Source: Deltaproteobacteria bacterium (lineage in GTDB: Bacteria; Myxococcota_A; Polyangia; Polyangiales; Polyangiaceae). Taken from it: a stretch of DNA of 64,000 nt. Shown here in pieces: positions 1-64,000 of this stretch. Positions within the stretch are counted from its first letter, which is position 1. Each line of letters opens with the position of its first letter. The notes under the pieces are model-generated. The model had not been told where the DNA came from. It was given only the letters and a program-made list of their open reading frames with translations, and made no database searches. The position numbers and the translations under genes were made by a program. Location: contig VGRJ01000016.1 in the NCBI GenBank assembly GCA_016875405.1, forward strand, positions 1,128 through 65,127. The letters run 5' to 3'.

Positions 1-90
1 CAGCGGGCGTCGTGCGAGGCGTTCGTCGATCGGGCCGAGGCGACCACCTGCGAGACCGAGGTCGACGTCTTCACGATCGTGTGTGACTAG
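1..90 (+). CDS. 3' end (last 29 codons) of an unidentified upstream gene
   Basis: Frame +1 is open from the window edge to TAG 88-90 with G/C-rich third positions (..CEAFVDRAEATTCETEVDVFTIVCD*). Too short for a family call. Confidence 0.3.
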   Translation, partial: QRASCEAFVDRAEATTCETEVDVFTIVCD

Positions 91-189
91 GGCGCGTCGG
101 CCCTGCCTCGTCGCACCCGGCCGCTGCGGCGCGACGTCGCCACGATTGTATGCGTCGCGGGGTTCGAGCGTGCCATACTATCGGCCCCC

Positions 190-3100
190 ATGCGGCTCGG
201 GATCATCGCCGCGGCAGCGGCCAGTGGAACGTCGAACCCCGTCCTCGGCGAGCGTGACGCGCAGCTCGTGAAGGAGCGCCTCGTCCTCGAGGATATGGGG
301 TTCCTCGTGCACGACATCGACCCGGCGAGTGACATGGCCGAGCAGGTCGATGCGCTGCTGGCGGACTACTCGGGTCAGCTTGACGAAGTTCTGTTCTACG
401 TGTCGGCGCTAGTGGTGACGCTCGACGATGGCCAGTGTTTCGTGTGCCTGGACGCCACGAACCCGGACGTCGGTGACTCGGTCCACGACGTCGTGGCCGC
501 GCTGGCGGAGCACGTCGATAGTCGCATCTTGATGGTGGTCGAGGGCCGCCACGAGGCGAAGACCGCGGACGAGCTTCGTGCCGCAGCGGCGATCGTGCGT
601 GACGCCGTAGACTCCCCAAGCACCGGAATCGAGGCGATCATCGCGCTCCGAACCGTCGGCGCGCACCACGAGCGAATCCCTTCGCGCTTCACGGTCGGGC
701 TCCTCGAGGAGGTCGACGACTGGGCCGGCGGACTGGTCGCGAAGCAGGTGTACGCCGCGGTGCTCCAGCGCGCGGATCTCGGCAGCTGGGCCCGCGCCGA
801 GCTGTACGCCTCGGGCCGCCAGTCGCTGTCCTTGCGTGACCCTTCGATTTACCCGGTCGCCCCGAGCCCGAACCTGGGACCTGCGCGATCGTCGAAGGCC
901 GCTCTGCCGGAGCCACGCGGCGAAGAGCCGCCGCAACCTCCGAAGCGCGCCGCAAAGCCCGAGCCCGAGCCGCCGGCCCCCCCTACGGAGGCGCCGTTCT
1001 TCCCGCCACCGATGCCCGTTCCGGATTTGAGCGGCGGAGAGTCCGCGACCTCCGCGCCGAAGAAGGGAGCGGCGCGCCGGCCGGCTCCTCCCTCCGAGCG
1101 CGTCGACGCCGCGACCGTCACCGTCGGTGAAAAGCGGAGGCCCGCGCCGCAGCCCCTAGCCGATCCGGCCCTCCCGAAGGTGGTGATCTCGCCGAAGGTC
1201 GATCCGAGGCGGCGCCCCACGCTGCGCCGGATCGATGTCGACGTGAAGGCGCGCCTGGCCGAGGGCCCGGGTGCACTCGAAGCCGCGCTGGCGCAGCAGT
1301 CCGCGTCCCTCGACGGCGACTCCGTGCCGCCGCCCGCGCCGAGCGACCCCTCGGCGACCGAGACGGATGAACGCGGCGAGGACGAGTGCGTCCCGCCGCC
1401 CATCGAGGAGCCGCCGCTCCCGCCGAAGCGCGGCGCGCGCAAGCCGGCCCTGCTGCTCGAGGACGAGAGTTGGGCTGCACCGGAGACGACACGCTCGGCC
1501 GTCGGCCCGCAGACCGACGTCACGCCGACCACGCTCGAGCCGGTGCCGCCTGCGCGCCCTCCCCTCGAGGCGTTGCCGCCCGAGCGACCATCCGCCGCGC
1601 GGCTTCAAAAGAAGGTGACCGAGTGGACGGTCGACGAGCACCTCGAAGCCGGAGACGAGCACTTCGCGCAGGAGGATTTCGACCAGAGCCTCGCGGAGTA
1701 CAAGAAGGCGCTCGGAAAGCTCGGGACGTCGTCGAGCCCGGCCCGTGCCGAGCTCTACGTGCGCGTCGGCGAGGTGAATCGCGCCCAGGGCAACGCGCGT
1801 CTCGCGATGTCGAATTTCGAGAAGGCGCTCGCGATCGTGCCGACCCTCGAGCGTGCGCTCGCCGGTGTGCTCGAGTGCCATGTCGCACAGCGAAACTGGC
1901 GCGCCCTGACCGTGGCCGAGGACAAACTTCTCGCGGCGCTCGAACCCGACTCCGAGGAGCGCGTCGAGCGGCTTCTCGAGTTCGGTGAGCGCGCCCTCGA
2001 GAACGAGAACCTCGAGCACGCTCGCTCACGCTTCAGCGCCGCTCGCTCTGCCGCGCCCTCGGATGTCCGACCGCTCGAGCGGCTGCTCGCACTCGCCGAA
2101 CAGGCTGACGAGCGCGACACCATCCTCTCGCTTCGGGCCGAGCTCATCGACCACCTCTCGGATCCGGCCGAACGAGCGCGGGCGTCGCTGAATCTCGCCA
2201 CGCTGTGCATCGAGTCCGGCGACCACGAGGAGCAGGCCCTGCAGCTGCTGGAGCGCGCGCTCGACGACGCGCCCGGCGAGCTCGAAGCCCTCGAGACGCT
2301 CGCGTCGATCTTGGCGGAGAATCAGGAGTGGGCCGAGCTCGAGCGCATCTACCGGAAGGTGATCGCTGCCTACGAGCCCTACGTCACGGACGAGGGCGTC
2401 CCCGAGCGCATCGTCCTCGCCGAGCTGCATCGCAAGCTCGCCCTGCTCTTCCGCGATCACCTCGAAGACCCCGAGCACGCGCTCGCCGCGCTCGACGAGG
2501 AGTTCGCGCTGCGCCCCGACGATCTCAAGGGCCGCCTGCTCGCGGCCGAGCTCGCGACCGAGCTCAAACAACCTGCCCAGGCGCTCGTTCATCTGCGGTA
2601 CGCCTCGGAGCTCGACCCGCTTCACGTCGAGACCTATCGACGGCTCCATGCCCTCGGCCAGCAATTCTCCGAACCCGAGACGGCCTACCTCGCCGCGAGT
2701 GTCCTCCACGCGCTAAGCGAGGCCGACGACGCCGAGCGCGCGACCTACGAGGCGAACCGCGTGCAAGGTGTCCCTGCGCACCAGCGCCCGCTCCGCCGCG
2801 AGGCCTGGGCCTGGCTGCGAACGAAGCATCACGACACGCTGGTCGACCGGGTCATGCGCGCGATCGCGCCGTCCGTGCTGCGCGCGCGCGTGCTGCAGCT
2901 CGAGGAGAAGAAGAGGCTCCCCGCCCTGCCCGAGCGACAAGACCCGAAGACCAGCACGGCGAGCGTCGTGCGCTCGATCGGGTGGGCGAGCCAGTTCCTC
3001 GGCGTGGAGCCGCCCGCGATCTACCTCGACGACAAGGTCGAGGTGCCGCTGTCGGCGCGCTTCGCCCGACACCAAGCCATGGTTGTGGGCAAGACCGCCA

Positions 3101-3636
3101 TGCGCGGTCGCAGCATCGGCGAGCTCGCGTTTCTCGCGGGGCGTCACCTCGCGCTCCGCCAGTCCGAGCACGAGCTGGTGTCCCACATGGCGTCGATCGA
3201 CGAGCTCTCGGCGTGTTTTCTCGCGGCGGTGAAGCTCACCCTCGGCGCAGCCCCGAGTGGCCCGCTCGCGGCGATCGTCGACGCGCTCGCCGCCACGCTC
3301 GCGTCGCAGACTTCCCGCGAAGAGCGCTCCGAGCTCGACGCCGCCGTCAAGGCCCTGACGAAGAAGAGCGCGCAGCTCGATCTGACGGCCTGGGTCGGAG
3401 CCGTCGAACGCTGCGCCACCCGCGCGGGCTACGTCCTCTGCGGAGACCTCGAGCTCGCGATCAAGCTCGTCGAGGCCGAGGGGGACAGCGCGTTTTCGAC
3501 CGCACGAGAGCGCATCGCCGACCTATGTTCGTTCACGGCGAGCGGCGCTCACACGAAGCTTAGACAAGAGCTCGGCTCGAGCCTCGTCGGGCGCGCAGAG
3601 TTGCCGCGCATCAGTGTCCCGCCTCCGGGGCGTTAA
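190..3636 (+). CDS. Large multidomain protein: degenerate caspase/CHAT-like N-domain, Pro-rich linker, TPR-rich C-terminal half
   Basis: 1148-codon ORF with ATG at 190 and strong GC3 bias. The N-terminus follows a peptidase-C14-like layout (RLGIIAAAA..NDx-like..LFYVSALVV..LMVVEGRHE) but has no His/Cys dyad. Residues ~230-470 are Pro/Ala/Glu-rich. TPR-like helices follow (FDQSLAEYKKALGKLG, ARLAMSNFEKALAIVP, LEHARSRFSAARSA). Confidence 0.8.
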   Translation: MRLGIIAAAAASGTSNPVLGERDAQLVKERLVLEDMGFLVHDIDPASDMAEQVDALLADYSGQLDEVLFYVSALVVTLDDGQCFVCLDATNPDVGDSVHDVVAALAEHVDSRILMVVEGRHEAKTADELRAAAAIVRDAVDSPSTGIEAIIALRTVGAHHERIPSRFTVGLLEEVDDWAGGLVAKQVYAAVLQRADLGSWARAELYASGRQSLSLRDPSIYPVAPSPNLGPARSSKAALPEPRGEEPPQPPKRAAKPEPEPPAPPTEAPFFPPPMPVPDLSGGESATSAPKKGAARRPAPPSERVDAATVTVGEKRRPAPQPLADPALPKVVISPKVDPRRRPTLRRIDVDVKARLAEGPGALEAALAQQSASLDGDSVPPPAPSDPSATETDERGEDECVPPPIEEPPLPPKRGARKPALLLEDESWAAPETTRSAVGPQTDVTPTTLEPVPPARPPLEALPPERPSAARLQKKVTEWTVDEHLEAGDEHFAQEDFDQSLAEYKKALGKLGTSSSPARAELYVRVGEVNRAQGNARLAMSNFEKALAIVPTLERALAGVLECHVAQRNWRALTVAEDKLLAALEPDSEERVERLLEFGERALENENLEHARSRFSAARSAAPSDVRPLERLLALAEQADERDTILSLRAELIDHLSDPAERARASLNLATLCIESGDHEEQALQLLERALDDAPGELEALETLASILAENQEWAELERIYRKVIAAYEPYVTDEGVPERIVLAELHRKLALLFRDHLEDPEHALAALDEEFALRPDDLKGRLLAAELATELKQPAQALVHLRYASELDPLHVETYRRLHALGQQFSEPETAYLAASVLHALSEADDAERATYEANRVQGVPAHQRPLRREAWAWLRTKHHDTLVDRVMRAIAPSVLRARVLQLEEKKRLPALPERQDPKTSTASVVRSIGWASQFLGVEPPAIYLDDKVEVPLSARFARHQAMVVGKTAMRGRSIGELAFLAGRHLALRQSEHELVSHMASIDELSACFLAAVKLTLGAAPSGPLAAIVDALAATLASQTSREERSELDAAVKALTKKSAQLDLTAWVGAVERCATRAGYVLCGDLELAIKLVEAEGDSAFSTARERIADLCSFTASGAHTKLRQELGSSLVGRAELPRISVPPPGR

Positions 3637-3671
3637 GCCAGTGGCTCGCCGCGCGAAGCTCGTCGTGGGCG

Positions 3672-5852
3672 TCAGCGGCCCGCGACGAACTCGACGAGGC
3701 TGCGTTCGCTCGGCTCCCGGCCGATGAATTCGCGCCACACCGAGCGCGGCTCGCGTGCGCCGCCGTGCACGAGCACCCCTGCCTCGAACCCGCGAATGGC
3801 CGTCGGATCTGGGACGCCAGGCATGGCCATGCGCGTGAGCCCCTCGCGAGCGAGCATGCTCGACCAAGCGTATCCGTAGTAGCGCCCGTCGTAACCGACG
3901 AGGTGCGCAAAGCTCGACTGCAGGTGCGTCCCGTCGACCGGGACGAAGGGCGTGTGCTCCCGCTCCATGGTCCGAAGGAGCTCCGTCGCGTCGAACGGCG
4001 GCTCCGCGGTGTGGAGCGCCAAGTCTACCCGCGCGAGGTAGAGCTGCCTCGAGAGCGCGAGCGCAGCGCCGACGCGGCGCGAGGCGATCGCGGCGTCGAG
4101 GAGCGACGGTGGCGCGGGCTTGCCCGTCTGGCGATGACGAGCGAGCCGCTCCAACACCGGTCGTGACCAGGCCCATTCCTCGAGGATCAGCGCGGGGGCT
4201 TCGACGGCGTCTATCGGCATCCGCGTCCCCGAGAAGCTCGCGAGCTCGTTCGTCGTGAGCAGCTGCTGCAGCGCGTGGCCGAGCTCGTGAAACAACACCT
4301 GAACATGCTCGTGCGCCATCGGCTCGCGCGGTCCCGGCATCCGCGCGATTACGGCAGCGGCCGGCAGCTGGGTGCGTCCCTCGGCGAGGCGACCCCGCGT
4401 CTTCACGGCGAACGTCGCGGGCTCCGCGGGTTTGTCCGGTCGCGTGGTGAGATCGAGGTACAGCCGTCCCACCGGCGCCCCTCCACGCGTCACATCGTAG
4501 GCACGCACCGTCGGCTCCCAGGTCGAGACGGAGACCTCCTGGAAAGCGAGCCCGAACGTGTCGCCGGTCAGCGCGAGGGCGACCTGGGTGACGTGGTTGA
4601 CCTCGAGGTGCTCCGCGAGCCGCGCCGCGTCGTGCCTGAAGCGTCGGGCCCGAAGCCGCTCGACGAGGAACGGCCGATCTGCGTCCCCGAGCTCCACCCA
4701 CGGCCCCGCGACCTCCTTGCGCAGGAGCTCGTCTCGAAGCTCACCCGCCTCTCGTGCGACGTGGGGTGCGATCGCCGCCTCGAGGCGGTCTAGAAACCCA
4801 CGCACCTCGCGTGCGCTCCCAGCCGAGTCGCCCGCGGTGACGAGGTCGACCCAGCTGTCGAATCCGAGCACCTTCGCTTTCTCACGGCGCAACGCGAGCA
4901 TGCGGTCCACGCGCGCGACGTTCGCATCGCCTCCGCGATTGACCTGCTTTACGTAGAGCTCACGCGCGAGCTTGCGGGTGCGCGCGAAGGTGACGAACTC
5001 TCGTACGTCGTCGGCGTCGCCTCCGACCCTCACCTTCCCGTCGGCGCTGGGCGGGTGAGCTTTTCGGTACGCGTCCGACGTGCCGGCAAGTGCCTCCGCG
5101 GGGATCCTCAGCACCGCGCGCGCCGCGGCAAGCGCAGCCGAGAACGCTTGCTCGGACGCCGTCAGCTCGGCCTCGAGGGTGGCGAGCCTCGCCCGCACCT
5201 CGGGCGAGAGGTGCGCTCCTGCGCGGCGCGACGCCGCGACGACGCGCTCGACGAACCTTCGACGCTCCTCGGTCTCGGGGCGGACGGCCGTCGCGGCCCG
5301 CGCGACGACGGCGGCGAGCCCCGGGTCGCGCGCGAACTCAGACTCGAGCGCCTGCACCTGCGCCTCGCATGCCGCCCCGGCCGCTCGCACTGCCGCGTCC
5401 GGATGGACGAACCCGAGCAGCGACGGGACCTCCACGGCGTTCGCGAGCGCGAGCCGTGCCTCGTCGAGTCGCCCGAAGGTCGTCTGCCAGGCGAGCGGCT
5501 CTCGAGCCCCGGCGAGCGAGGCGACCGCGGCGAAGCGAGCGCGGGCAGCGACGAGGTTTGCCTCACAAAGGCGTCGGACGCCTTCTGGATCGCGCGCGAC
5601 GTCGAGGGGCTCGGTCGACGGCAGCTCCGGCAACGCGACGCTCGCGGGCGGCATCGTCGCCGTCATCGTCGGACCGTCGACGTGTGACGGCCCGCGCGCC
5701 GCGCTCGCCGTCGTCACCGGTGGGGTGATTTTTGGCGGGCTGCTCGGCGGCGGGCCGTGGCAAGCCGTCGTGCTGACGAGCGCCGCAGCGAGGCACCACG
5801 ACCGAAGGCGGAGCGCCTCGCGGTCTAGGGGACTCGCCGACGAGCGCGTCAC
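3672..5852 (-). CDS. M3-family zinc metallopeptidase (oligopeptidase A / Dcp-like), lipoprotein
   Basis: FHELGHALQQ (HEXXH) sits in an M3-like context. N-terminal lipobox is LVSTTAC. The GTG start at 5852 lies one nt from the stop of the upstream gene. Confidence 0.9.
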   Translation of the reverse strand: MTRSSASPLDREALRLRSWCLAAALVSTTACHGPPPSSPPKITPPVTTASAARGPSHVDGPTMTATMPPASVALPELPSTEPLDVARDPEGVRRLCEANLVAARARFAAVASLAGAREPLAWQTTFGRLDEARLALANAVEVPSLLGFVHPDAAVRAAGAACEAQVQALESEFARDPGLAAVVARAATAVRPETEERRRFVERVVAASRRAGAHLSPEVRARLATLEAELTASEQAFSAALAAARAVLRIPAEALAGTSDAYRKAHPPSADGKVRVGGDADDVREFVTFARTRKLARELYVKQVNRGGDANVARVDRMLALRREKAKVLGFDSWVDLVTAGDSAGSAREVRGFLDRLEAAIAPHVAREAGELRDELLRKEVAGPWVELGDADRPFLVERLRARRFRHDAARLAEHLEVNHVTQVALALTGDTFGLAFQEVSVSTWEPTVRAYDVTRGGAPVGRLYLDLTTRPDKPAEPATFAVKTRGRLAEGRTQLPAAAVIARMPGPREPMAHEHVQVLFHELGHALQQLLTTNELASFSGTRMPIDAVEAPALILEEWAWSRPVLERLARHRQTGKPAPPSLLDAAIASRRVGAALALSRQLYLARVDLALHTAEPPFDATELLRTMEREHTPFVPVDGTHLQSSFAHLVGYDGRYYGYAWSSMLAREGLTRMAMPGVPDPTAIRGFEAGVLVHGGAREPRSVWREFIGREPSERSLVEFVAGR

Positions 5853-5853
5853 G

Positions 5854-7386
5854 TCAAGGCGACTGCGTGTGAAGGCCGCACTGGTACCAGGCGAGCGTGG
5901 CGCCGCCCATGATGGGCGTCAGCGCGCTGAGCTTTAGGTAGTAGGTGCCGGTCGTCGCGGCCTTGACTGCGTTGAGGCTCTTCGTCTGGCCCTCGTCGCT
6001 CCAGAGGAGAGCCTTCGTCGGGTCCTCGACCTCCTTCTGCAGCGAGGTCGTCTTGTCGGGCCCGATGAGCTCCACCGTGAAGTCCGCGACGCCCGCGCCA
6101 GCGCGACGCGCCGAGCAGACCACGATGATCTTCTCGTCCTTCTCGACGTCGAGCTTCCAGAAGTCGGTGTCGCCAGCCGGGATCCCACCGCCGATGAAGC
6201 GGTTGGTGAAGTTCGGATCGTTCTGGTTCACCTGCGGCATCGTCGCCTCGGCGCCCATCAAGGTTGCGTTCGCCGTGTCGTCGGTCTCCTGCGGGTTGAC
6301 GACGTCGCTGGTGACGGCGAGGAATGCGTAGAAGTCGTTCTCACCGACCTCGGCTCCAGCCTTGCGATTGACCTCGACCAGGTAGGTGCCGTCCGCCGTC
6401 ACCGGGATCGAGGCGAAACCGTAATCGCCGCCCGAGTTCACCTGGGCCGTGGCTTGACCGTAGTCAAGCTGCGCGAGCAGCTTCGTCCCGGTCGAGTTCC
6501 AGATGTTGACGAGGCCGATGTTGCCCGTCGAGCCATTGCCGTTGGTCGAGCCGGACGGCTGGAAGGTCAGCGACATTGCGAGGGCGCCGGTCGGGGCCTT
6601 CAGGAGGAAGACGTCCTTGTCGGTCTTCGGGTCGAGGAGACCGAAGAAGTTGCCGGCGATTTGGAGGTCCATGCCGACCGTTCGCGTCACGAGCGGCTGC
6701 GCGGCTGCCGGCGAGTCGTTCGGCTCCTTGTCAAAGGTCAAGCCAGAAAGAAGCTTGAGGTTCGCGTCGTCGTAGGGGAGCACGACGGCCGCGTACTGGT
6801 AGGTGGGGTCACCCTCGGGGTCATCGCCGGCCCAGGCGGAGAACTCTTGCACCTGCAGGCAGTACGTCCCGTCCGCGGGAACGCGGAAGTCGAAGTTCGA
6901 GTCGGTCGAGATGCGGGGGAAGCTGTCGTCCACCTCGGCGAACACGGTCTTTCCGTCGGCGCTGAGGAGCGACACGACGGTGTCGACGAGCATCGGGTCA
7001 TCGTCGGCGTTCGCGACCGTCCCGACGTTGATGTAGTCGCCCTTCTTCGCGGTGAACTTGAAGAAGTCCTTGTCGTTCGGCTCCGCGAGGATCCCCTCGG
7101 CGAACAGGTAGGAGATGCCGGACTGGTTGTTCTTACCAGCCTTCAACTCGACCGCGTCGGCGCACGACTTGCTCTCGTCATCGGGCGTCATCCCCGAGCC
7201 AGTGGACGCGGGTCCTGCGACCGACGACGTGGGACCGGCGACCGAGGAGCTCGGGCCGTTGCCGACCGACGCCGAAGCCGTCGCGCCACCGGAGCCGTCC
7301 GTATCGGAGGCCGACTCGCCTCCGCAGGCAGCCGCCGCGACCATGGTGATGAGACCCACCGCACCCAACAACTTGAAGCTCTTCAT
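5854..7386 (-). CDS. Secreted lipoprotein with several PPC (pre-peptidase C-terminal)-like beta-sandwich repeats
   Basis: ATG at 7386 is preceded by GAGGAAAT. Signal and lipobox: MKSFKLLGAVGLITMVAAAACGG. Recurrent EPND../DxDFxKx motifs (EPNDKDFFKFTAKKGDYINV, TDKDVFLLKAPTG, ENDFYAFLAV, DTDFWKLDVEKDEKIIV) with GTY(C/L/Y)L strands. Confidence 0.8.
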   Translation of the reverse strand: MKSFKLLGAVGLITMVAAAACGGESASDTDGSGGATASASVGNGPSSSVAGPTSSVAGPASTGSGMTPDDESKSCADAVELKAGKNNQSGISYLFAEGILAEPNDKDFFKFTAKKGDYINVGTVANADDDPMLVDTVVSLLSADGKTVFAEVDDSFPRISTDSNFDFRVPADGTYCLQVQEFSAWAGDDPEGDPTYQYAAVVLPYDDANLKLLSGLTFDKEPNDSPAAAQPLVTRTVGMDLQIAGNFFGLLDPKTDKDVFLLKAPTGALAMSLTFQPSGSTNGNGSTGNIGLVNIWNSTGTKLLAQLDYGQATAQVNSGGDYGFASIPVTADGTYLVEVNRKAGAEVGENDFYAFLAVTSDVVNPQETDDTANATLMGAEATMPQVNQNDPNFTNRFIGGGIPAGDTDFWKLDVEKDEKIIVVCSARRAGAGVADFTVELIGPDKTTSLQKEVEDPTKALLWSDEGQTKSLNAVKAATTGTYYLKLSALTPIMGGATLAWYQCGLHTQSP

Positions 7387-7515
7387 GATGGTGATTTCCT
7401 CTCGTCGAAGCCTCGAACGATGACGAAGCGCCCCTGGCACGCGGCGCCGCGCTCGACGCGCGCGCTGGGGAGCCGTCTATTTACGGTGAAGCCACCAGAT
7501 CGGCAAGCGCGGATC

Positions 7516-9237
7516 TCAGCGGGCACCGAACTTCTGCGGTCCGCCGGGCAAGAGGTCGGGGCCTGGCAGCGGCATCGGGGGCGTGGGGACGGGCTCCGGC
7601 TCGGTCGGCGTCGGCGGCGCACCGTTGCCCTTTAAGAGGTACGGGCGCGCAAACTGCGACGTGCACGCGAGGAACGGGTCCCGGTAGAACTCCCAGTGGA
7701 CGTAGACCCGACCGTCTGGCGACACGATCACGTCGGGCGCCTTTCCGTACGGCGAAGCCTCTTCGAGCGAGCGCAGCGCTGCGACCTCGAACGCCGTCAC
7801 GCCGCTCGGTCGAACGACGCCGGCCGTGACGAGCTTTCCGGTCGCCCCGTCGAGGATGATCTCGACGTGCGTCACGAGCTTCATGTTCGCGAGCCGAGGG
7901 TCCGGATGCCCGCCGAGCGACGCGAGGAAGCCGTCCGCGAAGATCGGGTGGATCTGGTTGTGCATCCGGTTGATGAACGAGGCGAAGGGGACGCGAGCGG
8001 CGTTCAAGCTCGTCTGGTTCCCCTCTTTGACCTGCGGGACGTAGTTCTCGATCGCCGCGCGGTACTTGCGAAAGTCGATGCCCTTCATCGAGCCGCGGTG
8101 GCGATCGAGGCGCGTCGCGTGCGCGTGGTCTGCCTCCGCCCTCAGTCGAGTGGACCCGAGCGCATCGCGCAGCCCATACGCGTCGATGCTGAAGCGGGTC
8201 GGCAGCTTGCCCGGCAGGATCATGCCGTCGAGCGCGGCGACGCCCTTCTTTCCGGCGCGCCCCGCGCGAGCCTCGGCGCGAACCCTCCCGTCGCCGCCCT
8301 CGGGGTCGAGCGTATAGGCACCTCCATCGGCCGCGACGGCCTCGGGCATCCGCTCCCCCTTGCCGCCTTCGACCGGCGCCGCGCCCTTCGTTCCCTGCAC
8401 CGCCGCACGCCCGACCCGCTCCTCAGGCGCCTTGGTGCTGCGCGCGACCGGGGTCTCTTCGACCTCACGAGGTCCAGCCTTCGCGCCAGCCTTCGGCGGG
8501 CCCTCTCCTGGGGCCTCGACCGAGTGCCCGCGTCGGTCTTCGGCCGCGTTGCCCTCCTGGGGGTCGGTGCTGCGCGCCGTCGGCTGGCCGCCACCGTCCG
8601 GCTTCGATACGTTTTGGTCGTACGAGCGGTGCGACGCCTGGGTCTCTTCCTCGGTCCGATTGGCCTGGTCCGCGATGCGCGAGGCGTCTGGGTTATCGGG
8701 CTGGTTCTGGTCGAGCGACGGATCGTTCTCGATCGCGATGCGCCCATTGGGAAGTGCCGCCGGAGGCACCGGCAGGTGCGGCGTCGCGACGACCTCTTCC
8801 GGTGGCTTTGGCTCGGTTGGCTCGGGCCTTGGCTCGAGCGGCTTCGGTGGCGCCGCTGCGGGCGTGGGCGGCGTCGGGGCGGGCGTGGGTTCGCGCTCGG
8901 TCGGCGGCGAAGGCTCGGTCGGCACGTTCGGTGAGGCGTCTTCTGGCGACTCGACGTCGTCCGGCGTCGCGGCGTCCGCGGGCACCTCGAGCGGCGCCTG
9001 CTCCGGAGCCGGCAGCGACTCGTCGACGATCTCGACCTCGATCGGCCGCCCCTGGCCCAGCACGACCCCGGAGACGTGGGAGCGCACGCCCCGCGAAAAG
9101 CGCAGGATCGACGCTTTCTCGGCGCCATGACGCGCGACCTCCGATGCCCCTTGCCCGCCGCCGAGGTGCAGCATTGCCGCGGCCGGAAGCCACAGCAAAA
9201 GCGGAATATGGGCTTCTTTTAACCGGGGCTGGGGCAT
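7516..9237 (-). CDS. TonB C-terminal-domain protein with N-terminal anchor and long Pro/Glu-rich spacer
   Basis: TM segment HIPLLLWLPAAAMLHLGG. PxP/EP-rich spacer (PTPAPTPPTPAAAPPKPLEPRPEPTEPKPPEE). C-terminus is TonB_C-like (THVEIILDGATGKLVTAGVVRPSGVTAFEVAALRSLEEASPYGKAP). Confidence 0.65.
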   Translation of the reverse strand: MPQPRLKEAHIPLLLWLPAAAMLHLGGGQGASEVARHGAEKASILRFSRGVRSHVSGVVLGQGRPIEVEIVDESLPAPEQAPLEVPADAATPDDVESPEDASPNVPTEPSPPTEREPTPAPTPPTPAAAPPKPLEPRPEPTEPKPPEEVVATPHLPVPPAALPNGRIAIENDPSLDQNQPDNPDASRIADQANRTEEETQASHRSYDQNVSKPDGGGQPTARSTDPQEGNAAEDRRGHSVEAPGEGPPKAGAKAGPREVEETPVARSTKAPEERVGRAAVQGTKGAAPVEGGKGERMPEAVAADGGAYTLDPEGGDGRVRAEARAGRAGKKGVAALDGMILPGKLPTRFSIDAYGLRDALGSTRLRAEADHAHATRLDRHRGSMKGIDFRKYRAAIENYVPQVKEGNQTSLNAARVPFASFINRMHNQIHPIFADGFLASLGGHPDPRLANMKLVTHVEIILDGATGKLVTAGVVRPSGVTAFEVAALRSLEEASPYGKAPDVIVSPDGRVYVHWEFYRDPFLACTSQFARPYLLKGNGAPPTPTEPEPVPTPPMPLPGPDLLPGGPQKFGAR

Positions 9238-9390
9238 GCCGTCCGCGACCCTGACGCGTAACCGTCATCGTAGCGCCGAAACAGGTCCCCGTCGCACTCT
9301 CCTGACGTCGGCTCCAACCGCGAAGCGCGTCGCGTCAACGAGGGCAACCCATTCCTCACGCGCCGGTCGGGCCGTACCAGGACGTCGCCA

Positions 9391-9532
9391 GCCGAAGAGC
9401 CCGTCGCCTCAGCCCGCGAGGCGGCGTCAGCCGCAGAGCCCGTCGCCTCAGCCCGCGAGGCGGCGTCAGCCGCAGAGCTCGTCACCTCAGCCCGCGAGGC
9501 GGCGTCAGCCGCAGAGCTCGTCACCTCAGCCC
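9391..9532. repeat. Intergenic 39-bp direct tandem repeat, ~3.6 copies
   Basis: Units at 9391-9429, 9430-9468, 9469-9507 and a partial unit at 9508-9532 (gccgcagagcccgtcgcctcagcccgcgaggcggcgtca). Copies 3 and 4 share two substitutions. Each unit holds small palindromes (gcggc gtca gccgc; cctc agcccgc gagg). Confidence 0.9.
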
Positions 9533-9545
9533 ACCTCGCGCGCGC

Positions 9546-9842
9546 TCAACGCCCCGGTTGCAACACTGACTGAAACTCGGTCCAGCTCACACACTTGTCG
9601 CCGTTCGTGACCATCTTATTCGGGACGCCGTCGGCCCAAGCGCCGCGCGTCACCCAGTTGCCAATGCCGGCGTCGTCGAGGAGCTTGATGAGCTGGTCGC
9701 GGTCGACGACCGCGGTCGAGCCCGACGAGTAATGGTCGAAGGCTCGACGCCAATCGGACTTGAAGCGCGAGTCGACGAGACGGGTGACCTTCTCGATGAG
9801 CTCTGCCTCCTCGAGGGACGAACGAACGGTCGCACTGGACAT
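9546..9842 (-). CDS. Small (98 aa) hypothetical protein, degenerate EF-hand-pair-like
   Basis: ATG at 9842 is preceded by GGAGATCGTC. Good GC3 bias. Helix-loop-helix-like segments (VVDRDQLIKLLDDAG; TNGDKCVSWTEFQSVL) lack full Ca-ligand sets. Confidence 0.5.
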   Translation of the reverse strand: MSSATVRSSLEEAELIEKVTRLVDSRFKSDWRRAFDHYSSGSTAVVDRDQLIKLLDDAGIGNWVTRGAWADGVPNKMVTNGDKCVSWTEFQSVLQPGR

Positions 9843-9930
9843 GACGATCTCCGCGGAAGGGTTGAAAGAGCCGTCACGTTGGCACGCGCTCGCCCGAAAT
9901 GAAAACCCCACGTACGCTCGGTCGCGGACG

Positions 9931-10773
9931 TCAGACCTTCGTGATGGCGTCCCAGTGCTCCGCGATCTCGGTCGCCGACCAGACCTCGGTGCCCTCCTTG
10001 AACCGCCCCTTCGACTCGACGACCTTGTAGGCGTACATCCGGCTCCCGCTGACCGCGAGCACGTGACCCGTGCGATCCGAGCAGAGCGACGACCCGAGGA
10101 ACAAGGCCGCCGGCGCGATGTGCTCGGGCGTCAGCGAGTCGATCCCCTGGAACATGGGGAGGTCCTCCGTCATCCGCGTCTTCGCGATCGGAGCTACCGC
10201 GTTGACGGTGATGCGGTGCTTCTGCAGCTCGATCGCGGCCGTGCGCGTCAATCCATAGATGCCGGCCTTGGCGGCGGCGTAGTTCGCCTGGCCGAAGTTC
10301 CCGAGCATGCCGGAGACGCTCGTCGTGTTGACGATCCGGCCGCCCTCCCCTTGGGCCATCATCTGCTTCGCCGCGGCTTGCGAACAGAGGAACGTCCCCT
10401 TGAGGTGAACGTCGACGACCGAGTCCCACATCTCTTCGGTCATCTTGACGATCGACTTGTCGCGAAGAATGCCCGCGTTGTTGACGAGGACGTCCAGCCG
10501 ACCGAAGGCCTCGACCGCCTGCGCGACGATGCGCGCCGCGCCCTCGGGCGTCGCCACCGAATCGAAGCTCGCGACGGCCACGCCACCGGCGGCCTCGATT
10601 TCCGCTACCACGCGACGCGCCGCAGCGTCGCTCGAGCCCACGCCATCGCGCGCGCCCCCGAGGTCGTTCACCACGACCCGCGCGCCCTCGCTCGCGAAGA
10701 GCAGCGCCTCGGCCCTGCCGATCCCGCCGCCCGCCCCCGTCACCACCACTACCTTGCCGTCGAGGAGTCCCAT
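9931..10773 (-). CDS. Short-chain dehydrogenase/reductase (3-hydroxyacyl-CoA dehydrogenase-like SDR)
   Basis: Rossmann motif VVVVTGAGGGIGRAEA. NNAG (VNNAGIL). Catalytic YxxxK (ANYAAAKAG). Start taken at MGLLDGK (10773); an upstream start at 10812 is possible. Confidence 0.9.
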   Translation of the reverse strand: MGLLDGKVVVVTGAGGGIGRAEALLFASEGARVVVNDLGGARDGVGSSDAAARRVVAEIEAAGGVAVASFDSVATPEGAARIVAQAVEAFGRLDVLVNNAGILRDKSIVKMTEEMWDSVVDVHLKGTFLCSQAAAKQMMAQGEGGRIVNTTSVSGMLGNFGQANYAAAKAGIYGLTRTAAIELQKHRITVNAVAPIAKTRMTEDLPMFQGIDSLTPEHIAPAALFLGSSLCSDRTGHVLAVSGSRMYAYKVVESKGRFKEGTEVWSATEIAEHWDAITKV

Positions 10774-10885
10774 GGCGCGCAAGTGTTGCCACGCGGCGAC
10801 CTCGCCGTCCACGCTCCGCTCGCTCGCACCACCCCGTCGCTTCGCCCACGCGCCACGCCTCCGATGGCGCTATGCTACGCGTCCC

Positions 10886-12373
10886 GTGAAGTACCATGCC
10901 TCGCTCCTCTCGGCGGCAGCGCTCAGCCTCCTCGCCGGCTGCTCGGACACTCCCTCAAGCCCAGGTGACGTCACGCAAGTCACCTTCCCCGATGGCATGC
11001 TCTGGGGCAGCGCCACCGCGGGCATGCAGATCGAGAAGGGCCTCGCGGCGACCGACTGGGCGATCTTCTCAAACGAAAGCGGCAACATCCAGGGAGGCGG
11101 TAAGCCCGACGACGGCCCCGATGCGCTCGCGCACGTCGACGCGGACGTGGGCTCGATGGTCGACGCAGGCTTCAACGCCTACCGCTTCTCGATCGAAATG
11201 TCGCGGCTCTACCCGACGCGCGAGAGCTTCGACGCCGACATACCGATCGCCGCAGGCGTCGCCGCCTACGACGAGGTCCTCGCTGCACTGAAGAAGCAGG
11301 GCATCCGGCCGATGGTGACGCTCCACCACTTCTCGTGGCCCGACTACCTGAGCGACCCCTCGAAGCGCAAGGACCCGCAGGGTTGGGAGCGCGAAGACAT
11401 CGTCCCGGTGTTCACCGAGTGGTGCCGCCGCGCCGCGAAGCGCTGGGGCGACGAGGTCGATCTGTGGGTGACGGTGAACGAGCCCAACGTCGAGGCCAAC
11501 GTCGGCTACCTCGCGGGGGTGTTCCCGCCCGGCGTGCTCGACGTCGAGCGCGCAGCCGCCGTGATGCGAGCGCAGGTCCAGGCCCATGCCCGCTGCTACG
11601 ACGCGGTCCACGCGGAGGACCAAAAGGACGCGGACGGAGACGGCGAGACAGCGTCGGTCGGCATCGCGCACCACCAGCGCGTGTACGAGCCGGCCGATCC
11701 CGCGAGCGAGGACGACCTCGCGGCGGCCGAGCGCTCTCGCTATGTGTGGAATCTCTGGATCATGGAGTCGATCGTGCGCGGCAAGGTCGACGACGACTTC
11801 GACGGAGTCCCCGAGAAGGACGATCCCATGCTGGCGGGCCGCGCCGATTTCTACGGTCTCAACTACTACGGACCGTCTCGCGTCGACTCGCGCGGTCTTA
11901 AGTTCAAGTACATCGGCGTCGTCCCCGCGCAGTACGACGTGCAGAACGGACGCCCGAAGACGGACCTCGGCTGGGACATCTACCCAGAGGGCTTCGGCAT
12001 CGTGCTCGATGAGGCCACGGCGTACGGGCTCCCGATCTACATCACCGAGAACGGGCTCGCAGACGAGAAGGACGTGAACCGTGAGCGTTTCGTGGCCGAA
12101 CACCTGTTCGAGCTCGGCAAGGCACGCGCTCGCGGCGCCGACGTGCGGGGCTACCTGCACTGGTCGCTGATAGACAACTTCGAGTGGGCTGCCGGCTACT
12201 GCCCGCGCTTCGGCCTCCTCCGCGTGGACTACGACGATCCGAAGCGCACTCGCACGCCGACCAAGGCCGTCTCGCTCCTGCGCGACCTCGCGGCCTCCAA
12301 CACCCTCGATCGCGCGCTCATCGACGCGCTCCCCGCCTACCAGGACAAGCCGTTCACCTGCGCCGGCTTCTGA
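10886..12373 (+). CDS. GH1 beta-glucosidase, lipoprotein
   Basis: In-frame GTG at 10886 gives VKYHASLLSAAALSLLAGCS (lipobox LAGC). GH1 signatures are TLHHFSWP, acid/base VTVNEPN and nucleophile YITENG. The upstream part of the 642-aa ORF overlaps the SDR gene and looks non-coding. Confidence 0.9.
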   Translation: MKYHASLLSAAALSLLAGCSDTPSSPGDVTQVTFPDGMLWGSATAGMQIEKGLAATDWAIFSNESGNIQGGGKPDDGPDALAHVDADVGSMVDAGFNAYRFSIEMSRLYPTRESFDADIPIAAGVAAYDEVLAALKKQGIRPMVTLHHFSWPDYLSDPSKRKDPQGWEREDIVPVFTEWCRRAAKRWGDEVDLWVTVNEPNVEANVGYLAGVFPPGVLDVERAAAVMRAQVQAHARCYDAVHAEDQKDADGDGETASVGIAHHQRVYEPADPASEDDLAAAERSRYVWNLWIMESIVRGKVDDDFDGVPEKDDPMLAGRADFYGLNYYGPSRVDSRGLKFKYIGVVPAQYDVQNGRPKTDLGWDIYPEGFGIVLDEATAYGLPIYITENGLADEKDVNRERFVAEHLFELGKARARGADVRGYLHWSLIDNFEWAAGYCPRFGLLRVDYDDPKRTRTPTKAVSLLRDLAASNTLDRALIDALPAYQDKPFTCAGF

Positions 12374-12400
12374 TCCAAGACGCACCCACGAGAGCCGACG

Positions 12401-14389
12401 ATGAGCCGGACCTTCTACGTCTCGACGCCGATCTACTACATCAACGACGTCCCCCACCTCGGGAGCGCGTACACCACGGTCGCCGCGGACGTCCTGCGGC
12501 GCTACCACGCGCTGCGCGGCGACGACGCGTTCTTCCTCACCGGAACCGACGAGCACGGGCTCAAGATCCAGCGCGCGGCCGAGGAGCGCGGGATCGCTTC
12601 CCAGGCGCTCGCCGACGACGTGAGCCGCATTTTCGAGGAGACCTGGCCCCAGCTCGGATGCGCGCCGAACGACTTCGTGCGGACGAGCTCCGAGCGACAC
12701 AAACGCGGCGTGCAAGAGCTGTGGAAGCGCATCGCAGACCGCGGCGACATCTACCTCGGTCACTACGAGGGGCTCTATTGCGTCGGTTGTGAAGGCTACT
12801 ACACCGAGAAGGAGCTCGAGCAGCCGGGGAACGTCTGCCCGATTCATAAGAAGCCCGCCGAGGTCGTGAAGGAAGAGAGCTATTTTTTTCGCCTCTCGAA
12901 CTACGGCGAACGCCTCCTACGCTTCTACGAAGAGCACCCGACGTTCGTCGAGCCAGAGGGCCGCATGAACGAGGTCAAAAGCTTCGTCGCGAGCGGGCTT
13001 CAGGATCTCTCGGTTTCGCGGACGACCTTCAACTGGGGCGTCCCGGTCCCCGGCGATCCGCGCCACGTGATGTACGTTTGGTTCGACGCCCTCTCAAATT
13101 ATTGGACCGCCCTTCAGGAGCCCTCGAAGCACGCCAGGTACTGGCCCCCGACGGTGCACCTCGTCGGCAAGGACATCTTGCGTTTTCACGCGGTGTACTG
13201 GCCCGCGTTCCTCATGGCCGCCGGCTTCTCGGACGCCGAGCTCCCGAAGAAAGTGCTCGCGCACGGGTTTCTCACCTACGGCGGTCACAAAATGAGCAAG
13301 TCGCTGCGCAACACCGTGAGCCCGGTCGCGCTCGCGGAGGCGGTGTCGCCGAGCGTTGGGGTCGACGTCGTGCGCTACTGCCTGATGCGCTCGATCTCGT
13401 TCGGCAACGACGGGGACTTCTCGATCGACGACGTCCTGTCCCGCTACGGCACCGACCTCGGCAACACCTTCGGGAACCTCTTGCACCGCATCCACCCATT
13501 CGCCGGCGAGACGCTCGCACCGGCGAACGATGGGCCGCTCGAGGCCGACCTGCGGGCGGCCGCTCGAACCGCCGCGAGGGCGGCGGCCGAGGCCTTCGAC
13601 GCGAGCTCGCCGACTCGCGCTCTCGAGGCGATCTGGCTGGGGCTCATGGCCGCCAACGCCTACATCGACAAGGCGGCTCCCTGGTCGGCGCGCAAGCATG
13701 GTGACGAGGCGCGCGTCGCCGCGATCGTGACGGCGATGGCGGAGACGCTCGAGGCATACACCGTGATGGTCGCGCCGGTGATGCCGAAGGTCGCGGAGCT
13801 GATGCGCGCGCAGCTCGGCCTCGAGGCGCTGACGCCTGCCATTGGACGCGACGCGTGGCCGTTCGAGACACCGACGCGCGTGCCCGAGAGCAAGCTCGTG
13901 AAGGGCGACCCGGTCTTCCCGCGGCACGACAAGGACGTCGCCGCGGCGCTCAAGCAACAGTTCTCTCCACCCTCTGAGGACGCGAAGCCGATGAACGCTC
14001 CTGCCGAGACCACGACCGAGTCGAGGCCCGTCGCCACGACGGCGCCCGCTGAGATGAAGGCCGAGATCAGCTACGAGGACTTCGCGAAGATCGATCTCAG
14101 GGTCGGCGTGGTCGTCGCGGCAGAGCGCATTCCGCGCAAGGACCGGCTCCTGTCGCTGAAGGTCGACGTCGGTGAGCCCGCGCCGCGCAGCATCATCGCC
14201 GGCATCGCCCTCGCCTACACGCCGGAGGAGGTACTCGGCAAGCGCATCGCGGTGCTCTGCAACCTCGCGCCGCGCGACTTCGGCAAGGGGCTCGTGTCGC
14301 ACGGGATGCTGATGGCCGCATCGCACGACAGCGTGCTGAAGCTCGTCGCGGTGCCCGACGAGCTCCCGCCCGGGTCGCCAATCAAGTAA
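12401..14389 (+). CDS. metG: Methionine--tRNA ligase with C-terminal EMAP/Trbp111-like tRNA-binding domain
   Basis: HIGH-type motif (PHLGSAYT), KMSKS (GGHKMSKSL), a CxxC..CPxH zinc knuckle, and a C-terminal KIDLRVGVVVAAERIP..LKVDVGE OB-fold. Confidence 0.97.
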   Translation: MSRTFYVSTPIYYINDVPHLGSAYTTVAADVLRRYHALRGDDAFFLTGTDEHGLKIQRAAEERGIASQALADDVSRIFEETWPQLGCAPNDFVRTSSERHKRGVQELWKRIADRGDIYLGHYEGLYCVGCEGYYTEKELEQPGNVCPIHKKPAEVVKEESYFFRLSNYGERLLRFYEEHPTFVEPEGRMNEVKSFVASGLQDLSVSRTTFNWGVPVPGDPRHVMYVWFDALSNYWTALQEPSKHARYWPPTVHLVGKDILRFHAVYWPAFLMAAGFSDAELPKKVLAHGFLTYGGHKMSKSLRNTVSPVALAEAVSPSVGVDVVRYCLMRSISFGNDGDFSIDDVLSRYGTDLGNTFGNLLHRIHPFAGETLAPANDGPLEADLRAAARTAARAAAEAFDASSPTRALEAIWLGLMAANAYIDKAAPWSARKHGDEARVAAIVTAMAETLEAYTVMVAPVMPKVAELMRAQLGLEALTPAIGRDAWPFETPTRVPESKLVKGDPVFPRHDKDVAAALKQQFSPPSEDAKPMNAPAETTTESRPVATTAPAEMKAEISYEDFAKIDLRVGVVVAAERIPRKDRLLSLKVDVGEPAPRSIIAGIALAYTPEEVLGKRIAVLCNLAPRDFGKGLVSHGMLMAASHDSVLKLVAVPDELPPGSPIK

Positions 14390-14448
14390 TCAAGGGAAGC
14401 CTAACGTCGACGTCGCAGGGTCGTGAGGGGCGCCCCGGCGACGCGTCG

Positions 14449-14907
14449 TCATGGGCCGACGCGGGCGAGGATGCCAACGCCGCGCCACGGCTCGGTCTTG
14501 CCCTCGTAGACGATGCGGTTCGGGGTCTCGAAGCGGGCCCAGCACTCGGTCTCGATCCCCTGCTCGTCAGCGATCCAAACCTTGAACGTCTCGCCGATCG
14601 GAGGCGAGAGACGGTAGGCGCGGTCGAACGAGTAGGCCGGGCTCGCGCTCTTCGCTCGGCGACCATCGAAGCGCACCACTACAGGCGCGCGCTGAAGGCC
14701 CATGAGGAGCACGCCGGTGAGCGGCAGCTCGGGCGTGTAACTCACCATCTGCCACGTGCCGACCACCGCACCATCGAGCGCGAGGAGCGCCTCCTCGCTC
14801 GGGTCATTGACGGGCGCGCTCGAGCGCCCGCAGCTCCACAGCGAAGCCGCGAAGACGAGCGCTGAGAGACCCACCGTGTACCCCACCCCTTCGACGCTAG
14901 CGCGCAC
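14449..14907 (-). CDS. Hypothetical small lipoprotein
   Basis: 152-codon ORF with GC3 bias. Signal and lipobox: GLSALVFAASLWSCG. No family recognised. The start is GTG and uncertain. Confidence 0.55.
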   Translation of the reverse strand: MRASVEGVGYTVGLSALVFAASLWSCGRSSAPVNDPSEEALLALDGAVVGTWQMVSYTPELPLTGVLLMGLQRAPVVVRFDGRRAKSASPAYSFDRAYRLSPPIGETFKVWIADEQGIETECWARFETPNRIVYEGKTEPWRGVGILARVGP

Positions 14908-14961
14908 GCGGCCGGAGCGCGAGCACGGAAGACCCGACCGTCCTCGGGACGCCGCGTCGAC

Positions 14962-16353
14962 TCAGCCCCCGTCGCTCGACTCGACGCGAGCCCGCAAGGA
15001 GCCTTCGCCGAGACGCACGTCCACGACGTCGCCCGCCGTCACCTCGGACGCCCGACGCACGACCCGGCCTGCGGTCGTCGCGATCGCGTAACCGCGCGAA
15101 AGCACCGCGAGCGGTGACAGCGCGTCGAGCCGCGCAGCCGCCTCGCCGAGCTCCGCCCGCCTTGCCTCGAGCCGCCGATGCAGCGCAGCCTCGAGGCGTG
15201 GCGACAGCGCCTCGAGCCGACCGCGCGCGGTCGCGAGCACGCGGCGAGGATCCTCTGCGGAGAGCCTGCGCCGCGCGTCCGCGAGACCGTCTCGCCTCAC
15301 TCGGAGCGCGCGCTCCATCGAGCGGCGGAGCGCCTCGAGGTCATCGTCGAGCCGCTGCGAGGCGCTGTCGAGCCGATCGCGTGGACGCGCGAGCTTTCGC
15401 TCGATGAGCTCGAGGGCACGGCGATGCTGCGTCAGCCGATGGCGAACGCTCGACCCGAGTCGGCGCGTCAGGTGCTCGAGCGTGGAGCGTCGGTCCTCGA
15501 CGCTTGGGACGAGCAACTCGGCCGCCTGTGACGGCGTCGCCGCGCGCACGTCGGCGGCGAGATCCGCGAGCGAGGTGTCGATCTCGTGCCCGATCGCGGT
15601 GACGATCGGCTTGTCGGCCGCGGCGATCGCGCGCACCAGCGTCTCGTCGTTGTAGGCAGCGAGGTCCTCGAGGGAGCCGCCTCCACGCGTCACCACGATC
15701 ACGTCGATGTCCGGCAACCGGTCGGCCCAGCGCAGCGCGCGGGCGATACGCTCCCCGGCGCCCTGCCCTTGAACCGGCGTCGGCACGAGCAGGATCTCGA
15801 TCGGGCCGCGCGCGAACGCAACCCGCCGAATGTCGTGGATCGCAGCGCCATCGCGGCTCGTGAGCACGGCGATTCGGCGCGGCTCTCGAGGCAACGGCTT
15901 CTTCTGCGCCGGGTCGAAGAGCCCCTCGGCCGCGAGCGCAACCTTCAGACGCTCGAGCGCCGCGAGCAGCTCGCCGCGTCCGATGTCGAGCACCCCCTCG
16001 GCGACGAGCTGAAGCCGCCCTCGTGGCGCGTACACCGTGACGCGCCCCTCGACGACGACGCGCGCGCCATCCACGATCCGCGGGCCACCGCGTGACGTCG
16101 CGCCGCGATACATCACGCAATCGATGAGCGCGTCCTCACGCTCGTCCTTCAGCGCGAAGTAGATGTGCCCGCTGGTCGCCCGACTCGTCCCACGGACCTC
16201 GCCCGAGACCCGCACATTCTGGGTCGCGCCCTCGACGAGCTGCTTCAGCATACGATCGAGCGCGGCGACGCCGAGCACCTCGCGTTCCTCGCGCCCGCCC
16301 GGGAGCTCGCCAAAGGCGATCTCGAACTGGGGAGGGGCGCCGCGCTTCGTCAC
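14962..16353 (-). CDS. xseA: Exodeoxyribonuclease VII large subunit
   Basis: N-terminal OB-fold segment (VRVSGEVRGTSRATSGHIYFALKDE), the catalytic central region and a long C-terminal coiled helix typical of XseA. The GTG start is uncertain by a few codons. Confidence 0.9.
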   Translation of the reverse strand: MTKRGAPPQFEIAFGELPGGREEREVLGVAALDRMLKQLVEGATQNVRVSGEVRGTSRATSGHIYFALKDEREDALIDCVMYRGATSRGGPRIVDGARVVVEGRVTVYAPRGRLQLVAEGVLDIGRGELLAALERLKVALAAEGLFDPAQKKPLPREPRRIAVLTSRDGAAIHDIRRVAFARGPIEILLVPTPVQGQGAGERIARALRWADRLPDIDVIVVTRGGGSLEDLAAYNDETLVRAIAAADKPIVTAIGHEIDTSLADLAADVRAATPSQAAELLVPSVEDRRSTLEHLTRRLGSSVRHRLTQHRRALELIERKLARPRDRLDSASQRLDDDLEALRRSMERALRVRRDGLADARRRLSAEDPRRVLATARGRLEALSPRLEAALHRRLEARRAELGEAAARLDALSPLAVLSRGYAIATTAGRVVRRASEVTAGDVVDVRLGEGSLRARVESSDGG

Positions 16354-16443
16354 GCTCTCGTCCTACACTGGTTCGCGATCGGTGGCGATGCGCCCGACGC
16401 CGTGCCTCGCCAGCACCAGCGGGCCTGTGGTAATCCCTTCGTC

Positions 16444-17940
16444 GTGTTTCGCAAGGTCCTGATCGCCAACCGCGGCGAGATCGCCGTCCGCATCATCCGA
16501 ACGCTCCGTGAAATGGGCATCGCGACGGTCGCCGTCTACAGCGACGCCGACCGCGAGGCGCTGCACGTTCGGCTCGCCGACGAGGCCGTGCACATCGGGC
16601 CGCCGGCGCCGCGCGAGAGCTACCTCTGCATCGACAAGATCCTTGGCGCGGCCAAGCGAACCGGCGCCGAGGCGATTCATCCGGGCTACGGCTTTCTCTC
16701 TGAAAATGCTGGATTTTCGGCCGCGTGCGCCGAGGCCGGGGTGGTGTTCATCGGTCCGCCGGCGTCTGCGATCGAGGCGATGGGCAGCAAGACCGCCGCG
16801 CGTGAGCGCATGATCGCAGCCGGTGTCCCGGTCGTCCCGGGCGGCAACGCCGACACCGTCGAGGAGGCCCTCACGACCGCGCGCCGCATCGGCTTCCCGG
16901 TGATGGTGAAAGCCGCGATGGGCGGAGGCGGCAAGGGCATGCGCCTGTGCATGCATGAGGAGGACCTCGAGCGCGCCGTCGAGCGCGCCCGCAGCGAGGC
17001 GCAGAAGGCCTTCGGCGACGGGAAGGTCTACCTCGAGAAGGCGATCTTGAAGCCGCGCCACGTCGAGGTGCAGGTGCTCGGTGACAAGCACGGCAACGTC
17101 GTCCACCTGTTCGAGCGCGACTGTTCGATCCAGCGCCGGCACCAGAAGGTGGTTGAGGAGACTCCCTGCCCGGCCGCGTCCGACGAGCTCGTCCGCGAGA
17201 TGGGCGAGGTCGCGGTGCGCGCCGCAAAGGCGGTCGACTACTGCTCGGCGGGGACGATCGAGTTCCTGCTCGATCAGGATGGAGGCTTCTACTTCCTCGA
17301 GATGAACACGCGCTTGCAGGTCGAGCACCCCATCACCGAGTGGGTGACCGGCCTCGACCTCGTCCGCGAGATGGTCCGCGTCGCCTGGGGCGAGCCGCTC
17401 GGCTACGGCCAAGAGCAGGTGACGCGCCGCGGCGCGGCGATCGAGGTCCGCGTCTACGCAGAGGATCCGGCGACCGGGTTCTTGCCGAGCCCCGGCAAGG
17501 TGACGACGCTCGTGACCCCGAACGGGCCCTTCCTCCGCGACGACGGCGGCGTGTACGCAGGCGCCGAGGTGTCGAGCTACTACGACCCGCTGATCAGCAA
17601 GCTCAGCGTGTGGGCTCCGACGCGCGCGCTGGCGGTCGAGCGGATGCGTCGTGCGCTGGGGGAATACGTGGTGAGCGGGATCCGCACGAACCTCCCCTTC
17701 CACGAGCGGCTCTTCCGCCACGCCGCGTTCGTCGAGGGGCGGTACCACACCGGCTTCATCGACGAGCACAAGCGCGCGCTCTTGCGCGGCGAGGACGAGG
17801 CTCCCGCCGACGAGGCGGCGCTCGCGATCGCGTTGGCGGTCGCGGTATCGCGAAAGCAGAAGCGGGTCGAGCCCATCGCCGAGAACTCAAGCGGGACGTC
17901 GCCCTGGCTCGCGCAACACCGCGCTCGCCTTCTCCGCTGA
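16444..17940 (+). CDS. accC: Biotin carboxylase (ATP-grasp), stand-alone
   Basis: (M)FRKVLIANRGEIAVRIIRT, GYGFLSEN, MVKAAMGGGGKGMR and IEFLLD..FYFLEMNTRLQVEHPITE. The start was chosen at in-frame GTG 16444. No BCCP or accB is adjacent. It has a ~50-aa C-terminal tail. Confidence 0.88.
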   Translation: MFRKVLIANRGEIAVRIIRTLREMGIATVAVYSDADREALHVRLADEAVHIGPPAPRESYLCIDKILGAAKRTGAEAIHPGYGFLSENAGFSAACAEAGVVFIGPPASAIEAMGSKTAARERMIAAGVPVVPGGNADTVEEALTTARRIGFPVMVKAAMGGGGKGMRLCMHEEDLERAVERARSEAQKAFGDGKVYLEKAILKPRHVEVQVLGDKHGNVVHLFERDCSIQRRHQKVVEETPCPAASDELVREMGEVAVRAAKAVDYCSAGTIEFLLDQDGGFYFLEMNTRLQVEHPITEWVTGLDLVREMVRVAWGEPLGYGQEQVTRRGAAIEVRVYAEDPATGFLPSPGKVTTLVTPNGPFLRDDGGVYAGAEVSSYYDPLISKLSVWAPTRALAVERMRRALGEYVVSGIRTNLPFHERLFRHAAFVEGRYHTGFIDEHKRALLRGEDEAPADEAALAIALAVAVSRKQKRVEPIAENSSGTSPWLAQHRARLLR

Positions 17941-17950
17941 GGGTGGAGCC

Positions 17951-18403
17951 TCAGCGGCTCGTTCGACGGAGCCCCCGGCGATCGAGCCACTGCTGGAGCA
18001 CGATCGCGGCCGAGGCACTGTCGACTCCGGCGCGCACCTCGTCGCGGCGCTTGCCCTGCTCCTTCAATCGGCGTGTCGCCTCGACGGTGGTGAGCCGCTC
18101 GTCGACCAGCTCGACCGCGCAACCGGTCTCGTCCGCGAGCTTCTGACAGAACCGCATCGCGCGCTGCGCCGCGACACCCTCACCCCCACGCAAATCGAGC
18201 GGGAGACCGACGAGGAAGCGCTCCACCCCTTCGCTCCTCGCGAGGTGGCCGAGCGCGACGAGCAGCCCCTTCAAGCTGCTACCGTCGAGGGCAGGCCTCG
18301 GGTGCGCGAGGAGCCCGAGCTCGTCGGAGAGCGCGAGGCCGACTCGAGCCTTGCCGAGATCGATGGCGGCGACGCGCCCGCGGGGGTCACGGAATGTGGA
18401 CAT
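17951..18403 (-). CDS. ruvX: Putative pre-16S rRNA nuclease / Holliday-junction resolvase-like YqgF
   Basis: RVAAIDLGKARVGLALSDELGLLAHP, ..VGLPL..GGEG and ..VELVDERLTT are typical YqgF blocks. Confidence 0.9.
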   Translation of the reverse strand: MSTFRDPRGRVAAIDLGKARVGLALSDELGLLAHPRPALDGSSLKGLLVALGHLARSEGVERFLVGLPLDLRGGEGVAAQRAMRFCQKLADETGCAVELVDERLTTVEATRRLKEQGKRRDEVRAGVDSASAAIVLQQWLDRRGLRRTSR

Positions 18404-18470
18404 GTCAATCGGCCGGCCGCGGCCACCAGGGCTTGACCCGGAGCCATGCTCCTACCATAAGCCGTCGCTC

Positions 18471-19769
18471 ATGGAGCTTCGAGCCGTTCGCGGGATGAAG
18501 GACATCCTGCCCGAGCAAGCCGCTCGATGGCAGCGGCTCGAGCGCACCTTCCGAGAGCTCGTCGGGCGGTACGGTTACGGTGAAGTTCGGACACCGCTCC
18601 TCGAGCCAACCGAGCTGTTCGTGCGCGAGATCGGCGAGGACACCGACGTCGTCTCGAAGGAGATGTACTCGTTCGAGCGTCATGAGGATTCGCTCACGGT
18701 GCGCCCCGAGGGGACCGCGAGCGCGGCGCGCGCCTACGTCCAGCACAACGTCGCCGGCGTCGAGCCGGTGACGCGCTGGTTCTACATAGGCCCGATGTTT
18801 CGCGCGGAGCGGCCGGCCAAGGGCCGGTATCGACAGTTTCATCAAGCTGGCTGCGAGCTCTACGGCGACGTAGGGCCCGCGTCCGATGCCGAGATGATCG
18901 GCATGTGCGCGGAGCTGGTCACCGCGCTCGGAGTCCGCGACTTCGTGATCCACGTCAACTCGATCGGCTCGGGGCCGACGCGCGCGCGCTACCGAGACGA
19001 GCTCACGCGCTTCTTCGAACCCCACCGGGCAGCGCTCAGCGAGGACTCGCAGCGTCGCCTCGCCACCAACCCGCTCCGCATCCTCGACTCGAAGGACCCG
19101 CGCGATCGCGAGCTCGCGGCGACCGCCCCGAGCGTCGTCGACGTGCTCGCCGAGGAAGACGCAAAGCACTTCGACGGCCTCCGCCGTCACCTCGATGCGC
19201 TCGCGGTGCCCTACCACGTCGACCCGCGACTCGTTCGTGGTCTCGACTACTACACGCGAACCTTGTTCGAGCTGAAGATCACGACGGGGGAGCTCGGCGC
19301 GCAGGACGCGCTGCTCGGCGGCGGCCGCTACGACGACATGATCGGCAACCTGGGTGCGAAGCGCCCCGTCCCCGCGATTGGCTTCGCGATGGGCATCGAG
19401 CGGATCCTCGAGGTGACCGCGCGCGAGGAGGCCCGCATCGGTCCGGCCTGTTACTTCGCGCCGATGAGCGAGGAGGCCACGACGCGCGCGCTCCTCCTCG
19501 CGCAGAACCTCCGCCAGTCTGGTCACTGGTGCGAAGTCGACGGCCGCGGCCTCAGCGTCAAGGCGATGCTCCGACGCGCCGACGGCCTCGCCTCGCGGCT
19601 CGCGGCGCTGCTCGGAGCCGACGAGCTCGCAACAGGCACCGTCACGCTGAAGGACCTCGGCCGTCACGAGCAGGAGCGCGTCCCGACGACGCAACTCGCA
19701 GAGGCGGTCGCGCGTCGCCTCGCCATGCCTCCCCTCGCTGCGGAAGAGAAGGCGGTCGACCGGGGATGA
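18471..19769 (+). CDS. hisS: Histidine--tRNA ligase
   Basis: MELRAVRGMKDILP start. Class II motifs are present (FRAERPAKGRYRQFHQ; GGGRYDDM; GFAMGIERI), with an anticodon-binding C-domain. Confidence 0.95.
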   Translation: MELRAVRGMKDILPEQAARWQRLERTFRELVGRYGYGEVRTPLLEPTELFVREIGEDTDVVSKEMYSFERHEDSLTVRPEGTASAARAYVQHNVAGVEPVTRWFYIGPMFRAERPAKGRYRQFHQAGCELYGDVGPASDAEMIGMCAELVTALGVRDFVIHVNSIGSGPTRARYRDELTRFFEPHRAALSEDSQRRLATNPLRILDSKDPRDRELAATAPSVVDVLAEEDAKHFDGLRRHLDALAVPYHVDPRLVRGLDYYTRTLFELKITTGELGAQDALLGGGRYDDMIGNLGAKRPVPAIGFAMGIERILEVTAREEARIGPACYFAPMSEEATTRALLLAQNLRQSGHWCEVDGRGLSVKAMLRRADGLASRLAALLGADELATGTVTLKDLGRHEQERVPTTQLAEAVARRLAMPPLAAEEKAVDRG

Positions 19770-21499
19770 AGGCCTCGTCCTCCGGGCTCGTCGCTCCCCT
19801 CGCGGGGTTGGCTTTTACGGTGACGCTGACCTCGAGCACCGCGCATGCCCAGTCGCCGATGGATCCCTCGTCCGGCGCGGGGGGGATCCCGGGCGCGCTC
19901 CCCGCAGCATCCCAGCCGAAACAGGGCGCGTCGGCACAGCAGCAGCTCGACCTCGGCGGTGCCGCCTCGGGCGGAGATCGACCCTCGCAGCTCCCGACGC
20001 AGCAAGCGCAGCTCCCCGAGGACCCCAACGCCATCCCGCCATCGCTCGCGCCATCGCTCGTCAGCGACTTCGACCCGGAGGCCCATGACCTCGCGCGAGA
20101 ACGAACGACGAAGTACCGCTTCTTTGGCGGCTACTACGACGAAGAGAGCGGCAACTACCGCCTTCGCTCGACCATCCCGCCGCTGTGGATGGAGCGGACG
20201 CAGAAGGTCCCGGGCGGCGTCGACCGCGCGTCGCTGTTCGGACTCCTCTACTTCAACCGGCGAAGCCCGCTCCACGATTCGGACATCCTCTTTCCGTTCT
20301 TCTGGAGGATGCGGGACGACAAGACCACGACGACCGTGGTCGGTCCCGTCATGCACCGGGAGGGCCCCGAGGGGCACGACAACTGGGTCGCCCCACTGTT
20401 CTTCGAGGGCGCACGCAAGGACGGCAGTTCGTACCTGCACATCCCGCCGCTCCTGACGTTCCACGATCGCGATCGCGAGGGCGGCTTCTCGATGGTAGGG
20501 CCCGCCTTCTGCTCGTGGAAGGGCGGCGCCTTCTGCGACGGTCGCACGGCTCGCAAGGTCGACCTCGGCATCGCCCCGCTCTACTTCTACGGTCGCGACG
20601 AAGACAGCGAGTACGAGGTCATCCCGCCGCTGCTCCACTATTACCGCTACGCCGAGCGCGGCGAGCGCATGCTCGATGTCTGGGGCCCGTTCTGGCGTGA
20701 GCGCTTCCGCGGGGGCGGTTCCGTCAACGTCGCGCCCTTCTTCTTCCACGCCTGGGGCGAGCGCGGATTCCGCACCACGGTCTTCCCGTTCGTTCATTAC
20801 AGCGAGAACGAGGGTGATCGACTCCTCGCGACGCCGCTCTTCTTCGATCGAAAGGGCGCGGACGGGAGCCACACGTTCGGCACCTACCTCTACGCGCGTC
20901 ACCGAGGACGCACCGAGCTCGACATGTACACGCCGCTCGTCTGGCTGTACCGCGATCCGGACATTCAACAAGACACGTTGGGCGTGTTCCCGTTCTTCTA
21001 CAAGAACACCTCGAACCGCAGCGACGACCTCGCCGTCTTCCCCTTCTATGGGCACTTCAAGCGCCATGGCATCTCTGACAGCCACTGGGTGACGCCGCTC
21101 TTCAACTACGAGACGAATGTGACCGGCTGGAGCACGAAGGTGCTGCCCATCTTCTACGCCGGCCGCGAGAACGACTCGACGCACTTTGTGTTCGCGCCGC
21201 TCGTGTGGGACTTCGCGTCCCCCCGCTCGCGACAGACCGTCGTCTTTCCGGTCTTCTGGCGCTTCGCCGATCAAAAGGGCGTGACCCAAGTCATCGGCAA
21301 CACGGTCTATCTCGAAGAGAAGACCTCGCGCGGCACCGAGTGGCAGTTCCACCTCTTCCCGCTGCTCTCGTTCGGCGCGACTCCCGACGGCCACTGGTGG
21401 AACCTGCTCTACGGTCTCGCCGGCTACACCCGCGAGGGGACGATGGCGAAGATGCGCCTCGGGTACGTCCCGATCACGCTGTCCCCCAAGTTGCGCTGA
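19766..21499 (+). CDS. Secreted repeat protein (about 19 aromatic-Pro 'xPhFF' repeats), unknown family
   Basis: ATG at 19766 overlaps the hisS stop (ATGA). Signal peptide is MKASSSGLVAPLAGLAFTVTLTSSTAHA-QS. A Gln/Pro-rich linker is followed by repeats such as LFPFFWR, VAPLFFE, IPPLLHY, VAPFFFH, VFPFVHY, TPLVWLY, VFPFFYK, VFPFYGH, FAPLVWD, VFPVFWR and LFPLLSF. Confidence 0.8.
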   Translation: MKASSSGLVAPLAGLAFTVTLTSSTAHAQSPMDPSSGAGGIPGALPAASQPKQGASAQQQLDLGGAASGGDRPSQLPTQQAQLPEDPNAIPPSLAPSLVSDFDPEAHDLARERTTKYRFFGGYYDEESGNYRLRSTIPPLWMERTQKVPGGVDRASLFGLLYFNRRSPLHDSDILFPFFWRMRDDKTTTTVVGPVMHREGPEGHDNWVAPLFFEGARKDGSSYLHIPPLLTFHDRDREGGFSMVGPAFCSWKGGAFCDGRTARKVDLGIAPLYFYGRDEDSEYEVIPPLLHYYRYAERGERMLDVWGPFWRERFRGGGSVNVAPFFFHAWGERGFRTTVFPFVHYSENEGDRLLATPLFFDRKGADGSHTFGTYLYARHRGRTELDMYTPLVWLYRDPDIQQDTLGVFPFFYKNTSNRSDDLAVFPFYGHFKRHGISDSHWVTPLFNYETNVTGWSTKVLPIFYAGRENDSTHFVFAPLVWDFASPRSRQTVVFPVFWRFADQKGVTQVIGNTVYLEEKTSRGTEWQFHLFPLLSFGATPDGHWWNLLYGLAGYTREGTMAKMRLGYVPITLSPKLR

Positions 21500-21549
21500 C
21501 CGCCGCGGAGCGCCAAGCGCGGCCACGGCTCGCCAGTCGACAACGCAGC

Positions 21550-23010
21550 TCAGTCGTCGGCAGACGACGCGAAGCTCGCGAGCGCCATCACGATGCCGAT
21601 GCCCGCAGCGAGCGCTCCGATCCAACGAACGCGGATGCCAGCGACCGCGAGCGGCCCTCCCGGTTGCCTCATCACGACGTCGAGCGCGACGAGCGCGAGG
21701 GCGAGCGCGAGGAACACACCCGCTGTCGCGAGCCAGCTGCGGCCCTTGGACGACACGACCTTTGGCGCCGCCGGCCGCTGCGCGAGCGGACGAGCCGCAG
21801 GTGCCGCATTCGTCATCGGTCGAGCCACCGCAGCGGTCGCGGCGGGTCGCTCGTCCTCCATCTCGAAGCGCATCGCGACCTCGGCGGACGCGGGCTCATG
21901 CGTCGCCGGGGCCACCGACCGCGGCGCGGCTGCCACCACCACCCTCGGGGCGGTCGCACCGGGTCCCGAATCGTCGACGCTCCTGGGGCCTGGCGTGAGG
22001 TCGAGGTCGGGCGCTGAGAGGGTCAGGTGCTTGGGTGGAGGCGTCCCGACGGCGCGCTGCGCGTCCCCCGCCGCGATGGCCCGCGTGAGGTCCCCCCAGA
22101 ACGTCGGCACGTCGGCGTAGCGACCCTTTGGATCGATGGCGAGCGCCCGCGCGAAGACCTCCTCGATCGCGTCGGAGACGACGGCACCCGCGGTGCGAGG
22201 CGTGGGCCGACGATTCGGGTCGAGCGTGCTACTTAGCATCGCCCGAAGACTGCCTTCGATCGGGGGGCGGCCCGTGATGCACTCGACCAGAGTGATCGCC
22301 ATCGCCCACACGTCCGTCCACGCGCCCGTCGCGCCATACGACTTTGGGTCCCATTGCTCTGGCGCGCCATAAGCCGGCGTGAAGGAGCGCAAGGTCTCGC
22401 TGTCCGTCACCTTGCCGGCCGCGCTCTGTGACAATTCCCTCACGCGCGCGATCCCGAAGTCGAGGAGCTTCGCGCGAACCGCGCCGTGGTCTGGGATGAG
22501 GATGTTCTCGGGCTTCAGATCGCAGTGCGCGATCGAGAGCGTCGCCCCACCGGGAACCTCGAAGCGATGAGAGCGCTCGAGCGCCTGCGCGACCGGGGTA
22601 AGCATCGCGACGGCCTCGCTCAGGCTGAGCGGCGGCTGCTTGGAGTTCTCACGCTCGTTCAGGATCGCATCGAGCGGCGTACCGTCAACCCACTCCATCG
22701 CGAGATACGGCATCAGCCGCCCGCACGGAAGCACCACGACATCGGCGTGGAGCGGACGCACGACCTCTGGGATCTGCGCCGAGAGGTGAAAGAGCGTCTC
22801 GGCTTCCTCGCGAAAGTTCTCGACGAACGCCGCCTGAACCTTTTCGCTCAGCATACCGGGGATCTTCAAGCACTTCAGCGCGACCTTCGCCCGGAACGCG
22901 ATGTGCTCGGCGCGGTACACGACGCCGAAGCCACCCTCGGCGATGACCTCCTCGACGAGGAACGCGCCAGAGAGCGTCGTTCCGGTGATTTCAAAGATGT
23001 CCGCGACCAA
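21550..23010 (-). CDS. Hanks-type Ser/Thr protein kinase with C-terminal membrane anchor
   Basis: GxGxxG (AEGGFGVVY), VALK, HCDLKPENILI, DFG and APEQ. A Pro/Ala-rich linker is followed by two C-terminal TM helices. The start is TTG at 23010. Confidence 0.9.
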   Translation of the reverse strand: MVADIFEITGTTLSGAFLVEEVIAEGGFGVVYRAEHIAFRAKVALKCLKIPGMLSEKVQAAFVENFREEAETLFHLSAQIPEVVRPLHADVVVLPCGRLMPYLAMEWVDGTPLDAILNERENSKQPPLSLSEAVAMLTPVAQALERSHRFEVPGGATLSIAHCDLKPENILIPDHGAVRAKLLDFGIARVRELSQSAAGKVTDSETLRSFTPAYGAPEQWDPKSYGATGAWTDVWAMAITLVECITGRPPIEGSLRAMLSSTLDPNRRPTPRTAGAVVSDAIEEVFARALAIDPKGRYADVPTFWGDLTRAIAAGDAQRAVGTPPPKHLTLSAPDLDLTPGPRSVDDSGPGATAPRVVVAAAPRSVAPATHEPASAEVAMRFEMEDERPAATAAVARPMTNAAPAARPLAQRPAAPKVVSSKGRSWLATAGVFLALALALVALDVVMRQPGGPLAVAGIRVRWIGALAAGIGIVMALASFASSADD

Positions 23011-23185
23011 GTCGACTCTTTTCTCGACCCGCGGAGCATAGCCGACACCTCAGCTCGCATGGTTCTCGAACCCACCTCATCACAACTCGCCTTCTGGAAG
23101 CCCAAAACACCGCGGCGACGTGCTAGATGGGCTCGCGAGTCGACGCGTCGCGCGCGCTCACACGCACCGGAGAGGAACGAACGAC

Positions 23186-24385
23186 ATGAAGAAGCTCGCT
23201 CGAGAGATCGTCATCGTGGGCGCGAAGCGCACCGCGTTCGGCACCATGGGAGGCGCGCTGAAGACGCACTCCGCGAATGACCTGGCGGTCCACGCCGCGA
23301 AGGCTGCGCTCGCGCAGAGCGGAGTCGCGGCGGCAGACATCGGGCACGTCGTCGTCGGCAACGTCATGCAGACGAGCGCCGATGCCATCTACTGCGCGCG
23401 CCACGTCGGCCTGAAGGCCGGCATCCCGATCGAGGTCCCGGCGCTCACGGTCAACCGGCTGTGCGGCTCGGGCTTCGAGGCCGTGATCCAAGGGGCGCAG
23501 CAAATCCTCCTCGGCGATGCGGAGGCGGTGCTCGTCGGCGGCACCGAGAACATGAGCCAGGCCCCCCACATCCTCCGTGGCGGACGCGACGGCTACGCGT
23601 TTGGCAAGGCTCCCGCCCTCGAGGACTCGCTCTGGAGCGCGCTCACCGACAGCTACTGCAACGCGCCGATGGCCATCACGGCAGAGAACCTGGCGGTCAA
23701 GTACGGGATCACGCGCGACGATTGCGACGCCTACGCGCTCCAGACCCAACAGCGCTGGGCCAAGGCGCAAGAGGAAGGCGCCTTCGGCGACGAGATCGCA
23801 CCCATCGAGCTCCCCGGCAAGAAGGGCGCCCCTCCGACGAGCTTTGCGACCGACGAGCACCCCCGTCCGAAGTCGACGACCGAGACGCTCGCCAAGCTTC
23901 CCACGGTCTTCAAGAAGGACGGCGTCGTGACAGCGGGCAACGCGAGCGGGATCTGCGACGGCGCCGCGATGCTGGTGCTCACGTCGGCGGAGTACGCCAA
24001 AGAGCGCGGCCTGACGCCGCTTGCGCGGCTCGTGTCATGGGGGACGGCGGGCGTCGATCCGACGCTGATGGGGATCGGCCCTGCCTACGCTATCCCAAAG
24101 GCGCTCGAGCGCGTCGGTCTCGCCATGAGTGACGTCGATCGCTTCGACGTCAACGAGGCGTTCGCGCCGCAGTGGCTCGCGGTCGCGAAGCACCTCGAGA
24201 TGCCAATGGACCGCTCGAACGTGTGGGGCGGCGCGATCGCGCTCGGACACCCGCTCGGCGCGTCCGGGGCGCGCATCACCGCGAGCCTCGTCTACCAGCT
24301 CCGCCGCGCGTCGAAGCGCATCGGGGTCGGGAGCGCATGCATCGGCGGCGGCCAAGGCTCGGCCGTCGTCCTCGAAGCCGTGTGA
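23186..24385 (+). CDS. Acetyl-CoA C-acetyltransferase (thiolase II)
   Basis: ATG at 23186 follows GGAGAGGAA. Motifs: VNRLCGSG (active Cys), NEAFA, GGAIALGHPLGASG and CIGGGQG. Confidence 0.95.
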   Translation: MKKLAREIVIVGAKRTAFGTMGGALKTHSANDLAVHAAKAALAQSGVAAADIGHVVVGNVMQTSADAIYCARHVGLKAGIPIEVPALTVNRLCGSGFEAVIQGAQQILLGDAEAVLVGGTENMSQAPHILRGGRDGYAFGKAPALEDSLWSALTDSYCNAPMAITAENLAVKYGITRDDCDAYALQTQQRWAKAQEEGAFGDEIAPIELPGKKGAPPTSFATDEHPRPKSTTETLAKLPTVFKKDGVVTAGNASGICDGAAMLVLTSAEYAKERGLTPLARLVSWGTAGVDPTLMGIGPAYAIPKALERVGLAMSDVDRFDVNEAFAPQWLAVAKHLEMPMDRSNVWGGAIALGHPLGASGARITASLVYQLRRASKRIGVGSACIGGGQGSAVVLEAV

Positions 24386-24402
24386 CGGAGTCGCGCGAGC
24401 AG

Positions 24403-24438
24403 CGCCGAGCTCGCCCGATTTGCGAGGTGGGCTCGGCG
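24403..24438. terminator. Extended GC-rich hairpin between convergent genes (possible bidirectional terminator, no U-tract)
   Basis: cgccgagc (24403-10) pairs with gctcggcg (24431-38). An inner stem tcgc/gcga sits around the loop ccgattt. The hairpin lies between the thiolase stop (24385) and the esterase-like stop (24447). Confidence 0.35.
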
Positions 24439-24446
24439 TGGGCGCG

Positions 24447-25547
24447 TCACGGCTCCGGCAGCGCGAGGCTGTAACGCCCGAGGTAATCGAGCAGCGCGCG
24501 CTCCTTGCCTTTGGGCCAGCGGCGATGGTTCTGCTCGCCCTTCTCTTTTCCGCATCGTGACGCGTCGAGCGAGCACGCCGGCTCAACCTGATTGCTTATG
24601 CCGAGACGCAGCCCGAGCGTCGGGGCGCGCGCCTGCTCGCGAGCAAGGAGCCACTGCTCGACGTCGAGGCACGAGGTCACCGAGTCACACGCGCGGTAGA
24701 CGATGACCGCCGGGGGCGGCTCCACGGGACACGTCCAGCGCAGCGTCGAGGCGTCGCCGGCGACCGATGCGAACGCCGCGACGCGGTCGGGCCGTGACAT
24801 GGCGTAGAGCGCCGCCATCTCGCCCCCGCGCCCGGCGCCCATCGCGTACACGCGTCGTCGGTCGAGCCAGCCGCGCTTCTCGAGGACCTCGACGAACCGA
24901 TCCGTGGTGCGGACGTCGGTGTTCTCGTCCGAGACGAACCGCGCGTCGAACGCGACGTGGCGCTCGAGGCGGCGCGCCTGCGGCGCAAGGACGATGAAGC
25001 CTCGGCGGTCGGGAGCCGTGCCGAAGTCGTACTCATTGGCGAGGTCGCGGAGGGCAGTCTCGCGCGAGACCTTCGCCGGGGTCTCGTCGTGCGCGTGAAA
25101 GAACACGACGAGCGGCAGTGGGACTCGCTGCTCGATGGCATCCGGCCGAAAGACGCACGCGTAGCGAGGCGTACTGCCTTCGTCGGCGAGCTCGAGGACC
25201 TCGGCGCCACGGCATGCCGGGCGCCTGGCACGCCGCTCGTCGAGCCGCGCCGCCTCGCCCGACGGAGCGAGGCAAGGCCCCTTGACGGGCTCTCGTCGGG
25301 CGATGGGAGCCGTCGCTTCCGGTGCGGTCGAAGCGCTCGCCGAAGGCGAAGGAGGGGTCGAGGACGGCGCCGAGGCGCTCGGTGAGGACGAAGCGCTCGT
25401 CGACGCCGATGCCGACGGCTCGGGTGCCCTCGCGGAGCGATCGAAGACCCCGCGGAGATCCTCGGCGTCGCGCCGCTCCGAGCCACAGGCGCCCAGCAAG
25501 AGGGGCGCGCCGCACGCGAGCCTGACGAGGACGGAACTGCACTTCAA
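24447..25547 (-). CDS. Alpha/beta-hydrolase fold lipoprotein, PHB-depolymerase/LpqC-esterase-like, nucleophile position apparently Gly
   Basis: Proposed TTG start at 25547 gives (M)KCSSVLVRLACGAPLLLGACGS. A Ser/Pro/Ala linker follows. Esterase-like core: LPLVVFFHAH.., RRVYAMGAGRGGEMAALYA. The upstream 209 codons of the 575-aa ORF are Arg-rich and overlap the divergent gene. The start is uncertain. Confidence 0.65.
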   Translation of the reverse strand: MKCSSVLVRLACGAPLLLGACGSERRDAEDLRGVFDRSARAPEPSASASTSASSSPSASAPSSTPPSPSASASTAPEATAPIARREPVKGPCLAPSGEAARLDERRARRPACRGAEVLELADEGSTPRYACVFRPDAIEQRVPLPLVVFFHAHDETPAKVSRETALRDLANEYDFGTAPDRRGFIVLAPQARRLERHVAFDARFVSDENTDVRTTDRFVEVLEKRGWLDRRRVYAMGAGRGGEMAALYAMSRPDRVAAFASVAGDASTLRWTCPVEPPPAVIVYRACDSVTSCLDVEQWLLAREQARAPTLGLRLGISNQVEPACSLDASRCGKEKGEQNHRRWPKGKERALLDYLGRYSLALPEP

Positions 25548-25662
25548 GGCCGGGTTCTCGGGTGGGGACTTGAACCCGCCCGCGCCGTCGAAGCAATCGT
25601 TCTCGTGCGCGCTCGCGCGGTCGTCGGTGCGGCGCGCCCGAGGTATGGAATACTCGTACACG

Positions 25663-28600
25663 ATGCGCTTACGGTTCGTCGCGTTTCTCGCTGCCGTCCT
25701 CGGCTCGCTCATCGGGTGCGCACCACGCGTCTCCTCGACCGCCACCGCGGTTCGCGCGTGCGCGGGCCCGACGGCGCGCACTTGCGAAGGTCGCGCGATC
25801 GCCGAGGTGATGCGCGAGGGCGTGGCCCCCGAGGTCCGCCGACAGCGCCTCCGACGAGAGCTCTCGAAGCTCGACGAGAGCCTCCCCCGCGCGGCGTTCG
25901 GGCCGTTCTTCGACTCGCTGGTCCGCGCGTCGACGACCACGGTCGTCGTGAGGCTCGACGGCGCACCTTGCGCGCCCTGCGCCGGCGTCGCGAAGACGGC
26001 TCCGGCCGGCGCGCTCTCGGTCATGGACGGCCCGCCCGAGCTCGTCGCGTCGAGCCCCGAGCCGTGGCGTCTCCTCGCCGCGCTCGCCCGCGCCGCCGAG
26101 ATCGAAACCCTCGTCATCGTAGACGGTCCCTCCGCGCAGCTCATTTTCGCGCGCGATCCGCTGCGCCCCTTCATGGCCGGCGCCTCGCCGCACGTGCGCG
26201 TCGCCGTCGCCTCGCTCTCACGAGCGCTTGCGCTAAGTCAATTCGTCACCCAGGCCCTGGAGGCCGCGGGGCGCCGCGATTACCCGACCACCGCCGAGCG
26301 GGCCGAGGAGCTTCGCCTCATGCTCGCCACGGGAGACGAGGACGAGGCTACGGTCCGCGCACGCGACGCGGTCGCCGCGCTCGAGCTCGCGGGGGTCACG
26401 CTCGAGCGTCCGACCGCGATGACGGAGACGGAGCCCGCAAGGGCGCTCCCGACCTGGTCCCCCTCGAGCGCCTACGCGGCGCTTGGCCTCGTCCGCGCAC
26501 ACGGGCGCGAGCATCCAGATCTCTTCGCGAGGTACCGACCGCTCTTCGAGCGAGAGCTCGAGGCGGCGCGGTTCGCCGTGCTCGAGCGGCGCTACTCCTC
26601 GGCTCCTCCTTGCGTCGACTCGCCCCCGCTCCCGTTCGACCAGCCCGAAGACCTCATCGGGCTCCCGCTGCTCGCCGAGGCACTGGACCCGAAGGCCGGG
26701 CCAGGGCGCGCGCCCCGACCGGGAAAGCTCGCGCTCACGGACTGGCTCGGCCGCTACGAAGCCGCGCTCCGACTGGTCGAACGCGAGCACCTCGGCTGGC
26801 ACGCGCACACGCCGCTCCTCGGAGAGCGTGGCGGGGGCGCGGGCTTCGCGGTCGAGGGCTCGGACTCGTGGCGACGAACCACCGCGCTCGCCGACGCTCA
26901 CGCGCGCGCGCTCGAGCACCTCTCGCTTCGTCACCCCGCGCGCTTCGCGCCCTTCTCGCTCGGTGCGCTGGCGCTGATGCCCGGAGTCGCCGCGGATCCG
27001 GCGCTTCGGCGCACCATCGCCGAGAGCTTCGCCGCGGCCCTCGGACGAAAGCTTCGCGCGGCCCCTGACACCGAGTCCCTCCTCACCGCGATACTCCTCG
27101 CCGGCGTCATGGCGATGAACGCGCCCGGGTACGTGCAGGGGGCCGAGCTCTCGGCGGTCGCGACGACGCTCGACGCGCGGCTCGAGGGCGACCTCGCCAA
27201 CGCGCGGGGTTGGTCGGCAGGCATGCTCCACGCGGGACGCGCCCTCGCTCGGCTCGCGCTCGGTGTCCCGCGCCCCTTCGAGGACCTCGGCCCGGCGCTC
27301 GATCGCGCGCTCGCCGGGGAGGACCTCCGCTACCCGGTGTTCGGAGACCTGACGCGCGTCGCGGTGGCCTACGCGTCGCTCGCGGCGAGCGACAAGCTCG
27401 ACCTTACGATCGCGAACCCGCGCCTCTACTCGACGGAGCGGAGCGCGGCCCGCGAGCGACTCGCGACCACCCTTCGTCGTCTCGACCCAGCCGGCCCCTC
27501 GTCGCCGCTGGACGAGGATTTGCTGCTGTCGTTGACGGATTACGGGGATGCCCTGCTCGGCGTCGTGGTCGGTTCGATGCGCGAGCCTCAGGCCTCGACG
27601 GCGACCTGCGAAGGGAAGCCGAAGTCGCGGAGCGCACCGGTGCGCGACGCCCTCGATCGAGCCCAGAAGAAGCGTCGACTCCTCGAGCGAGTACCAGCCA
27701 TGCGCGAGAGCGGCGGCAGCTGGTCACGACGAGCGAGGCTCGTCGCGTTGCTCCTCTCGGACCTCCACGACCTCGTCGAACCACCCTCGAAGCCCGACGC
27801 GCCGCGCTTCTCGCTCCCGACCTCGGATGCGGAGCGGATCGTGGCCGAAGCGTTCGCCGGATGGCTCGAGGGCCCAGCCATCGAGGCCGGCGCTAGCCTC
27901 TACAAGCTGGCGCGAGCGGTCGTCTCCGGGAGCGGCGTCCCATCGGGCGCGGCGCTCCTCGCGGACGGCAAGCGCGCGGTCGCGGCGCTCGGCAGGCTGT
28001 TCGGCGACGGCAAACAGACCTCCCTCTTCCGCTTCGTGAGCGAGGCCCTGGACTCGCCCGCGGTGGTCGCCGACCTCACGAGGGACGCCCTCACCGGACG
28101 CAGCAGCGAGGTCTTCGTCACCCTGGCCGCACGCGCGTACGCGACTGGCCTCGTCGAGCAGGGAGACGTGCTCCTCCTCGTCGCGTCGGCGATCTCGGGC
28201 GCGCGCGAAGGCAGCGCACCGGAGTCCGCCATCGCGCTCGCGGAGAAGTACGATCGAACCGTCGCGCTCCCACTCGTCGCGCGGTCCGCGACCGTACAGG
28301 GCGGGCGCGACCCTGCACGGCTCGAGCGGAGCTACCAGCGCGCCACGCGTGGCGTGTGCCGCGCTCCCGAAGCGTCGGGCATCTTCGACGTCGAGCGCGC
28401 ACTCGGAGACTTCCGACGAGGCGATCGCCGCGGCGCGGTCCAAAGGCTCCTCGCGCTCCTCGATCGCAACGAGGCAGAGGGGCTCGTCGTCCCACGGCAG
28501 ACCTTCTCGTATCGGGAGACGAGCGGGCGCGTCGTGTTCAAGCTCGACCTCGGCAGCGCCCTCGCCGTCGACCTCCTCGACAGTCCTGGCATCTTGAACC

Positions 28601-29961
28601 TCGGGCTCGGGGTCGAGGGGAACCCGACGGCGACTGCCCCGCGCCTCTCGATGAGCTTCGACGCCGGTGAGGCCCCACCGCGCGACGCGACGGCGCTTCG
28701 CGTCCACGCCCACACGGCCGCGTTGACCTCGGTCCTCGCGCGACTTGACGGCGATCATGCGTCTGCAGCAAACGTCGCGCGCCGTGCGCTCGCGAGCTAC
28801 GTGACGGGCGCGCGCCTCGGCGACGACGTGATGGTCCCGAGCGACCCCTCCGCGGAGGCGTGGCCGCGCGACGCGGGCACGGTCCTCGCGCTCGCCGCGC
28901 AGCAGGCCGTCGAGGCGGGCGAGCCCTTCCTCGCCGGCTCGCTCCTCGCCCTGCTCCCGCGCGCGCTCGGCGAGAAGGCCACGGACGCCGACGTGCTGCG
29001 GCTGACGCGACACCTCCCTTCCACGCTCGATGGGGTCGATGAGCTCGTTCCCACCTTGCGGCGCGCGACGCAGACCATGACGACCGTCGCGGCGCCGCTC
29101 GCGTGCACCGAGGCCTCCGGCGAGGCTCCCAAGGTCGAGCGCGTGAGCTGCGAGGACTACCCGCTCGCCCTCGCCCTTCGAATCGCCGGGGTGTCGCCGA
29201 AGCTCCCGAGGCTCGCCGCAGCAAAGTCGCCCGAGTCGCCGACCTGCGCAGCCTACCGCACGCTCGACGCGTTCCTCGGCTCGGTTCATCCCGGAGGCTA
29301 CGACCCTGAGAGCTTCGTCCGCGCCGTCGGCTCCCTTCGGGGGGTCGGAAGGCTCGGCGATGCCGCCGCGATCCTGGGTCAGCATCGCCTGTCCACGCAC
29401 TGCACCCCCGCGATCGTCGATCATGCGCGGGCGCTGGGGCGCGAGGCGTCGCTCGGCGTCTACCTGCGCGCCGACGTCCTCAGCGCTGCGGTGGTGTGCG
29501 GGCGCGACGACGCGGTCGCGGCGGATCTCGTGCTGCTCGACGACCTGACGTCGCGACATCCCGTCCCGCTCCGAAGCTTCGAGGTGCTCGCGGCGGCGCT
29601 CGAGGGGGCGCGAGCTGGCTCGCCGGGAGCGCTCCTCGCGATCACCTCGCGCACCGACTTCCTCGCGCGCTGGCGACGCGTGAGCCCCGATCTCGGCGCG
29701 CTCGCGCTCCTGGCAAAGACGGCGGCCGAGCGACTCGCACCCGAGCGGCCGAGCGACGACACGACCGCCGCGAGCTACGCGCTCCTTTGCAGCTCTTTCC
29801 CCGCCGCCGCGCGCACCTCGCTCTGCAACACGGTGAGCCTGCTCCGCTCGGGCCCGACCACAGCGGCTGCGACGACCGCCGCCTTGGACGAGCTCGTCGC
29901 GGCGACCAAAGCGGTGCTCGCCTCACAAAAGCCGCGCGGCGTCGGACGACCGAGCCCCTGA
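25663..29961 (+). CDS. Giant (~1430 aa) Ala/Leu/Arg-rich lipoprotein, no recognisable domain
   Basis: The uninterrupted ORF has strong GC3 bias throughout. ATG at 25663 gives MRLRFVAFLAAVLGSLIGCAP (lipobox LIGC); ATG 25645 is the alternative. Composition is mostly helical. Paired Cys residues occur near both ends. Confidence 0.75.
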   Translation: MRLRFVAFLAAVLGSLIGCAPRVSSTATAVRACAGPTARTCEGRAIAEVMREGVAPEVRRQRLRRELSKLDESLPRAAFGPFFDSLVRASTTTVVVRLDGAPCAPCAGVAKTAPAGALSVMDGPPELVASSPEPWRLLAALARAAEIETLVIVDGPSAQLIFARDPLRPFMAGASPHVRVAVASLSRALALSQFVTQALEAAGRRDYPTTAERAEELRLMLATGDEDEATVRARDAVAALELAGVTLERPTAMTETEPARALPTWSPSSAYAALGLVRAHGREHPDLFARYRPLFERELEAARFAVLERRYSSAPPCVDSPPLPFDQPEDLIGLPLLAEALDPKAGPGRAPRPGKLALTDWLGRYEAALRLVEREHLGWHAHTPLLGERGGGAGFAVEGSDSWRRTTALADAHARALEHLSLRHPARFAPFSLGALALMPGVAADPALRRTIAESFAAALGRKLRAAPDTESLLTAILLAGVMAMNAPGYVQGAELSAVATTLDARLEGDLANARGWSAGMLHAGRALARLALGVPRPFEDLGPALDRALAGEDLRYPVFGDLTRVAVAYASLAASDKLDLTIANPRLYSTERSAARERLATTLRRLDPAGPSSPLDEDLLLSLTDYGDALLGVVVGSMREPQASTATCEGKPKSRSAPVRDALDRAQKKRRLLERVPAMRESGGSWSRRARLVALLLSDLHDLVEPPSKPDAPRFSLPTSDAERIVAEAFAGWLEGPAIEAGASLYKLARAVVSGSGVPSGAALLADGKRAVAALGRLFGDGKQTSLFRFVSEALDSPAVVADLTRDALTGRSSEVFVTLAARAYATGLVEQGDVLLLVASAISGAREGSAPESAIALAEKYDRTVALPLVARSATVQGGRDPARLERSYQRATRGVCRAPEASGIFDVERALGDFRRGDRRGAVQRLLALLDRNEAEGLVVPRQTFSYRETSGRVVFKLDLGSALAVDLLDSPGILNLGLGVEGNPTATAPRLSMSFDAGEAPPRDATALRVHAHTAALTSVLARLDGDHASAANVARRALASYVTGARLGDDVMVPSDPSAEAWPRDAGTVLALAAQQAVEAGEPFLAGSLLALLPRALGEKATDADVLRLTRHLPSTLDGVDELVPTLRRATQTMTTVAAPLACTEASGEAPKVERVSCEDYPLALALRIAGVSPKLPRLAAAKSPESPTCAAYRTLDAFLGSVHPGGYDPESFVRAVGSLRGVGRLGDAAAILGQHRLSTHCTPAIVDHARALGREASLGVYLRADVLSAAVVCGRDDAVAADLVLLDDLTSRHPVPLRSFEVLAAALEGARAGSPGALLAITSRTDFLARWRRVSPDLGALALLAKTAAERLAPERPSDDTTAASYALLCSSFPAAARTSLCNTVSLLRSGPTTAAATTAALDELVAATKAVLASQKPRGVGRPSP

Positions 29962-29983
29962 AGCCGACGAGCGCGCCGCCCGC

Positions 29984-31171
29984 TCAGTGGATCTTCGAGC
30001 GCTGCTGGTGCGGCACGCGCGTCGCATCGGTTCCATCCGCGGCGTCCGGTCCGAGCAGCGTCCCGCACATCGTGTCGCAGAGGTAGGCCGGCCCCTTGAG
30101 CTTCGTCCCGGCGAGCGACTTGCCTTCGCAGACGCATTTGCCGTCCCGCTTCAAATCGAGCGCGCGCTTCATCTGCTCGGTCGTAAAGCCCGCGAGCCGC
30201 TCGACCTCGCGCCAGCTGACCCCGTCCTTCACCTGCTTCGAGGTGAGCGGCTCGTTCGAGGCGCCGTCTGGATTCGCGCAGCAGCGGAAGCTGAGGAAGT
30301 AGTAATAAAAATCCTCGGCGTGCGTGTAGACCTTGGGGCGGCACTGATTCCGCACGCCGCTGTACCAAGGGCCACCGGTGTTGACCGCCGCGTACTTCGC
30401 CTTCGGCGCCTCGCCCGCGCAGACCTCGTCCGCGTTGCCGGGCATGTCCTCGACTCCGAAGTCGCTGACGCACCCCTGAGTGCCGCTCGGGACCCCCTTC
30501 CAGAGGCGCGCGAGCTCCTTCGAATCCCGCTTCGCGACGCGCTTCATGTCGGGCGCGTCCCACTCGTGGTCGCCATTGCAGCGCTGGGGATCTCGGGTGA
30601 ACCCGTGGGGGAAGGGCTTCATCTGTGGCCCCTCGCACGCGAAGCTCCACTCGGACTCCGTGCACATGCGCTTGCCCATCGCGGCGCACTTCACCTGCGC
30701 CTGATAGAACGTGTTCATCACCTCGGGCCGCACACCTTTTCGGTTCGGCCACTCGTAGCGGTCGATGCAGTAGCGCTTCTTGATGCGCTGACCGACGCAC
30801 TTCGCCTCGGGGGCGAACTGCTCGCACACGACCTTGCGATTTTGCGGCGCGTACCACTCGAGCAGGCACTTGTGCTCGACCTCGGTGCAGTACTCGCCCT
30901 CAATGGGCACCATCCCCGCCGGGCACGAGCCGTTCGCGTCGACCTCCTTCGCGCCGGCGGGCGGAGCCTGCACGGGAGCCGCGCTCGCAGAGGATGACGA
31001 GACCGGAAGAAGCATTGACGCGCTCGCGCTCGGCGGCGGCAGCGCGGAGCCGGTGGACGACGGTGGAGCGGCCGGGACGCTCGCGACGACGGGAGGCGCG
31101 GCCGCGCAGGCGGCGAGCACGACGAGGAACGCGACCGAGAGCGGAATCGAAGCGGCGGACGGGGCCTTCAT
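29984..31171 (-). CDS. FGE-sulfatase (SUMF1/formylglycine-generating-enzyme-like) domain lipoprotein
   Basis: Signal and lipobox: VAFLVVLAACAA. A Ser/Pro/Ala linker follows. FGE-like blocks: CPAGMVPIEG.., YCIDRYEWPN, MCTESEWSFACEG, GVEDMPGNADEV and FLSFRCCA. Confidence 0.85.
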   Translation of the reverse strand: MKAPSAASIPLSVAFLVVLAACAAAPPVVASVPAAPPSSTGSALPPPSASASMLLPVSSSSASAAPVQAPPAGAKEVDANGSCPAGMVPIEGEYCTEVEHKCLLEWYAPQNRKVVCEQFAPEAKCVGQRIKKRYCIDRYEWPNRKGVRPEVMNTFYQAQVKCAAMGKRMCTESEWSFACEGPQMKPFPHGFTRDPQRCNGDHEWDAPDMKRVAKRDSKELARLWKGVPSGTQGCVSDFGVEDMPGNADEVCAGEAPKAKYAAVNTGGPWYSGVRNQCRPKVYTHAEDFYYYFLSFRCCANPDGASNEPLTSKQVKDGVSWREVERLAGFTTEQMKRALDLKRDGKCVCEGKSLAGTKLKGPAYLCDTMCGTLLGPDAADGTDATRVPHQQRSKIH

Positions 31172-31238
31172 CTCGTGCGAGACCTAGCCACGCCGGTCGG
31201 CGGAGGACAAGTTCAGGGCGCCGGTGGCGACGGTGAGC

Positions 31239-32342
31239 TCAGCGCGGCGCGCCGACGGTGGGCGACGTGCCGTAGGTGAGCGGGTAGCCGCGACGAATCC
31301 ATTCGAAGATGCCCTCGTCGATCACCGCGGTGTTCTGGAAGCCCCGGCCGCGCAGCGAATCCATGACGCGCCCGGAAGCCGCGTGCGGGCAGCCGCAGTA
31401 GGCAAGGATCCACGTGCCGTCCTGGGGCAGCTTCGCCGACATGCGCTCGGGGTCGTAGTAGGGCACCGGCAGCGCGCCGGGGATGTGCGAGTTCAGCCAC
31501 TCGGAGGTCGGCCGCGCGTCGAGGATCACCATCTTCGCGCCCTTCGCGAGCGCGTCCTTCACCGCCTCGGCGGGGACGTAGCGTCCTTCTCGGAGGGGCG
31601 GGAACTCCGGGTTCGGGCCTCCTGGGTTGATGACCGCCGACTCGAACGTCGGCGGGAGCTCTCCGCGAGGCGCGGTCGGGACATTGCGCGTGAGCGAGCG
31701 CAGGAACGCCGTCACGTCGTCGATCGCCTTCGGCGCGAGCTCTCCCTCGAAGGCCGGCATCGGCGTGCCGCTGCGCCCGCGACGAATGGCGTGACGCAGG
31801 TAACCGTCGCTGGCGCTCATCAGGAACACCGGGTTTGCGAGGCTCAAGGCGCTGTCCCCCTCGGCGCGACCGCCGTGGCAGCTCGCGCAGCGCTCGGCGA
31901 ACACCTGGGCGCCTGCGTCGATGTCGCCCCGCACCGGCCCCGGGTCGAGCGCGACCGGCGCGACGGTCTGGAGGCTTCGGAGGTAGAGGACGAGCTTGAC
32001 CTCCTCCTCGTGCGAGAGCGGCCCGCCAAAGCGCTTGCCGTAGGCCGCCATCGGCGTACCGGGGCGTCCTTGATCGATCGCAATCATCAAGAACCCGTCC
32101 GACGCGCTGCTCAAGAACTCCGAGTTCGACAGCTGATTCGCGTCGTCCGAGGCGTAGCCCTTGCCGCCCTCGGCGTGGCAGAGCTTGCAATAACGGTCGT
32201 AGAGCTCACGCCCCTCGCCGACCACACCGCCGTCGGGCATGGGCTCGACGACCGGGGCCTCCGGGACGCTGACGTCTGCCCGCGGGCCGCAACCGACAAG
32301 GAGCAAAATCGCGAAAAACCAGCCCCAATACCGCCCACTCAC
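31239..32342 (-). CDS. Dihaem c-type cytochrome fused to a C-terminal rhodanese domain, lipoprotein
   Basis: The GTG start gives MSGRYWGWFFAILLLVGCGP. There are two CxxCH motifs (CKLCHAEGG, CASCHGGRA), each followed by GTPM(A/P)A(Y/F). Rhodanese blocks: VILDARPTSEWLNSHIPGAL and Cys loop AYCGCPHAASGR. Confidence 0.85.
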   Translation of the reverse strand: MSGRYWGWFFAILLLVGCGPRADVSVPEAPVVEPMPDGGVVGEGRELYDRYCKLCHAEGGKGYASDDANQLSNSEFLSSASDGFLMIAIDQGRPGTPMAAYGKRFGGPLSHEEEVKLVLYLRSLQTVAPVALDPGPVRGDIDAGAQVFAERCASCHGGRAEGDSALSLANPVFLMSASDGYLRHAIRRGRSGTPMPAFEGELAPKAIDDVTAFLRSLTRNVPTAPRGELPPTFESAVINPGGPNPEFPPLREGRYVPAEAVKDALAKGAKMVILDARPTSEWLNSHIPGALPVPYYDPERMSAKLPQDGTWILAYCGCPHAASGRVMDSLRGRGFQNTAVIDEGIFEWIRRGYPLTYGTSPTVGAPR

Positions 32343-32369
32343 GCGGAAGAAGCTAGCCTCGACGGCGAC

Positions 32370-32864
32370 TCAGCGCCAGCAAGACGCGAGGCGCGGGAGC
32401 GGTGAGGCCGCGGCCACCTTCGCGAGCCCAGGGCCGAGCGCAGGCTGCGTCGTGATAGGGCCCGCCACGAGCGGACGACGTCGGCGCGGCACCGGCGCGG
32501 TGAAGGTCGCGAGCCAACGGTCGAGGCGGTCACGCTCCTCGGTCCGCAAGTCGAGCAGCTCGAGCCCCATGCCCACGCCGGGCGTCTCGTCGGTCGCGCC
32601 GCGCGCCGTCATGACGCGCGCTACCGACGCAAACACCTGGAGCTCGACCTCGCCGCCATCGGCCGGCGTGAAGCACACCACGACGATCTCCCCCGCCCGC
32701 ACGGGCTCGGCGGTCTGAAGCCACATCCCCGCGACGGAGAGATCGGTCGCGCGATAGCGCAACACCTCGTCGCTGCGAGGTGCCACGAGCTCGCAGCCGA
32801 GCGAGACCGCGCGCCGGATCGACCGGCGCGAGCCCTGAGGAGTCGACGCTTGCCAGGTGCTCAT
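32370..32864 (-). CDS. PilZ-domain protein (c-di-GMP receptor family)
   Basis: RRSIRR (RxxxR) is followed by ATDLSVAGMWL (D/NxSxxG) and a beta-barrel-like remainder. It lies 27 bp upstream of the cytochrome-rhodanese gene. Confidence 0.8.
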   Translation of the reverse strand: MSTWQASTPQGSRRSIRRAVSLGCELVAPRSDEVLRYRATDLSVAGMWLQTAEPVRAGEIVVVCFTPADGGEVELQVFASVARVMTARGATDETPGVGMGLELLDLRTEERDRLDRWLATFTAPVPRRRRPLVAGPITTQPALGPGLAKVAAASPLPRLASCWR

Positions 32865-32964
32865 GGAGCGGATCGTTCAATGCGCCGACCGAGACGGCCA
32901 ACTTGTTCACCCGCGCGCTCGCCACGAGAGGGGCGTTCCAGCATCACGCAAGGTCGACTAAGCC

Positions 32965-33699
32965 TTGGGGTGCGTGGCGCGAACCTCGACCTCGAAGGGC
33001 CTCCCGGGCGACCTCACCCGCCGACTGCGCGCGGCGATCCCCGAGCCTTACTGCGAGCTCGAGCACGCGAACGCTTGGCAGCTCCTCGTCGCGACGATCC
33101 TGAGCGCGCAGAGCACGGACAAGACCATCAACCGCGTGACCCCTGCCCTCTTCGCGCGCTGGCCCGGACCTCACGAGCTCGCGAAGGCGGAGCTCGCCGA
33201 CCTCGAAGAGGCGGTCCGACCGACCGGCTTCTTCCGAAACAAGGCGAAGGCGATCCAGGGCGCCGCGCGGTCCATCGTGGCCGAGTTCGGCGGCGAGGTT
33301 CCCCGCACGCTCGACGAGCTCACGCGCCTCCCCGGCGTCGCGCGCAAGACCGCCAACGTGGTGCTCGGGACCGCCTTCGGGCTCGCGAGCGGGATCGCCG
33401 TCGACACCCACGTCGGTCGGGTCGCTCGCCGCCTCGGGCTCACCGACGCCACCGATCCCGAGAAGGTAGAGCGCGCCCTGTGCGAGGCGCTGCCGCGCGA
33501 AGACTGGACCGCCGACGGCCACCGCCTCCTGCTCCACGGGCGCTACGTGTGCCTCGCGCGCGGACCTCGCTGCGACGTCTGTCCGCTCCACGAGCCTTGC
33601 CCCTCCCGCGAGGCGACGGCAGCGCGCCCATGGGAGGAGCGCGCCGAGGCGGAGCGGGCCACCGTCGAGTCGCGGGGTGCGACGCCGCTGCCTTCGTGA
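32965..33699 (+). CDS. nth: Endonuclease III (DNA glycosylase/AP lyase)
   Basis: LLVATILSAQSTD, HhH-GPD (LPGVARKTANVVLG, DTHV) and the 4Fe-4S cluster loop CLARGPRCDVCPLHEPC. The start is TTG 32965 or GTG 32974. Confidence 0.9.
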   Translation: MGCVARTSTSKGLPGDLTRRLRAAIPEPYCELEHANAWQLLVATILSAQSTDKTINRVTPALFARWPGPHELAKAELADLEEAVRPTGFFRNKAKAIQGAARSIVAEFGGEVPRTLDELTRLPGVARKTANVVLGTAFGLASGIAVDTHVGRVARRLGLTDATDPEKVERALCEALPREDWTADGHRLLLHGRYVCLARGPRCDVCPLHEPCPSREATAARPWEERAEAERATVESRGATPLPS

Positions 33700-33776
33700 G
33701 GGATGAGGGCTCCGCCCGAGGGAAGCCCGAGGGAGGCGCGACGGGGCGCCCCAGCCGATGCTAGGCTGCGCGCGCC

Positions 33777-36056
33777 ATGCAGAACTTCATCCGCGACATC
33801 ATCGAAGCGGACCTCGAGAGCGGCAAGCACACGACCGTCGTCACCCGCTTCCCGCCGGAGCCGAACGGCTACCTCCACATCGGTCACGCGAAGGCGATCT
33901 GCGTCGATTTCGGCCTCGCCCAGGCCTTTGGGGGGCGCTGCCACCTGCGGATGGACGACACGAACCCGGACGCCGAGGACGTCGAGTACGTCGAAGCGAT
34001 TCAGCGCGACGTCCGCTGGTTGGGTTTCGAGTGGGGCGAACCCATGTACTTCGCCTCGGACTACTACGAGCGCCTCTACGAGCACGCGGTCCACCTGATC
34101 CGCATCGGCAAGGCCTACGTCTGCAGCCTCACCGAGGACGCGATGCGCGAGCACCGCGGCAGCCTCACCGAGCCGGGCAAGCCGAGCCCGTACCGCTCTC
34201 GCAGCGTCGAAGAGAACCTCGACCTCTTCGCGCGAATGCGCGCCGGAGAGTTCGCCGAGGGGGCGCACGTCGTCCGGCTCAGGGGCGACATGGCGGCCGC
34301 CAACATGAAGCTCCGAGACCCAGCGATTTACCGCATCAAGCGCGCACCGCACTACCGGACCGGCGACGCTTGGTGCATCTACCCGCTCTACGACTACACC
34401 CACTGCCTGAGCGACGCATTCGAAGGGATCACGCACTCGATCTGTACCCTGGAGTTCGAGAACAACCGCGACCTCTACGACTGGGTCCTCGCGCAGTACG
34501 AGGTCTCGGACGTCGCCTCACCCGGCACCGTCCCTTGCCGCCCGCGCCAGATCGAATTTGCGCGCCTGAACCTCACCTACACCATGATGAGCAAGCGCAA
34601 GCTGCTGCAGCTCGTCGAGGAGAAGCGCGTCCAAGGCTGGGACGACCCGCGCATGCCCACGCTCGCCGGCATGCGTCGCCGCGGCTTTACGCCCGAGTCG
34701 ATCCGGGCCTTCTGCGACCTCATCGGCGTCGCCAAGAACAACAGCCTCGTCGACGTCGGCAAGCTCGAGTTTTGCATCCGAGACGACCTCAACCGCCGCG
34801 CGCCTCGCGCGATGTGCGTCCTCGACCCGCTCGAGGTCGAGCTCGTCGACTTGCCCGTGGCGCTCTCGAGCCTCGCCGCCCCGTCGTTCCCGGCCGAGCT
34901 CGAGCTCGACGGGACCCGCCGCCTACCGGTCTCCGAGCGGGTGTTCGTCGAGCGCGAAGACTTCGCGGATCCGCCTCCGGCGCGCTGGCATCGGCTGTCG
35001 CCAGGCGCCGTCGTTCGGCTGCGCCACCTAGGGCTCGTGCGCTGCGAGGAGGTCGAGCGAGGGGCCGACGGCGCGGTGCAGAAGCTGCGGTGTCGTTACC
35101 TCGGGGCCGACGAGGCCACCGCGGGCACGAAGGCGAAGGGCACCCTCCACTGGGTGAGCGCACAGGATGCGCTCGACATCGAGGTTCGGATCTACGATCG
35201 GCTGTTCGACGTCGAGGAGCCCGAGTCTCTCGACCAGCTGAACCCGCGCTCGCTCGTCGTAATCTCGAACGCCAAGCTCGAGCCGAGCGTCGCCGGCGCC
35301 GTCGCGGGCGCCTCGTTCCAGTTCGAGCGGCACGGGTATTTCTGCGTCGATCCGGACTCGTCGACCGAGCGCCTCGTGTTCAACCGAACGGTCACGCTGC
35401 GCGATGGCTGGGCCAAGGAAGAACCCCGCGCGCGCGAACATGACGCACGCCCCGAGAGCCGCGAGGCCACACGGCCGGAGGAGCAGACGCGCGCTCCGTC
35501 GGTGGCGGATCTTGAAGGCCCGGTGCGTGCCCGCGCCGAGGCCCTGGTCTCCGCGCACGGCGTCTCGGAGGCGGTCGCGATCGTCCTCGCGAGCGACGCG
35601 ACGCTCCTCGACTTGGTCGAAGCCGCATTCACCGCGGGCGCGAGCGGCAAGGCGGCGACGCTCGTCGCGAACCTGGTCGCGGGCGACCTGCGCGCGCGGC
35701 TCTCGGGGACCCGCGGCCCGCTCGGCTTTGGCGGCCGTGAGCTCGCGGAGCTCGGTGGGCTCGTCGCCGCCGGCACGGTGACCGGCGCCGTGGCGCGGGA
35801 GGTGCTTGGTCGCCTCGTCGAGAAGGGGGGCTCCCCCGCCGACCTCGTCCGAGAGCTGGGCGCCACGACGCTCGGGCAGGACGCCCTCGTGCTGCTCATC
35901 GACGAGGTCCTGGCCGCTCACCCCGACGAGGTCGCCCGGTACCGGGCAGGAAAGACGGCCCTCCTCGGTTTTTTCGTGGGCCAACTGATGCGCCGCGCTC
36001 GCGGCAAGGCCGACGCGAAGGCGGCCGAGGAGCTGCTGCGAGAGCGCCTCGGCTGA
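33777..36056 (+). CDS. glnS: Glutamine--tRNA ligase with appended C-terminal YqeY/GatB-like domain
   Basis: TRFPPEPNGYLHIGHAK (HIGH), TYTMMSKRKL (MSK) and GlnRS beta-barrel domains. About 200 extra C-terminal residues end in ..HPDEVARYRAGKTALLGFFVGQLMRRARGKADAKAAEELLRERLG, which looks GatB_YqeY-like. Confidence 0.93.
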   Translation: MQNFIRDIIEADLESGKHTTVVTRFPPEPNGYLHIGHAKAICVDFGLAQAFGGRCHLRMDDTNPDAEDVEYVEAIQRDVRWLGFEWGEPMYFASDYYERLYEHAVHLIRIGKAYVCSLTEDAMREHRGSLTEPGKPSPYRSRSVEENLDLFARMRAGEFAEGAHVVRLRGDMAAANMKLRDPAIYRIKRAPHYRTGDAWCIYPLYDYTHCLSDAFEGITHSICTLEFENNRDLYDWVLAQYEVSDVASPGTVPCRPRQIEFARLNLTYTMMSKRKLLQLVEEKRVQGWDDPRMPTLAGMRRRGFTPESIRAFCDLIGVAKNNSLVDVGKLEFCIRDDLNRRAPRAMCVLDPLEVELVDLPVALSSLAAPSFPAELELDGTRRLPVSERVFVEREDFADPPPARWHRLSPGAVVRLRHLGLVRCEEVERGADGAVQKLRCRYLGADEATAGTKAKGTLHWVSAQDALDIEVRIYDRLFDVEEPESLDQLNPRSLVVISNAKLEPSVAGAVAGASFQFERHGYFCVDPDSSTERLVFNRTVTLRDGWAKEEPRAREHDARPESREATRPEEQTRAPSVADLEGPVRARAEALVSAHGVSEAVAIVLASDATLLDLVEAAFTAGASGKAATLVANLVAGDLRARLSGTRGPLGFGGRELAELGGLVAAGTVTGAVAREVLGRLVEKGGSPADLVRELGATTLGQDALVLLIDEVLAAHPDEVARYRAGKTALLGFFVGQLMRRARGKADAKAAEELLRERLG

Positions 36057-36123
36057 GGCGCGAGCCCAGGACCACTCGAAAAACCGCCGCGCAGGTGGCT
36101 CTCGGCTTGCGCGAAACGCGCTC

Positions 36124-36142
36124 TGCCCGATAAAATCGGGCA
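36124..36142 (+). promoter_or_regulatory. Perfect 8-bp stem / 3-nt loop hairpin ending 2 nt before the ATG of the next gene
   Basis: tgcccgat aaa atcgggca spans 36124-36142; the ATG is at 36145. No obvious Shine-Dalgarno lies outside the stem. Confidence 0.3.
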
Positions 36143-36144
36143 AC

Positions 36145-37869
36145 ATGGCCGTTCAACGTCGCAGCACCTTAGCTTCGCGTCCTCAGCTCCAGCTCGCGAC
36201 CGTCGCGCTCGGGGGCGCGGCGCTCGTCGCGGCCATGACGGGCGCCTGTTACGAGCCCGCAGACACCTACCCGAACTGGAACTTTAACACCGTCGTCCAG
36301 AGCTCGTCGTCGTCCGCGTCGTCTTCGGCGTCCTCGTCCTCCGCCTCATCCTCGAGCGGCTCGGGCGGCGGCGGCGGCGGCGGCGGCGGTGTGGTGCCGT
36401 CCATCGACTGCAGCCCGGAGAGCCCGCTCGACAAGCGCACGTACTTCATCGAGTGCGTGCTCGGAAACCCCGAGCTCAATCAGGCGCCCGCAGGCGGGCT
36501 CATCACCAACTGCGTCAACGGCAACTGCCACCTCAGCGGGAACATCAACTTCCTGAGCCCGCCCGACGAGTACTCGTCGATGGTCGGCTACGTCTCCGAG
36601 ACGACGGGCAAGAGCTTCATCGTGAAGGACGCCGGCTCGAAGAGCCGTCTCATCACGTACCCGCGGACCGGCGGCGGGCACAGCGCCGGCGAGAAGTGGA
36701 AGATCGACGACCCGTCCGACCCGCTCTACCCGCTCTACGAGCACACGGTCACGTGGCTCGACCGCGAGGCCGCAGACATCCAGGGTGAGGTCGTCCTCGA
36801 GACCGACCTCGTCAACCCGAAGGAGAATCCGAACGACACGCTCAACCCGACCCCGGAGGGCTTCGTCTACATCCCGCTCGACGTGCTCGTCGGGCAGACC
36901 GGCGACGCGAAGCTCTCGGGCGCTGCGCTCACGTTCTTCGCCGTGTCCTACGCGGACACGCTGCTCGAGTTGACGGATCTCAAGCTCTGGCCGAGCCCCG
37001 GAGTCGGCATCGAGATCAAGGACATCGGCTTCAAGGTGGTCCCCTCCGCGGACAGCAAGAAGCCGACGACGGTGAACACCAGCCTCTACGGCGACCCGCT
37101 GCGCTTCGTGTCGCCGAAGTTCGTCACCGTCGGCAGCGGCACGGTGCTCCTCACCAATTGGGAGAAGGGTGCGAGCCTGTTCATTCAGTTCAAGTCGATG
37201 AGGTCGCTCCTCGCCGACAAGAACGGCAACGCGTACCTGCCGTGCAACGACGTCGCGGGCTTCACCGCCGCGGTGAAGAAGCTGCCCTATGACCTCTACA
37301 ACTGTGACAAGCCGAACGGCCTCATGTACTGCGGCCGGCAGTGCCACGGCGGCGGCGAGTACACGCTCGAACCCAACAAGCTCACGACGAAGATGGACCT
37401 CTACGGCCTCTTCACGACGCCGAGCGACTACGACCTCGCCTGCGCTGCGACCCGCACGAAGATCACGCCCGGCAACGTGGCGACCTCGCCGATCCTCAAC
37501 CTGCCGAACCCCGCCATCGCCGGCAACCCTGCGGTCCCCGCGACGCACGCCTTCTTCAAGTTCTGCGGCTCCGCGAGCGCCTACAAATCCTACAAGGACG
37601 CCGTGAGCCCCTGGATTTGCAGCGAATCGGGCACGAGCCTGTGCGGGGTGACCTGCGTCGACACGAAGACGAGCGCTCAGCACTGCGGCGGCTGCAACAA
37701 GGCCTGCACCGGCGGACAGGTGTGCAACGCGGGCGCGTGCGGCTGCCCCAACAACACGAAGAGCTGCAGCGGGACCTGCGTCGACACCACGAAGGACTCG
37801 AACAATTGCGGCGACTGCGGCGTCGTGTGCATGGCCCCGCAGACGTGCTCGGGCGGCACCTGCAAGTGA
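36145..37869 (+). CDS. Secreted lipoprotein: poly-Ser/poly-Gly linker, cytochrome-c-like module with non-canonical Cys..CysHis motifs, C-terminal Cys-rich CGxC repeats
   Basis: Lipobox is AAMTGAC. The linker is SSSSSASSSASSSSASSSSGSGGGGGGGGG. Haem-like motifs are NCVNGNCH and YCGRQCHGGG. The C-terminal repeats are CVDTKTSAQHCGGCNKACTGGQVCNAGAC and CVDTTKDSNNCGDCGVVCMAPQTCSGGTC. Confidence 0.8.
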   Translation: MAVQRRSTLASRPQLQLATVALGGAALVAAMTGACYEPADTYPNWNFNTVVQSSSSSASSSASSSSASSSSGSGGGGGGGGGVVPSIDCSPESPLDKRTYFIECVLGNPELNQAPAGGLITNCVNGNCHLSGNINFLSPPDEYSSMVGYVSETTGKSFIVKDAGSKSRLITYPRTGGGHSAGEKWKIDDPSDPLYPLYEHTVTWLDREAADIQGEVVLETDLVNPKENPNDTLNPTPEGFVYIPLDVLVGQTGDAKLSGAALTFFAVSYADTLLELTDLKLWPSPGVGIEIKDIGFKVVPSADSKKPTTVNTSLYGDPLRFVSPKFVTVGSGTVLLTNWEKGASLFIQFKSMRSLLADKNGNAYLPCNDVAGFTAAVKKLPYDLYNCDKPNGLMYCGRQCHGGGEYTLEPNKLTTKMDLYGLFTTPSDYDLACAATRTKITPGNVATSPILNLPNPAIAGNPAVPATHAFFKFCGSASAYKSYKDAVSPWICSESGTSLCGVTCVDTKTSAQHCGGCNKACTGGQVCNAGACGCPNNTKSCSGTCVDTTKDSNNCGDCGVVCMAPQTCSGGTCK

Positions 37870-37947
37870 CCCGTCGGGCGTGAGCCCCGCGAGGACGCGG
37901 CGGAGGTCCACCGTGCCCTCTCGCAACGCCTCGCCCTACCTCTGCGG

Positions 37948-39240
37948 TCAATCGCCGATGCGCGGCGGCTCGTACGCGCGGGAAGGGTCAGCCACCTCTG
38001 CGAGCGAGCTCGCAGCGAGGCGGTCAAACACTCCTCGGAGCTGCGCCGCGAGCGACGGCGACCGAACCATCAGCCCGAGGTTGCGGCTTCGCAGGAAGTA
38101 ATCTCCGCCCCAATTGCTCGTACCGACCCAGGCGACGTCGTCGTCGACCACGAGGTACTTCGCGTGCACGACGCGGGCGAAAGGGATGAAGCCGCGCGGG
38201 TCGGGCGGTACGTTCACGAACCTCACCTCGATGCCCGGGACCTTCGCGAGGCCGAGCGCCGCCCCGAGCTTCTTGGACGTCTTCTGCCAGTTCGAGAGGA
38301 GCAGGTGAACCTTCACGCCGCGGACCGCCGCGCGACGCAGCGCTGCGTCGAGCACCTCGAAGCGCGAGCCGTCGTGCCCTACGAGCTCGACGCTCAGGAG
38401 CTGCACCCGGATCTCGCGCTTCGCCCCGTCGAGCGCGGCGACGAGCCGCTCGAGATCCCAGAAGCGCGGATCCGGCAAGTGGCCGCGCGGGCTCATGACG
38501 GGGAGGACCTCGGCGTCTCCGATGAGCTCGGGCTCGGAGGGGTTGCCGTATGCGAGCGGACTCGATGCCTTGCCCCCGGCCGCGACCCAGTCGCCGTCGA
38601 ACGCCGCAAGAAAGGCCGCCGCGATGCGCCGCGATCGAACACGCAGCCCGAGCTCATGAATGTGGTCGAGCGAGCGCCAGTCGAAGTTTGCGCTCCCGAC
38701 GTAGCTGTCCTCCTCGTCGACGACCAGGTACTTCGCGTGCTGAACACCGCCCATCAGCTTCGCCGTGTCGAGCTCACGAACCGTGACGCCGAGGCTGCGA
38801 AGATGGTCGAGCGACGTCGGGTAGCGGCGCATGAACCCCGCGTCCACCAGGAATCTCACCGCGATCCCTCGACGAGCAGCGGCGCCGAGCTCTTGCACCA
38901 CGGGCCCGAGTCGATCGGGCAAGAGTGAGTCGGTCGGACGCTCCGCGACGTAGAATTGCCCGACGGCGACCGAGCGGCGCGCGCCGCGAACCATCGCGAG
39001 CCAGGTCTCGTCGGTGTTGGGGATCGACGTGTCATCGGCGATCGCGCCCGACGGGACCGACTCGACGAGCTCGATCGAGGGGACGAAGCTCGCCTCGCTC
39101 GCGACCACGGGCCGTGGGGTCGCCGTCGCCGCAGGTCGAGGCGAGGGCCGAAGGGCCGCCGAAGGCTCTCGTGGCTCCGTGACGCAGGCGCTCCATGCGA
39201 GCGGGAGCACCACGAAGAGCGAGCATGGTCCATGCTTCAT
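37948..39240 (-). CDS. Phospholipase D-family protein (two HKD motifs), lipoprotein
   Basis: Lipobox is PLAWSAC. The HKD motifs are HAKYLVVDEEDSYVGSANFD and HAKYLVVDDDVAWVGTSNWG. Confidence 0.9.
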   Translation of the reverse strand: MKHGPCSLFVVLPLAWSACVTEPREPSAALRPSPRPAATATPRPVVASEASFVPSIELVESVPSGAIADDTSIPNTDETWLAMVRGARRSVAVGQFYVAERPTDSLLPDRLGPVVQELGAAARRGIAVRFLVDAGFMRRYPTSLDHLRSLGVTVRELDTAKLMGGVQHAKYLVVDEEDSYVGSANFDWRSLDHIHELGLRVRSRRIAAAFLAAFDGDWVAAGGKASSPLAYGNPSEPELIGDAEVLPVMSPRGHLPDPRFWDLERLVAALDGAKREIRVQLLSVELVGHDGSRFEVLDAALRRAAVRGVKVHLLLSNWQKTSKKLGAALGLAKVPGIEVRFVNVPPDPRGFIPFARVVHAKYLVVDDDVAWVGTSNWGGDYFLRSRNLGLMVRSPSLAAQLRGVFDRLAASSLAEVADPSRAYEPPRIGD

Positions 39241-39313
39241 CGGCCGAGGAGCATACCCAAATCGACGCGGCTACGGCTTGTCAGTCGCAGGAGCCGGCAC
39301 TACGACACCGCGC

Positions 39314-40555
39314 ATGCGTGACTGGAACCGCGAGGTCGTCATCACCGGCATGGGCGTCGTCTGCCACCTCGGCGACGAGCTCGCCGCGCTCGAGCGGCAC
39401 CTCCGCTCCGGGACGAGCCTGCCGTTCGCGCGCTGGGCACCGGCGGTCGAGCACGGTGCGCGCTGTCAGCTCATCGGCGTCTACGAAGGCGACGTCAGCG
39501 ACGACGCGCTCGGCATCGACAAGCGTGCATCGCGCTTCTTTGGTCGCTCGTCGAGGCTCGCGCTCAAGGCGGCCCGGGCGGCGCTCGCCACGTCGGGGCT
39601 CGACCCGCGCGAGGCCGCGCTCATCGTCGGGAGCGGCACCGGAGACGTCGAGACGCACCGCGAGGTGCATAGCAAGCTCGAGGCCACGCACGACGCAAAG
39701 AAGGTCGGACCGACCGTGATTCCGCGGATCATGGCGTCCACTGTGTCGGCGAACCTCGTCAACGTGCTCGAGACGCGCGGGCCGAGCCTCTCGGTCAGCG
39801 CGGCGTGCGCGGGCGGCACCTATAACGTGCTGCTCGCGGCCCAGCTGATCGAGGCCGGCTTCGTGGACGCGGCGATCGCAGGGGGCGTCGAGTGCGGCGA
39901 CATCCACTTCCACTCGGGCTTCGACGCCATGCGCGCGTACAACGGCACCGACAACGACACCCCCGAGCGCGCCTCGCGGCCATACGCGGCCGACCGCGCG
40001 GGCTTCATCTTCGCCGAGGGCGCGGGGGTGCTCGTCCTCGAGTCGCTCGGCTCGGCGCGCGCGCGCGGCGCGACGATCCTCGGCACGGTTCGCGGCTACG
40101 GCATGTCCTCCGACGGCAAAGGCGAGATGGTCGCGCCCGACGAGGACGGGGCCTACCGCGCCATGTGTCGCGCGCTCGCGCACGCCGAAGTCGAGGCCGA
40201 CGCCATCGACTACGTGAACACGCACGGCACGTCGACACCGCTCGGCGACGTCTCCGAGGTCCGCGCGCTTCGACGCGCGTTCGGCGGCCGTCACGTGCGC
40301 TACTCCTCGACGAAGGGATACACCGGCCACACCATCAGCGCCGCCGGAGCCATCGAGGCGATCTTCACGCTGCTCATGCTCCGAGGAGGCTACGTCGCCC
40401 CGTCGATTCGTGCGAATCCGCTGGATCCTGCGGTCCAGGATTTTTCCCCGGTGGTCGAGCCGCTCGCGGTCGACCTCCAAATCGCGGCGTCGAACTCGTT
40501 CGGCTTCGGCGGCACCAACGCGACGCTGGTCCTCGCGCGCGAACCGCGAGGTTGA
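39314..40555 (+). CDS. Beta-ketoacyl-ACP synthase I/II (FabF/FabB-like), stand-alone
   Basis: VVITGMGVV; Cys-His-His triad context (SAACAGG; NTHGTSTPLGD; GYTGHTISAAG); C-terminal NSFGFGGTNA. Confidence 0.9.
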   Translation: MRDWNREVVITGMGVVCHLGDELAALERHLRSGTSLPFARWAPAVEHGARCQLIGVYEGDVSDDALGIDKRASRFFGRSSRLALKAARAALATSGLDPREAALIVGSGTGDVETHREVHSKLEATHDAKKVGPTVIPRIMASTVSANLVNVLETRGPSLSVSAACAGGTYNVLLAAQLIEAGFVDAAIAGGVECGDIHFHSGFDAMRAYNGTDNDTPERASRPYAADRAGFIFAEGAGVLVLESLGSARARGATILGTVRGYGMSSDGKGEMVAPDEDGAYRAMCRALAHAEVEADAIDYVNTHGTSTPLGDVSEVRALRRAFGGRHVRYSSTKGYTGHTISAAGAIEAIFTLLMLRGGYVAPSIRANPLDPAVQDFSPVVEPLAVDLQIAASNSFGFGGTNATLVLAREPRG

Positions 40556-40601
40556 CGCGCGGCAAAGGAGCGCATGCGGGGGGCGCCGCTCGCAGGCTCG
40601 C

Positions 40602-42434
40602 TCACTCCTTGTCGAGGCGACCGACGAAGCCGACGTCGAACTCGACCCCCATGTAACGGAAGTGCGGCCGCAGCTGGACGTCGACCTTGTACCAGCCGGC
40701 GCTGCCCTCGACCTCGGACACCGAGATCTTCGCCTTTCGAAGCGGCCTCTTCGCGCGCACACCAGGCGTCACCGAGGCTTGGTCCGCGACGAACTGGTTG
40801 ATCCACTTCTGCAGCTCACGCTCGAGGTCCTGGCGCCCCTTCCACGTCCCGATCTGCTCGCGCTGCAAGACCTTGAGGTAGTGGGCGATCCGGCTGCTGA
40901 CGAAGAGGTAAGGGAGCTGGGTCCCGAGGCGATGGTTCAGCGCGGCGCGGCGGCCCTCTTCGCTGATGCCAAACGTCTTCGGACGCTGACAGCTGTTCGC
41001 CGAGAAGAAGCACGCGTTCTCGGTGTCGCGACGGTACGTGAACGCGATGAAACCCTGCTCGGCGATCTCGGACTCACGCCGCTCGGTGACGATCACCTCG
41101 GTCGGGATCTTGGTCTGGATCTCGCCCATCGCGTCGAAGCGGTGGAGCGGCAGGTCGGCCACGGTTCCGCCCGTCGAGGGCCCGATGATGTTCGGGCACC
41201 AGCGATAGCGGGCAAAGCTATCGGCGATGCGAGTCGCGAAAGCGAAGGCCGCGTTGCCCCAGAGGTAGTGCTCATGATGACCGACGACGTCTTCTTCGTA
41301 TTCGAACGCGCGGACGCGGACGGTCCTTGGCCCATAAGGCAGCCGAAGCAAGAAGCGCGGCAGGCACAGCGCAACGTACCGAGCGTCGTCGGAGTCGCGG
41401 AACGCGCGCCACTTCGTGAACGCTGGCCCCTCGTGGAGCGAGTGGAGGTCGCTCAGTTGCGGCAGGTCGAGGTAGTCGTCGAGCCCAAAGAACTTCGACG
41501 CGGCGGCCGCGATGAACGGCGCGTGCGCCATCGTGGCGACCGAGGCGCACTTGTCGAGCAGGTAGATGTCTTGCGCCGACGGGGTAAACTCATAGTTCGC
41601 CACGATGACGCCGTAAGGCCTGCCGCCGAAGACGCCGTACTCGGACGAGTAGGCGATCCGGTATATGCCGCTCTTGGCGACCTCCGGCGCGTCCTGAAAA
41701 TCGTCGAGCAAGTCGCGCTTGCTCACGTTGAGCATTTTGACGCGGATGTTCTCGCGAAACTCGACGCGATCGACGACAAAGGCAAGACCACGCCAAGCGG
41801 CCTCGAGGGCCTGAAACGTCGGGTTGTGTAGAATGACGTCGACCTGTCGCGAGATGCGCTCGGTCAGCGACGCGATGAGCAGATCGACGAGCGCGTTGTC
41901 GACGAGCGTCACGTCGACCCCGGTGCGCGCGACGAACGCGATGAGACCGAGGAGACCGGACTCGAGGGCTTCACGCGACGGTGCGGCCGGCACGCCCAAG
42001 AGAAGCGCCGCGACCTCGTCGAGGAGCGAAGGTGCGGGCCCCGCCTCGGCGATCGAGAGGAGGTCGAGCGCCGCGTCGCTTCTGCCGAGGTTCGGTGCCG
42101 AGGAGGGAACGCCCGGCAGCGTCGGCGCCGACGACGGTTGCGAACGGCGCGCCCCGAGCTCGAAGGCCGGCGCCGGAGATGGGCCGCCCGTGCCCGGTGG
42201 GGCGGCCGAGGGGGCCGGGGGCGGCGAGGACGCTTGCGGAAGAGTGGCGGCCGCGGGGCTCGCCGGAGGTGGCGCGCCCCAGCCCGGCGGCGCGGATGCT
42301 TGCGGCAGAGGGGCGGACGCGGGACTCGCCGGAGGTGGCGCGCCCCAGCCCGGCGGCGCGGACGCTTGCGGCAGAGGGGCGGCCGCGGGACTCGCGGCTG
42401 TAGCGTCGTTTCGCTCGTCGGAATCGGTGGGCAT
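40602..42434 (-). CDS. tssC: Type VI secretion contractile sheath large subunit (TssC/VipB family) with ~110-130 aa Pro-rich repeat N-terminal extension
   Basis: Hallmark blocks occur over ~480 aa: VILHNPTFQALEAAWRGL, EYGVFGGRPYG, MAHAPFIAAA, DARYVALCLPRFLLRLPYG, HEHYLWGNAAFAFA, YRWCPNIIGP, FFSANS, LGTQLPY, KVLQREQIG and RPHFRYMG..FVGRLDKE. They are very close to V. cholerae VipB as I recall it (not computed). Confidence 0.9.
   Translation of the reverse strand: MPTDSDERNDATAASPAAAPLPQASAPPGWGAPPPASPASAPLPQASAPPGWGAPPPASPAAATLPQASSPPPAPSAAPPGTGGPSPAPAFELGARRSQPSSAPTLPGVPSSAPNLGRSDAALDLLSIAEAGPAPSLLDEVAALLLGVPAAPSREALESGLLGLIAFVARTGVDVTLVDNALVDLLIASLTERISRQVDVILHNPTFQALEAAWRGLAFVVDRVEFRENIRVKMLNVSKRDLLDDFQDAPEVAKSGIYRIAYSSEYGVFGGRPYGVIVANYEFTPSAQDIYLLDKCASVATMAHAPFIAAAASKFFGLDDYLDLPQLSDLHSLHEGPAFTKWRAFRDSDDARYVALCLPRFLLRLPYGPRTVRVRAFEYEEDVVGHHEHYLWGNAAFAFATRIADSFARYRWCPNIIGPSTGGTVADLPLHRFDAMGEIQTKIPTEVIVTERRESEIAEQGFIAFTYRRDTENACFFSANSCQRPKTFGISEEGRRAALNHRLGTQLPYLFVSSRIAHYLKVLQREQIGTWKGRQDLERELQKWINQFVADQASVTPGVRAKRPLRKAKISVSEVEGSAGWYKVDVQLRPHFRYMGVEFDVGFVGRLDKE
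42229..42395 (-). repeat. 66-bp (22-codon) direct tandem repeat, ~2.5 copies, inside the tssC 5' extension
   Basis: Units at 42229-42294, 42295-42360 and a partial unit at 42361-42395 are near-identical. On the minus strand they encode PLPQASAPPGWGAPPPASPA(S/A)A. Confidence 0.9.
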
Positions 42435-42491
42435 CGCGTCCCTCGGCAGAACTCGAGAGAGACCAGATTAACGCGTTTCGAACAACGCGTC

Positions 42492-42866
42492 TCAGGTTCG
42501 GCGCGTCGGACCTGCGTTGCGTGCGGAGTTCTCGGCCGCGGCGATGAGCTCCATGAAGAGCCTCACGTCTCGCTCACCGAGCTTGAAGAACTGCAGGCCT
42601 GCGACACCGCGCCGATCCCACCGAACGATCGAGCGCACGACGATCTCCTCGTCGAAGCCGAGCAGGCGAACGAACACGCGCACGCGCGAGCCGACCTCGA
42701 GGGCCGGGCCACTCGCGGGCTCGAGGAGCCCGCCCGCGAGCGTGATCTCCGTGACCCACCCGGCAGTCCGGTCCGACGCACCCACGCGCTGAAACTCCAC
42801 GGGAAGCGGCTGCGGTCGGGCAGGCTTGCGGTTGCCTGAAGAAGCGAGAGGGTCGGACGACGTCAC
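42492..42866 (-). CDS. PilZ-like small beta-barrel protein
   Basis: GTG start. RKPAR (RxxxR) is followed by VTEITLAGGLL (a degenerate D/NxSxxG) and then a PilZ-like pattern (GSRVRVFVRL..EEIVVRSIVRW..GVAGLQF). It lies 57 bp upstream of tssC. Confidence 0.65.
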   Translation of the reverse strand: MTSSDPLASSGNRKPARPQPLPVEFQRVGASDRTAGWVTEITLAGGLLEPASGPALEVGSRVRVFVRLLGFDEEIVVRSIVRWDRRGVAGLQFFKLGERDVRLFMELIAAAENSARNAGPTRRT

Positions 42867-42964
42867 CGATTCGGGAGTCTAGCGCGGTCCGACGGGTCGG
42901 GTGCAACTCTCGTCGATGGTTTGTGCTCGAAGCCTGCGAGCGAAGGGGTAGACTCGCGAGCTCC

Positions 42965-43321
42965 ATGTCGACGACGATTCCGCCCGCCGGCATTCACCCG
43001 ACGCTGCCGCCTCCTCCGGCCCATCGCGCCAAGCGCGCGCTCGGGTTCGCCGTCGCCGGGCTGGTCTTGCTGGTGCTCGCGGTGACCGCGAGCCGCTCGG
43101 CGATGGCTGACTCTGCGACGGTCTTTGACGGACGCAACGACCACGAGCTCGCCTCGACCCTCGCGCGACTCCTCTTCGGCGCGAGCGGGATCGCCGAGCT
43201 CCTCGGGGTCGTCTACGCGTGGTCCTCGCTGCTGCTCGCTCGACGACGCTCGCTGGCGGCCTTCGGCATCGCCCTCACGTGGTTTGCCGTCGTCGCATGG
43301 TGGCTCTGGCGGAGCCGCTGA
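42965..43321 (+). CDS. Small hypothetical membrane protein (3 predicted TM helices)
   Basis: ATG 42965 (or GTG 42923). Hydrophobic stretches: ALGFAVAGLVLLVLAV, LLFGASGIAELLGVVYAWSSLLL and AAFGIALTWFAVVAWWLW. Confidence 0.5.
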   Translation: MSTTIPPAGIHPTLPPPPAHRAKRALGFAVAGLVLLVLAVTASRSAMADSATVFDGRNDHELASTLARLLFGASGIAELLGVVYAWSSLLLARRRSLAAFGIALTWFAVVAWWLWRSR

Positions 43322-43403
43322 CCGTCGTCGCGCGGCGCTGGACCATTCGCGCCTCACGGAAAAACCGTGATTTTACGCATGCACAGCCTACAATCCGGGC
43401 GGC

Positions 43404-45347
43404 ATGCGACCCATGATGAGAAGGCTCGTCCTCGGCGCGCTCGCAGCGTCGCTCCTCGGTTGCTCGAGCGCGGACAGCGAGAGCGCGACGGATGCGACCA
43501 CGGGCGGCAACGGTACGGCCGGCGTCGGAGGCTCGAGCGTCGACGCGACCGCGGCGAGCAGCAGCGTCGCAGCCACCGGCTCGACCACCGGCGGTGGGGC
43601 CACGACGAACGCCGCGAGTGGAGCGAGCGCGTCGACGGGCGCGAGCTCCTCCAGCTCCGGCATGCCAGACCCCGTCGACCCAGTCGACTTGCGCGCCGAC
43701 ACGAACCGGGACGGCGTGATCGATTTCGCTACGAGCGATGACGACCTCGGCGAAGACGCCTGGAGCGCCGACCACGGCGCGGTGTTCCTCGCCAACCTCG
43801 ACGACGACGCGCTCGCCTGCCCGACCTCGGGGACCGACGCCGAGCTCGCGGCGTGCCACGACGCCGCGGACGACGTCGTGAACGGCCCCGACGACCTCGC
43901 GGACCTGGCGCGCCTCGCGACCCGCCCCTGGCCCGCGGTCCCGGCGGGCGCGACCGGCACGATCAAGCTGTCGGCCCCCGGCGCGAGCTACGTGCGCCTC
44001 TTCAAGAAGGGCCCGTCCGGGTTCTCGGCCTTCGCGCCTGGGGCCAAGCTGTCGAGCGCGGAGCTGTCTGCCGGGGTCGAGTTGGCGCTCGAAGGAAGGG
44101 ACATCGTCCGAGACGCCGCCGCATGGAACGGCCGCGTGACCGCGACGCTCGAGGTGACCGGCGCTGGCGCCGACAGCGGCACCGACTCGGTCGAGCTGCG
44201 CATCGCACCGGCGTTGTTCCGCCATCACCTCGACCCCGCGAGCACCTACTACGTGACGAAGATCAACTCGAACTCGAGCTTGGCCTTCCGCAACGATCTC
44301 GCCGAGGCCGCGAAGGTCGCGCAGGTTCCGGTACGCGAGCTCGCCCTCAACGATCAGTGGACGCAGGACTTCTTCGAGACCGCTTACACCGCGATGCCTG
44401 CGGTCGGCGGGGGCGGCAAGCACGTCCTCCACCTCAACTTCCGCTCGGCAAATTACTCGAACGGCAAGGCGCGCGCCGCCGGCCGCGTAGTGTTCACCGA
44501 TCTCCGAGGAAAGAACGTCGGAGGCGTGCACGTCTACGACCCGAAGCACCCCGACTCGATGGATACGCTGAACTCGTTCGGCAACCTCGAGACCATCCCC
44601 CCCTACAGCTTCGGAGGCACGTCGTGGCCGCTCGGTCGCGTCATCCGCGGTTCGACCGGCACCTTCTACGCAGACAAGGCGTTCGACGCGATGGTGAACG
44701 CGCAGGGGGCGCAGGACGTGTTCTACGTCGACACGTCCTGGCTCCTCGTCGCGCACGTCGACGAGACGCTGTCGTTCATCAAGGCTCCGAGTCCGCGCGG
44801 GTGGGTGATGCTCGTCAGCGACCCTGCCGCGGCCAAGAAGCTCTTCGAGCAGCAGAAGGCCGCCGGCAATGGAGGCGCGACGGTGTTTAGCGGCCTCTAC
44901 TGGGCCGACAACAGCCTGGCGCAGACCACCGTCAATGGGGTCCTCTCGGACACGGACGTGCTGAACGAGAGCGCGTGGGCGGCGACCGAGCTCGCGGAAC
45001 AGCTCGATCTCGTCAAGGCCGAGACGGGCCTGCTGGACACCGAGCTCGTGAGCGTGCCGTTCCTCTTCCAGCAGGCGTCAGGGTACTCGGTCGCGTATCA
45101 GCCCGGCACGGTGAACGGCATCTCGCTAAGCGACACGGTCTTCGCCGCGCCGAAACCCAACGGTCCCGTCGTCAACGGCGTCGACGTCTTCGAGGCGCAG
45201 CTCAAGCAAGCGCTCTCGCCTTACGGCGTCTCGGCCTTCTTTGTACGCGACTGGTACCTCTATCACATCCTCGACGGTGAGGTTCACTGCGGGAGCAACA
45301 CGACACGCGCGGTTCCGGCCACGACGAACTGGTGGGAGAGCCTCTGA
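43404..45347 (+). CDS. PADI-type protein-arginine deiminase homologue, lipoprotein
   Basis: Lipobox is SLLGCSS. A Gly/Ser/Thr/Ala linker follows, then an Asp-rich segment (DTNRDGVIDF, FLANLDDD). Catalytic blocks are DQWTQDFFE, LLVAHVDETLSF and DGEVHCGSNTTR, the PAD4-like Asp/His/Asp/Cys. Confidence 0.85.
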   Translation: MRPMMRRLVLGALAASLLGCSSADSESATDATTGGNGTAGVGGSSVDATAASSSVAATGSTTGGGATTNAASGASASTGASSSSSGMPDPVDPVDLRADTNRDGVIDFATSDDDLGEDAWSADHGAVFLANLDDDALACPTSGTDAELAACHDAADDVVNGPDDLADLARLATRPWPAVPAGATGTIKLSAPGASYVRLFKKGPSGFSAFAPGAKLSSAELSAGVELALEGRDIVRDAAAWNGRVTATLEVTGAGADSGTDSVELRIAPALFRHHLDPASTYYVTKINSNSSLAFRNDLAEAAKVAQVPVRELALNDQWTQDFFETAYTAMPAVGGGGKHVLHLNFRSANYSNGKARAAGRVVFTDLRGKNVGGVHVYDPKHPDSMDTLNSFGNLETIPPYSFGGTSWPLGRVIRGSTGTFYADKAFDAMVNAQGAQDVFYVDTSWLLVAHVDETLSFIKAPSPRGWVMLVSDPAAAKKLFEQQKAAGNGGATVFSGLYWADNSLAQTTVNGVLSDTDVLNESAWAATELAEQLDLVKAETGLLDTELVSVPFLFQQASGYSVAYQPGTVNGISLSDTVFAAPKPNGPVVNGVDVFEAQLKQALSPYGVSAFFVRDWYLYHILDGEVHCGSNTTRAVPATTNWWESL

Positions 45348-45349
45348 CC

Positions 45350-46294
45350 ATGAAACGAACGCTTGCCACGGTCCTCCTCGTCACGTCCCTCGCGTTCGCC
45401 GCGACGGCGCACGCCGAAGGCGTCATGCTCGCCCCTGGCGACCTTCCGGAGGCCGCGCGCGCCACGCTCCTGAAGGACGTGACGGAGGCGCGCCGAGTCG
45501 AGCCCGACACGTTCGCATCGCTCGCGGCCATCCGCGTTCGCATCCCAGAGCTCGACGCGCAACGCCGCGGGCGCCTCGCGACGGTGACACCTGCCCTCCT
45601 CGGGCTCGGCCGCCGCGCGGTCCCGGCGATGTTGAGCGAGCTCGCCGTCGAGGGCGGGCGCGGCTCGCTGACGGACACCGCGTGGCTCGCGTGGCGCCTG
45701 AACCTCCTCGAAGCGGTCGGCGGCCTCCGCGATCCGCGGGCCACGTCGGTCCTCGAAGCGATCGTTGCGTCACCCGAGCAAGACTTCTTGCTCGTGCGCG
45801 CCGCAGCAACCGCGCTCGGGAAGCTCAACCACGACGCGGCGGCGATGAAGCTCATCGCGGCGAGTCGGCTCGGAGCGCCGGGCCGCCGACTCGCGGTGCT
45901 CGCAGGGATGGGCCACTGCCGTCGGACGCCCGTCGCGCGGAGGCTCGCCGAGGCGCTGCGCGCGGTCCGCGGACGCCCCGGCGAAGAGCGCGCCGTCAAA
46001 CATCTCGCTCGCGCGCTCGGCGACGTCGGCAACGCGTGGGCGTGGCAGACACCCGAGGTCCAGGCGAGCGGCGACGAGTCCGCCGTCCGGGGGGTGGCCG
46101 CCGAGGCCCTCGTCGAAGCGTACCGCGACACCGAGAACGTCGCCTCGCGCCGACTCCTCACAAAGGCGATCTTGGTCGTCGATGATCCGACGACGCGGGG
46201 TCGCATCGCCGCCGCGCGCGAGGGCGCGAACGCGAGCCAGCGCGCCGCCCTCGACGAGCTCGAGCGACGGGTGGATCGCAACCCGCTCCACTGA
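45350..46294 (+). CDS. Secreted HEAT/ARM-like repeat protein
   Basis: The ATG lies 3 nt after the PAD stop. Signal peptide is MKRTLATVLLVTSLAFAATAHA. HEAT-like units include DPRATSVLEAIV.., AAATALGKL and RRLAEALRAV.. Confidence 0.7.
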   Translation: MKRTLATVLLVTSLAFAATAHAEGVMLAPGDLPEAARATLLKDVTEARRVEPDTFASLAAIRVRIPELDAQRRGRLATVTPALLGLGRRAVPAMLSELAVEGGRGSLTDTAWLAWRLNLLEAVGGLRDPRATSVLEAIVASPEQDFLLVRAAATALGKLNHDAAAMKLIAASRLGAPGRRLAVLAGMGHCRRTPVARRLAEALRAVRGRPGEERAVKHLARALGDVGNAWAWQTPEVQASGDESAVRGVAAEALVEAYRDTENVASRRLLTKAILVVDDPTTRGRIAAAREGANASQRAALDELERRVDRNPLH

Positions 46295-46372
46295 TGGAGC
46301 GAGCTACCACCCAAACGACCAGGAAGCCCGAAGGATGCGCGATAACTTCGAGCATTTCTTGACGCTCCAGGT

Positions 46373-46395
46373 AAACCGGCCAGCCGGTTTTATTT
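46373..46395 (+). terminator. Candidate intrinsic terminator (7-bp stem, 4-nt loop, T-rich tail) in a locally AT-richer spacer
   Basis: aaaccgg ccag ccggttt tattt lies 79 nt after the HEAT-repeat gene stop. The complementary strand has a weaker tail facing modC. Confidence 0.4.
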
Positions 46396-46574
46396 GGCAT
46401 GCCGCCTGCTTCAACCCCTGGCGGCCTTCCGGTACGCGACGTCAGCAAGCACAGCACACCCCTCCATCCTCAACGCGTATCGGGGGGCATGTTCCCTCCC
46501 GTGCTGGGCTTTCCGATGCTCTCCACCGGCTGCGGACCGGGCTCTCGAAGCCCGGCTCCGCAGCCGACAGGGGG

Positions 46575-47291
46575 TCACGTGCCGCGGCGGACGCCGTCCC
46601 CCGGCGCGTCGTCGTGCTCGCGGAGCTCGACGGGTCCGATGGTTCGGCCGCGCTCGAAGCCCACCACCACGGAGCCGATGCGCTTGGCCTCGCGTGAGTC
46701 GTGCGTCACGAGGACCGCCGGCAGGCGCCGACGCTCGAGCACCCCGGCGAGGCAGTCGAGCAACGCGTCCTTGCCCGCACGGTCGATCGACGCGAACGGC
46801 TCGTCGAGGACGAGCAGCCTCGGCGCCACCGCGAGCGCGCGCGCGAGCGCGACCCGCTGACGCTCTCCGCCGGATAAGCCCTCGGGCATTGCCGCACGAA
46901 CGTGCGCGAGCCCAAACTCCTCGATGAGCGCCTCGACCTCAGGTGGCACGCGACGCCGTGAAGAACGCGGCAGGCCGAAGGTGACGTTTTCGGTGACGTC
47001 GCAGAATGGAAAGAGCGCGTGGTGCTGGGGGACGTAGCCAATTCGCCGCAAGTGCGACGGCACCTCGACCCCTCGCGCCACGTCGATGATCGCCTCGCCG
47101 CCGAGCGAGATGTGCCCGCTGGTCACGTGCGAGGCACCGACGAGGGCCTGCAAGGTAACCGACTTGCCGCTCCCAGACGGACCGAACAGCACAAGCACGC
47201 CGCTCGGGAGCGCGAGCTCAACCTCAACCGTGAAGCGCGAATCGCCTTCACCGACCTCGGCCGTGAAGCGAGCGTCGACCGCGAGCGTCAC
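46575..47291 (-). CDS. modC: Molybdate ABC transporter ATP-binding protein, short form without TOBE/Mop domain
   Basis: GPSGSGKS (Walker A), LSGGERQRVALARAL, LLVLDEPF (Walker B) and the THD H-loop. The GTG start overlaps the modB stop (GTGA). It is only 238 aa. Confidence 0.85.
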   Translation of the reverse strand: MTLAVDARFTAEVGEGDSRFTVEVELALPSGVLVLFGPSGSGKSVTLQALVGASHVTSGHISLGGEAIIDVARGVEVPSHLRRIGYVPQHHALFPFCDVTENVTFGLPRSSRRRVPPEVEALIEEFGLAHVRAAMPEGLSGGERQRVALARALAVAPRLLVLDEPFASIDRAGKDALLDCLAGVLERRRLPAVLVTHDSREAKRIGSVVVGFERGRTIGPVELREHDDAPGDGVRRGT

Positions 47292-47965
47292 AACGGAGCC
47301 CCTCGGCGCGGCGCGATGCGCGACGCGGTCAAGACCGCCGCGAGCCCTAGCGCGGTCAGGACCGCGACGTAGAGGAGCGCCCGGTCATCGTCGCCGGACT
47401 GGTACGCGCTCCAGATCTCGATCGTCATCGTATTCGTACGACCCGGGATGTTGCCCGCGACCATCAAGGTGGCACCAAACTCACCTATCCCGCGTACGAA
47501 CGCGAGGACGAGGCCCGTCACGACGCCGCGCCATGACGCGCGCAACACGATCCGCCTGAAGACCTCAAGCGGGGAGAGGCCGAGCGAGCGCCCGATGACG
47601 ATGAGCTCACGCGGCACGGCCTCCATGGCAGGTTGCGCCGCCTTCACGAGCACAGGCAGCGCCACCACGGACGACGCGATGATTGCGGCCCACGGCGTAA
47701 ACACGACGCGGATCCCCAACCACTCGAGCGCGCGACCGACGGCTCCTCGTCGCCCGAGCACCCAGACCAAGAAGAAGCCAACGACGCTTGGAGGGAGCGC
47801 CATCGGGAGCATCACGAGAACATCGACGAGCCCCGAGAGGCGATGGCGCCGCGAGGCCTGAAGCCACGCGATCCCGACGCCCAGCGGCCCGACGATGAGC
47901 AGAGACGCAAAACCGACGAGCAGCGACAACTCGACCGGGAACAGGGCGTCCGCGCCTCGCTCCAT
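47288..47965 (-). CDS. modB: Molybdate ABC transporter permease
   Basis: CysT/ModB-type permease with an EAA-like loop (AAQPAMEAVPRELIVIGRSLG) and GEFGATLMVAGNIPGRT. It sits between modA and modC. Confidence 0.88.
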   Translation of the reverse strand: MERGADALFPVELSLLVGFASLLIVGPLGVGIAWLQASRRHRLSGLVDVLVMLPMALPPSVVGFFLVWVLGRRGAVGRALEWLGIRVVFTPWAAIIASSVVALPVLVKAAQPAMEAVPRELIVIGRSLGLSPLEVFRRIVLRASWRGVVTGLVLAFVRGIGEFGATLMVAGNIPGRTNTMTIEIWSAYQSGDDDRALLYVAVLTALGLAAVLTASRIAPRRGAPL

Positions 47966-47971
47966 TGCGCG

Positions 47972-48754
47972 TCAGCCGTCCGTCTCGAAGCCGTACTGGC
48001 GAAAGATCCCTTTTGCCTCCGGCGTTAACAAGAATTCGAGGAAGCTACGCGCCGGCCCCGAGTGGCTCGCGCCTGCGATGTCAACGGTCGCTCCGACCAC
48101 GACGTCTGCGCGCGGCGCCCACGGACCGCTCGCCTCTTCGAGTAAGACGATGTCATCGAGCCCGCGCACTTCGGTCGCATAGACGATCCCCGCGGCCACC
48201 TCGCCACGACGCACGTACGCGAGCACCGCGGCGACGTCGCCGCCGAAGAGCAGCCTGTCCTTCAGCGCATCCCACTTGCCGAGAGCCTCGAGCGCCCGCT
48301 TCGCGTAGGTCCCCGCCGGGACGACGTTCGGCTCTCCGATCGCGAGCTTCTCCCCGGCAGGCAGCGCGTCGAGGGTCTGCCAGCCGACGCGCGCGCCGCC
48401 CCGCGGCCCGATGAGGACGAGGCGGTTGTGCGCCACCACCTTGCGCGTCTCGGCGATCACGTGGCGCGAAGCGACGAGCTGGTCGACCGGCTCGGGCGCG
48501 GCGAAGAGCACGGCGTCGAGCGGTGCACCGTCTTGAACGCGTTTGCGAAGATCCCCCGATGGACCATAAACAGCAGCGATCTTCGGGCGGCGATGGTCGC
48601 GACCGAACGCCTCGATCAGCGACGGCATAACGCCACGTAGGCTCACCGCGACGCCAAGCTGAACCTCGGCACGCGCGCCCTCGTTCTTGCCCCGGTGGCA
48701 GGCCGGGACCAGCAACGCCGTAGCGAGACCGACGAGCGCGCGGCGCGTGTACAC
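47972..48754 (-). CDS. modA: Molybdate-binding periplasmic protein, lipoprotein
   Basis: Lipobox is LLVPAC. ModA-like blocks: VYGPSGDL..Q...GAP.DVLFAA, VLIGP, LAIGEPNVVPAGTYAK and GIVYATE. Confidence 0.85.
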   Translation of the reverse strand: MYTRRALVGLATALLVPACHRGKNEGARAEVQLGVAVSLRGVMPSLIEAFGRDHRRPKIAAVYGPSGDLRKRVQDGAPLDAVLFAAPEPVDQLVASRHVIAETRKVVAHNRLVLIGPRGGARVGWQTLDALPAGEKLAIGEPNVVPAGTYAKRALEALGKWDALKDRLLFGGDVAAVLAYVRRGEVAAGIVYATEVRGLDDIVLLEEASGPWAPRADVVVGATVDIAGASHSGPARSFLEFLLTPEAKGIFRQYGFETDG

Positions 48755-48757
48755 GGC

Positions 48758-49555
48758 TCAGTCCCGGTAAATGATGGTGCCGATATCTTCACCGGCGAGC
48801 GCGCGCGTGAGGTTGCCTGGGACGAGCGCGTTGAACACCTGAATCTCGCGAACGTAGCGAGCCCGCGTCAGGTATTCGAGGACCGAGCGCTCGATGATGA
48901 GGTCCTTCAGGCCGCGCGACAGCAGCTCCTTCGCGCCGATGCGCGGGAGCTGCTTCGCGGCCGCGTTCTTCTTCGGGTCGTCGTCGAAGAGCCCCTCTTC
49001 GTCCTTCGCGAACCAAACGCGCTTGGCCCCGAGCGCCTCCGCGGTGAGGAACGTCCCCGCGTCGGTGCGGTTCGCTGGGATCCGCCCCTCTTCCGAGGGC
49101 TTCTCCCAGTAGCCGAACGGCGGCATGCCCGTCATGATCGGAATGCAGCCAAGCCGAAAGTAGAGCGGCAGCTTCTCGAAGTCGTCGGTCATCATGAAGA
49201 TGCCGCCCTGCTCGGCGAGCAGCATCTGCAGCATGCGGGCGTTCTGGCGCGGCACGTACCCGCCGAGCGCCGCGAGCAAGCCGGTCGGCAGCTCGAGGTC
49301 GGAGGCCACCGAGTAGACATGACGGGCGCGCGTACCTCCACCCGTCGTGAGCAGGAGGCGGTGCTGATCCTTGATTCGGCCAATCTCCTCGAGGAGCGGA
49401 AACAGCGCCGCGCGACCGCGATCCATCACCGACTGTCCGCCGATCTTGATGACCTTGACGCTGGGCATCATCGCCACGCCCTCGTAGGCCACCTGTTCCC
49501 CGCCCGTCAGCGGGCTGCCGGCGAGCGCGCTTGGGATCAATTGACGCTCAGACAT
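48758..49555 (-). CDS. mosB: Molybdenum storage protein beta-subunit homologue (amino-acid-kinase/UMP-kinase fold)
   Basis: VKVIKIGGQSVMDRGRAALFPLLEEI, TTGGGTRARH, GMPPFGYWE, RTDAGTFL and a C-terminal NALVPGNLTRALAGEDIGTII. These closely resemble Azotobacter vinelandii MosB as I recall it. The ATG overlaps the mosA stop by 8 nt. Confidence 0.8.
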   Translation of the reverse strand: MSERQLIPSALAGSPLTGGEQVAYEGVAMMPSVKVIKIGGQSVMDRGRAALFPLLEEIGRIKDQHRLLLTTGGGTRARHVYSVASDLELPTGLLAALGGYVPRQNARMLQMLLAEQGGIFMMTDDFEKLPLYFRLGCIPIMTGMPPFGYWEKPSEEGRIPANRTDAGTFLTAEALGAKRVWFAKDEEGLFDDDPKKNAAAKQLPRIGAKELLSRGLKDLIIERSVLEYLTRARYVREIQVFNALVPGNLTRALAGEDIGTIIYRD

Positions 49556-50390
49556 CGGCCGCCTCCTTCGTGATCACCGTACCGACCGGCTCGCCCTCGA
49601 GCGCGGCGAGCAACATGCCGGGCTTGCAGCCGTTGACGATCTGGACCTCCTTCACGTGACGCGCGGTTCGCCAGCAGTCGAAGAGCTGGCGATCGAGGAT
49701 GAGCTCCCTCGGCATGTCGGCGAGCAGCGCCCCGAGGGTGGTCCGCTCGATGAGCTTCGCGTCGGCGTGCTTCTTCGGGTCGCGGTCGTAGAGCCCGTCC
49801 TCGTCCTTGACGAAAATCACGCGCTTCATTCCGAGCACCTCGGCGTGGATGAACAACCCGAAGTCGCTGCCGTGGGCCGGGAGGGGTCCGTCTTCGGGCG
49901 GCGGCTCCCAGAAGTGGTACGGCGGGATGCTGATGACGATGGGGAGCATCCCGGAGTTCAGGTAGAGCGGGAGCTCCCAGAAGTGCTCACGCTGCATGAC
50001 GATCGAGCCGTGCTTCGCGAGCAGCGCGTTCAGGAACACCGCGTTGCACTCTTCCATCGCGCCGACGAGCTGCGCGATCCCGCCCGTCGGCAGGCCGAGG
50101 TCGAGCGCGATCGCGAGCGTGTGCCGCACGCGCGTGCCACCGCCGACGCCAAGCACCATCTTGTGCTTGGCGGCGCGAGCCTTGGCGAGCTCCTCGACGA
50201 GCGGGAGGAGCGCCGAACGACCTCGGTCGAAGATCGAGTGACCGCCGACTCCGACGAGCACGCAGTCCGGCAGGATCTCGTACTCGTTTGCGCTGTGCGT
50301 CCGCTTGATGACGTCGCGATCTTGGAGGGACTCGCGCATCAAAGACGACTCGATGTGAGTGCGTCCGTCACCGGTGAGGAGCTTGTTCAT
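49548..50390 (-). CDS. mosA: Molybdenum storage protein alpha-subunit homologue
   Basis: ATG at 50390 follows GGAG. Blocks: ESLQDRDV, VGVGGHSIFDRGRSALLPLVEEL, GVGGGTRVRH, IPPYHFWE and VQIVNGCKPGMLLAALEGEPVGTVI, which are MosA-like. The ATG overlaps the stop of the upstream membrane gene (ATGA). Confidence 0.8.
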   Translation of the reverse strand: MNKLLTGDGRTHIESSLMRESLQDRDVIKRTHSANEYEILPDCVLVGVGGHSIFDRGRSALLPLVEELAKARAAKHKMVLGVGGGTRVRHTLAIALDLGLPTGGIAQLVGAMEECNAVFLNALLAKHGSIVMQREHFWELPLYLNSGMLPIVISIPPYHFWEPPPEDGPLPAHGSDFGLFIHAEVLGMKRVIFVKDEDGLYDRDPKKHADAKLIERTTLGALLADMPRELILDRQLFDCWRTARHVKEVQIVNGCKPGMLLAALEGEPVGTVITKEAADV

Positions 50391-51724
50391 CGTGGAGACT
50401 CCGCATTGTGCTCGGGCTCGAGCATCGGTTTGGAGAAAGCAGCGTTCGGGACGCGCGAGCGACGAATCGCTCGGCTCACGTGAGCGCTGACATATCCCGA
50501 AAACGCGCCGAAAGTTACCTGAAAGGCGAGGTTTGGGAGGAGACCGGCATACGCGAGCGCCGGCGGTTGAAGCGCCAGCGTGACGAGGAACACGGTGGCG
50601 ACTCGGCCTGCGCCGATGACCGCGCCGAGGAGCGACCACGCCGCGGTGCTCGGCTCACGCTCGTCACGCACCATCCGCGGGAGCGCGACATCGCAGACGA
50701 CGCCCGGCGTCACGTGCTTCAGGATCTCGAAGAGCCCGTAGCGACCGTCGCCGAACAGGAAGGCCACCGTGCCCATCGTGAGGCCCGTCAGCGTGGCTCC
50801 GGTGCGGCGACGAGTGAGGAGCGCGGCCGCGACGTAGAGCGGCGTCAACACCACGAGCTTGTAGCCAGGGGCGAACGGCACGCTCGGCAGGAGCTTGACC
50901 GCCTTCAGCGCGAGCATGGTCGCGCTGACGCCCGCGATCACCGCGACGTCACGCCGGAGCGCCGCGCCAGCCTCACCCGCCTCGTCGACGCCCTCACCCC
51001 GCGCTCGGCTCTCGTCGAGGTGCGCCTCCGCGTTCTGGATCTGCCGCTCGAGACGGCTCACGAGCGGCACCACGTCGCCTGCTGCAATGCCCCGCAGCGA
51101 GCGCAGCAACCCGAGCCGACCGCCCACGCCCGCGTCGCTCTCGGCGTGGCGCCCGCGACGGCCGCCGCCACCGCCACCGCCACCGCCGCCGCCACCGCCG
51201 CCACCGCCGCCACCGCCACCGCCGCCACCGCCGCCGCTCGCGAACACCGCGAGGACGGCGTCGAGCGACATCGCGAGGACGGGCGGCGCGCGGAGCTGAC
51301 CGAGGCCCGCCGCGACGGCGCGAGGGTCACCCGAGCGCGCGATCTGGGACGCGAGGATGACCGTAAGGAGGCGCGCTATCATGGCGACGCCGTGCTCGAG
51401 ACCACCGACGTTCAGCGCGATCTCACGCCCGAACGCGAGCGTGTACCGCCGCCAAGCGTCCGTCCGCGGATCGTCCTCGAGGAGCGCGTAGCTGCCGACC
51501 ACGAACAAGCTGAAGAGCCACAGCTTGGAGACCTGGCGCACGAGCCGCCGAGGAGGCAACCCGACGACGAGCCACAGGACCGCTTGCGACAGCAGCGCGA
51601 GGCAGAGCGGAAGGCCGCGCGGCAACAGGAAGGCGCCGACGCCGACCGCGAGCAAGTAGAGCACGCGCAAGCGCGGACCGACGCGAACGGGGCTCTTTGT
51701 CACGCGCGCATCGTGAACCTTCAC
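50387..51724 (-). CDS. Polytopic membrane protein: EcfT/CbiQ-like N-half, ~25-Gly tract plus charged helix, second multi-TM half
   Basis: A candidate in-frame GTG start is at 51724 (also 51703). The frame stays open upstream into the disrupted gene, so the start is uncertain. TM-rich sequence includes LYLLAVGVGAFLL, LWLFSLFVVGSY and GVAMIARLLTVILASQIA. Then comes the Gly tract, RLERQIQNAEAHLDE, and ~5 more TM helices. Confidence 0.6.
   Translation of the reverse strand: MKVHDARVTKSPVRVGPRLRVLYLLAVGVGAFLLPRGLPLCLALLSQAVLWLVVGLPPRRLVRQVSKLWLFSLFVVGSYALLEDDPRTDAWRRYTLAFGREIALNVGGLEHGVAMIARLLTVILASQIARSGDPRAVAAGLGQLRAPPVLAMSLDAVLAVFASGGGGGGGGGGGGGGGGGGGGGGGGGRRGRHAESDAGVGGRLGLLRSLRGIAAGDVVPLVSRLERQIQNAEAHLDESRARGEGVDEAGEAGAALRRDVAVIAGVSATMLALKAVKLLPSVPFAPGYKLVVLTPLYVAAALLTRRRTGATLTGLTMGTVAFLFGDGRYGLFEILKHVTPGVVCDVALPRMVRDEREPSTAAWSLLGAVIGAGRVATVFLVTLALQPPALAYAGLLPNLAFQVTFGAFSGYVSAHVSRAIRRSRVPNAAFSKPMLEPEHNAESPR
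51161..51235 (-). repeat. (GGN)~25 trinucleotide tract encoding poly-glycine
   Basis: The plus strand reads gccgccgccaccgccaccgcc... for 75 nt. This gives an uninterrupted Gly run in the membrane-protein frame and a poly-Pro run in the antisense artefact ORF. Confidence 0.9.
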
Positions 51725-52663
51725 CGTGCGCGTGTCACGGCCGCGCTTCGCTCCGGGAGCGCCACCTGCACCACCGGCGCCGTCCGAGGGCGCGTCGTCG
51801 TACGCGCCGTTCGCCGCCTTCCAACGGTCGTAGGTCGCCTTGAAGAACGCGTCGAGGCTCGCGTCGTTCTCGGGCAAGAGCACGTACTTCGGGTGACAGA
51901 GCACTTCGTCGGCGCCGGTGTAGGTGGACGGCTCGACGCCCTTGTCGCGCAGCCGATCCGACTGCACGAGATCTTTCAGCGCGCCCTTGTCGGTCGTCGT
52001 CCAGCCGACGTGCTTCAGCAAGAAGGGCAGCTTGCGCGTCCGCTCGGACATCAACTTTTCGTCGTCGTCAATGAAGGCTCCGCCCCAGCCCGAGTTGTGG
52101 CAGCCGCGGCAAGGCCCCCAGCCGGTCGTCTGCTGGTAGGCAAGAGCACCACCTCCCAGGCGACGAAGTCTTCGTACCGCATGCACGCGCCGAACTCGGC
52201 AAGCGTCTCCTCCGTCGTCTTCGCGGGAACGGTCGGCTCGTCTTCGGGCGGCTCGTCGAGCCCGCGCTCCTTCGCCTCGAGCGCGAGCCAGGCTTCGACG
52301 AGCGTGCGCTGCGTCGCGGTGAGCGCGGGGCCCGTGTGCTCGCCCTTCAAGACGAGCGCGGAGTCTGCCGGCAGCGCGACGACGCCGGGGTGCGCAACGA
52401 GGCGCTCGTACGACGCCGTCTCCGTGAAGCCCATGAACTGCGGTGCGCCGACCGGGTTCTGCGCCGCAGCGTGGCAGAAGGCGCAGGTGAGCTACAGCTC
52501 CGGGTACACCTTGGTGACGAAGAATGTGCCGGCCGGCGTGAGGTTCGACGGCGGCGGGAGCGGCTCGTCCGTCGGAGGCGCGGCCCGCGCACCCGAGAGG
52601 CGAGGTCGCCGCCATCGCGAGCGCGGCGACGAGGAGCATCGAGGCGCCGAGGAGGCGACTCAT
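51725..52663 (-). pseudogene. Disrupted dihaem-motif (2x CxxCH) lipoprotein gene: two compensating frameshifts plus in-frame TAG
   Basis: ATG at 52663 gives MSRLLGASMLLVAALAMAATSPLGC in frame A. Protein-like sequence then continues only in frame B (..PPTDEPLPPPSNLTPAGTFFVTKVYPEL*LTCAFCHAAAQNP..), with TAG at 52494-52492. It returns to frame A near 52150 (..LAYQQTTGWGPCRGCHNSGWGG..). Between the shifts, frame A reads as Arg-rich nonsense. Confidence 0.6.
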
Positions 52664-52867
52664 GGATTCGGGCCCTCGTCCGCCGGCTCCTCGCAATCGC
52701 CCATCTTCCAGCGACCGTAGGTCCGCGCTCGGCGCATTCCGCAAAAGGAGCAGAGTTGTCTCGACGACGCCGAGCCCTCGTCGCGTCGCGACCCAAGAAA
52801 GCATGACCTTCGCATGCACCACCCGAGCAACCTGCACCCCGGTACAGGGGTCTTCGACGCGGCGGGC

Positions 52868-54238
52868 TCAGGTCGCCTTCAGCGGTGCGAACGGCGTCGT
52901 CGACATGGGCTCTTCTGCACCGACCGCGGTCGCCGCCGGATCGAACACCTGCCGCAGGGTCAAGAGCACGTCGGTCGGGTTCTCGCCGGTCTTCGAGCGG
53001 TAGTGAAGGCCCGGGTGGGTAAGCTTGCCGCCGGCGCGACCGGCGACGATCATCGGCTGATCGTCCACCGAGTGAGAAATCCCCTCGGAGCAGTCGCTGC
53101 TACAGAAGACCGCCGTGTTGTCGAGCAGGTTCGCGCCGGGCCCATCGGCCTCGTTCTTGAAGGTCTCGAGCAAGTAGGCCAAGCGCTCCATGGCGAAGAC
53201 GACGCCGTCGTGGACCTGCTTATTCTGCATCCCGGCGTCTTCGTCGTGTGTGTACCAGTGATGCGCGGTGTCGTGGCCTAGATCGGCGAAGATGGTGTTG
53301 CCCGCGCCTTCGGTGAACAAGATGCTCGCGACGCGCGTGATGTCGCAGCGAAACGCGTACTTCAAGAGCTCGGCCATTACCTGGCTCACCGAGACGAGCG
53401 GCTCGTTGCCGCCGACGTCGACGTTCGCCTCGGTCGGCTTCATCGGCTTCTCGCAGAGCGGCGGGAGGGCCGCGACCTTCTTCTCGAGCTCCGCGACGCC
53501 CTGAAGGTGAGCCTCGAGGCGCGCGCGGTCGGCAGCCCCGAGACGCTTGTCGAGTCGCTTCGCGCTGTCGCGTACCAGCTGGAGGACGCCGAGGCGAAGT
53601 GGTCCCGAGGGGTCCTCGGGCGGAGTGAACGAGTCGAAGAGCTGCGTCCAGACCTTCTGCGGATCGTAGGTCGGCGCGAGCGGCATCAGGTACCCCGCGT
53701 GCGACATGGCGTGCATCGTGGTGCCGAAGTCGACCTCGCTCGGGCGCTTCGAGATCCCGAGCTGAAAGGACTTGATGATCGTCTTGTCGCCGACGCCCGG
53801 CGTGTTCGCGATGACCTGGTCGATCGTCGGGCCGCCGGCGTTCGAGTAAAAACCCTGCCCTTCGCCCACGTCTTTGTTGTTGAACCCGCTGAAGATCACC
53901 ATCCCCTCGTGGTGGGTGATCTTGTTCGAGGGCGCGCAGTGGCTGTTGAAGCCGGTGAGGACCGACACGTAGTCCTTCACCGCCCCGAACGGCATGAGCT
54001 CCGCCGTGAGCGGATAGGTCGGCCCTTCGATAGGCGGCACGAACTGATCGAGCCGCACGCCGTTGCCGAAAAAGTACGACAAAAACCTCACCGGAAGCGC
54101 TTCGCCGTCGGCGAGCGCCTCCCCGTGACCGTCGAGCATGGCGTCGAGGAGCGGCAGCGCAAGCGTCGCGCCGACGCCGCCTAGCGCGCCGCGGAGGAGG
54201 GTTCGTCGATGTAGGGGCTTCGAGGGGATCAACACCAT
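52868..54238 (-). CDS. DUF1552-family protein with twin-arginine signal
   Basis: ATG at 54238 gives MVLIPSKPLHRRTLLRGALGGVGATLALPLL (Tat-like RRTLL). The body matches my memory of DUF1552 (FGNGV.., HHEGM.., HWYTHDE.., SSDCSEG..H). It lies 10 nt after the DUF1592-type gene stop. Confidence 0.8.
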   Translation of the reverse strand: MVLIPSKPLHRRTLLRGALGGVGATLALPLLDAMLDGHGEALADGEALPVRFLSYFFGNGVRLDQFVPPIEGPTYPLTAELMPFGAVKDYVSVLTGFNSHCAPSNKITHHEGMVIFSGFNNKDVGEGQGFYSNAGGPTIDQVIANTPGVGDKTIIKSFQLGISKRPSEVDFGTTMHAMSHAGYLMPLAPTYDPQKVWTQLFDSFTPPEDPSGPLRLGVLQLVRDSAKRLDKRLGAADRARLEAHLQGVAELEKKVAALPPLCEKPMKPTEANVDVGGNEPLVSVSQVMAELLKYAFRCDITRVASILFTEGAGNTIFADLGHDTAHHWYTHDEDAGMQNKQVHDGVVFAMERLAYLLETFKNEADGPGANLLDNTAVFCSSDCSEGISHSVDDQPMIVAGRAGGKLTHPGLHYRSKTGENPTDVLLTLRQVFDPAATAVGAEEPMSTTPFAPLKAT

Positions 54239-54248
54239 GGCGCGGCTC

Positions 54249-55913
54249 CTATCGCGGCTCTCCGACCATTCGAAACGCAGGGCTCGCGACCAGCTCGACG
54301 AGGAGCTCTTGAACGCGGAAGCCCTTCTCCTCGAAGCGTCGGTGCAGGTCCTCGAGCGCGGGCTCTTCGCCATCTGTCTCGAGGTGCCCCGTGGCGTCGC
54401 GGTACAGGTTGCGGACCATGCAGTCGGGCACCTGGTAGTGCTCGGCGAGCAGCCCCGCGAGCTCCTTTGGGCCGGCAAAGCTCCCGATGTTGGGGCTCTC
54501 GCCCGAGGTGTCGATCGGCTTGCCCTTTTCGATGGTGCGGAAGCGACCGACGGGATCGAACTTCTCGAGGGACCAGCCGAGCGAGTCGAAGAGCGAGTGG
54601 CAGCTCTTGCAGTTGTCGTCCTTCATGTGCTGCTCGAGGAGCTCCTTCGTGGTGAGTCCATCGGCCGGATCGTCGGGGAGCTTCGGGACGACCTCCGCAG
54701 GCGGCGGCGGCACCGAGTCGCAGAGGAGCGTGCGGCGCATGAACACGCCGCGCTTCGTGGGGGACGACATCGACGCGTGGGAGTAGATCGAGAGGAACGC
54801 CGCCGAGCCAAGGAGGCCTGCGCGCTGTTGCTCGGCCGGGAGCTCGACCTTCACGAGCCCCGAGCCCGCGGGGACGCTCACGCCGTATAGCGGCGCGAGG
54901 TTCGCGTCGACGAAGGCGTGCGTCGCCGTGAGCATCGTGCGCGCGTCGGCGTTCTCGTTCCAGACGAGATCCTCGAGGAACGCGTGGATCGAGGCGTGGA
55001 TCGAGCCCTTTAGCTCTGGAGTCCACTCGGGGAAGCGGTCCGCGGTCTTCACGGTCTCGTCGAGGCGCTCGAAGCGGAACACTTCGTCGTAGAAGGCCTC
55101 GAGCGTCGACCGCGCCTCATCCCTCGCGAGCAGCTCGGTCGCGGCGCTGCGGATCCCCGCCTCGTCATCGAGTCCGCCGCTCTCGGCGAGGTCGAGGAGC
55201 GCGTCGTCGGGCGGTGCGTCGACGAGGAACAACGACATGCGCGTCGCGAGCTCGAGCGGAGTCAGCCGTCGGCGCGCCTCGTCCCCATCGATCGGCTCGC
55301 CGACCTCGACCACGTAGAGAAACTCGGGGGCCTGGAGCAGCGCAGAGAGGACATACGCCACGCCCTTCGGCGCCGACATGTAGACCCCGCCCGCCTTGAC
55401 GCCGATCGCCGCGATCGCCCCCGACTCGGAAGGCTCGAGCGCGCGACGCCAGAGCTTTCGGCCGAAGGTGCCGGCGATGCTCGCGTAGCACGCGCTGTCA
55501 CCGGGGTTCAGCGGCTGGCAGGGCAAGAGCGAGGCGAGCTTGACGGGGTCGCTCGTCACGGCCTTCGCGACGGCGCGCGCCGAGGTTTCGTACGCCTCGA
55601 CGTCGACTGGGGACATCGCGAGCTCGGTCGCGCCGACCGAAGCAAAGCCGTGAAGCTTGATGTCGATGGGGGGCGCGACGGCCGCCGCGGCCTCCTCCCC
55701 GAGGACCTGCCGCACGGCGCGTTGGTACTGCCGCGCGAGCAAGCGGCGCGCGCCGCCCGGCGCGGGCGTGATCTGCTCTTCGAGCGGGGGCGTGCCGGTG
55801 CCGGTGGACGTCTCGTCAACGATGGTCCCCTCGGCGCATCCGGGCCCCGTCGCCCCGACGAGCGCCGCGAGCGCAACCACGCCCGACAGCATGACCGACC
55901 GCATGCCCTTCAT
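54249..55913 (-). CDS. DUF1592/DUF1588/DUF1585-type lipoprotein (Planctomycete-style PSD family), lacks N-terminal cytochrome module
   Basis: Lipobox is ATGPGCAEG. It has the RLLARQYQRAVRQVLG (DUF1595-like) segment. The C-terminal DNCKSCHSLFDSLGWSLEKFDPVGRFR is DUF1585-like. Confidence 0.8.
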   Translation of the reverse strand: MKGMRSVMLSGVVALAALVGATGPGCAEGTIVDETSTGTGTPPLEEQITPAPGGARRLLARQYQRAVRQVLGEEAAAAVAPPIDIKLHGFASVGATELAMSPVDVEAYETSARAVAKAVTSDPVKLASLLPCQPLNPGDSACYASIAGTFGRKLWRRALEPSESGAIAAIGVKAGGVYMSAPKGVAYVLSALLQAPEFLYVVEVGEPIDGDEARRRLTPLELATRMSLFLVDAPPDDALLDLAESGGLDDEAGIRSAATELLARDEARSTLEAFYDEVFRFERLDETVKTADRFPEWTPELKGSIHASIHAFLEDLVWNENADARTMLTATHAFVDANLAPLYGVSVPAGSGLVKVELPAEQQRAGLLGSAAFLSIYSHASMSSPTKRGVFMRRTLLCDSVPPPPAEVVPKLPDDPADGLTTKELLEQHMKDDNCKSCHSLFDSLGWSLEKFDPVGRFRTIEKGKPIDTSGESPNIGSFAGPKELAGLLAEHYQVPDCMVRNLYRDATGHLETDGEEPALEDLHRRFEEKGFRVQELLVELVASPAFRMVGEPR

Positions 55914-56045
55914 CGTACCCGTTCTTCGGAGGTCCGCCCGACAAAATGACTCAGGACGGCTCGTGGAAGAGCCGCCCCGAGAGCAAGGCGCTTCGCGTGA
56001 ACCGCGGCGCCCTCCTCGCTAGGACGTCGCGCGCTCGCGCGGACC

Positions 56046-56621
56046 TCAGAGGTTCGCGGACGCGAACTCCCAGTTGACCAGGTTCCAGAAGGACTCGACG
56101 TACTTGGCGCGCGCGTTGCGATAGTCGATGTAGTACGCGTGCTCCCAGACGTCGCAAGTGAGGATCGGCTTCTTGCCCTGGGTGAGCGGGCAGCCGGCGT
56201 CATGCGTGTCGAGGATGGCGAGCTTCGAGCCGTCCTTGACAAGCCAGGCCCAGCCCGACGCGAAATGGCCGACGGCCACCTTCGAGAACTGCTCCTTGAA
56301 GGCGCCGAAGCTGCCGAACGACTCGTTGATCGCGGCCGCGATAGCCCCGGTCGGCTCGCCGCCGCCCTTCGGGCTCAGGCTGTTCCAGTAGAACGTATGA
56401 TTCCAGACCTGCGCCGACTGATTGAAGAGCGGGCCCGACGAGGCGTGGATGATGTCCTCGAGCGACTTGCCCGCGAGCGAGGCGTCCTTCTCGACGATGC
56501 CGTTGAGGTTGTTCACGTAGGTCGCGTGGTGCTTCCCGTGGTGGAACTCGAGCGTCTCCTTCGAGATGTGGGGGGCGAGCGCGTCGATCGCGTAGGGGAG
56601 CTCGGGCAGCTTGAACGTCAT
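56046..56621 (-). CDS. sodB: Superoxide dismutase, Fe type
   Basis: ATG at 56621 follows AGAGGGAA. Blocks: MTFKLPELPYAIDALAPHISKETLEFHHGKHH, SAQVWNHTFYWNS and DVWEHAYY. Confidence 0.95.
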   Translation of the reverse strand: MTFKLPELPYAIDALAPHISKETLEFHHGKHHATYVNNLNGIVEKDASLAGKSLEDIIHASSGPLFNQSAQVWNHTFYWNSLSPKGGGEPTGAIAAAINESFGSFGAFKEQFSKVAVGHFASGWAWLVKDGSKLAILDTHDAGCPLTQGKKPILTCDVWEHAYYIDYRNARAKYVESFWNLVNWEFASANL

Positions 56622-56694
56622 GATTCCCTCTTGGTCTTCGGTTGAGTGAGTGGGGATAGGGATAGGCGCTGACCCGAGGCGGGTCAAGCCCGCC

Positions 56695-58524
56695 TCAGGC
56701 GATTCGCTCGTCGTCGCGGCGCGGACGAACGTTCCCGGCGAGGATCTTCTTTCGCACGCGGAGGGCGTCCGGCGTCACCTCGAGCAGCTCGTCGCGATCG
56801 ATCCACTCGAGCGCGGTCTCGATCGTGAGCGTCCGCGGCGTCGACAGGATCACGTTCTCGTCGCGGCCGGCGGCGCGGATGTTGGTGAGCTTCTTCTCGC
56901 GGGCGGCGTTCACGTCGAGATCGTTCTCGCGGCTGTGCTCGCCGACGATCATGCCCTCGTAGATCGAGGTGCCCGAGCCGATGAAGAGCACGCCGCGCGG
57001 CTGCAGGTGGAAGAGCGCGTAGGGGGTCGTCACGCCGTTGCGATCCGAGACGAGCGCCCCACCCTTGCGCCGCAGCATGACGCCCGCGTACGGAGCCCAG
57101 CCCTCGAACAAGGTGTTCAAGAGGCCGGTGCCGCGCGTGTCCGTGAGGAACTGCGAGCGGTAGCCGATGAGCCCGCGCGCCGGGACGCGGAACTCCATGC
57201 GAGTGCGGCCGAAGCCGAGGTTCTGCATCTTGTCCATCGCTCCGCGACGCTCGCCGAGGCTCTGGGTGATGCTCCCGACGAACTCGTCGGGCACGTCGAT
57301 CACGACGCGCTCGATCGGCTCGAGGCGCTCGCCGTTCTCTTCGCGGAGGACGACCTCGGGCATGCCGAGCGCGAACTCGTAGCCCTCGCGGCGCATCGTC
57401 TCGGCGAGCACCGCGAGCATCAGCTCGCCGCGGCCGTAGACGATGAAGGCATCGGGGGTCTCGGCGTCCTCGACCTTGAGGGCGAGGTTTCGCTTCGCCT
57501 CGCGGTAGAGCCGATCGCGCACCTGACGCGAGGTGACCCACTTGCCGCTCTGGCCGGCCATCGGCGAGTTGTTGACGACGAAGCGGATCTTGATCGTTGG
57601 CTCCTCGACCGTGATGCGCGGGAGCGCCTCCTCGGCCGTCGGGCTCGAGAGCGTGTCGCCAATCTGGACGTCCTCGCCGCCGGCGATGGCGCAGATGTCG
57701 CCCGCCTCGACCCTGGGCACGTCGACCCGCGCGAGCGCGCGGAAGCCGTAAAGCTGCTTCACGCGCATCGAGGCCGACTTGCCCTCTTGCAGGATCGAGA
57801 GCGTGTCGCCGACCCCGACGCGACCGCGGCTCACGCGCCCGACCGCGAGGCGACCGACGTAGTCATCGTGGACCACGTTGGTGATGAGCATCTGGAAGGT
57901 GCCCTCGGGATCGCCCGGCGGCGGCGGCACGCGCTCGAGGATCGTGTCGAAGAGGGGGTCGAGGCTGGCGCTCGGATCTTCGAGCCGGCGCTTCGCGATG
58001 CCTTGCTTGCCGATCGCGTAGAGGACCGGGAAATCGGTCTGTGCGTCGGAGGCCTCGAGCTCGCAGAAGAGGTCGAACACCTCGTTCAACACCTCGTCAG
58101 GGCGGGCATCCTGGCGATCGATCTTGTTGATGCAGACGAGGATCGGCATGCCGAGCGAGAGCGCCTTGTGGAGCACGAAGCGCGTCTGCGGGAGCGGGCC
58201 CTCCGCGGCGTCGCAGAGCAGGATGGCGCCGTCGGCCATCATCAGCGTGCGCTCGACCTCGCCGCCGAAATCGGCGTGGCCGGGGGTGTCGATGATGTTG
58301 ATGCGGGTGCCCTTGTATTCGACGCTGGTCTGCTTCGCGAGGATCGTGATCCCCTTCTCGCGCTCGAGATCACCCGAGTCGAGGACGCAGGTCGCGACCT
58401 GCTCGTTCGCGCGGAACGCGCCGGTCTGGTGCAGCATCGAGTCGACGAGCGTCGTCTTGCCGTGGTCGACGTGCGCGATGATGGCGACGTTGCGGAGCGG
58501 CTGGGCCGTGGATGGGGTGGTCAT
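56695..58524 (-). CDS. typA: Ribosome-associated translational GTPase BipA/TypA
   Basis: RNVAIIAHVDHGKTTLVD (G1), DTPGHADF (G3), NKID (G4) and BipA-specific C-terminal domains. Confidence 0.95.
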   Translation of the reverse strand: MTTPSTAQPLRNVAIIAHVDHGKTTLVDSMLHQTGAFRANEQVATCVLDSGDLEREKGITILAKQTSVEYKGTRINIIDTPGHADFGGEVERTLMMADGAILLCDAAEGPLPQTRFVLHKALSLGMPILVCINKIDRQDARPDEVLNEVFDLFCELEASDAQTDFPVLYAIGKQGIAKRRLEDPSASLDPLFDTILERVPPPPGDPEGTFQMLITNVVHDDYVGRLAVGRVSRGRVGVGDTLSILQEGKSASMRVKQLYGFRALARVDVPRVEAGDICAIAGGEDVQIGDTLSSPTAEEALPRITVEEPTIKIRFVVNNSPMAGQSGKWVTSRQVRDRLYREAKRNLALKVEDAETPDAFIVYGRGELMLAVLAETMRREGYEFALGMPEVVLREENGERLEPIERVVIDVPDEFVGSITQSLGERRGAMDKMQNLGFGRTRMEFRVPARGLIGYRSQFLTDTRGTGLLNTLFEGWAPYAGVMLRRKGGALVSDRNGVTTPYALFHLQPRGVLFIGSGTSIYEGMIVGEHSRENDLDVNAAREKKLTNIRAAGRDENVILSTPRTLTIETALEWIDRDELLEVTPDALRVRKKILAGNVRPRRDDERIA

Positions 58525-58601
58525 GAGCGAGCGGCTCGCTACCACGCCCCACGCGCGTTGTCACGGAAGCGCACGCTCGAGCGCGACTCCGGTCGCGAGG
58601 G

Positions 58602-59204
58602 TCAGGGGAGGCGCGTGCGGGCGCCGCCCATCGCCATCACCGCTCGGCAGTGCGCGAGGTCGACCGGCTGGACGCTGAGTCGCTGCCCGCGCTGGAGCAC
58701 GAGCATCCCCTCGAGATCGGCCGACTCCTTCAGCTCGGCTAGCGACACGTAGCGCGCGAAGCGCTCGACGAAGGCGAGCTCGACGAGCATCCAGCGAGGC
58801 TCGGTCAGCGTCGCGGCGGGGTCGTGGTACTCGCTCGCGCGATCGAACTGGGTCGGATCGGGGTAGGCCTCCGAGGCCACGCGCGCGAGGCCAGCGACGC
58901 CCGGCGGCTCGCTCGACGAGTGGTAGAAGAGGACGAGCTCGCCGACCTTCATGTCGTCGCGCATGAAGTTACGGGCCTGGTAGTTGCGGACGCCGGTCCA
59001 GGCAGTCTTCCCGTCGCGCGCGAGCGCGTCGATCGAGTAGACGTGCGGCTCCGACTTCACGAGCCAGGTCTTCGGGGCGGAGGGGCGCGGGGCGCTCCCC
59101 TTCGACACCGCAGGCTTGCGGGTGGGCAGCGCGGCAGAGGTCGCAGCCGCGGGCTTCGCCTTCGTCGTGACCTTCGCCTTCGCGGTAAGCTTCTTCGTCG
59201 CCAT
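58602..59204 (-). CDS. EVE (PUA-like) domain protein with Lys/Ala/Pro-rich histone-H1-like N-terminal tail
   Basis: The tail is MATKKLTAKAKVTTKAKPAAATSAALPTRKPAVSKG. The EVE core is WLVKSEPHVYSIDAL..WTGVRNYQARNFMRDDMKVGELVLFYHS. Confidence 0.8.
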   Translation of the reverse strand: MATKKLTAKAKVTTKAKPAAATSAALPTRKPAVSKGSAPRPSAPKTWLVKSEPHVYSIDALARDGKTAWTGVRNYQARNFMRDDMKVGELVLFYHSSSEPPGVAGLARVASEAYPDPTQFDRASEYHDPAATLTEPRWMLVELAFVERFARYVSLAELKESADLEGMLVLQRGQRLSVQPVDLAHCRAVMAMGGARTRLP

Positions 59205-59253
59205 CGGCGCGCATTATTCACGACCGCGACCAGGGTCGCTATGCTCGCGCGCC

Positions 59254-60417
59254 ATGCCCACGCTGCTCGACCGGCTCGCCGCCGTCTCCGCCCTGGTCCC
59301 CGAGTCTGCCGAGCTCTCGAAGGTCGCCGCCCTGCCCGCGCGCCACGTGAGCCTCAGCACCTCGCGCCTGACGGCCGCCGCGCAAGATCCCGCGCACGCG
59401 CACCTCGTCGACGCCGCGGTCCGCTACGCGCAGCGCTCGGTCGGCAAGGGCGGCAACCGCAAGCTCGTGGCGATGCGGGCCGTCGAGCGCCTCACCGTCG
59501 AGTTCGCCCGCGCCCTCTCCGAGCAGATCACAGGCTTCGTCGGCCTCGAGCTCGACGGGCGCCTCGCCTTTCAGAAGCGCGCCACCATCGACAAGGCGCG
59601 CGCGCTCGTCTCCGACATCGAGGAGCTTGGAGTCCCGCGCGAGCGAATCGTGGTCAAGCTGCCGGCGACGCTCGAGGGCATCGAGGCGACCGAGGTGCTC
59701 TCATCGAAGAGCGGCGTGCGTTGTCAGCTCACGCTCGTCCTTGGCATGCATCAAGTCGCCGCCGCGGCCGACGCCGGCGCCCACTCGATCGCGCCGCCGG
59801 TCGGTCGCATCACGGACTACCACAAGCAGGCGGGCACCGAGGCGGTGGACGGCGTGGATCCGTCGCTCGCGCTGGTGCGTTCAATGCGTGAGTACCTGCG
59901 CGCTCACGGCTACCCGACGCTGGTCGTGCCCTACGCCTTCCGAAGCGTCGACCAGGTCCTCGCGCTCGCCGGCTTCGAGGCGCTGACGCTCTCGACCACG
60001 CACACCGACGAGCTCGCGTCGCGCACCGACGACGCCGAGCTCACCGTCGCCGCCCCGACCGCGATCGCGGGGGAGCGCCTCGTCGTGGACGCGCCCACCT
60101 GGAACCGCATGCACGCTGCCGACGGTCTCGCGACGAGCAAGCTCTCGGACGGCGTGCGAAGCCTCGGCTTCGCGGTGGTGTCGCAGGAGAAGCAGCTCGG
60201 CGAGTGGATCAGCGCGAGGCAGGACGCCGAGGCCGAGTCCACCGTGAACGCGTTCTTCCAGGTCTGGGACTACGACGGCGACGGCTACATCGATCGCGAG
60301 GAGTGGAACGGCACCGAGGCGGTGTTCAACGCGCTCGACCGCGACAAGGACGGCCGCATCTCGGTCGAGGAGCTCGCGCGGGGCCTCGGGGCGCCCGCCC
60401 CGTCGAAGGGCGGCTGA
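59254..60417 (+). CDS. Transaldolase-family protein with two C-terminal EF-hands
   Basis: Transaldolase blocks: VGLELDGRLAF, IVVKLPATLEGI, CQLTLVLG, IAPPVGRI and LSDGVRSLG. The C-terminal loops are DYDGDGYIDREE and DRDKDGRISVEE. Confidence 0.8.
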   Translation: MPTLLDRLAAVSALVPESAELSKVAALPARHVSLSTSRLTAAAQDPAHAHLVDAAVRYAQRSVGKGGNRKLVAMRAVERLTVEFARALSEQITGFVGLELDGRLAFQKRATIDKARALVSDIEELGVPRERIVVKLPATLEGIEATEVLSSKSGVRCQLTLVLGMHQVAAAADAGAHSIAPPVGRITDYHKQAGTEAVDGVDPSLALVRSMREYLRAHGYPTLVVPYAFRSVDQVLALAGFEALTLSTTHTDELASRTDDAELTVAAPTAIAGERLVVDAPTWNRMHAADGLATSKLSDGVRSLGFAVVSQEKQLGEWISARQDAEAESTVNAFFQVWDYDGDGYIDREEWNGTEAVFNALDRDKDGRISVEELARGLGAPAPSKGG

Positions 60418-60420
60418 GCC

Positions 60421-61101
60421 TCACCAGCGCTCGACGGGCCACCTGCGAACGAGCGCGAGGGCCCGAAGCCGCGCATCCGGGTTGACCACCACTGGCGCGC
60501 CGACCCGCTCGAGGAGCGGCCGGTCGGTGATGCTGTCGGTGTAGAACGCGGCCTCGCTGAGGGAAAATCCGTGCTGCCGCCCGAGCTCCTCGGCGAGCGC
60601 GATCTTCCCCGCGCCGAAGCACATGGGGCGCATCACCTCCCCGGTGAACGCGCCGCCCTCGACCGCGAGGCGCGTCGCGAGGACGTGGTCGATCCCGAGG
60701 ACCTCGGCGAGCGGCTCGGCGGCGTAGCGCGTCGCGCCCGTCACGATGGCGGTCAGGTGCCCGAGGCGCCGGTGCCTCGCCACGGCCGCGCGCGCCTGCT
60801 CGCCCACGTGCGGCAGGACATCCGACCGAAACCACGCCCGGCAGCGCTCGACCATCGCCGCTTCGCTGCGGCCCCGGTAGCCGAGGGCCACCGCCGAGGC
60901 TACGGCCTCGGCGTCGATGATCCCGAGCGTGTACTGCAGCATCCAGTAGGCGACGCGCGCGACGTCGCGCACGCCCGCCTCGCCGAGCCGCCGCTGGTAG
61001 CGCACGTAGAGGGTCGCGGTGTCGGTCCGCACGAGCGTGCGGTCCATGTCGAAGAGCGCGACACGACAAGCCTTCACGGCCGAGCCCCTCGTCGCGCCCA
61101 C
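60421..61101 (-). CDS. HAD-superfamily hydrolase, subfamily IB (SerB-like phosphatase)
   Basis: ALFDMDRTLV (DxDxT), TGATRY, K..AL and a C-terminal YTDSITDRPLL (DxxxD). The start is GTG 61101 or 61077. Confidence 0.85.
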   Translation of the reverse strand: MGATRGSAVKACRVALFDMDRTLVRTDTATLYVRYQRRLGEAGVRDVARVAYWMLQYTLGIIDAEAVASAVALGYRGRSEAAMVERCRAWFRSDVLPHVGEQARAAVARHRRLGHLTAIVTGATRYAAEPLAEVLGIDHVLATRLAVEGGAFTGEVMRPMCFGAGKIALAEELGRQHGFSLSEAAFYTDSITDRPLLERVGAPVVVNPDARLRALALVRRWPVERW

Positions 61102-61114
61102 AAGCCCTGGGCGC

Positions 61115-63085
61115 TCAATCGCGAGGGACGCCGCGGCCGGACGTCCTAGGCAGCGGCGCTCCGGGATCCTCCCCGCGGAGGAAGTCCTCCAGCACCTTCT
61201 CGGCCACCTCGAGGAGGTCGTACACGGTGACCGCGCCGAGCAGCCGATCCTCGGAGTCGACGACCGGCAGACAGCCGATGTTGTGCTCGCGCATCAGCTC
61301 GAGCGCGGTCAGGGTCGGGGTGTCCGAGTGCGCCTTCACCGGGTCGCGCAGCATCACGTCCTGCACGGTCCACTCCTGAAAATTGACGCCCTTGCCGCGC
61401 GCGACGATCGGCAAGAGCGCGCGGATCGTGAGCAGCCCGACGAGCTTGCCGTTGTCGTCCTCGACCGGGACGTGCCGCGTCTCCTGCCAGTCCATCACTT
61501 GCGCGGCAAGCTCGACCGGATCGCTCGCGCGCACCGTGAAGAGCTCGGTCGACATGAACTGCCCGAGCGTGCGGTAGCTCGGGAACCAGTCGCGCGTGCG
61601 GTGCAGCTCGGCCGGGGCCCAGGAGTGAACGGGCTCGCCGCTCTTCTGGTTTGCGTGCATCGCCGCCGTGAGGCTGCGCATCCGCACGTCGATCGGCGCC
61701 TGCGCCATCTTCGAGAGCGATTTCAGCGCCCAGTTCGAGCCGGTCTGCTGCGACTCGACACGCGCCTCGAGGACCCCGAGGTAGCGATCGATGTCAGCCT
61801 TGTCGATGCCGTGCGTTCGCAGCCCCTCGCGCGCGGCGGGCAAGAGCTCGTTCACGATGAGGTCGTGCGCGGTCACCGTCTTGCCGCCGATCCACGTGAA
61901 CTGCGCGTGTAGGCCGTGGCGCGCCGCGGCATAGAAGTTGTTCTTCGCGTCATCGAAGGCGAGCACCTCGTCGATGCGCGGGTAGACGTCGGCAAGCTGC
62001 GCCATCATCCCGAAGAAGAAGGCCGCGTTCGCGACCTCGTCGAGGACGGTGGGGCCGCTCGGGAGGATGCGATTCTCGATGCGGAGGTGCGGCTTGCCCT
62101 CGGAGACGCCGTAACACGCGCGGTTCCAGCGCCACACCGTGCTCGTGTGCATGCGGAGCGCGCGGAGCTCGGGGACGCCACCCTCGGCGAGCACCTTCCT
62201 CGGATCCTCGTCGAGGTTGTCGGTCGACAGCATGATGCGGAAGCGCGAGATGTCGTCCTTGTAGATCTCGAGGATGCTGTCCTTGATCCACGCGTGGCCA
62301 AAGCTGACGCGCGGAGGTGCGGCTCGCAGCTTGTGCGCCTGCGAGCGCGCGTCGACCGAGCGCTGAAAGAGCGCGACGCGGGTCTCGTTCCACAGGCGCT
62401 GGCCGAAGAGCAGCGGCGAGTTGACGGCGGCCGCGAGCAACGGCGCGCTGATCGCCTGAGCGAGGTTGTAGAGCATCGCGAACTCGTTCGGTGCGACCTG
62501 AAAGTGCACCTGGAAGCTCGTGTTGGCGCTCTCGAGCATCACGTTGTCGTGGCTGATGTCGATCTCGTCGAGGCCCTTGATGACGATGTTGAAATTCCCG
62601 CCCGCGAGCGCCGACGCCGCGCGGTTGAGCTCGAAATAGCGCGGGTTCGGGGTCATGTTGTCGAGGTGCAGGTGCGCGAGGCGCAGCGTCGGGAGGATGC
62701 CCGTGAGCGCCGACGAGGCGCCGATGCCGGCCGCGGCCTGGTCCACCTTCGCGAGCAGCTCCTCGAGCTCGTCCTCCATGCGGCGCAGGCAGCGGTCGCC
62801 GAATACCTGCGGCGTGAGGTTCGCCTCGAGGTTGAAGCGCGCGAGCTCGGTCGTGATGCGCTTGTCCTCCTTCAGGCGCTCGAGCAGCTCGACGGCCACC
62901 GGCGACGGCTGCCGTGACGCGTCGACGAGGAACATCTCCTGCTCGGCACCGATCCGGCGCACACCCTTCTCGAAGCAGTCGAGCCGGATCATCTTCTCGA
63001 GCCCGTGGACGTCCTCGAGGACGGCACGGGTGAAGGCGCGCATGCGCGTCTCGCTGGCACTGGTCGCTACGGATTGATCGCCCAT
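61115..63085 (-). CDS. Glutamate--cysteine-ligase family 2 (carboxylate-amine ligase)-like enzyme fused to a C-terminal CBS pair
   Basis: ATG at 63085 gives MGDQSVATS... GCS2-like blocks: RIGAEQEMFLVD and ..SFQVHFQV.. Two CBS modules follow (FMSTELFTVRASDP..VPVEDDNGKLVGLLT; VQDVMLRDPVKAH..LPVVDSEDRLLGAVT). The upstream 155 codons of the ORF are Arg-rich and overlap the next gene. Confidence 0.85.
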   Translation of the reverse strand: MGDQSVATSASETRMRAFTRAVLEDVHGLEKMIRLDCFEKGVRRIGAEQEMFLVDASRQPSPVAVELLERLKEDKRITTELARFNLEANLTPQVFGDRCLRRMEDELEELLAKVDQAAAGIGASSALTGILPTLRLAHLHLDNMTPNPRYFELNRAASALAGGNFNIVIKGLDEIDISHDNVMLESANTSFQVHFQVAPNEFAMLYNLAQAISAPLLAAAVNSPLLFGQRLWNETRVALFQRSVDARSQAHKLRAAPPRVSFGHAWIKDSILEIYKDDISRFRIMLSTDNLDEDPRKVLAEGGVPELRALRMHTSTVWRWNRACYGVSEGKPHLRIENRILPSGPTVLDEVANAAFFFGMMAQLADVYPRIDEVLAFDDAKNNFYAAARHGLHAQFTWIGGKTVTAHDLIVNELLPAAREGLRTHGIDKADIDRYLGVLEARVESQQTGSNWALKSLSKMAQAPIDVRMRSLTAAMHANQKSGEPVHSWAPAELHRTRDWFPSYRTLGQFMSTELFTVRASDPVELAAQVMDWQETRHVPVEDDNGKLVGLLTIRALLPIVARGKGVNFQEWTVQDVMLRDPVKAHSDTPTLTALELMREHNIGCLPVVDSEDRLLGAVTVYDLLEVAEKVLEDFLRGEDPGAPLPRTSGRGVPRD

Positions 63086-63153
63086 GCTTGTCCTCGTCCG
63101 AGCGCGGAGCATACCACACGCCTCCCGGCGCCCCGCGTTTGCTGCGGCGTGCG

Positions 63154-63918
63154 TCAGCGCGAGACGAGGCGCGTCACGAAGCGGTCGTCGGCGAGCGCGT
63201 GGTAGTGGACGAGCGGGCTGCGGAGCGGCCTCGTCACCTCGACCTCGAGGCCGACCTTCCGCGCGAGGCGCACCGCCTCGTCGCGCTCCTCCTCGGTGTG
63301 CGACGCGATCACGACGGGGCCGCTCGGACACAGCGCGGCCGCCTTCGCGAAGAGGCGCGCGGGCGCGAAGAACCGCGCCGGGAGCCCCCAGCGCACGAGC
63401 GCGTGGCGCGTGACGAAGGGGAAGAACATGGTGACGACGTCGAACGGCTCGGCCGCCTCGAGCGCGCAGAAATCGGCAACGCGGTAGCGCACCTGCTCGT
63501 TGCCGGTCTGGCGCGCGTAGGCCTCGGCGTAGTCGCAGCGCGCGCGCCAATCGCGGTAGACGACGTGGCCGTCGACCTCGACCCCGAGTAGTTTGGGCGG
63601 CCCGCCGCTCGCGCGGCGGAAGTAGCGCTCGAGGGCAAAGGCGTAGGCGAAATTCTTCGAGCCGACGTCGACGACGCGCAGCGGACCGTCCGCGCGGCGG
63701 GGGGCTCGCCCCCCCTCCAGGGCGCGCTCGAGGGCCTCGAGGACGTAGAGGTTCTCGCGGTAGTCGAGGCGGGTCGACGCCGTGCGGAGCCGCTCGAGCT
63801 CGTAGCGGCCTCGCAGCTCTCGCTCGCGCGCGTCGGCTCGCCGCGCGCCGGCGGCGTCGAGGTAGTCGAAGAGCGTGTCTTTCGGCTCGTCGGCAAGAGC
63901 GGGCGGGCCGCGCCGCAC
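63154..63918 (-). CDS. Hypothetical protein, class-I SAM-methyltransferase-like fold (weak call)
   Basis: GC3-biased ORF. RVVDVGSKNFAYAFAL resembles an SAM motif-I strand, and FDVVTMFFPFV resembles motif IV-like sequence. The same frame stays open with coding-like codons to the window end at 64000, so the true start may lie upstream. Confidence 0.5.
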   Translation of the reverse strand: MRRGPPALADEPKDTLFDYLDAAGARRADARERELRGRYELERLRTASTRLDYRENLYVLEALERALEGGRAPRRADGPLRVVDVGSKNFAYAFALERYFRRASGGPPKLLGVEVDGHVVYRDWRARCDYAEAYARQTGNEQVRYRVADFCALEAAEPFDVVTMFFPFVTRHALVRWGLPARFFAPARLFAKAAALCPSGPVVIASHTEEERDEAVRLARKVGLEVEVTRPLRSPLVHYHALADDRFVTRLVSR

Positions 63919-64000
63919 GCCGAGGCGCGCGCGTGCGCCGAAGCGCAGGGTGTTGACGAGCTCGTGCAGGGCGTCGCCGAAGCCACGCGCGGTCGCCGCG

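What the first reader, a model, noticed from the sequence alone, without database searches (positions are those of the whole stretch)
40602..42866. Orphan but highly conserved T6SS sheath gene tssC: no tssB, no other T6SS genes, preceded by a PilZ-like gene
Seen: the C-terminal ~480 aa of the 40602-42434 product carry essentially every TssC/VipB block I can recall: ILHNPTFQALEAAWRGL, FGGRPYG, HAPFIAAA, DARYVALCLPRFLLRLPYG, HEHYLWGN, YRWCPNIIGP, FFSANS, LGTQLPY, KVLQREQIG and RPHFRYMG..GRLD. Known: the T6SS sheath is an obligate TssB/TssC polymer, and tssB almost always sits just upstream of tssC. Seen: here the upstream gene, 57 bp away, is a 124-aa PilZ-like barrel (RKPAR..EITLAGG). Downstream is a convergent KAS gene. 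Nothing else in 64 kb resembles tssA/B/E/F/G/J/K/L/M, hcp, vgrG or clpV. Inference: this may be an alternative sheath subunit that pairs with a TssB encoded elsewhere, perhaps gated by c-di-GMP through the PilZ-like protein. Alternatively it is a sheath protein co-opted for a non-T6SS role. The strong conservation argues against a decaying relic.
Basis: partly seen in the sequence, partly recalled or inferred. Interest (0 to 1): 0.75.

Follow-up and report, generated by a model that had tools for sequence, protein, structure and literature searches.

The report
Stand-alone T6SS sheath gene paralog
This is a well-conserved extra copy of the large sheath protein (TssC) of the bacterial type VI secretion "spring-gun", encoded far from the rest of the machine in Polyangiaceae-type myxobacteria that also hold a normal copy with its partner elsewhere; its outer surface is remodelled, it carries a floppy repeat tail, and its role is unknown and apparently undescribed.

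Summary
40602-42434(-) encodes a full-length TssC: TIGR03355 628 bits, Pfam VipB + VipB_2, best PDB match TssC 5urw. The gene 57 bp upstream is a divergent PilZ domain, not TssB. Nothing else in the 64 kb is T6SS-related.

New findings:
- The orphan is not a one-off. All 8 TssCs found without tssB fall in one 49-member clade of the TssC tree, most in conserved synteny (PAD/RNB … tssC … KAS-PLD).
- dN/dS is 0.14-0.18, so it is not a relic.
- A related MAG holds both a canonical tssB-tssC cluster and the orphan. The window's own MAG almost certainly does too: a canonical TssC sits 707 accession numbers away and has TssB beside it.
- Divergence is confined to the outer domain-3 helices.
- The LLDE ClpV-docking motif is kept and apparently duplicated.
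- The closest lineages add a disordered tail with conserved PPGWG repeats.

Best reading: an accessory sheath subunit that uses TssB in trans and alters the sheath surface or its recycling. This step is inferred, not shown. A c-di-GMP link through PilZ is plausible but untested. I rate it a new variant of a known kind, of moderate interest.

The parts
40602..42434 (-). Stand-alone tssC paralog, 610 aa (stop codon included)
   Evidence: Pfam VipB + VipB_2. TIGR03355 at 628.6 bits. PDB 5urw_B TssC at 645 bits, query aa 135-610 aligned to chain 19-494. Identical to NCBI MBM4374693.1. An SD-like GAGGGA lies 4 nt before the ATG at 42434.
42033..42434 (-). N-terminal extension (aa 1-134), absent from cluster-encoded TssCs: acidic start, Pro/Ala-rich, two APPGWGAPPP units (aa 26-35 and 48-57)
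   Evidence: The same architecture occurs in L001/L005, L003 and L022: an acidic start followed by PPGWG repeats in variable number. AF2 predicts no secondary structure and pLDDT about 30-37 for aa 1-123. Canonical TssCs are 491-494 aa.
42220..42395 (-). In-frame 66-bp tandem repeat (2.7 copies, 92% matches) encoding the 22-aa GW unit
   Evidence: TRF result. The period is a multiple of 3. The protein-level repeat is seen.
42039..42071 (-). Extra clade-specific motif ALDLLSIAEAG (aa 122-132), the window's version of (P)SL[DE][EA]IA[EA]x[ST]; it resembles a second copy of the ClpV-docking helix
   Evidence: About 40 core orphan TssCs carry this insertion directly before the first canonical helix, and canonical TssCs do not. 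A helix is predicted at aa 125-131.
42000..42029 (-). Canonical N-terminal helix SLLDEVAALL (aa 136-145) holding the LLDE[IV] ClpV-binding-type motif
   Evidence: The region aligns with SLLDEIL/SLLDEIM of canonical TssC and VipB. The motif is defined as 19-LLDEIM-24 in PMC4239648.
41835..42032 (-). Remodelled outer 'domain 3' helices (aa 135-200)
   Evidence: Mean conservation is 0.43-0.51 in the orphan clade and 0.87-0.90 in canonical TssCs. Canonical near-invariant residues E152, G153, A157, V161, Q162, E167, P171, R173, E176 and D191 are replaced. The domain definition comes from PMC5807055.
40605..41834 (-). Conserved sheath core (domains 1 and 2 and the C-terminal handshake strand, aa 201-610)
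   Evidence: Of 475 columns, 143 are >=95% conserved with the same residue in both clades. Conservation per 25-aa window is 0.71-0.86 in orphans and 0.82-0.95 in canonical TssCs. The C-terminal ...VGRLDKE is retained.
42435..42491 (-). 57-bp PilZ-tssC spacer with a conserved CGAAACGCGTTA element, a TAnnnT hexamer and the SD
   Evidence: Alignment of four lineages and the sequence itself. No terminator was predicted between the two genes.
42492..42866 (-). PilZ-like gene ('family A', 124 aa): RKPAR at aa 13-17, EITLAGG at aa 40-46
   Evidence: Pfam PilZ at 23.1 bits (cutoff 22.5). hhalign against clear PilZ family B gives E 8.3e-5 over 107 columns with the motifs in register, and 0.1% probability against TssB. 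The AF2 model has 6 strands plus a C-terminal helix, pLDDT 64.6. The top 19 Foldseek PDB hits are all PilZ domains. Orthologs sit directly upstream of tssC in L001, L003 and L022.
42965..43321 (+). Divergently transcribed small membrane protein conserved next to PilZ-A; relation to tssC unknown
   Evidence: Orthologs occur at the same position in L001 and L003 (117 aa, no Pfam hit) and in L022. The window copy has no Pfam hit.

Best explanation
The gene is a member of a conserved family of stand-alone TssC paralogs in Polyangiaceae-type myxobacteria. It arose by duplication of the lineage's own cluster-encoded tssC and then settled among housekeeping genes.

Shown: these genomes keep a complete canonical T6SS cluster with its own tssB-tssC elsewhere, and the paralog is under purifying selection. 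It keeps the sheath core, the C-terminal handshake strand and the LLDE-type ClpV-docking helix.

Inferred: the paralog still works inside the T6SS sheath. It would form protomers with the TssB supplied in trans by the main cluster and co-polymerise on the same baseplate and tube.

Shown: the differences all lie where TssC faces the cytoplasm. The domain-3 helices are remodelled. A second LLDE-like motif is inserted ahead of the first helix. In the window's sub-clade there is also a ~120-aa disordered Pro/Ala tail with conserved PPGWG repeats.

Inferred: the paralog changes the outer surface of the sheath. That would alter ClpV-mediated recycling or recruit another factor, rather than changing contraction itself.

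Speculative: the co-oriented PilZ-like gene 57 bp upstream, conserved in the four closest lineages, could tie production or use of the paralog to c-di-GMP.
For: Identity.

Family rather than accident:
- All 8 TssCs whose context was seen to lack tssB (window, L001/L005, L003, L004, L006, L013, L016, L017) fall in one clade of 49 of the 126 sequences in the NJ tree. L006 is cut at its contig start. L014's protein shares a 90% cluster with clade member P0030. Lengths are 460-610 aa, against 491-494 aa for the tight canonical clade.
- Ten contigs covering 8 lineages lack tssB upstream.
- Synteny is conserved: PAD/RNB ... PilZ ... tssC ... MatE/Metallophos ... KAS-PLD.

Selection: dN/dS is 0.136-0.175 among the closest orthologs and 0.28 for the canonical pair.

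Co-occurrence with a full system:
- GCA_041389685.1 has tssK-L-M-tagF-x-tssB-tssC on contig 1 (L011) and the orphan on contig 6 (L014).
- Canonical TssC P0092 (MBM4373986.1) is 707 accession numbers from the window's TssC and has TssB upstream at 141-186 bits.

Functional signature: divergence is confined to aa 135-200 while the core and C-terminus stay conserved. The LLDE motif is kept and an LDEIAE-like motif added.

Tail is translated: PPGWG repeats are conserved in 4 lineages with variable copy number.
Against: - No direct evidence shows that the paralog binds TssB or enters a sheath.
- The remodelled domain 3 is the region that bundles with the TssB C-terminal helix (PMC5807055), so the canonical TssB contact there may be weakened or lost.
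- Co-occurrence in the window's own MAG rests on accession proximity, not on a read assembly.
- MAG bins can be chimeric.
- No expression data exist.
- The AF2 monomer model was of low confidence (pLDDT 49), and multimer modelling was not available.
- The NJ tree has no support values.
Confidence: 0.55

Rival explanations
1. The paralog has left the sheath and acts without TssB. One version is a soluble ClpV-binding decoy or regulator using its two LLDE-like motifs. Another is a scaffold for a non-T6SS process recruited through the GW tail.
For: There is no adjacent tssB in any of 8 lineages. Divergence is concentrated in the helices that pack against the TssB C-terminal helix. The docking-like motif is duplicated and a disordered tail added. 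The gene is embedded among housekeeping genes.
Against: The sheath core, including the strands that interlace with TssB and the C-terminal handshake strand, stays almost as conserved as in canonical TssCs. That is hard to explain if polymerisation and TssB pairing were lost. In Agrobacterium, TssC41 and TssB are barely detectable in each other's absence (PMC3702570).
Confidence: 0.22
2. The PilZ-like protein encoded upstream is the paralog's dedicated small partner, replacing TssB or binding the GW tail, so that c-di-GMP directly gates assembly.
For: The PilZ-A then GW-tailed-tssC gene pair is conserved in 4 lineages with a 57-80 bp spacer and no predicted terminator. PilZ-A is a very narrow family, with 5 clusters in 5.8 billion proteins, and was seen only next to tssC wherever flanks exist. 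RxxxR is invariant.
Against: PilZ-A shows no similarity to TssB (hhalign probability 0.1%) and has a PilZ barrel fold, so it cannot supply the TssB strands. Most orphan lineages lack PilZ-A. They have a different PilZ several kb away with other genes between, or none nearby. The second c-di-GMP motif is non-canonical (E-x-T-x-x-G).
Confidence: 0.12
3. It is a decaying relic of a lost T6SS cluster, or tssB is missing because of an assembly or binning artefact.
For: The locus has no other T6SS gene, and the source is a MAG contig.
Against: The reading frame is intact at 610 aa. dN/dS is 0.14-0.18. All family HMMs are passed at very high scores. The same tssB-less arrangement with conserved housekeeping synteny appears in ten independently assembled contigs from different samples, up to 678 kb long.
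Confidence: 0.02

Closest known systems
Cluster-encoded TssC/VipB of T6SS-i, e.g. Myxococcus-type TssC (PDB 5urw/5urx), V. cholerae VipB (3j9g, 5mxn) and Polyangiaceae cluster TssCs (L011, L012)
   Same: Full-length homology: 62-65% identity to Polyangiaceae cluster TssCs and 645 bits to 5urw_B. Both Pfam domains are present. The core, the C-terminal handshake strand and the LLDE-type N-terminal helix are all conserved.
   Different: It is not next to tssB or any T6SS gene. It has 134 extra N-terminal residues with PPGWG repeats and an inserted second LLDE-like motif. The domain-3 helices have lost the canonical invariant residues. It evolves on longer branches.
Second TssC of group-5 T6SS clusters (Agrobacterium tumefaciens TssC40 beside TssC41)
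   Same: It is a second TssC-type protein in a genome that has one TssB. In Agrobacterium the two TssCs are not redundant and only TssC41 co-stabilises TssB. The role of the extra copy is called unclear in the literature (PMC3702570; PMC5813230).
   Different: TssC40 lies inside the T6SS operon, directly after tssC41, and has only limited similarity to TssC41. The gene here is far from the cluster, is a close paralog of the canonical TssC, and carries the N-terminal additions.
Orphan hcp/vgrG/PAAR islands
   Same: These are structural T6SS genes encoded away from the main cluster and used in trans by it (mentioned in PMC13098142).
   Different: Those islands diversify the tube, spike and effector load and usually carry effector and immunity genes. 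No orphan sheath subunit is described in the papers searched.
Single-domain PilZ c-di-GMP receptors (Alg44 PilZ, MapZ, PA4608, BcsA PilZ)
   Same: For the upstream gene: the six-strand barrel plus C-terminal helix topology, the RxxxR motif, and top structural matches that are all PilZ domains.
   Different: The second motif is E-x-T-L-A-G rather than (D/N)xSxxG. The Pfam score is marginal. The family is very narrow. The only PilZ-T6SS link found in the literature is transcriptional, via HinK in P. aeruginosa (PMC10912698).

Membership tests
TssC / VipB sheath large subunit (TIGR03355; PF05943 + PF18945) | Scores above the curated cut-offs of the family models over the full length | tested here: met
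   TIGR03355 at 628.6 bits against 271.5, model positions 17-473 of 473. PF05943 at 407 bits and PF18945 at 137 bits.
TssC / VipB sheath large subunit (TIGR03355; PF05943 + PF18945) | Sequence homology to solved sheath subunits across all domains, including the C-terminal handshake strand | tested here: met
   5urw_B at 645 bits with aa 135-610 aligned to chain 19-494; 5ojq and 3j9g at about 600 bits. The C-terminal VGRLDKE is conserved.
TssC / VipB sheath large subunit (TIGR03355; PF05943 + PF18945) | N-terminal ClpV-docking helix with an LLDEI(I/M)-type motif (for the class that has it) | tested here: met
   LLDEVA occurs at aa 137-142 and aligns with LLDEIL/LLDEIM. The motif definition is from PMC4239648. 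Binding itself was not tested.
TssC / VipB sheath large subunit (TIGR03355; PF05943 + PF18945) | Encoded next to tssB within a T6SS gene cluster | tested here: not met
   No TssB in six-frame ORFs of the window or the orphan loci. No other T6SS gene was found.
TssC / VipB sheath large subunit (TIGR03355; PF05943 + PF18945) | Forms a 1:1 protomer with TssB and polymerises into a contractile sheath | not testable with these tools
   No multimer prediction or experiment was available. The monomer AF2 model had low confidence.
Complete T6SS-i in the same genome | Core genes tssA-M, hcp, vgrG and clpV present somewhere in the genome | tested here: inconclusive
   Shown in part for related MAG GCA_041389685.1, with tssK, L, M, tagF, B and C on another contig. 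For the window's MAG only tssB-tssC is inferred, through accession proximity.
PilZ domain (PF07238), for the upstream gene | Profile match above the gathering score and homology to clear PilZ proteins | tested here: met
   23.1 bits against 22.5, which is marginal. hhalign against the PilZ-B family gives E 8.3e-5 over 107 columns.
PilZ domain (PF07238), for the upstream gene | Six-stranded beta-barrel fold | tested here: met
   The AF2 model has 6 strands plus a helix, pLDDT 64.6. The top 19 Foldseek PDB hits are PilZ domains, with weak E-values of 0.01-0.2.
PilZ domain (PF07238), for the upstream gene | c-di-GMP-binding motifs RxxxR and (D/N)xSxxG | tested here: inconclusive
   RxxxR is present wherever the N-terminus is complete: RKPAR in the window, with both arginines invariant among window, L001 and L003. 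The second motif is E-x-T-L-A-G, not canonical. Binding was not tested.
TssB / VipA (PF05591), for the upstream gene | Homology to the TssB family | tested here: not met
   The TssB HMM gives no hit at E<=10. hhalign probability is 0.1%.
Group-5-type second TssC (Agrobacterium TssC40-like) | Second tssC located directly after the first inside the T6SS operon | tested here: not met
   The gene lies among housekeeping genes. The canonical clusters L011 and L012 have a single tssC after tssB.

The most novel reading that the evidence does not exclude
The orphan-TssC family could be a previously unrecognised regulatory sheath subunit. When it is incorporated into sheaths built by the canonical T6SS, or used to cap them, its tandem ClpV-docking-like motifs and exposed GW-repeat tail would set how fast sheaths are disassembled or where they are tethered. 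In the GW sub-clade this would be coupled to c-di-GMP through the dedicated PilZ-A protein. That would be structural-level control of T6SS dynamics by an alternative subunit.
Probability: 0.15. Interest if true: 0.75.

Novelty: new variant of a known kind. Interest (0 to 1): 0.55.

Why it matters
The T6SS sheath is treated as an obligate 1:1 TssB/TssC polymer encoded by adjacent genes. Genome surveys count orphan hcp, vgrG and PAAR genes but not sheath genes. Here a whole lineage keeps a second, stand-alone TssC under purifying selection, with changes confined to the surface that ClpV and accessory factors see.

If it co-assembles with the main system, sheath composition would become a regulated variable. 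That gives a natural handle on an open question: how sheath recycling and stability are tuned. If it works without TssB, it would be the first sheath protein co-opted for another role.

There is also a practical point. Automated T6SS counting by tssC hits will over-count systems in Myxococcota.

Tried and rejected
- Exact look-ups of the window's TssC and GlnRS in the contig index failed. The window's assembly accession was therefore never read directly, and same-MAG status rests on NCBI accession proximity.
- The genome-contig scan returned only 6 loci because the peptide patterns were too specific. Co-occurrence could not be surveyed across many genomes.
- The metagenome scan with PilZ-A returned only 3 loci.
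- The AF2 model of the window TssC with a 56-sequence alignment reached only pLDDT 49 and pTM 0.24. I did not use it for fold search; only the absence of structure in aa 1-123 is cited, as weak support.
- A PDB sequence search with the PilZ-A profile gave only spurious PPR-repeat hits.
- The promoter/terminator scan of 40300-43500 gave nothing above the shuffle expectation.
- The hypothesis that the upstream gene is a cryptic TssB was rejected.
- The weak blastp hit L010_2320-3012 to window 9934-10869 (E 1e-4) falls in a short-chain dehydrogenase and is not T6SS-related.
- Five literature searches found no description of a stand-alone tssC.
Full report

Yes. The window has about 70% G+C. It is almost the whole of a 66.8-kb contig of a MAG labelled 'Deltaproteobacteria bacterium', because the 610-aa product of 40602-42434(-) is identical to NCBI MBM4374693.1.

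The protein passes Pfam VipB (4.8e-122) and VipB_2 (5.2e-40). It passes the NCBIfam equivalog model for the T6SS sheath large subunit at 628.6 bits against a cut-off of 271.5. Its best solved relative is TssC chain 5urw_B at 645 bits, aligned from aa 135 to the C-terminus.

The upstream ORF 42492-42866(-) is 57 bp away and contains RKPAR and EITLAGG. The downstream beta-ketoacyl synthase gene is convergent.

**2. Is it alone?**

A TssB HMM built from four canonical loci scored 277-290 bits on those loci. It found nothing at E<=10, filters off, in any six-frame ORF of the window or of the related loci.

Every ORF of four canonical clusters (Pseudomonas, Chitinasiproducens, a gammaproteobacterial MAG and a planctomycete MAG) hit only TssC. 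Every gene of two Polyangiaceae clusters (TssK, TssL, TssM, TagF, TssB and unnamed cluster genes) also hit only TssC.

A Pfam survey of essentially all window genes found aminoacyl-tRNA synthetases, ExoVII, biotin carboxylase, RuvX, thiolase, SOD, BipA, transporters and similar families. It found no T6SS family.

**3. It is a family, not an accident.**

Contexts of homologs show the same tssB-less arrangement in ten independently assembled contigs (eight lineages) from different samples. These are the window, L001/L005, L003, L004 (a 678-kb contig), L013, L014, L016 and L017. L002 carries the same TssC as L001 but starts only about 340 bp upstream of the gene.

Most share housekeeping synteny: PAD or RNase-II-type gene ... 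small proteins/PilZ ... tssC ... [MatE, metallophosphatase] ... KAS-PLD.

In an NJ tree of 126 TssCs, all 8 proteins with a known orphan context form one clade of 49 sequences (the L014 protein was not in the tree but shares a 90% cluster with clade member P0030). That clade has variable length (460-610 aa) and longer branches, and it nests among Myxococcota TssCs. Cluster-encoded Polyangiaceae TssCs form a tight clade of 491-494 aa (L011 and L012: tssK-L-(x)-M-tagF-x-tssB-tssC). The window protein is 62-65% identical to these and 48-57% identical to the gamma- and betaproteobacterial TssCs.

**4. It is not a relic.**

Nei-Gojobori dN/dS over 492 aligned codons is 0.136-0.175 among the closest orphan orthologs (dS about 0.9-1.1). 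The canonical pair L011/L012 gives 0.28.

**5. TssB exists elsewhere in the genome.**

In Polyangiaceae MAG GCA_041389685.1 the canonical cluster with tssB-tssC lies on contig JAWKRJ010000001.1 (L011). A syntenic orphan tssC lies on JAWKRJ010000006.1 (L014).

For the window's own MAG, the canonical-clade TssC P0092 is MBM4373986.1. That is only 707 accession numbers from the window protein. P0005, from another MAG of the same accession series, is 16,318 away. In the two metagenome contigs that encode P0092, a genuine TssB lies directly upstream, scoring 141 and 186 bits and cut only by the contig ends. Same-MAG status here is an inference from accession numbering.

**6. What is different about the paralog?**

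(a) Divergence is local. Per-column comparison of 49 orphan against 73 canonical and outgroup sequences shows the core from aa 201 onwards is nearly as conserved as in canonical TssCs. There, 143 of 475 columns are >=95% conserved with the same residue in both groups.

Residues 135-200 drop to 0.43-0.51 mean conservation, against 0.87-0.90 in canonical TssCs. They have lost the canonical near-invariant residues E152, G153, A157, V161, Q162, E167, P171, R173, E176 and D191. In the P. aeruginosa sheath these N-terminal helices form the outer 'domain 3' three-helix bundle with the TssB C-terminal helix, next to the helix targeted by ClpV (PMC5807055).

(b) The ClpV-docking-type motif survives. 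It is defined as 19-LLDEIM-24 in VipB (PMC4239648) and appears as LLDEVA at aa 137-142. About 40 'core' orphans carry an additional look-alike motif, (P)SL[DE][EA]IA[EA]x[ST], inserted just before it. In the window this is ALDLLSIAEAG at aa 122-132. Early-branching orphans (L016, L017) lack both the insertion and any extension, and keep more of the canonical domain-3 signature. That fits stepwise divergence after the gene left the cluster.

(c) The window, L001/L005, L003 and L022 share an N-terminal tail with an acidic start followed by Pro/Ala-rich repeats. The core PPGWG is conserved while the repeat number varies. In the window the tail includes an in-frame 66-bp tandem repeat. The ATG at 42434 has an SD-like GAGGGA. 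AF2 predicts no structure for aa 1-123, though the whole model is of low confidence.

**7. The upstream gene.**

It is a divergent PilZ domain, supported by four lines:
- Pfam just above the gathering score.
- Profile-profile E 8.3e-5 against a clear PilZ family found in the same neighbourhoods, with the RxxxR and DxSxxG-type motifs in register.
- A six-strand plus C-terminal-helix model.
- Nineteen top PDB fold matches that are all PilZ domains.

It is unrelated to TssB. The family is tiny, with 5 clusters in 5.8 billion proteins. Wherever flanks exist it sits directly upstream of a GW-tailed tssC. RxxxR is present in every sequence with a complete N-terminus. The second motif is E-x-T-L-A-G, so c-di-GMP binding is uncertain.

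Other orphan lineages have a different, canonical-motif PilZ a few kb away. In the window that is 32370-32864(-). Some have none nearby. The PilZ link is therefore a feature of a sub-clade.

**8. Mechanism.**

Shown: a selected TssC paralog, with an intact polymerisation core and docking helix, in genomes that encode TssB and the rest of the machine elsewhere.

Inferred, at about 0.55: it pairs with that TssB in trans and enters T6SS sheaths. There its remodelled outer face, extra docking-like motif and disordered GW tail would change recycling or recruit other factors.

Rivals:
- A TssB-independent role such as a ClpV decoy, about 0.2.
- PilZ-A as a dedicated partner or gate, about 0.1.
- A relic or artefact, about 0.02.

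**9. Comparison and novelty.**

It meets the sequence-defined criteria of TssC but fails the genomic-context criterion. Heterodimer formation could not be tested.

The nearest precedent is the second TssC of group-5 clusters (Agrobacterium TssC40/TssC41). Those two are non-redundant and the role of the extra copy is described as unclear (PMC3702570, PMC5813230). That copy lies inside the operon and is only distantly similar to its neighbour.

Five full-text searches found no description of a stand-alone tssC.

Verdict: a new variant of a known kind, with interest about 0.55.

Noticed in passing
L011:14279-16261 and L018:3020-4957 (not in the window): A single 645-660-aa gene carries both TssB (VipA) and TssC (VipB) Pfam domains, only 23-27% identical to the canonical proteins. 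It lies 1.2-2.8 kb downstream of the canonical tssB-tssC in two Polyangiaceae-type genomes. In L011 it is followed by three hypothetical genes and an 862-aa HSP70/MreB-like gene. These organisms therefore hold three kinds of sheath gene.
   Followed up: partly
window 32370-32864 (-): A second PilZ gene ('family B', 164 aa, Pfam 32.3 bits) has textbook RRxxRR and DLSxxG motifs. Orthologs lie within a few kb of the orphan tssC in L002, L004, L013, L014 and L016.
   Followed up: partly
window 42435-42491: The PilZ-tssC spacer holds a CGAAACGCGTTA element flanked by ACGCGT palindromes, followed by a TAnnnT hexamer about 30 nt before the ATG. The element is conserved in four lineages. It may be an internal promoter or an operator.
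   Followed up: partly
window 43404-45347 (+): A 647-aa protein is a strong match to the eukaryote-type protein-arginine deiminase family (PF03068, 3e-87). It is conserved in synteny near the orphan tssC in L003 and L004.
   Followed up: no
window 42965-43321 (+): A small predicted membrane protein has no Pfam match and is transcribed divergently from PilZ-A. It is conserved at the same position in L001, L003 and L022.
   Followed up: no
window 25165-29961 (+): A 1598-aa ORF with coding-type codon composition has no Pfam hit. An apparent counterpart (1445 aa, no Pfam) sits at the edge of L002.
   Followed up: no
window 59041-60417 (+): A transaldolase/FSA-family enzyme carries C-terminal EF-hand calcium-binding motifs. 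The same combination is seen in L001.
   Followed up: no
window 36145-37869 (+): A probable secreted protein has a poly-Ser/poly-Gly linker and a Cys-rich Stig1-like C-terminus, and lies between GlnRS and PLD. It is conserved in L002.
   Followed up: no
PDB hit list for the window TssC: PDB entry 9n4v ('DUF877 family protein', 24 chains) matches the TssC core at 376 bits. It is a sheath-like assembly that is not labelled as T6SS.
   Followed up: no
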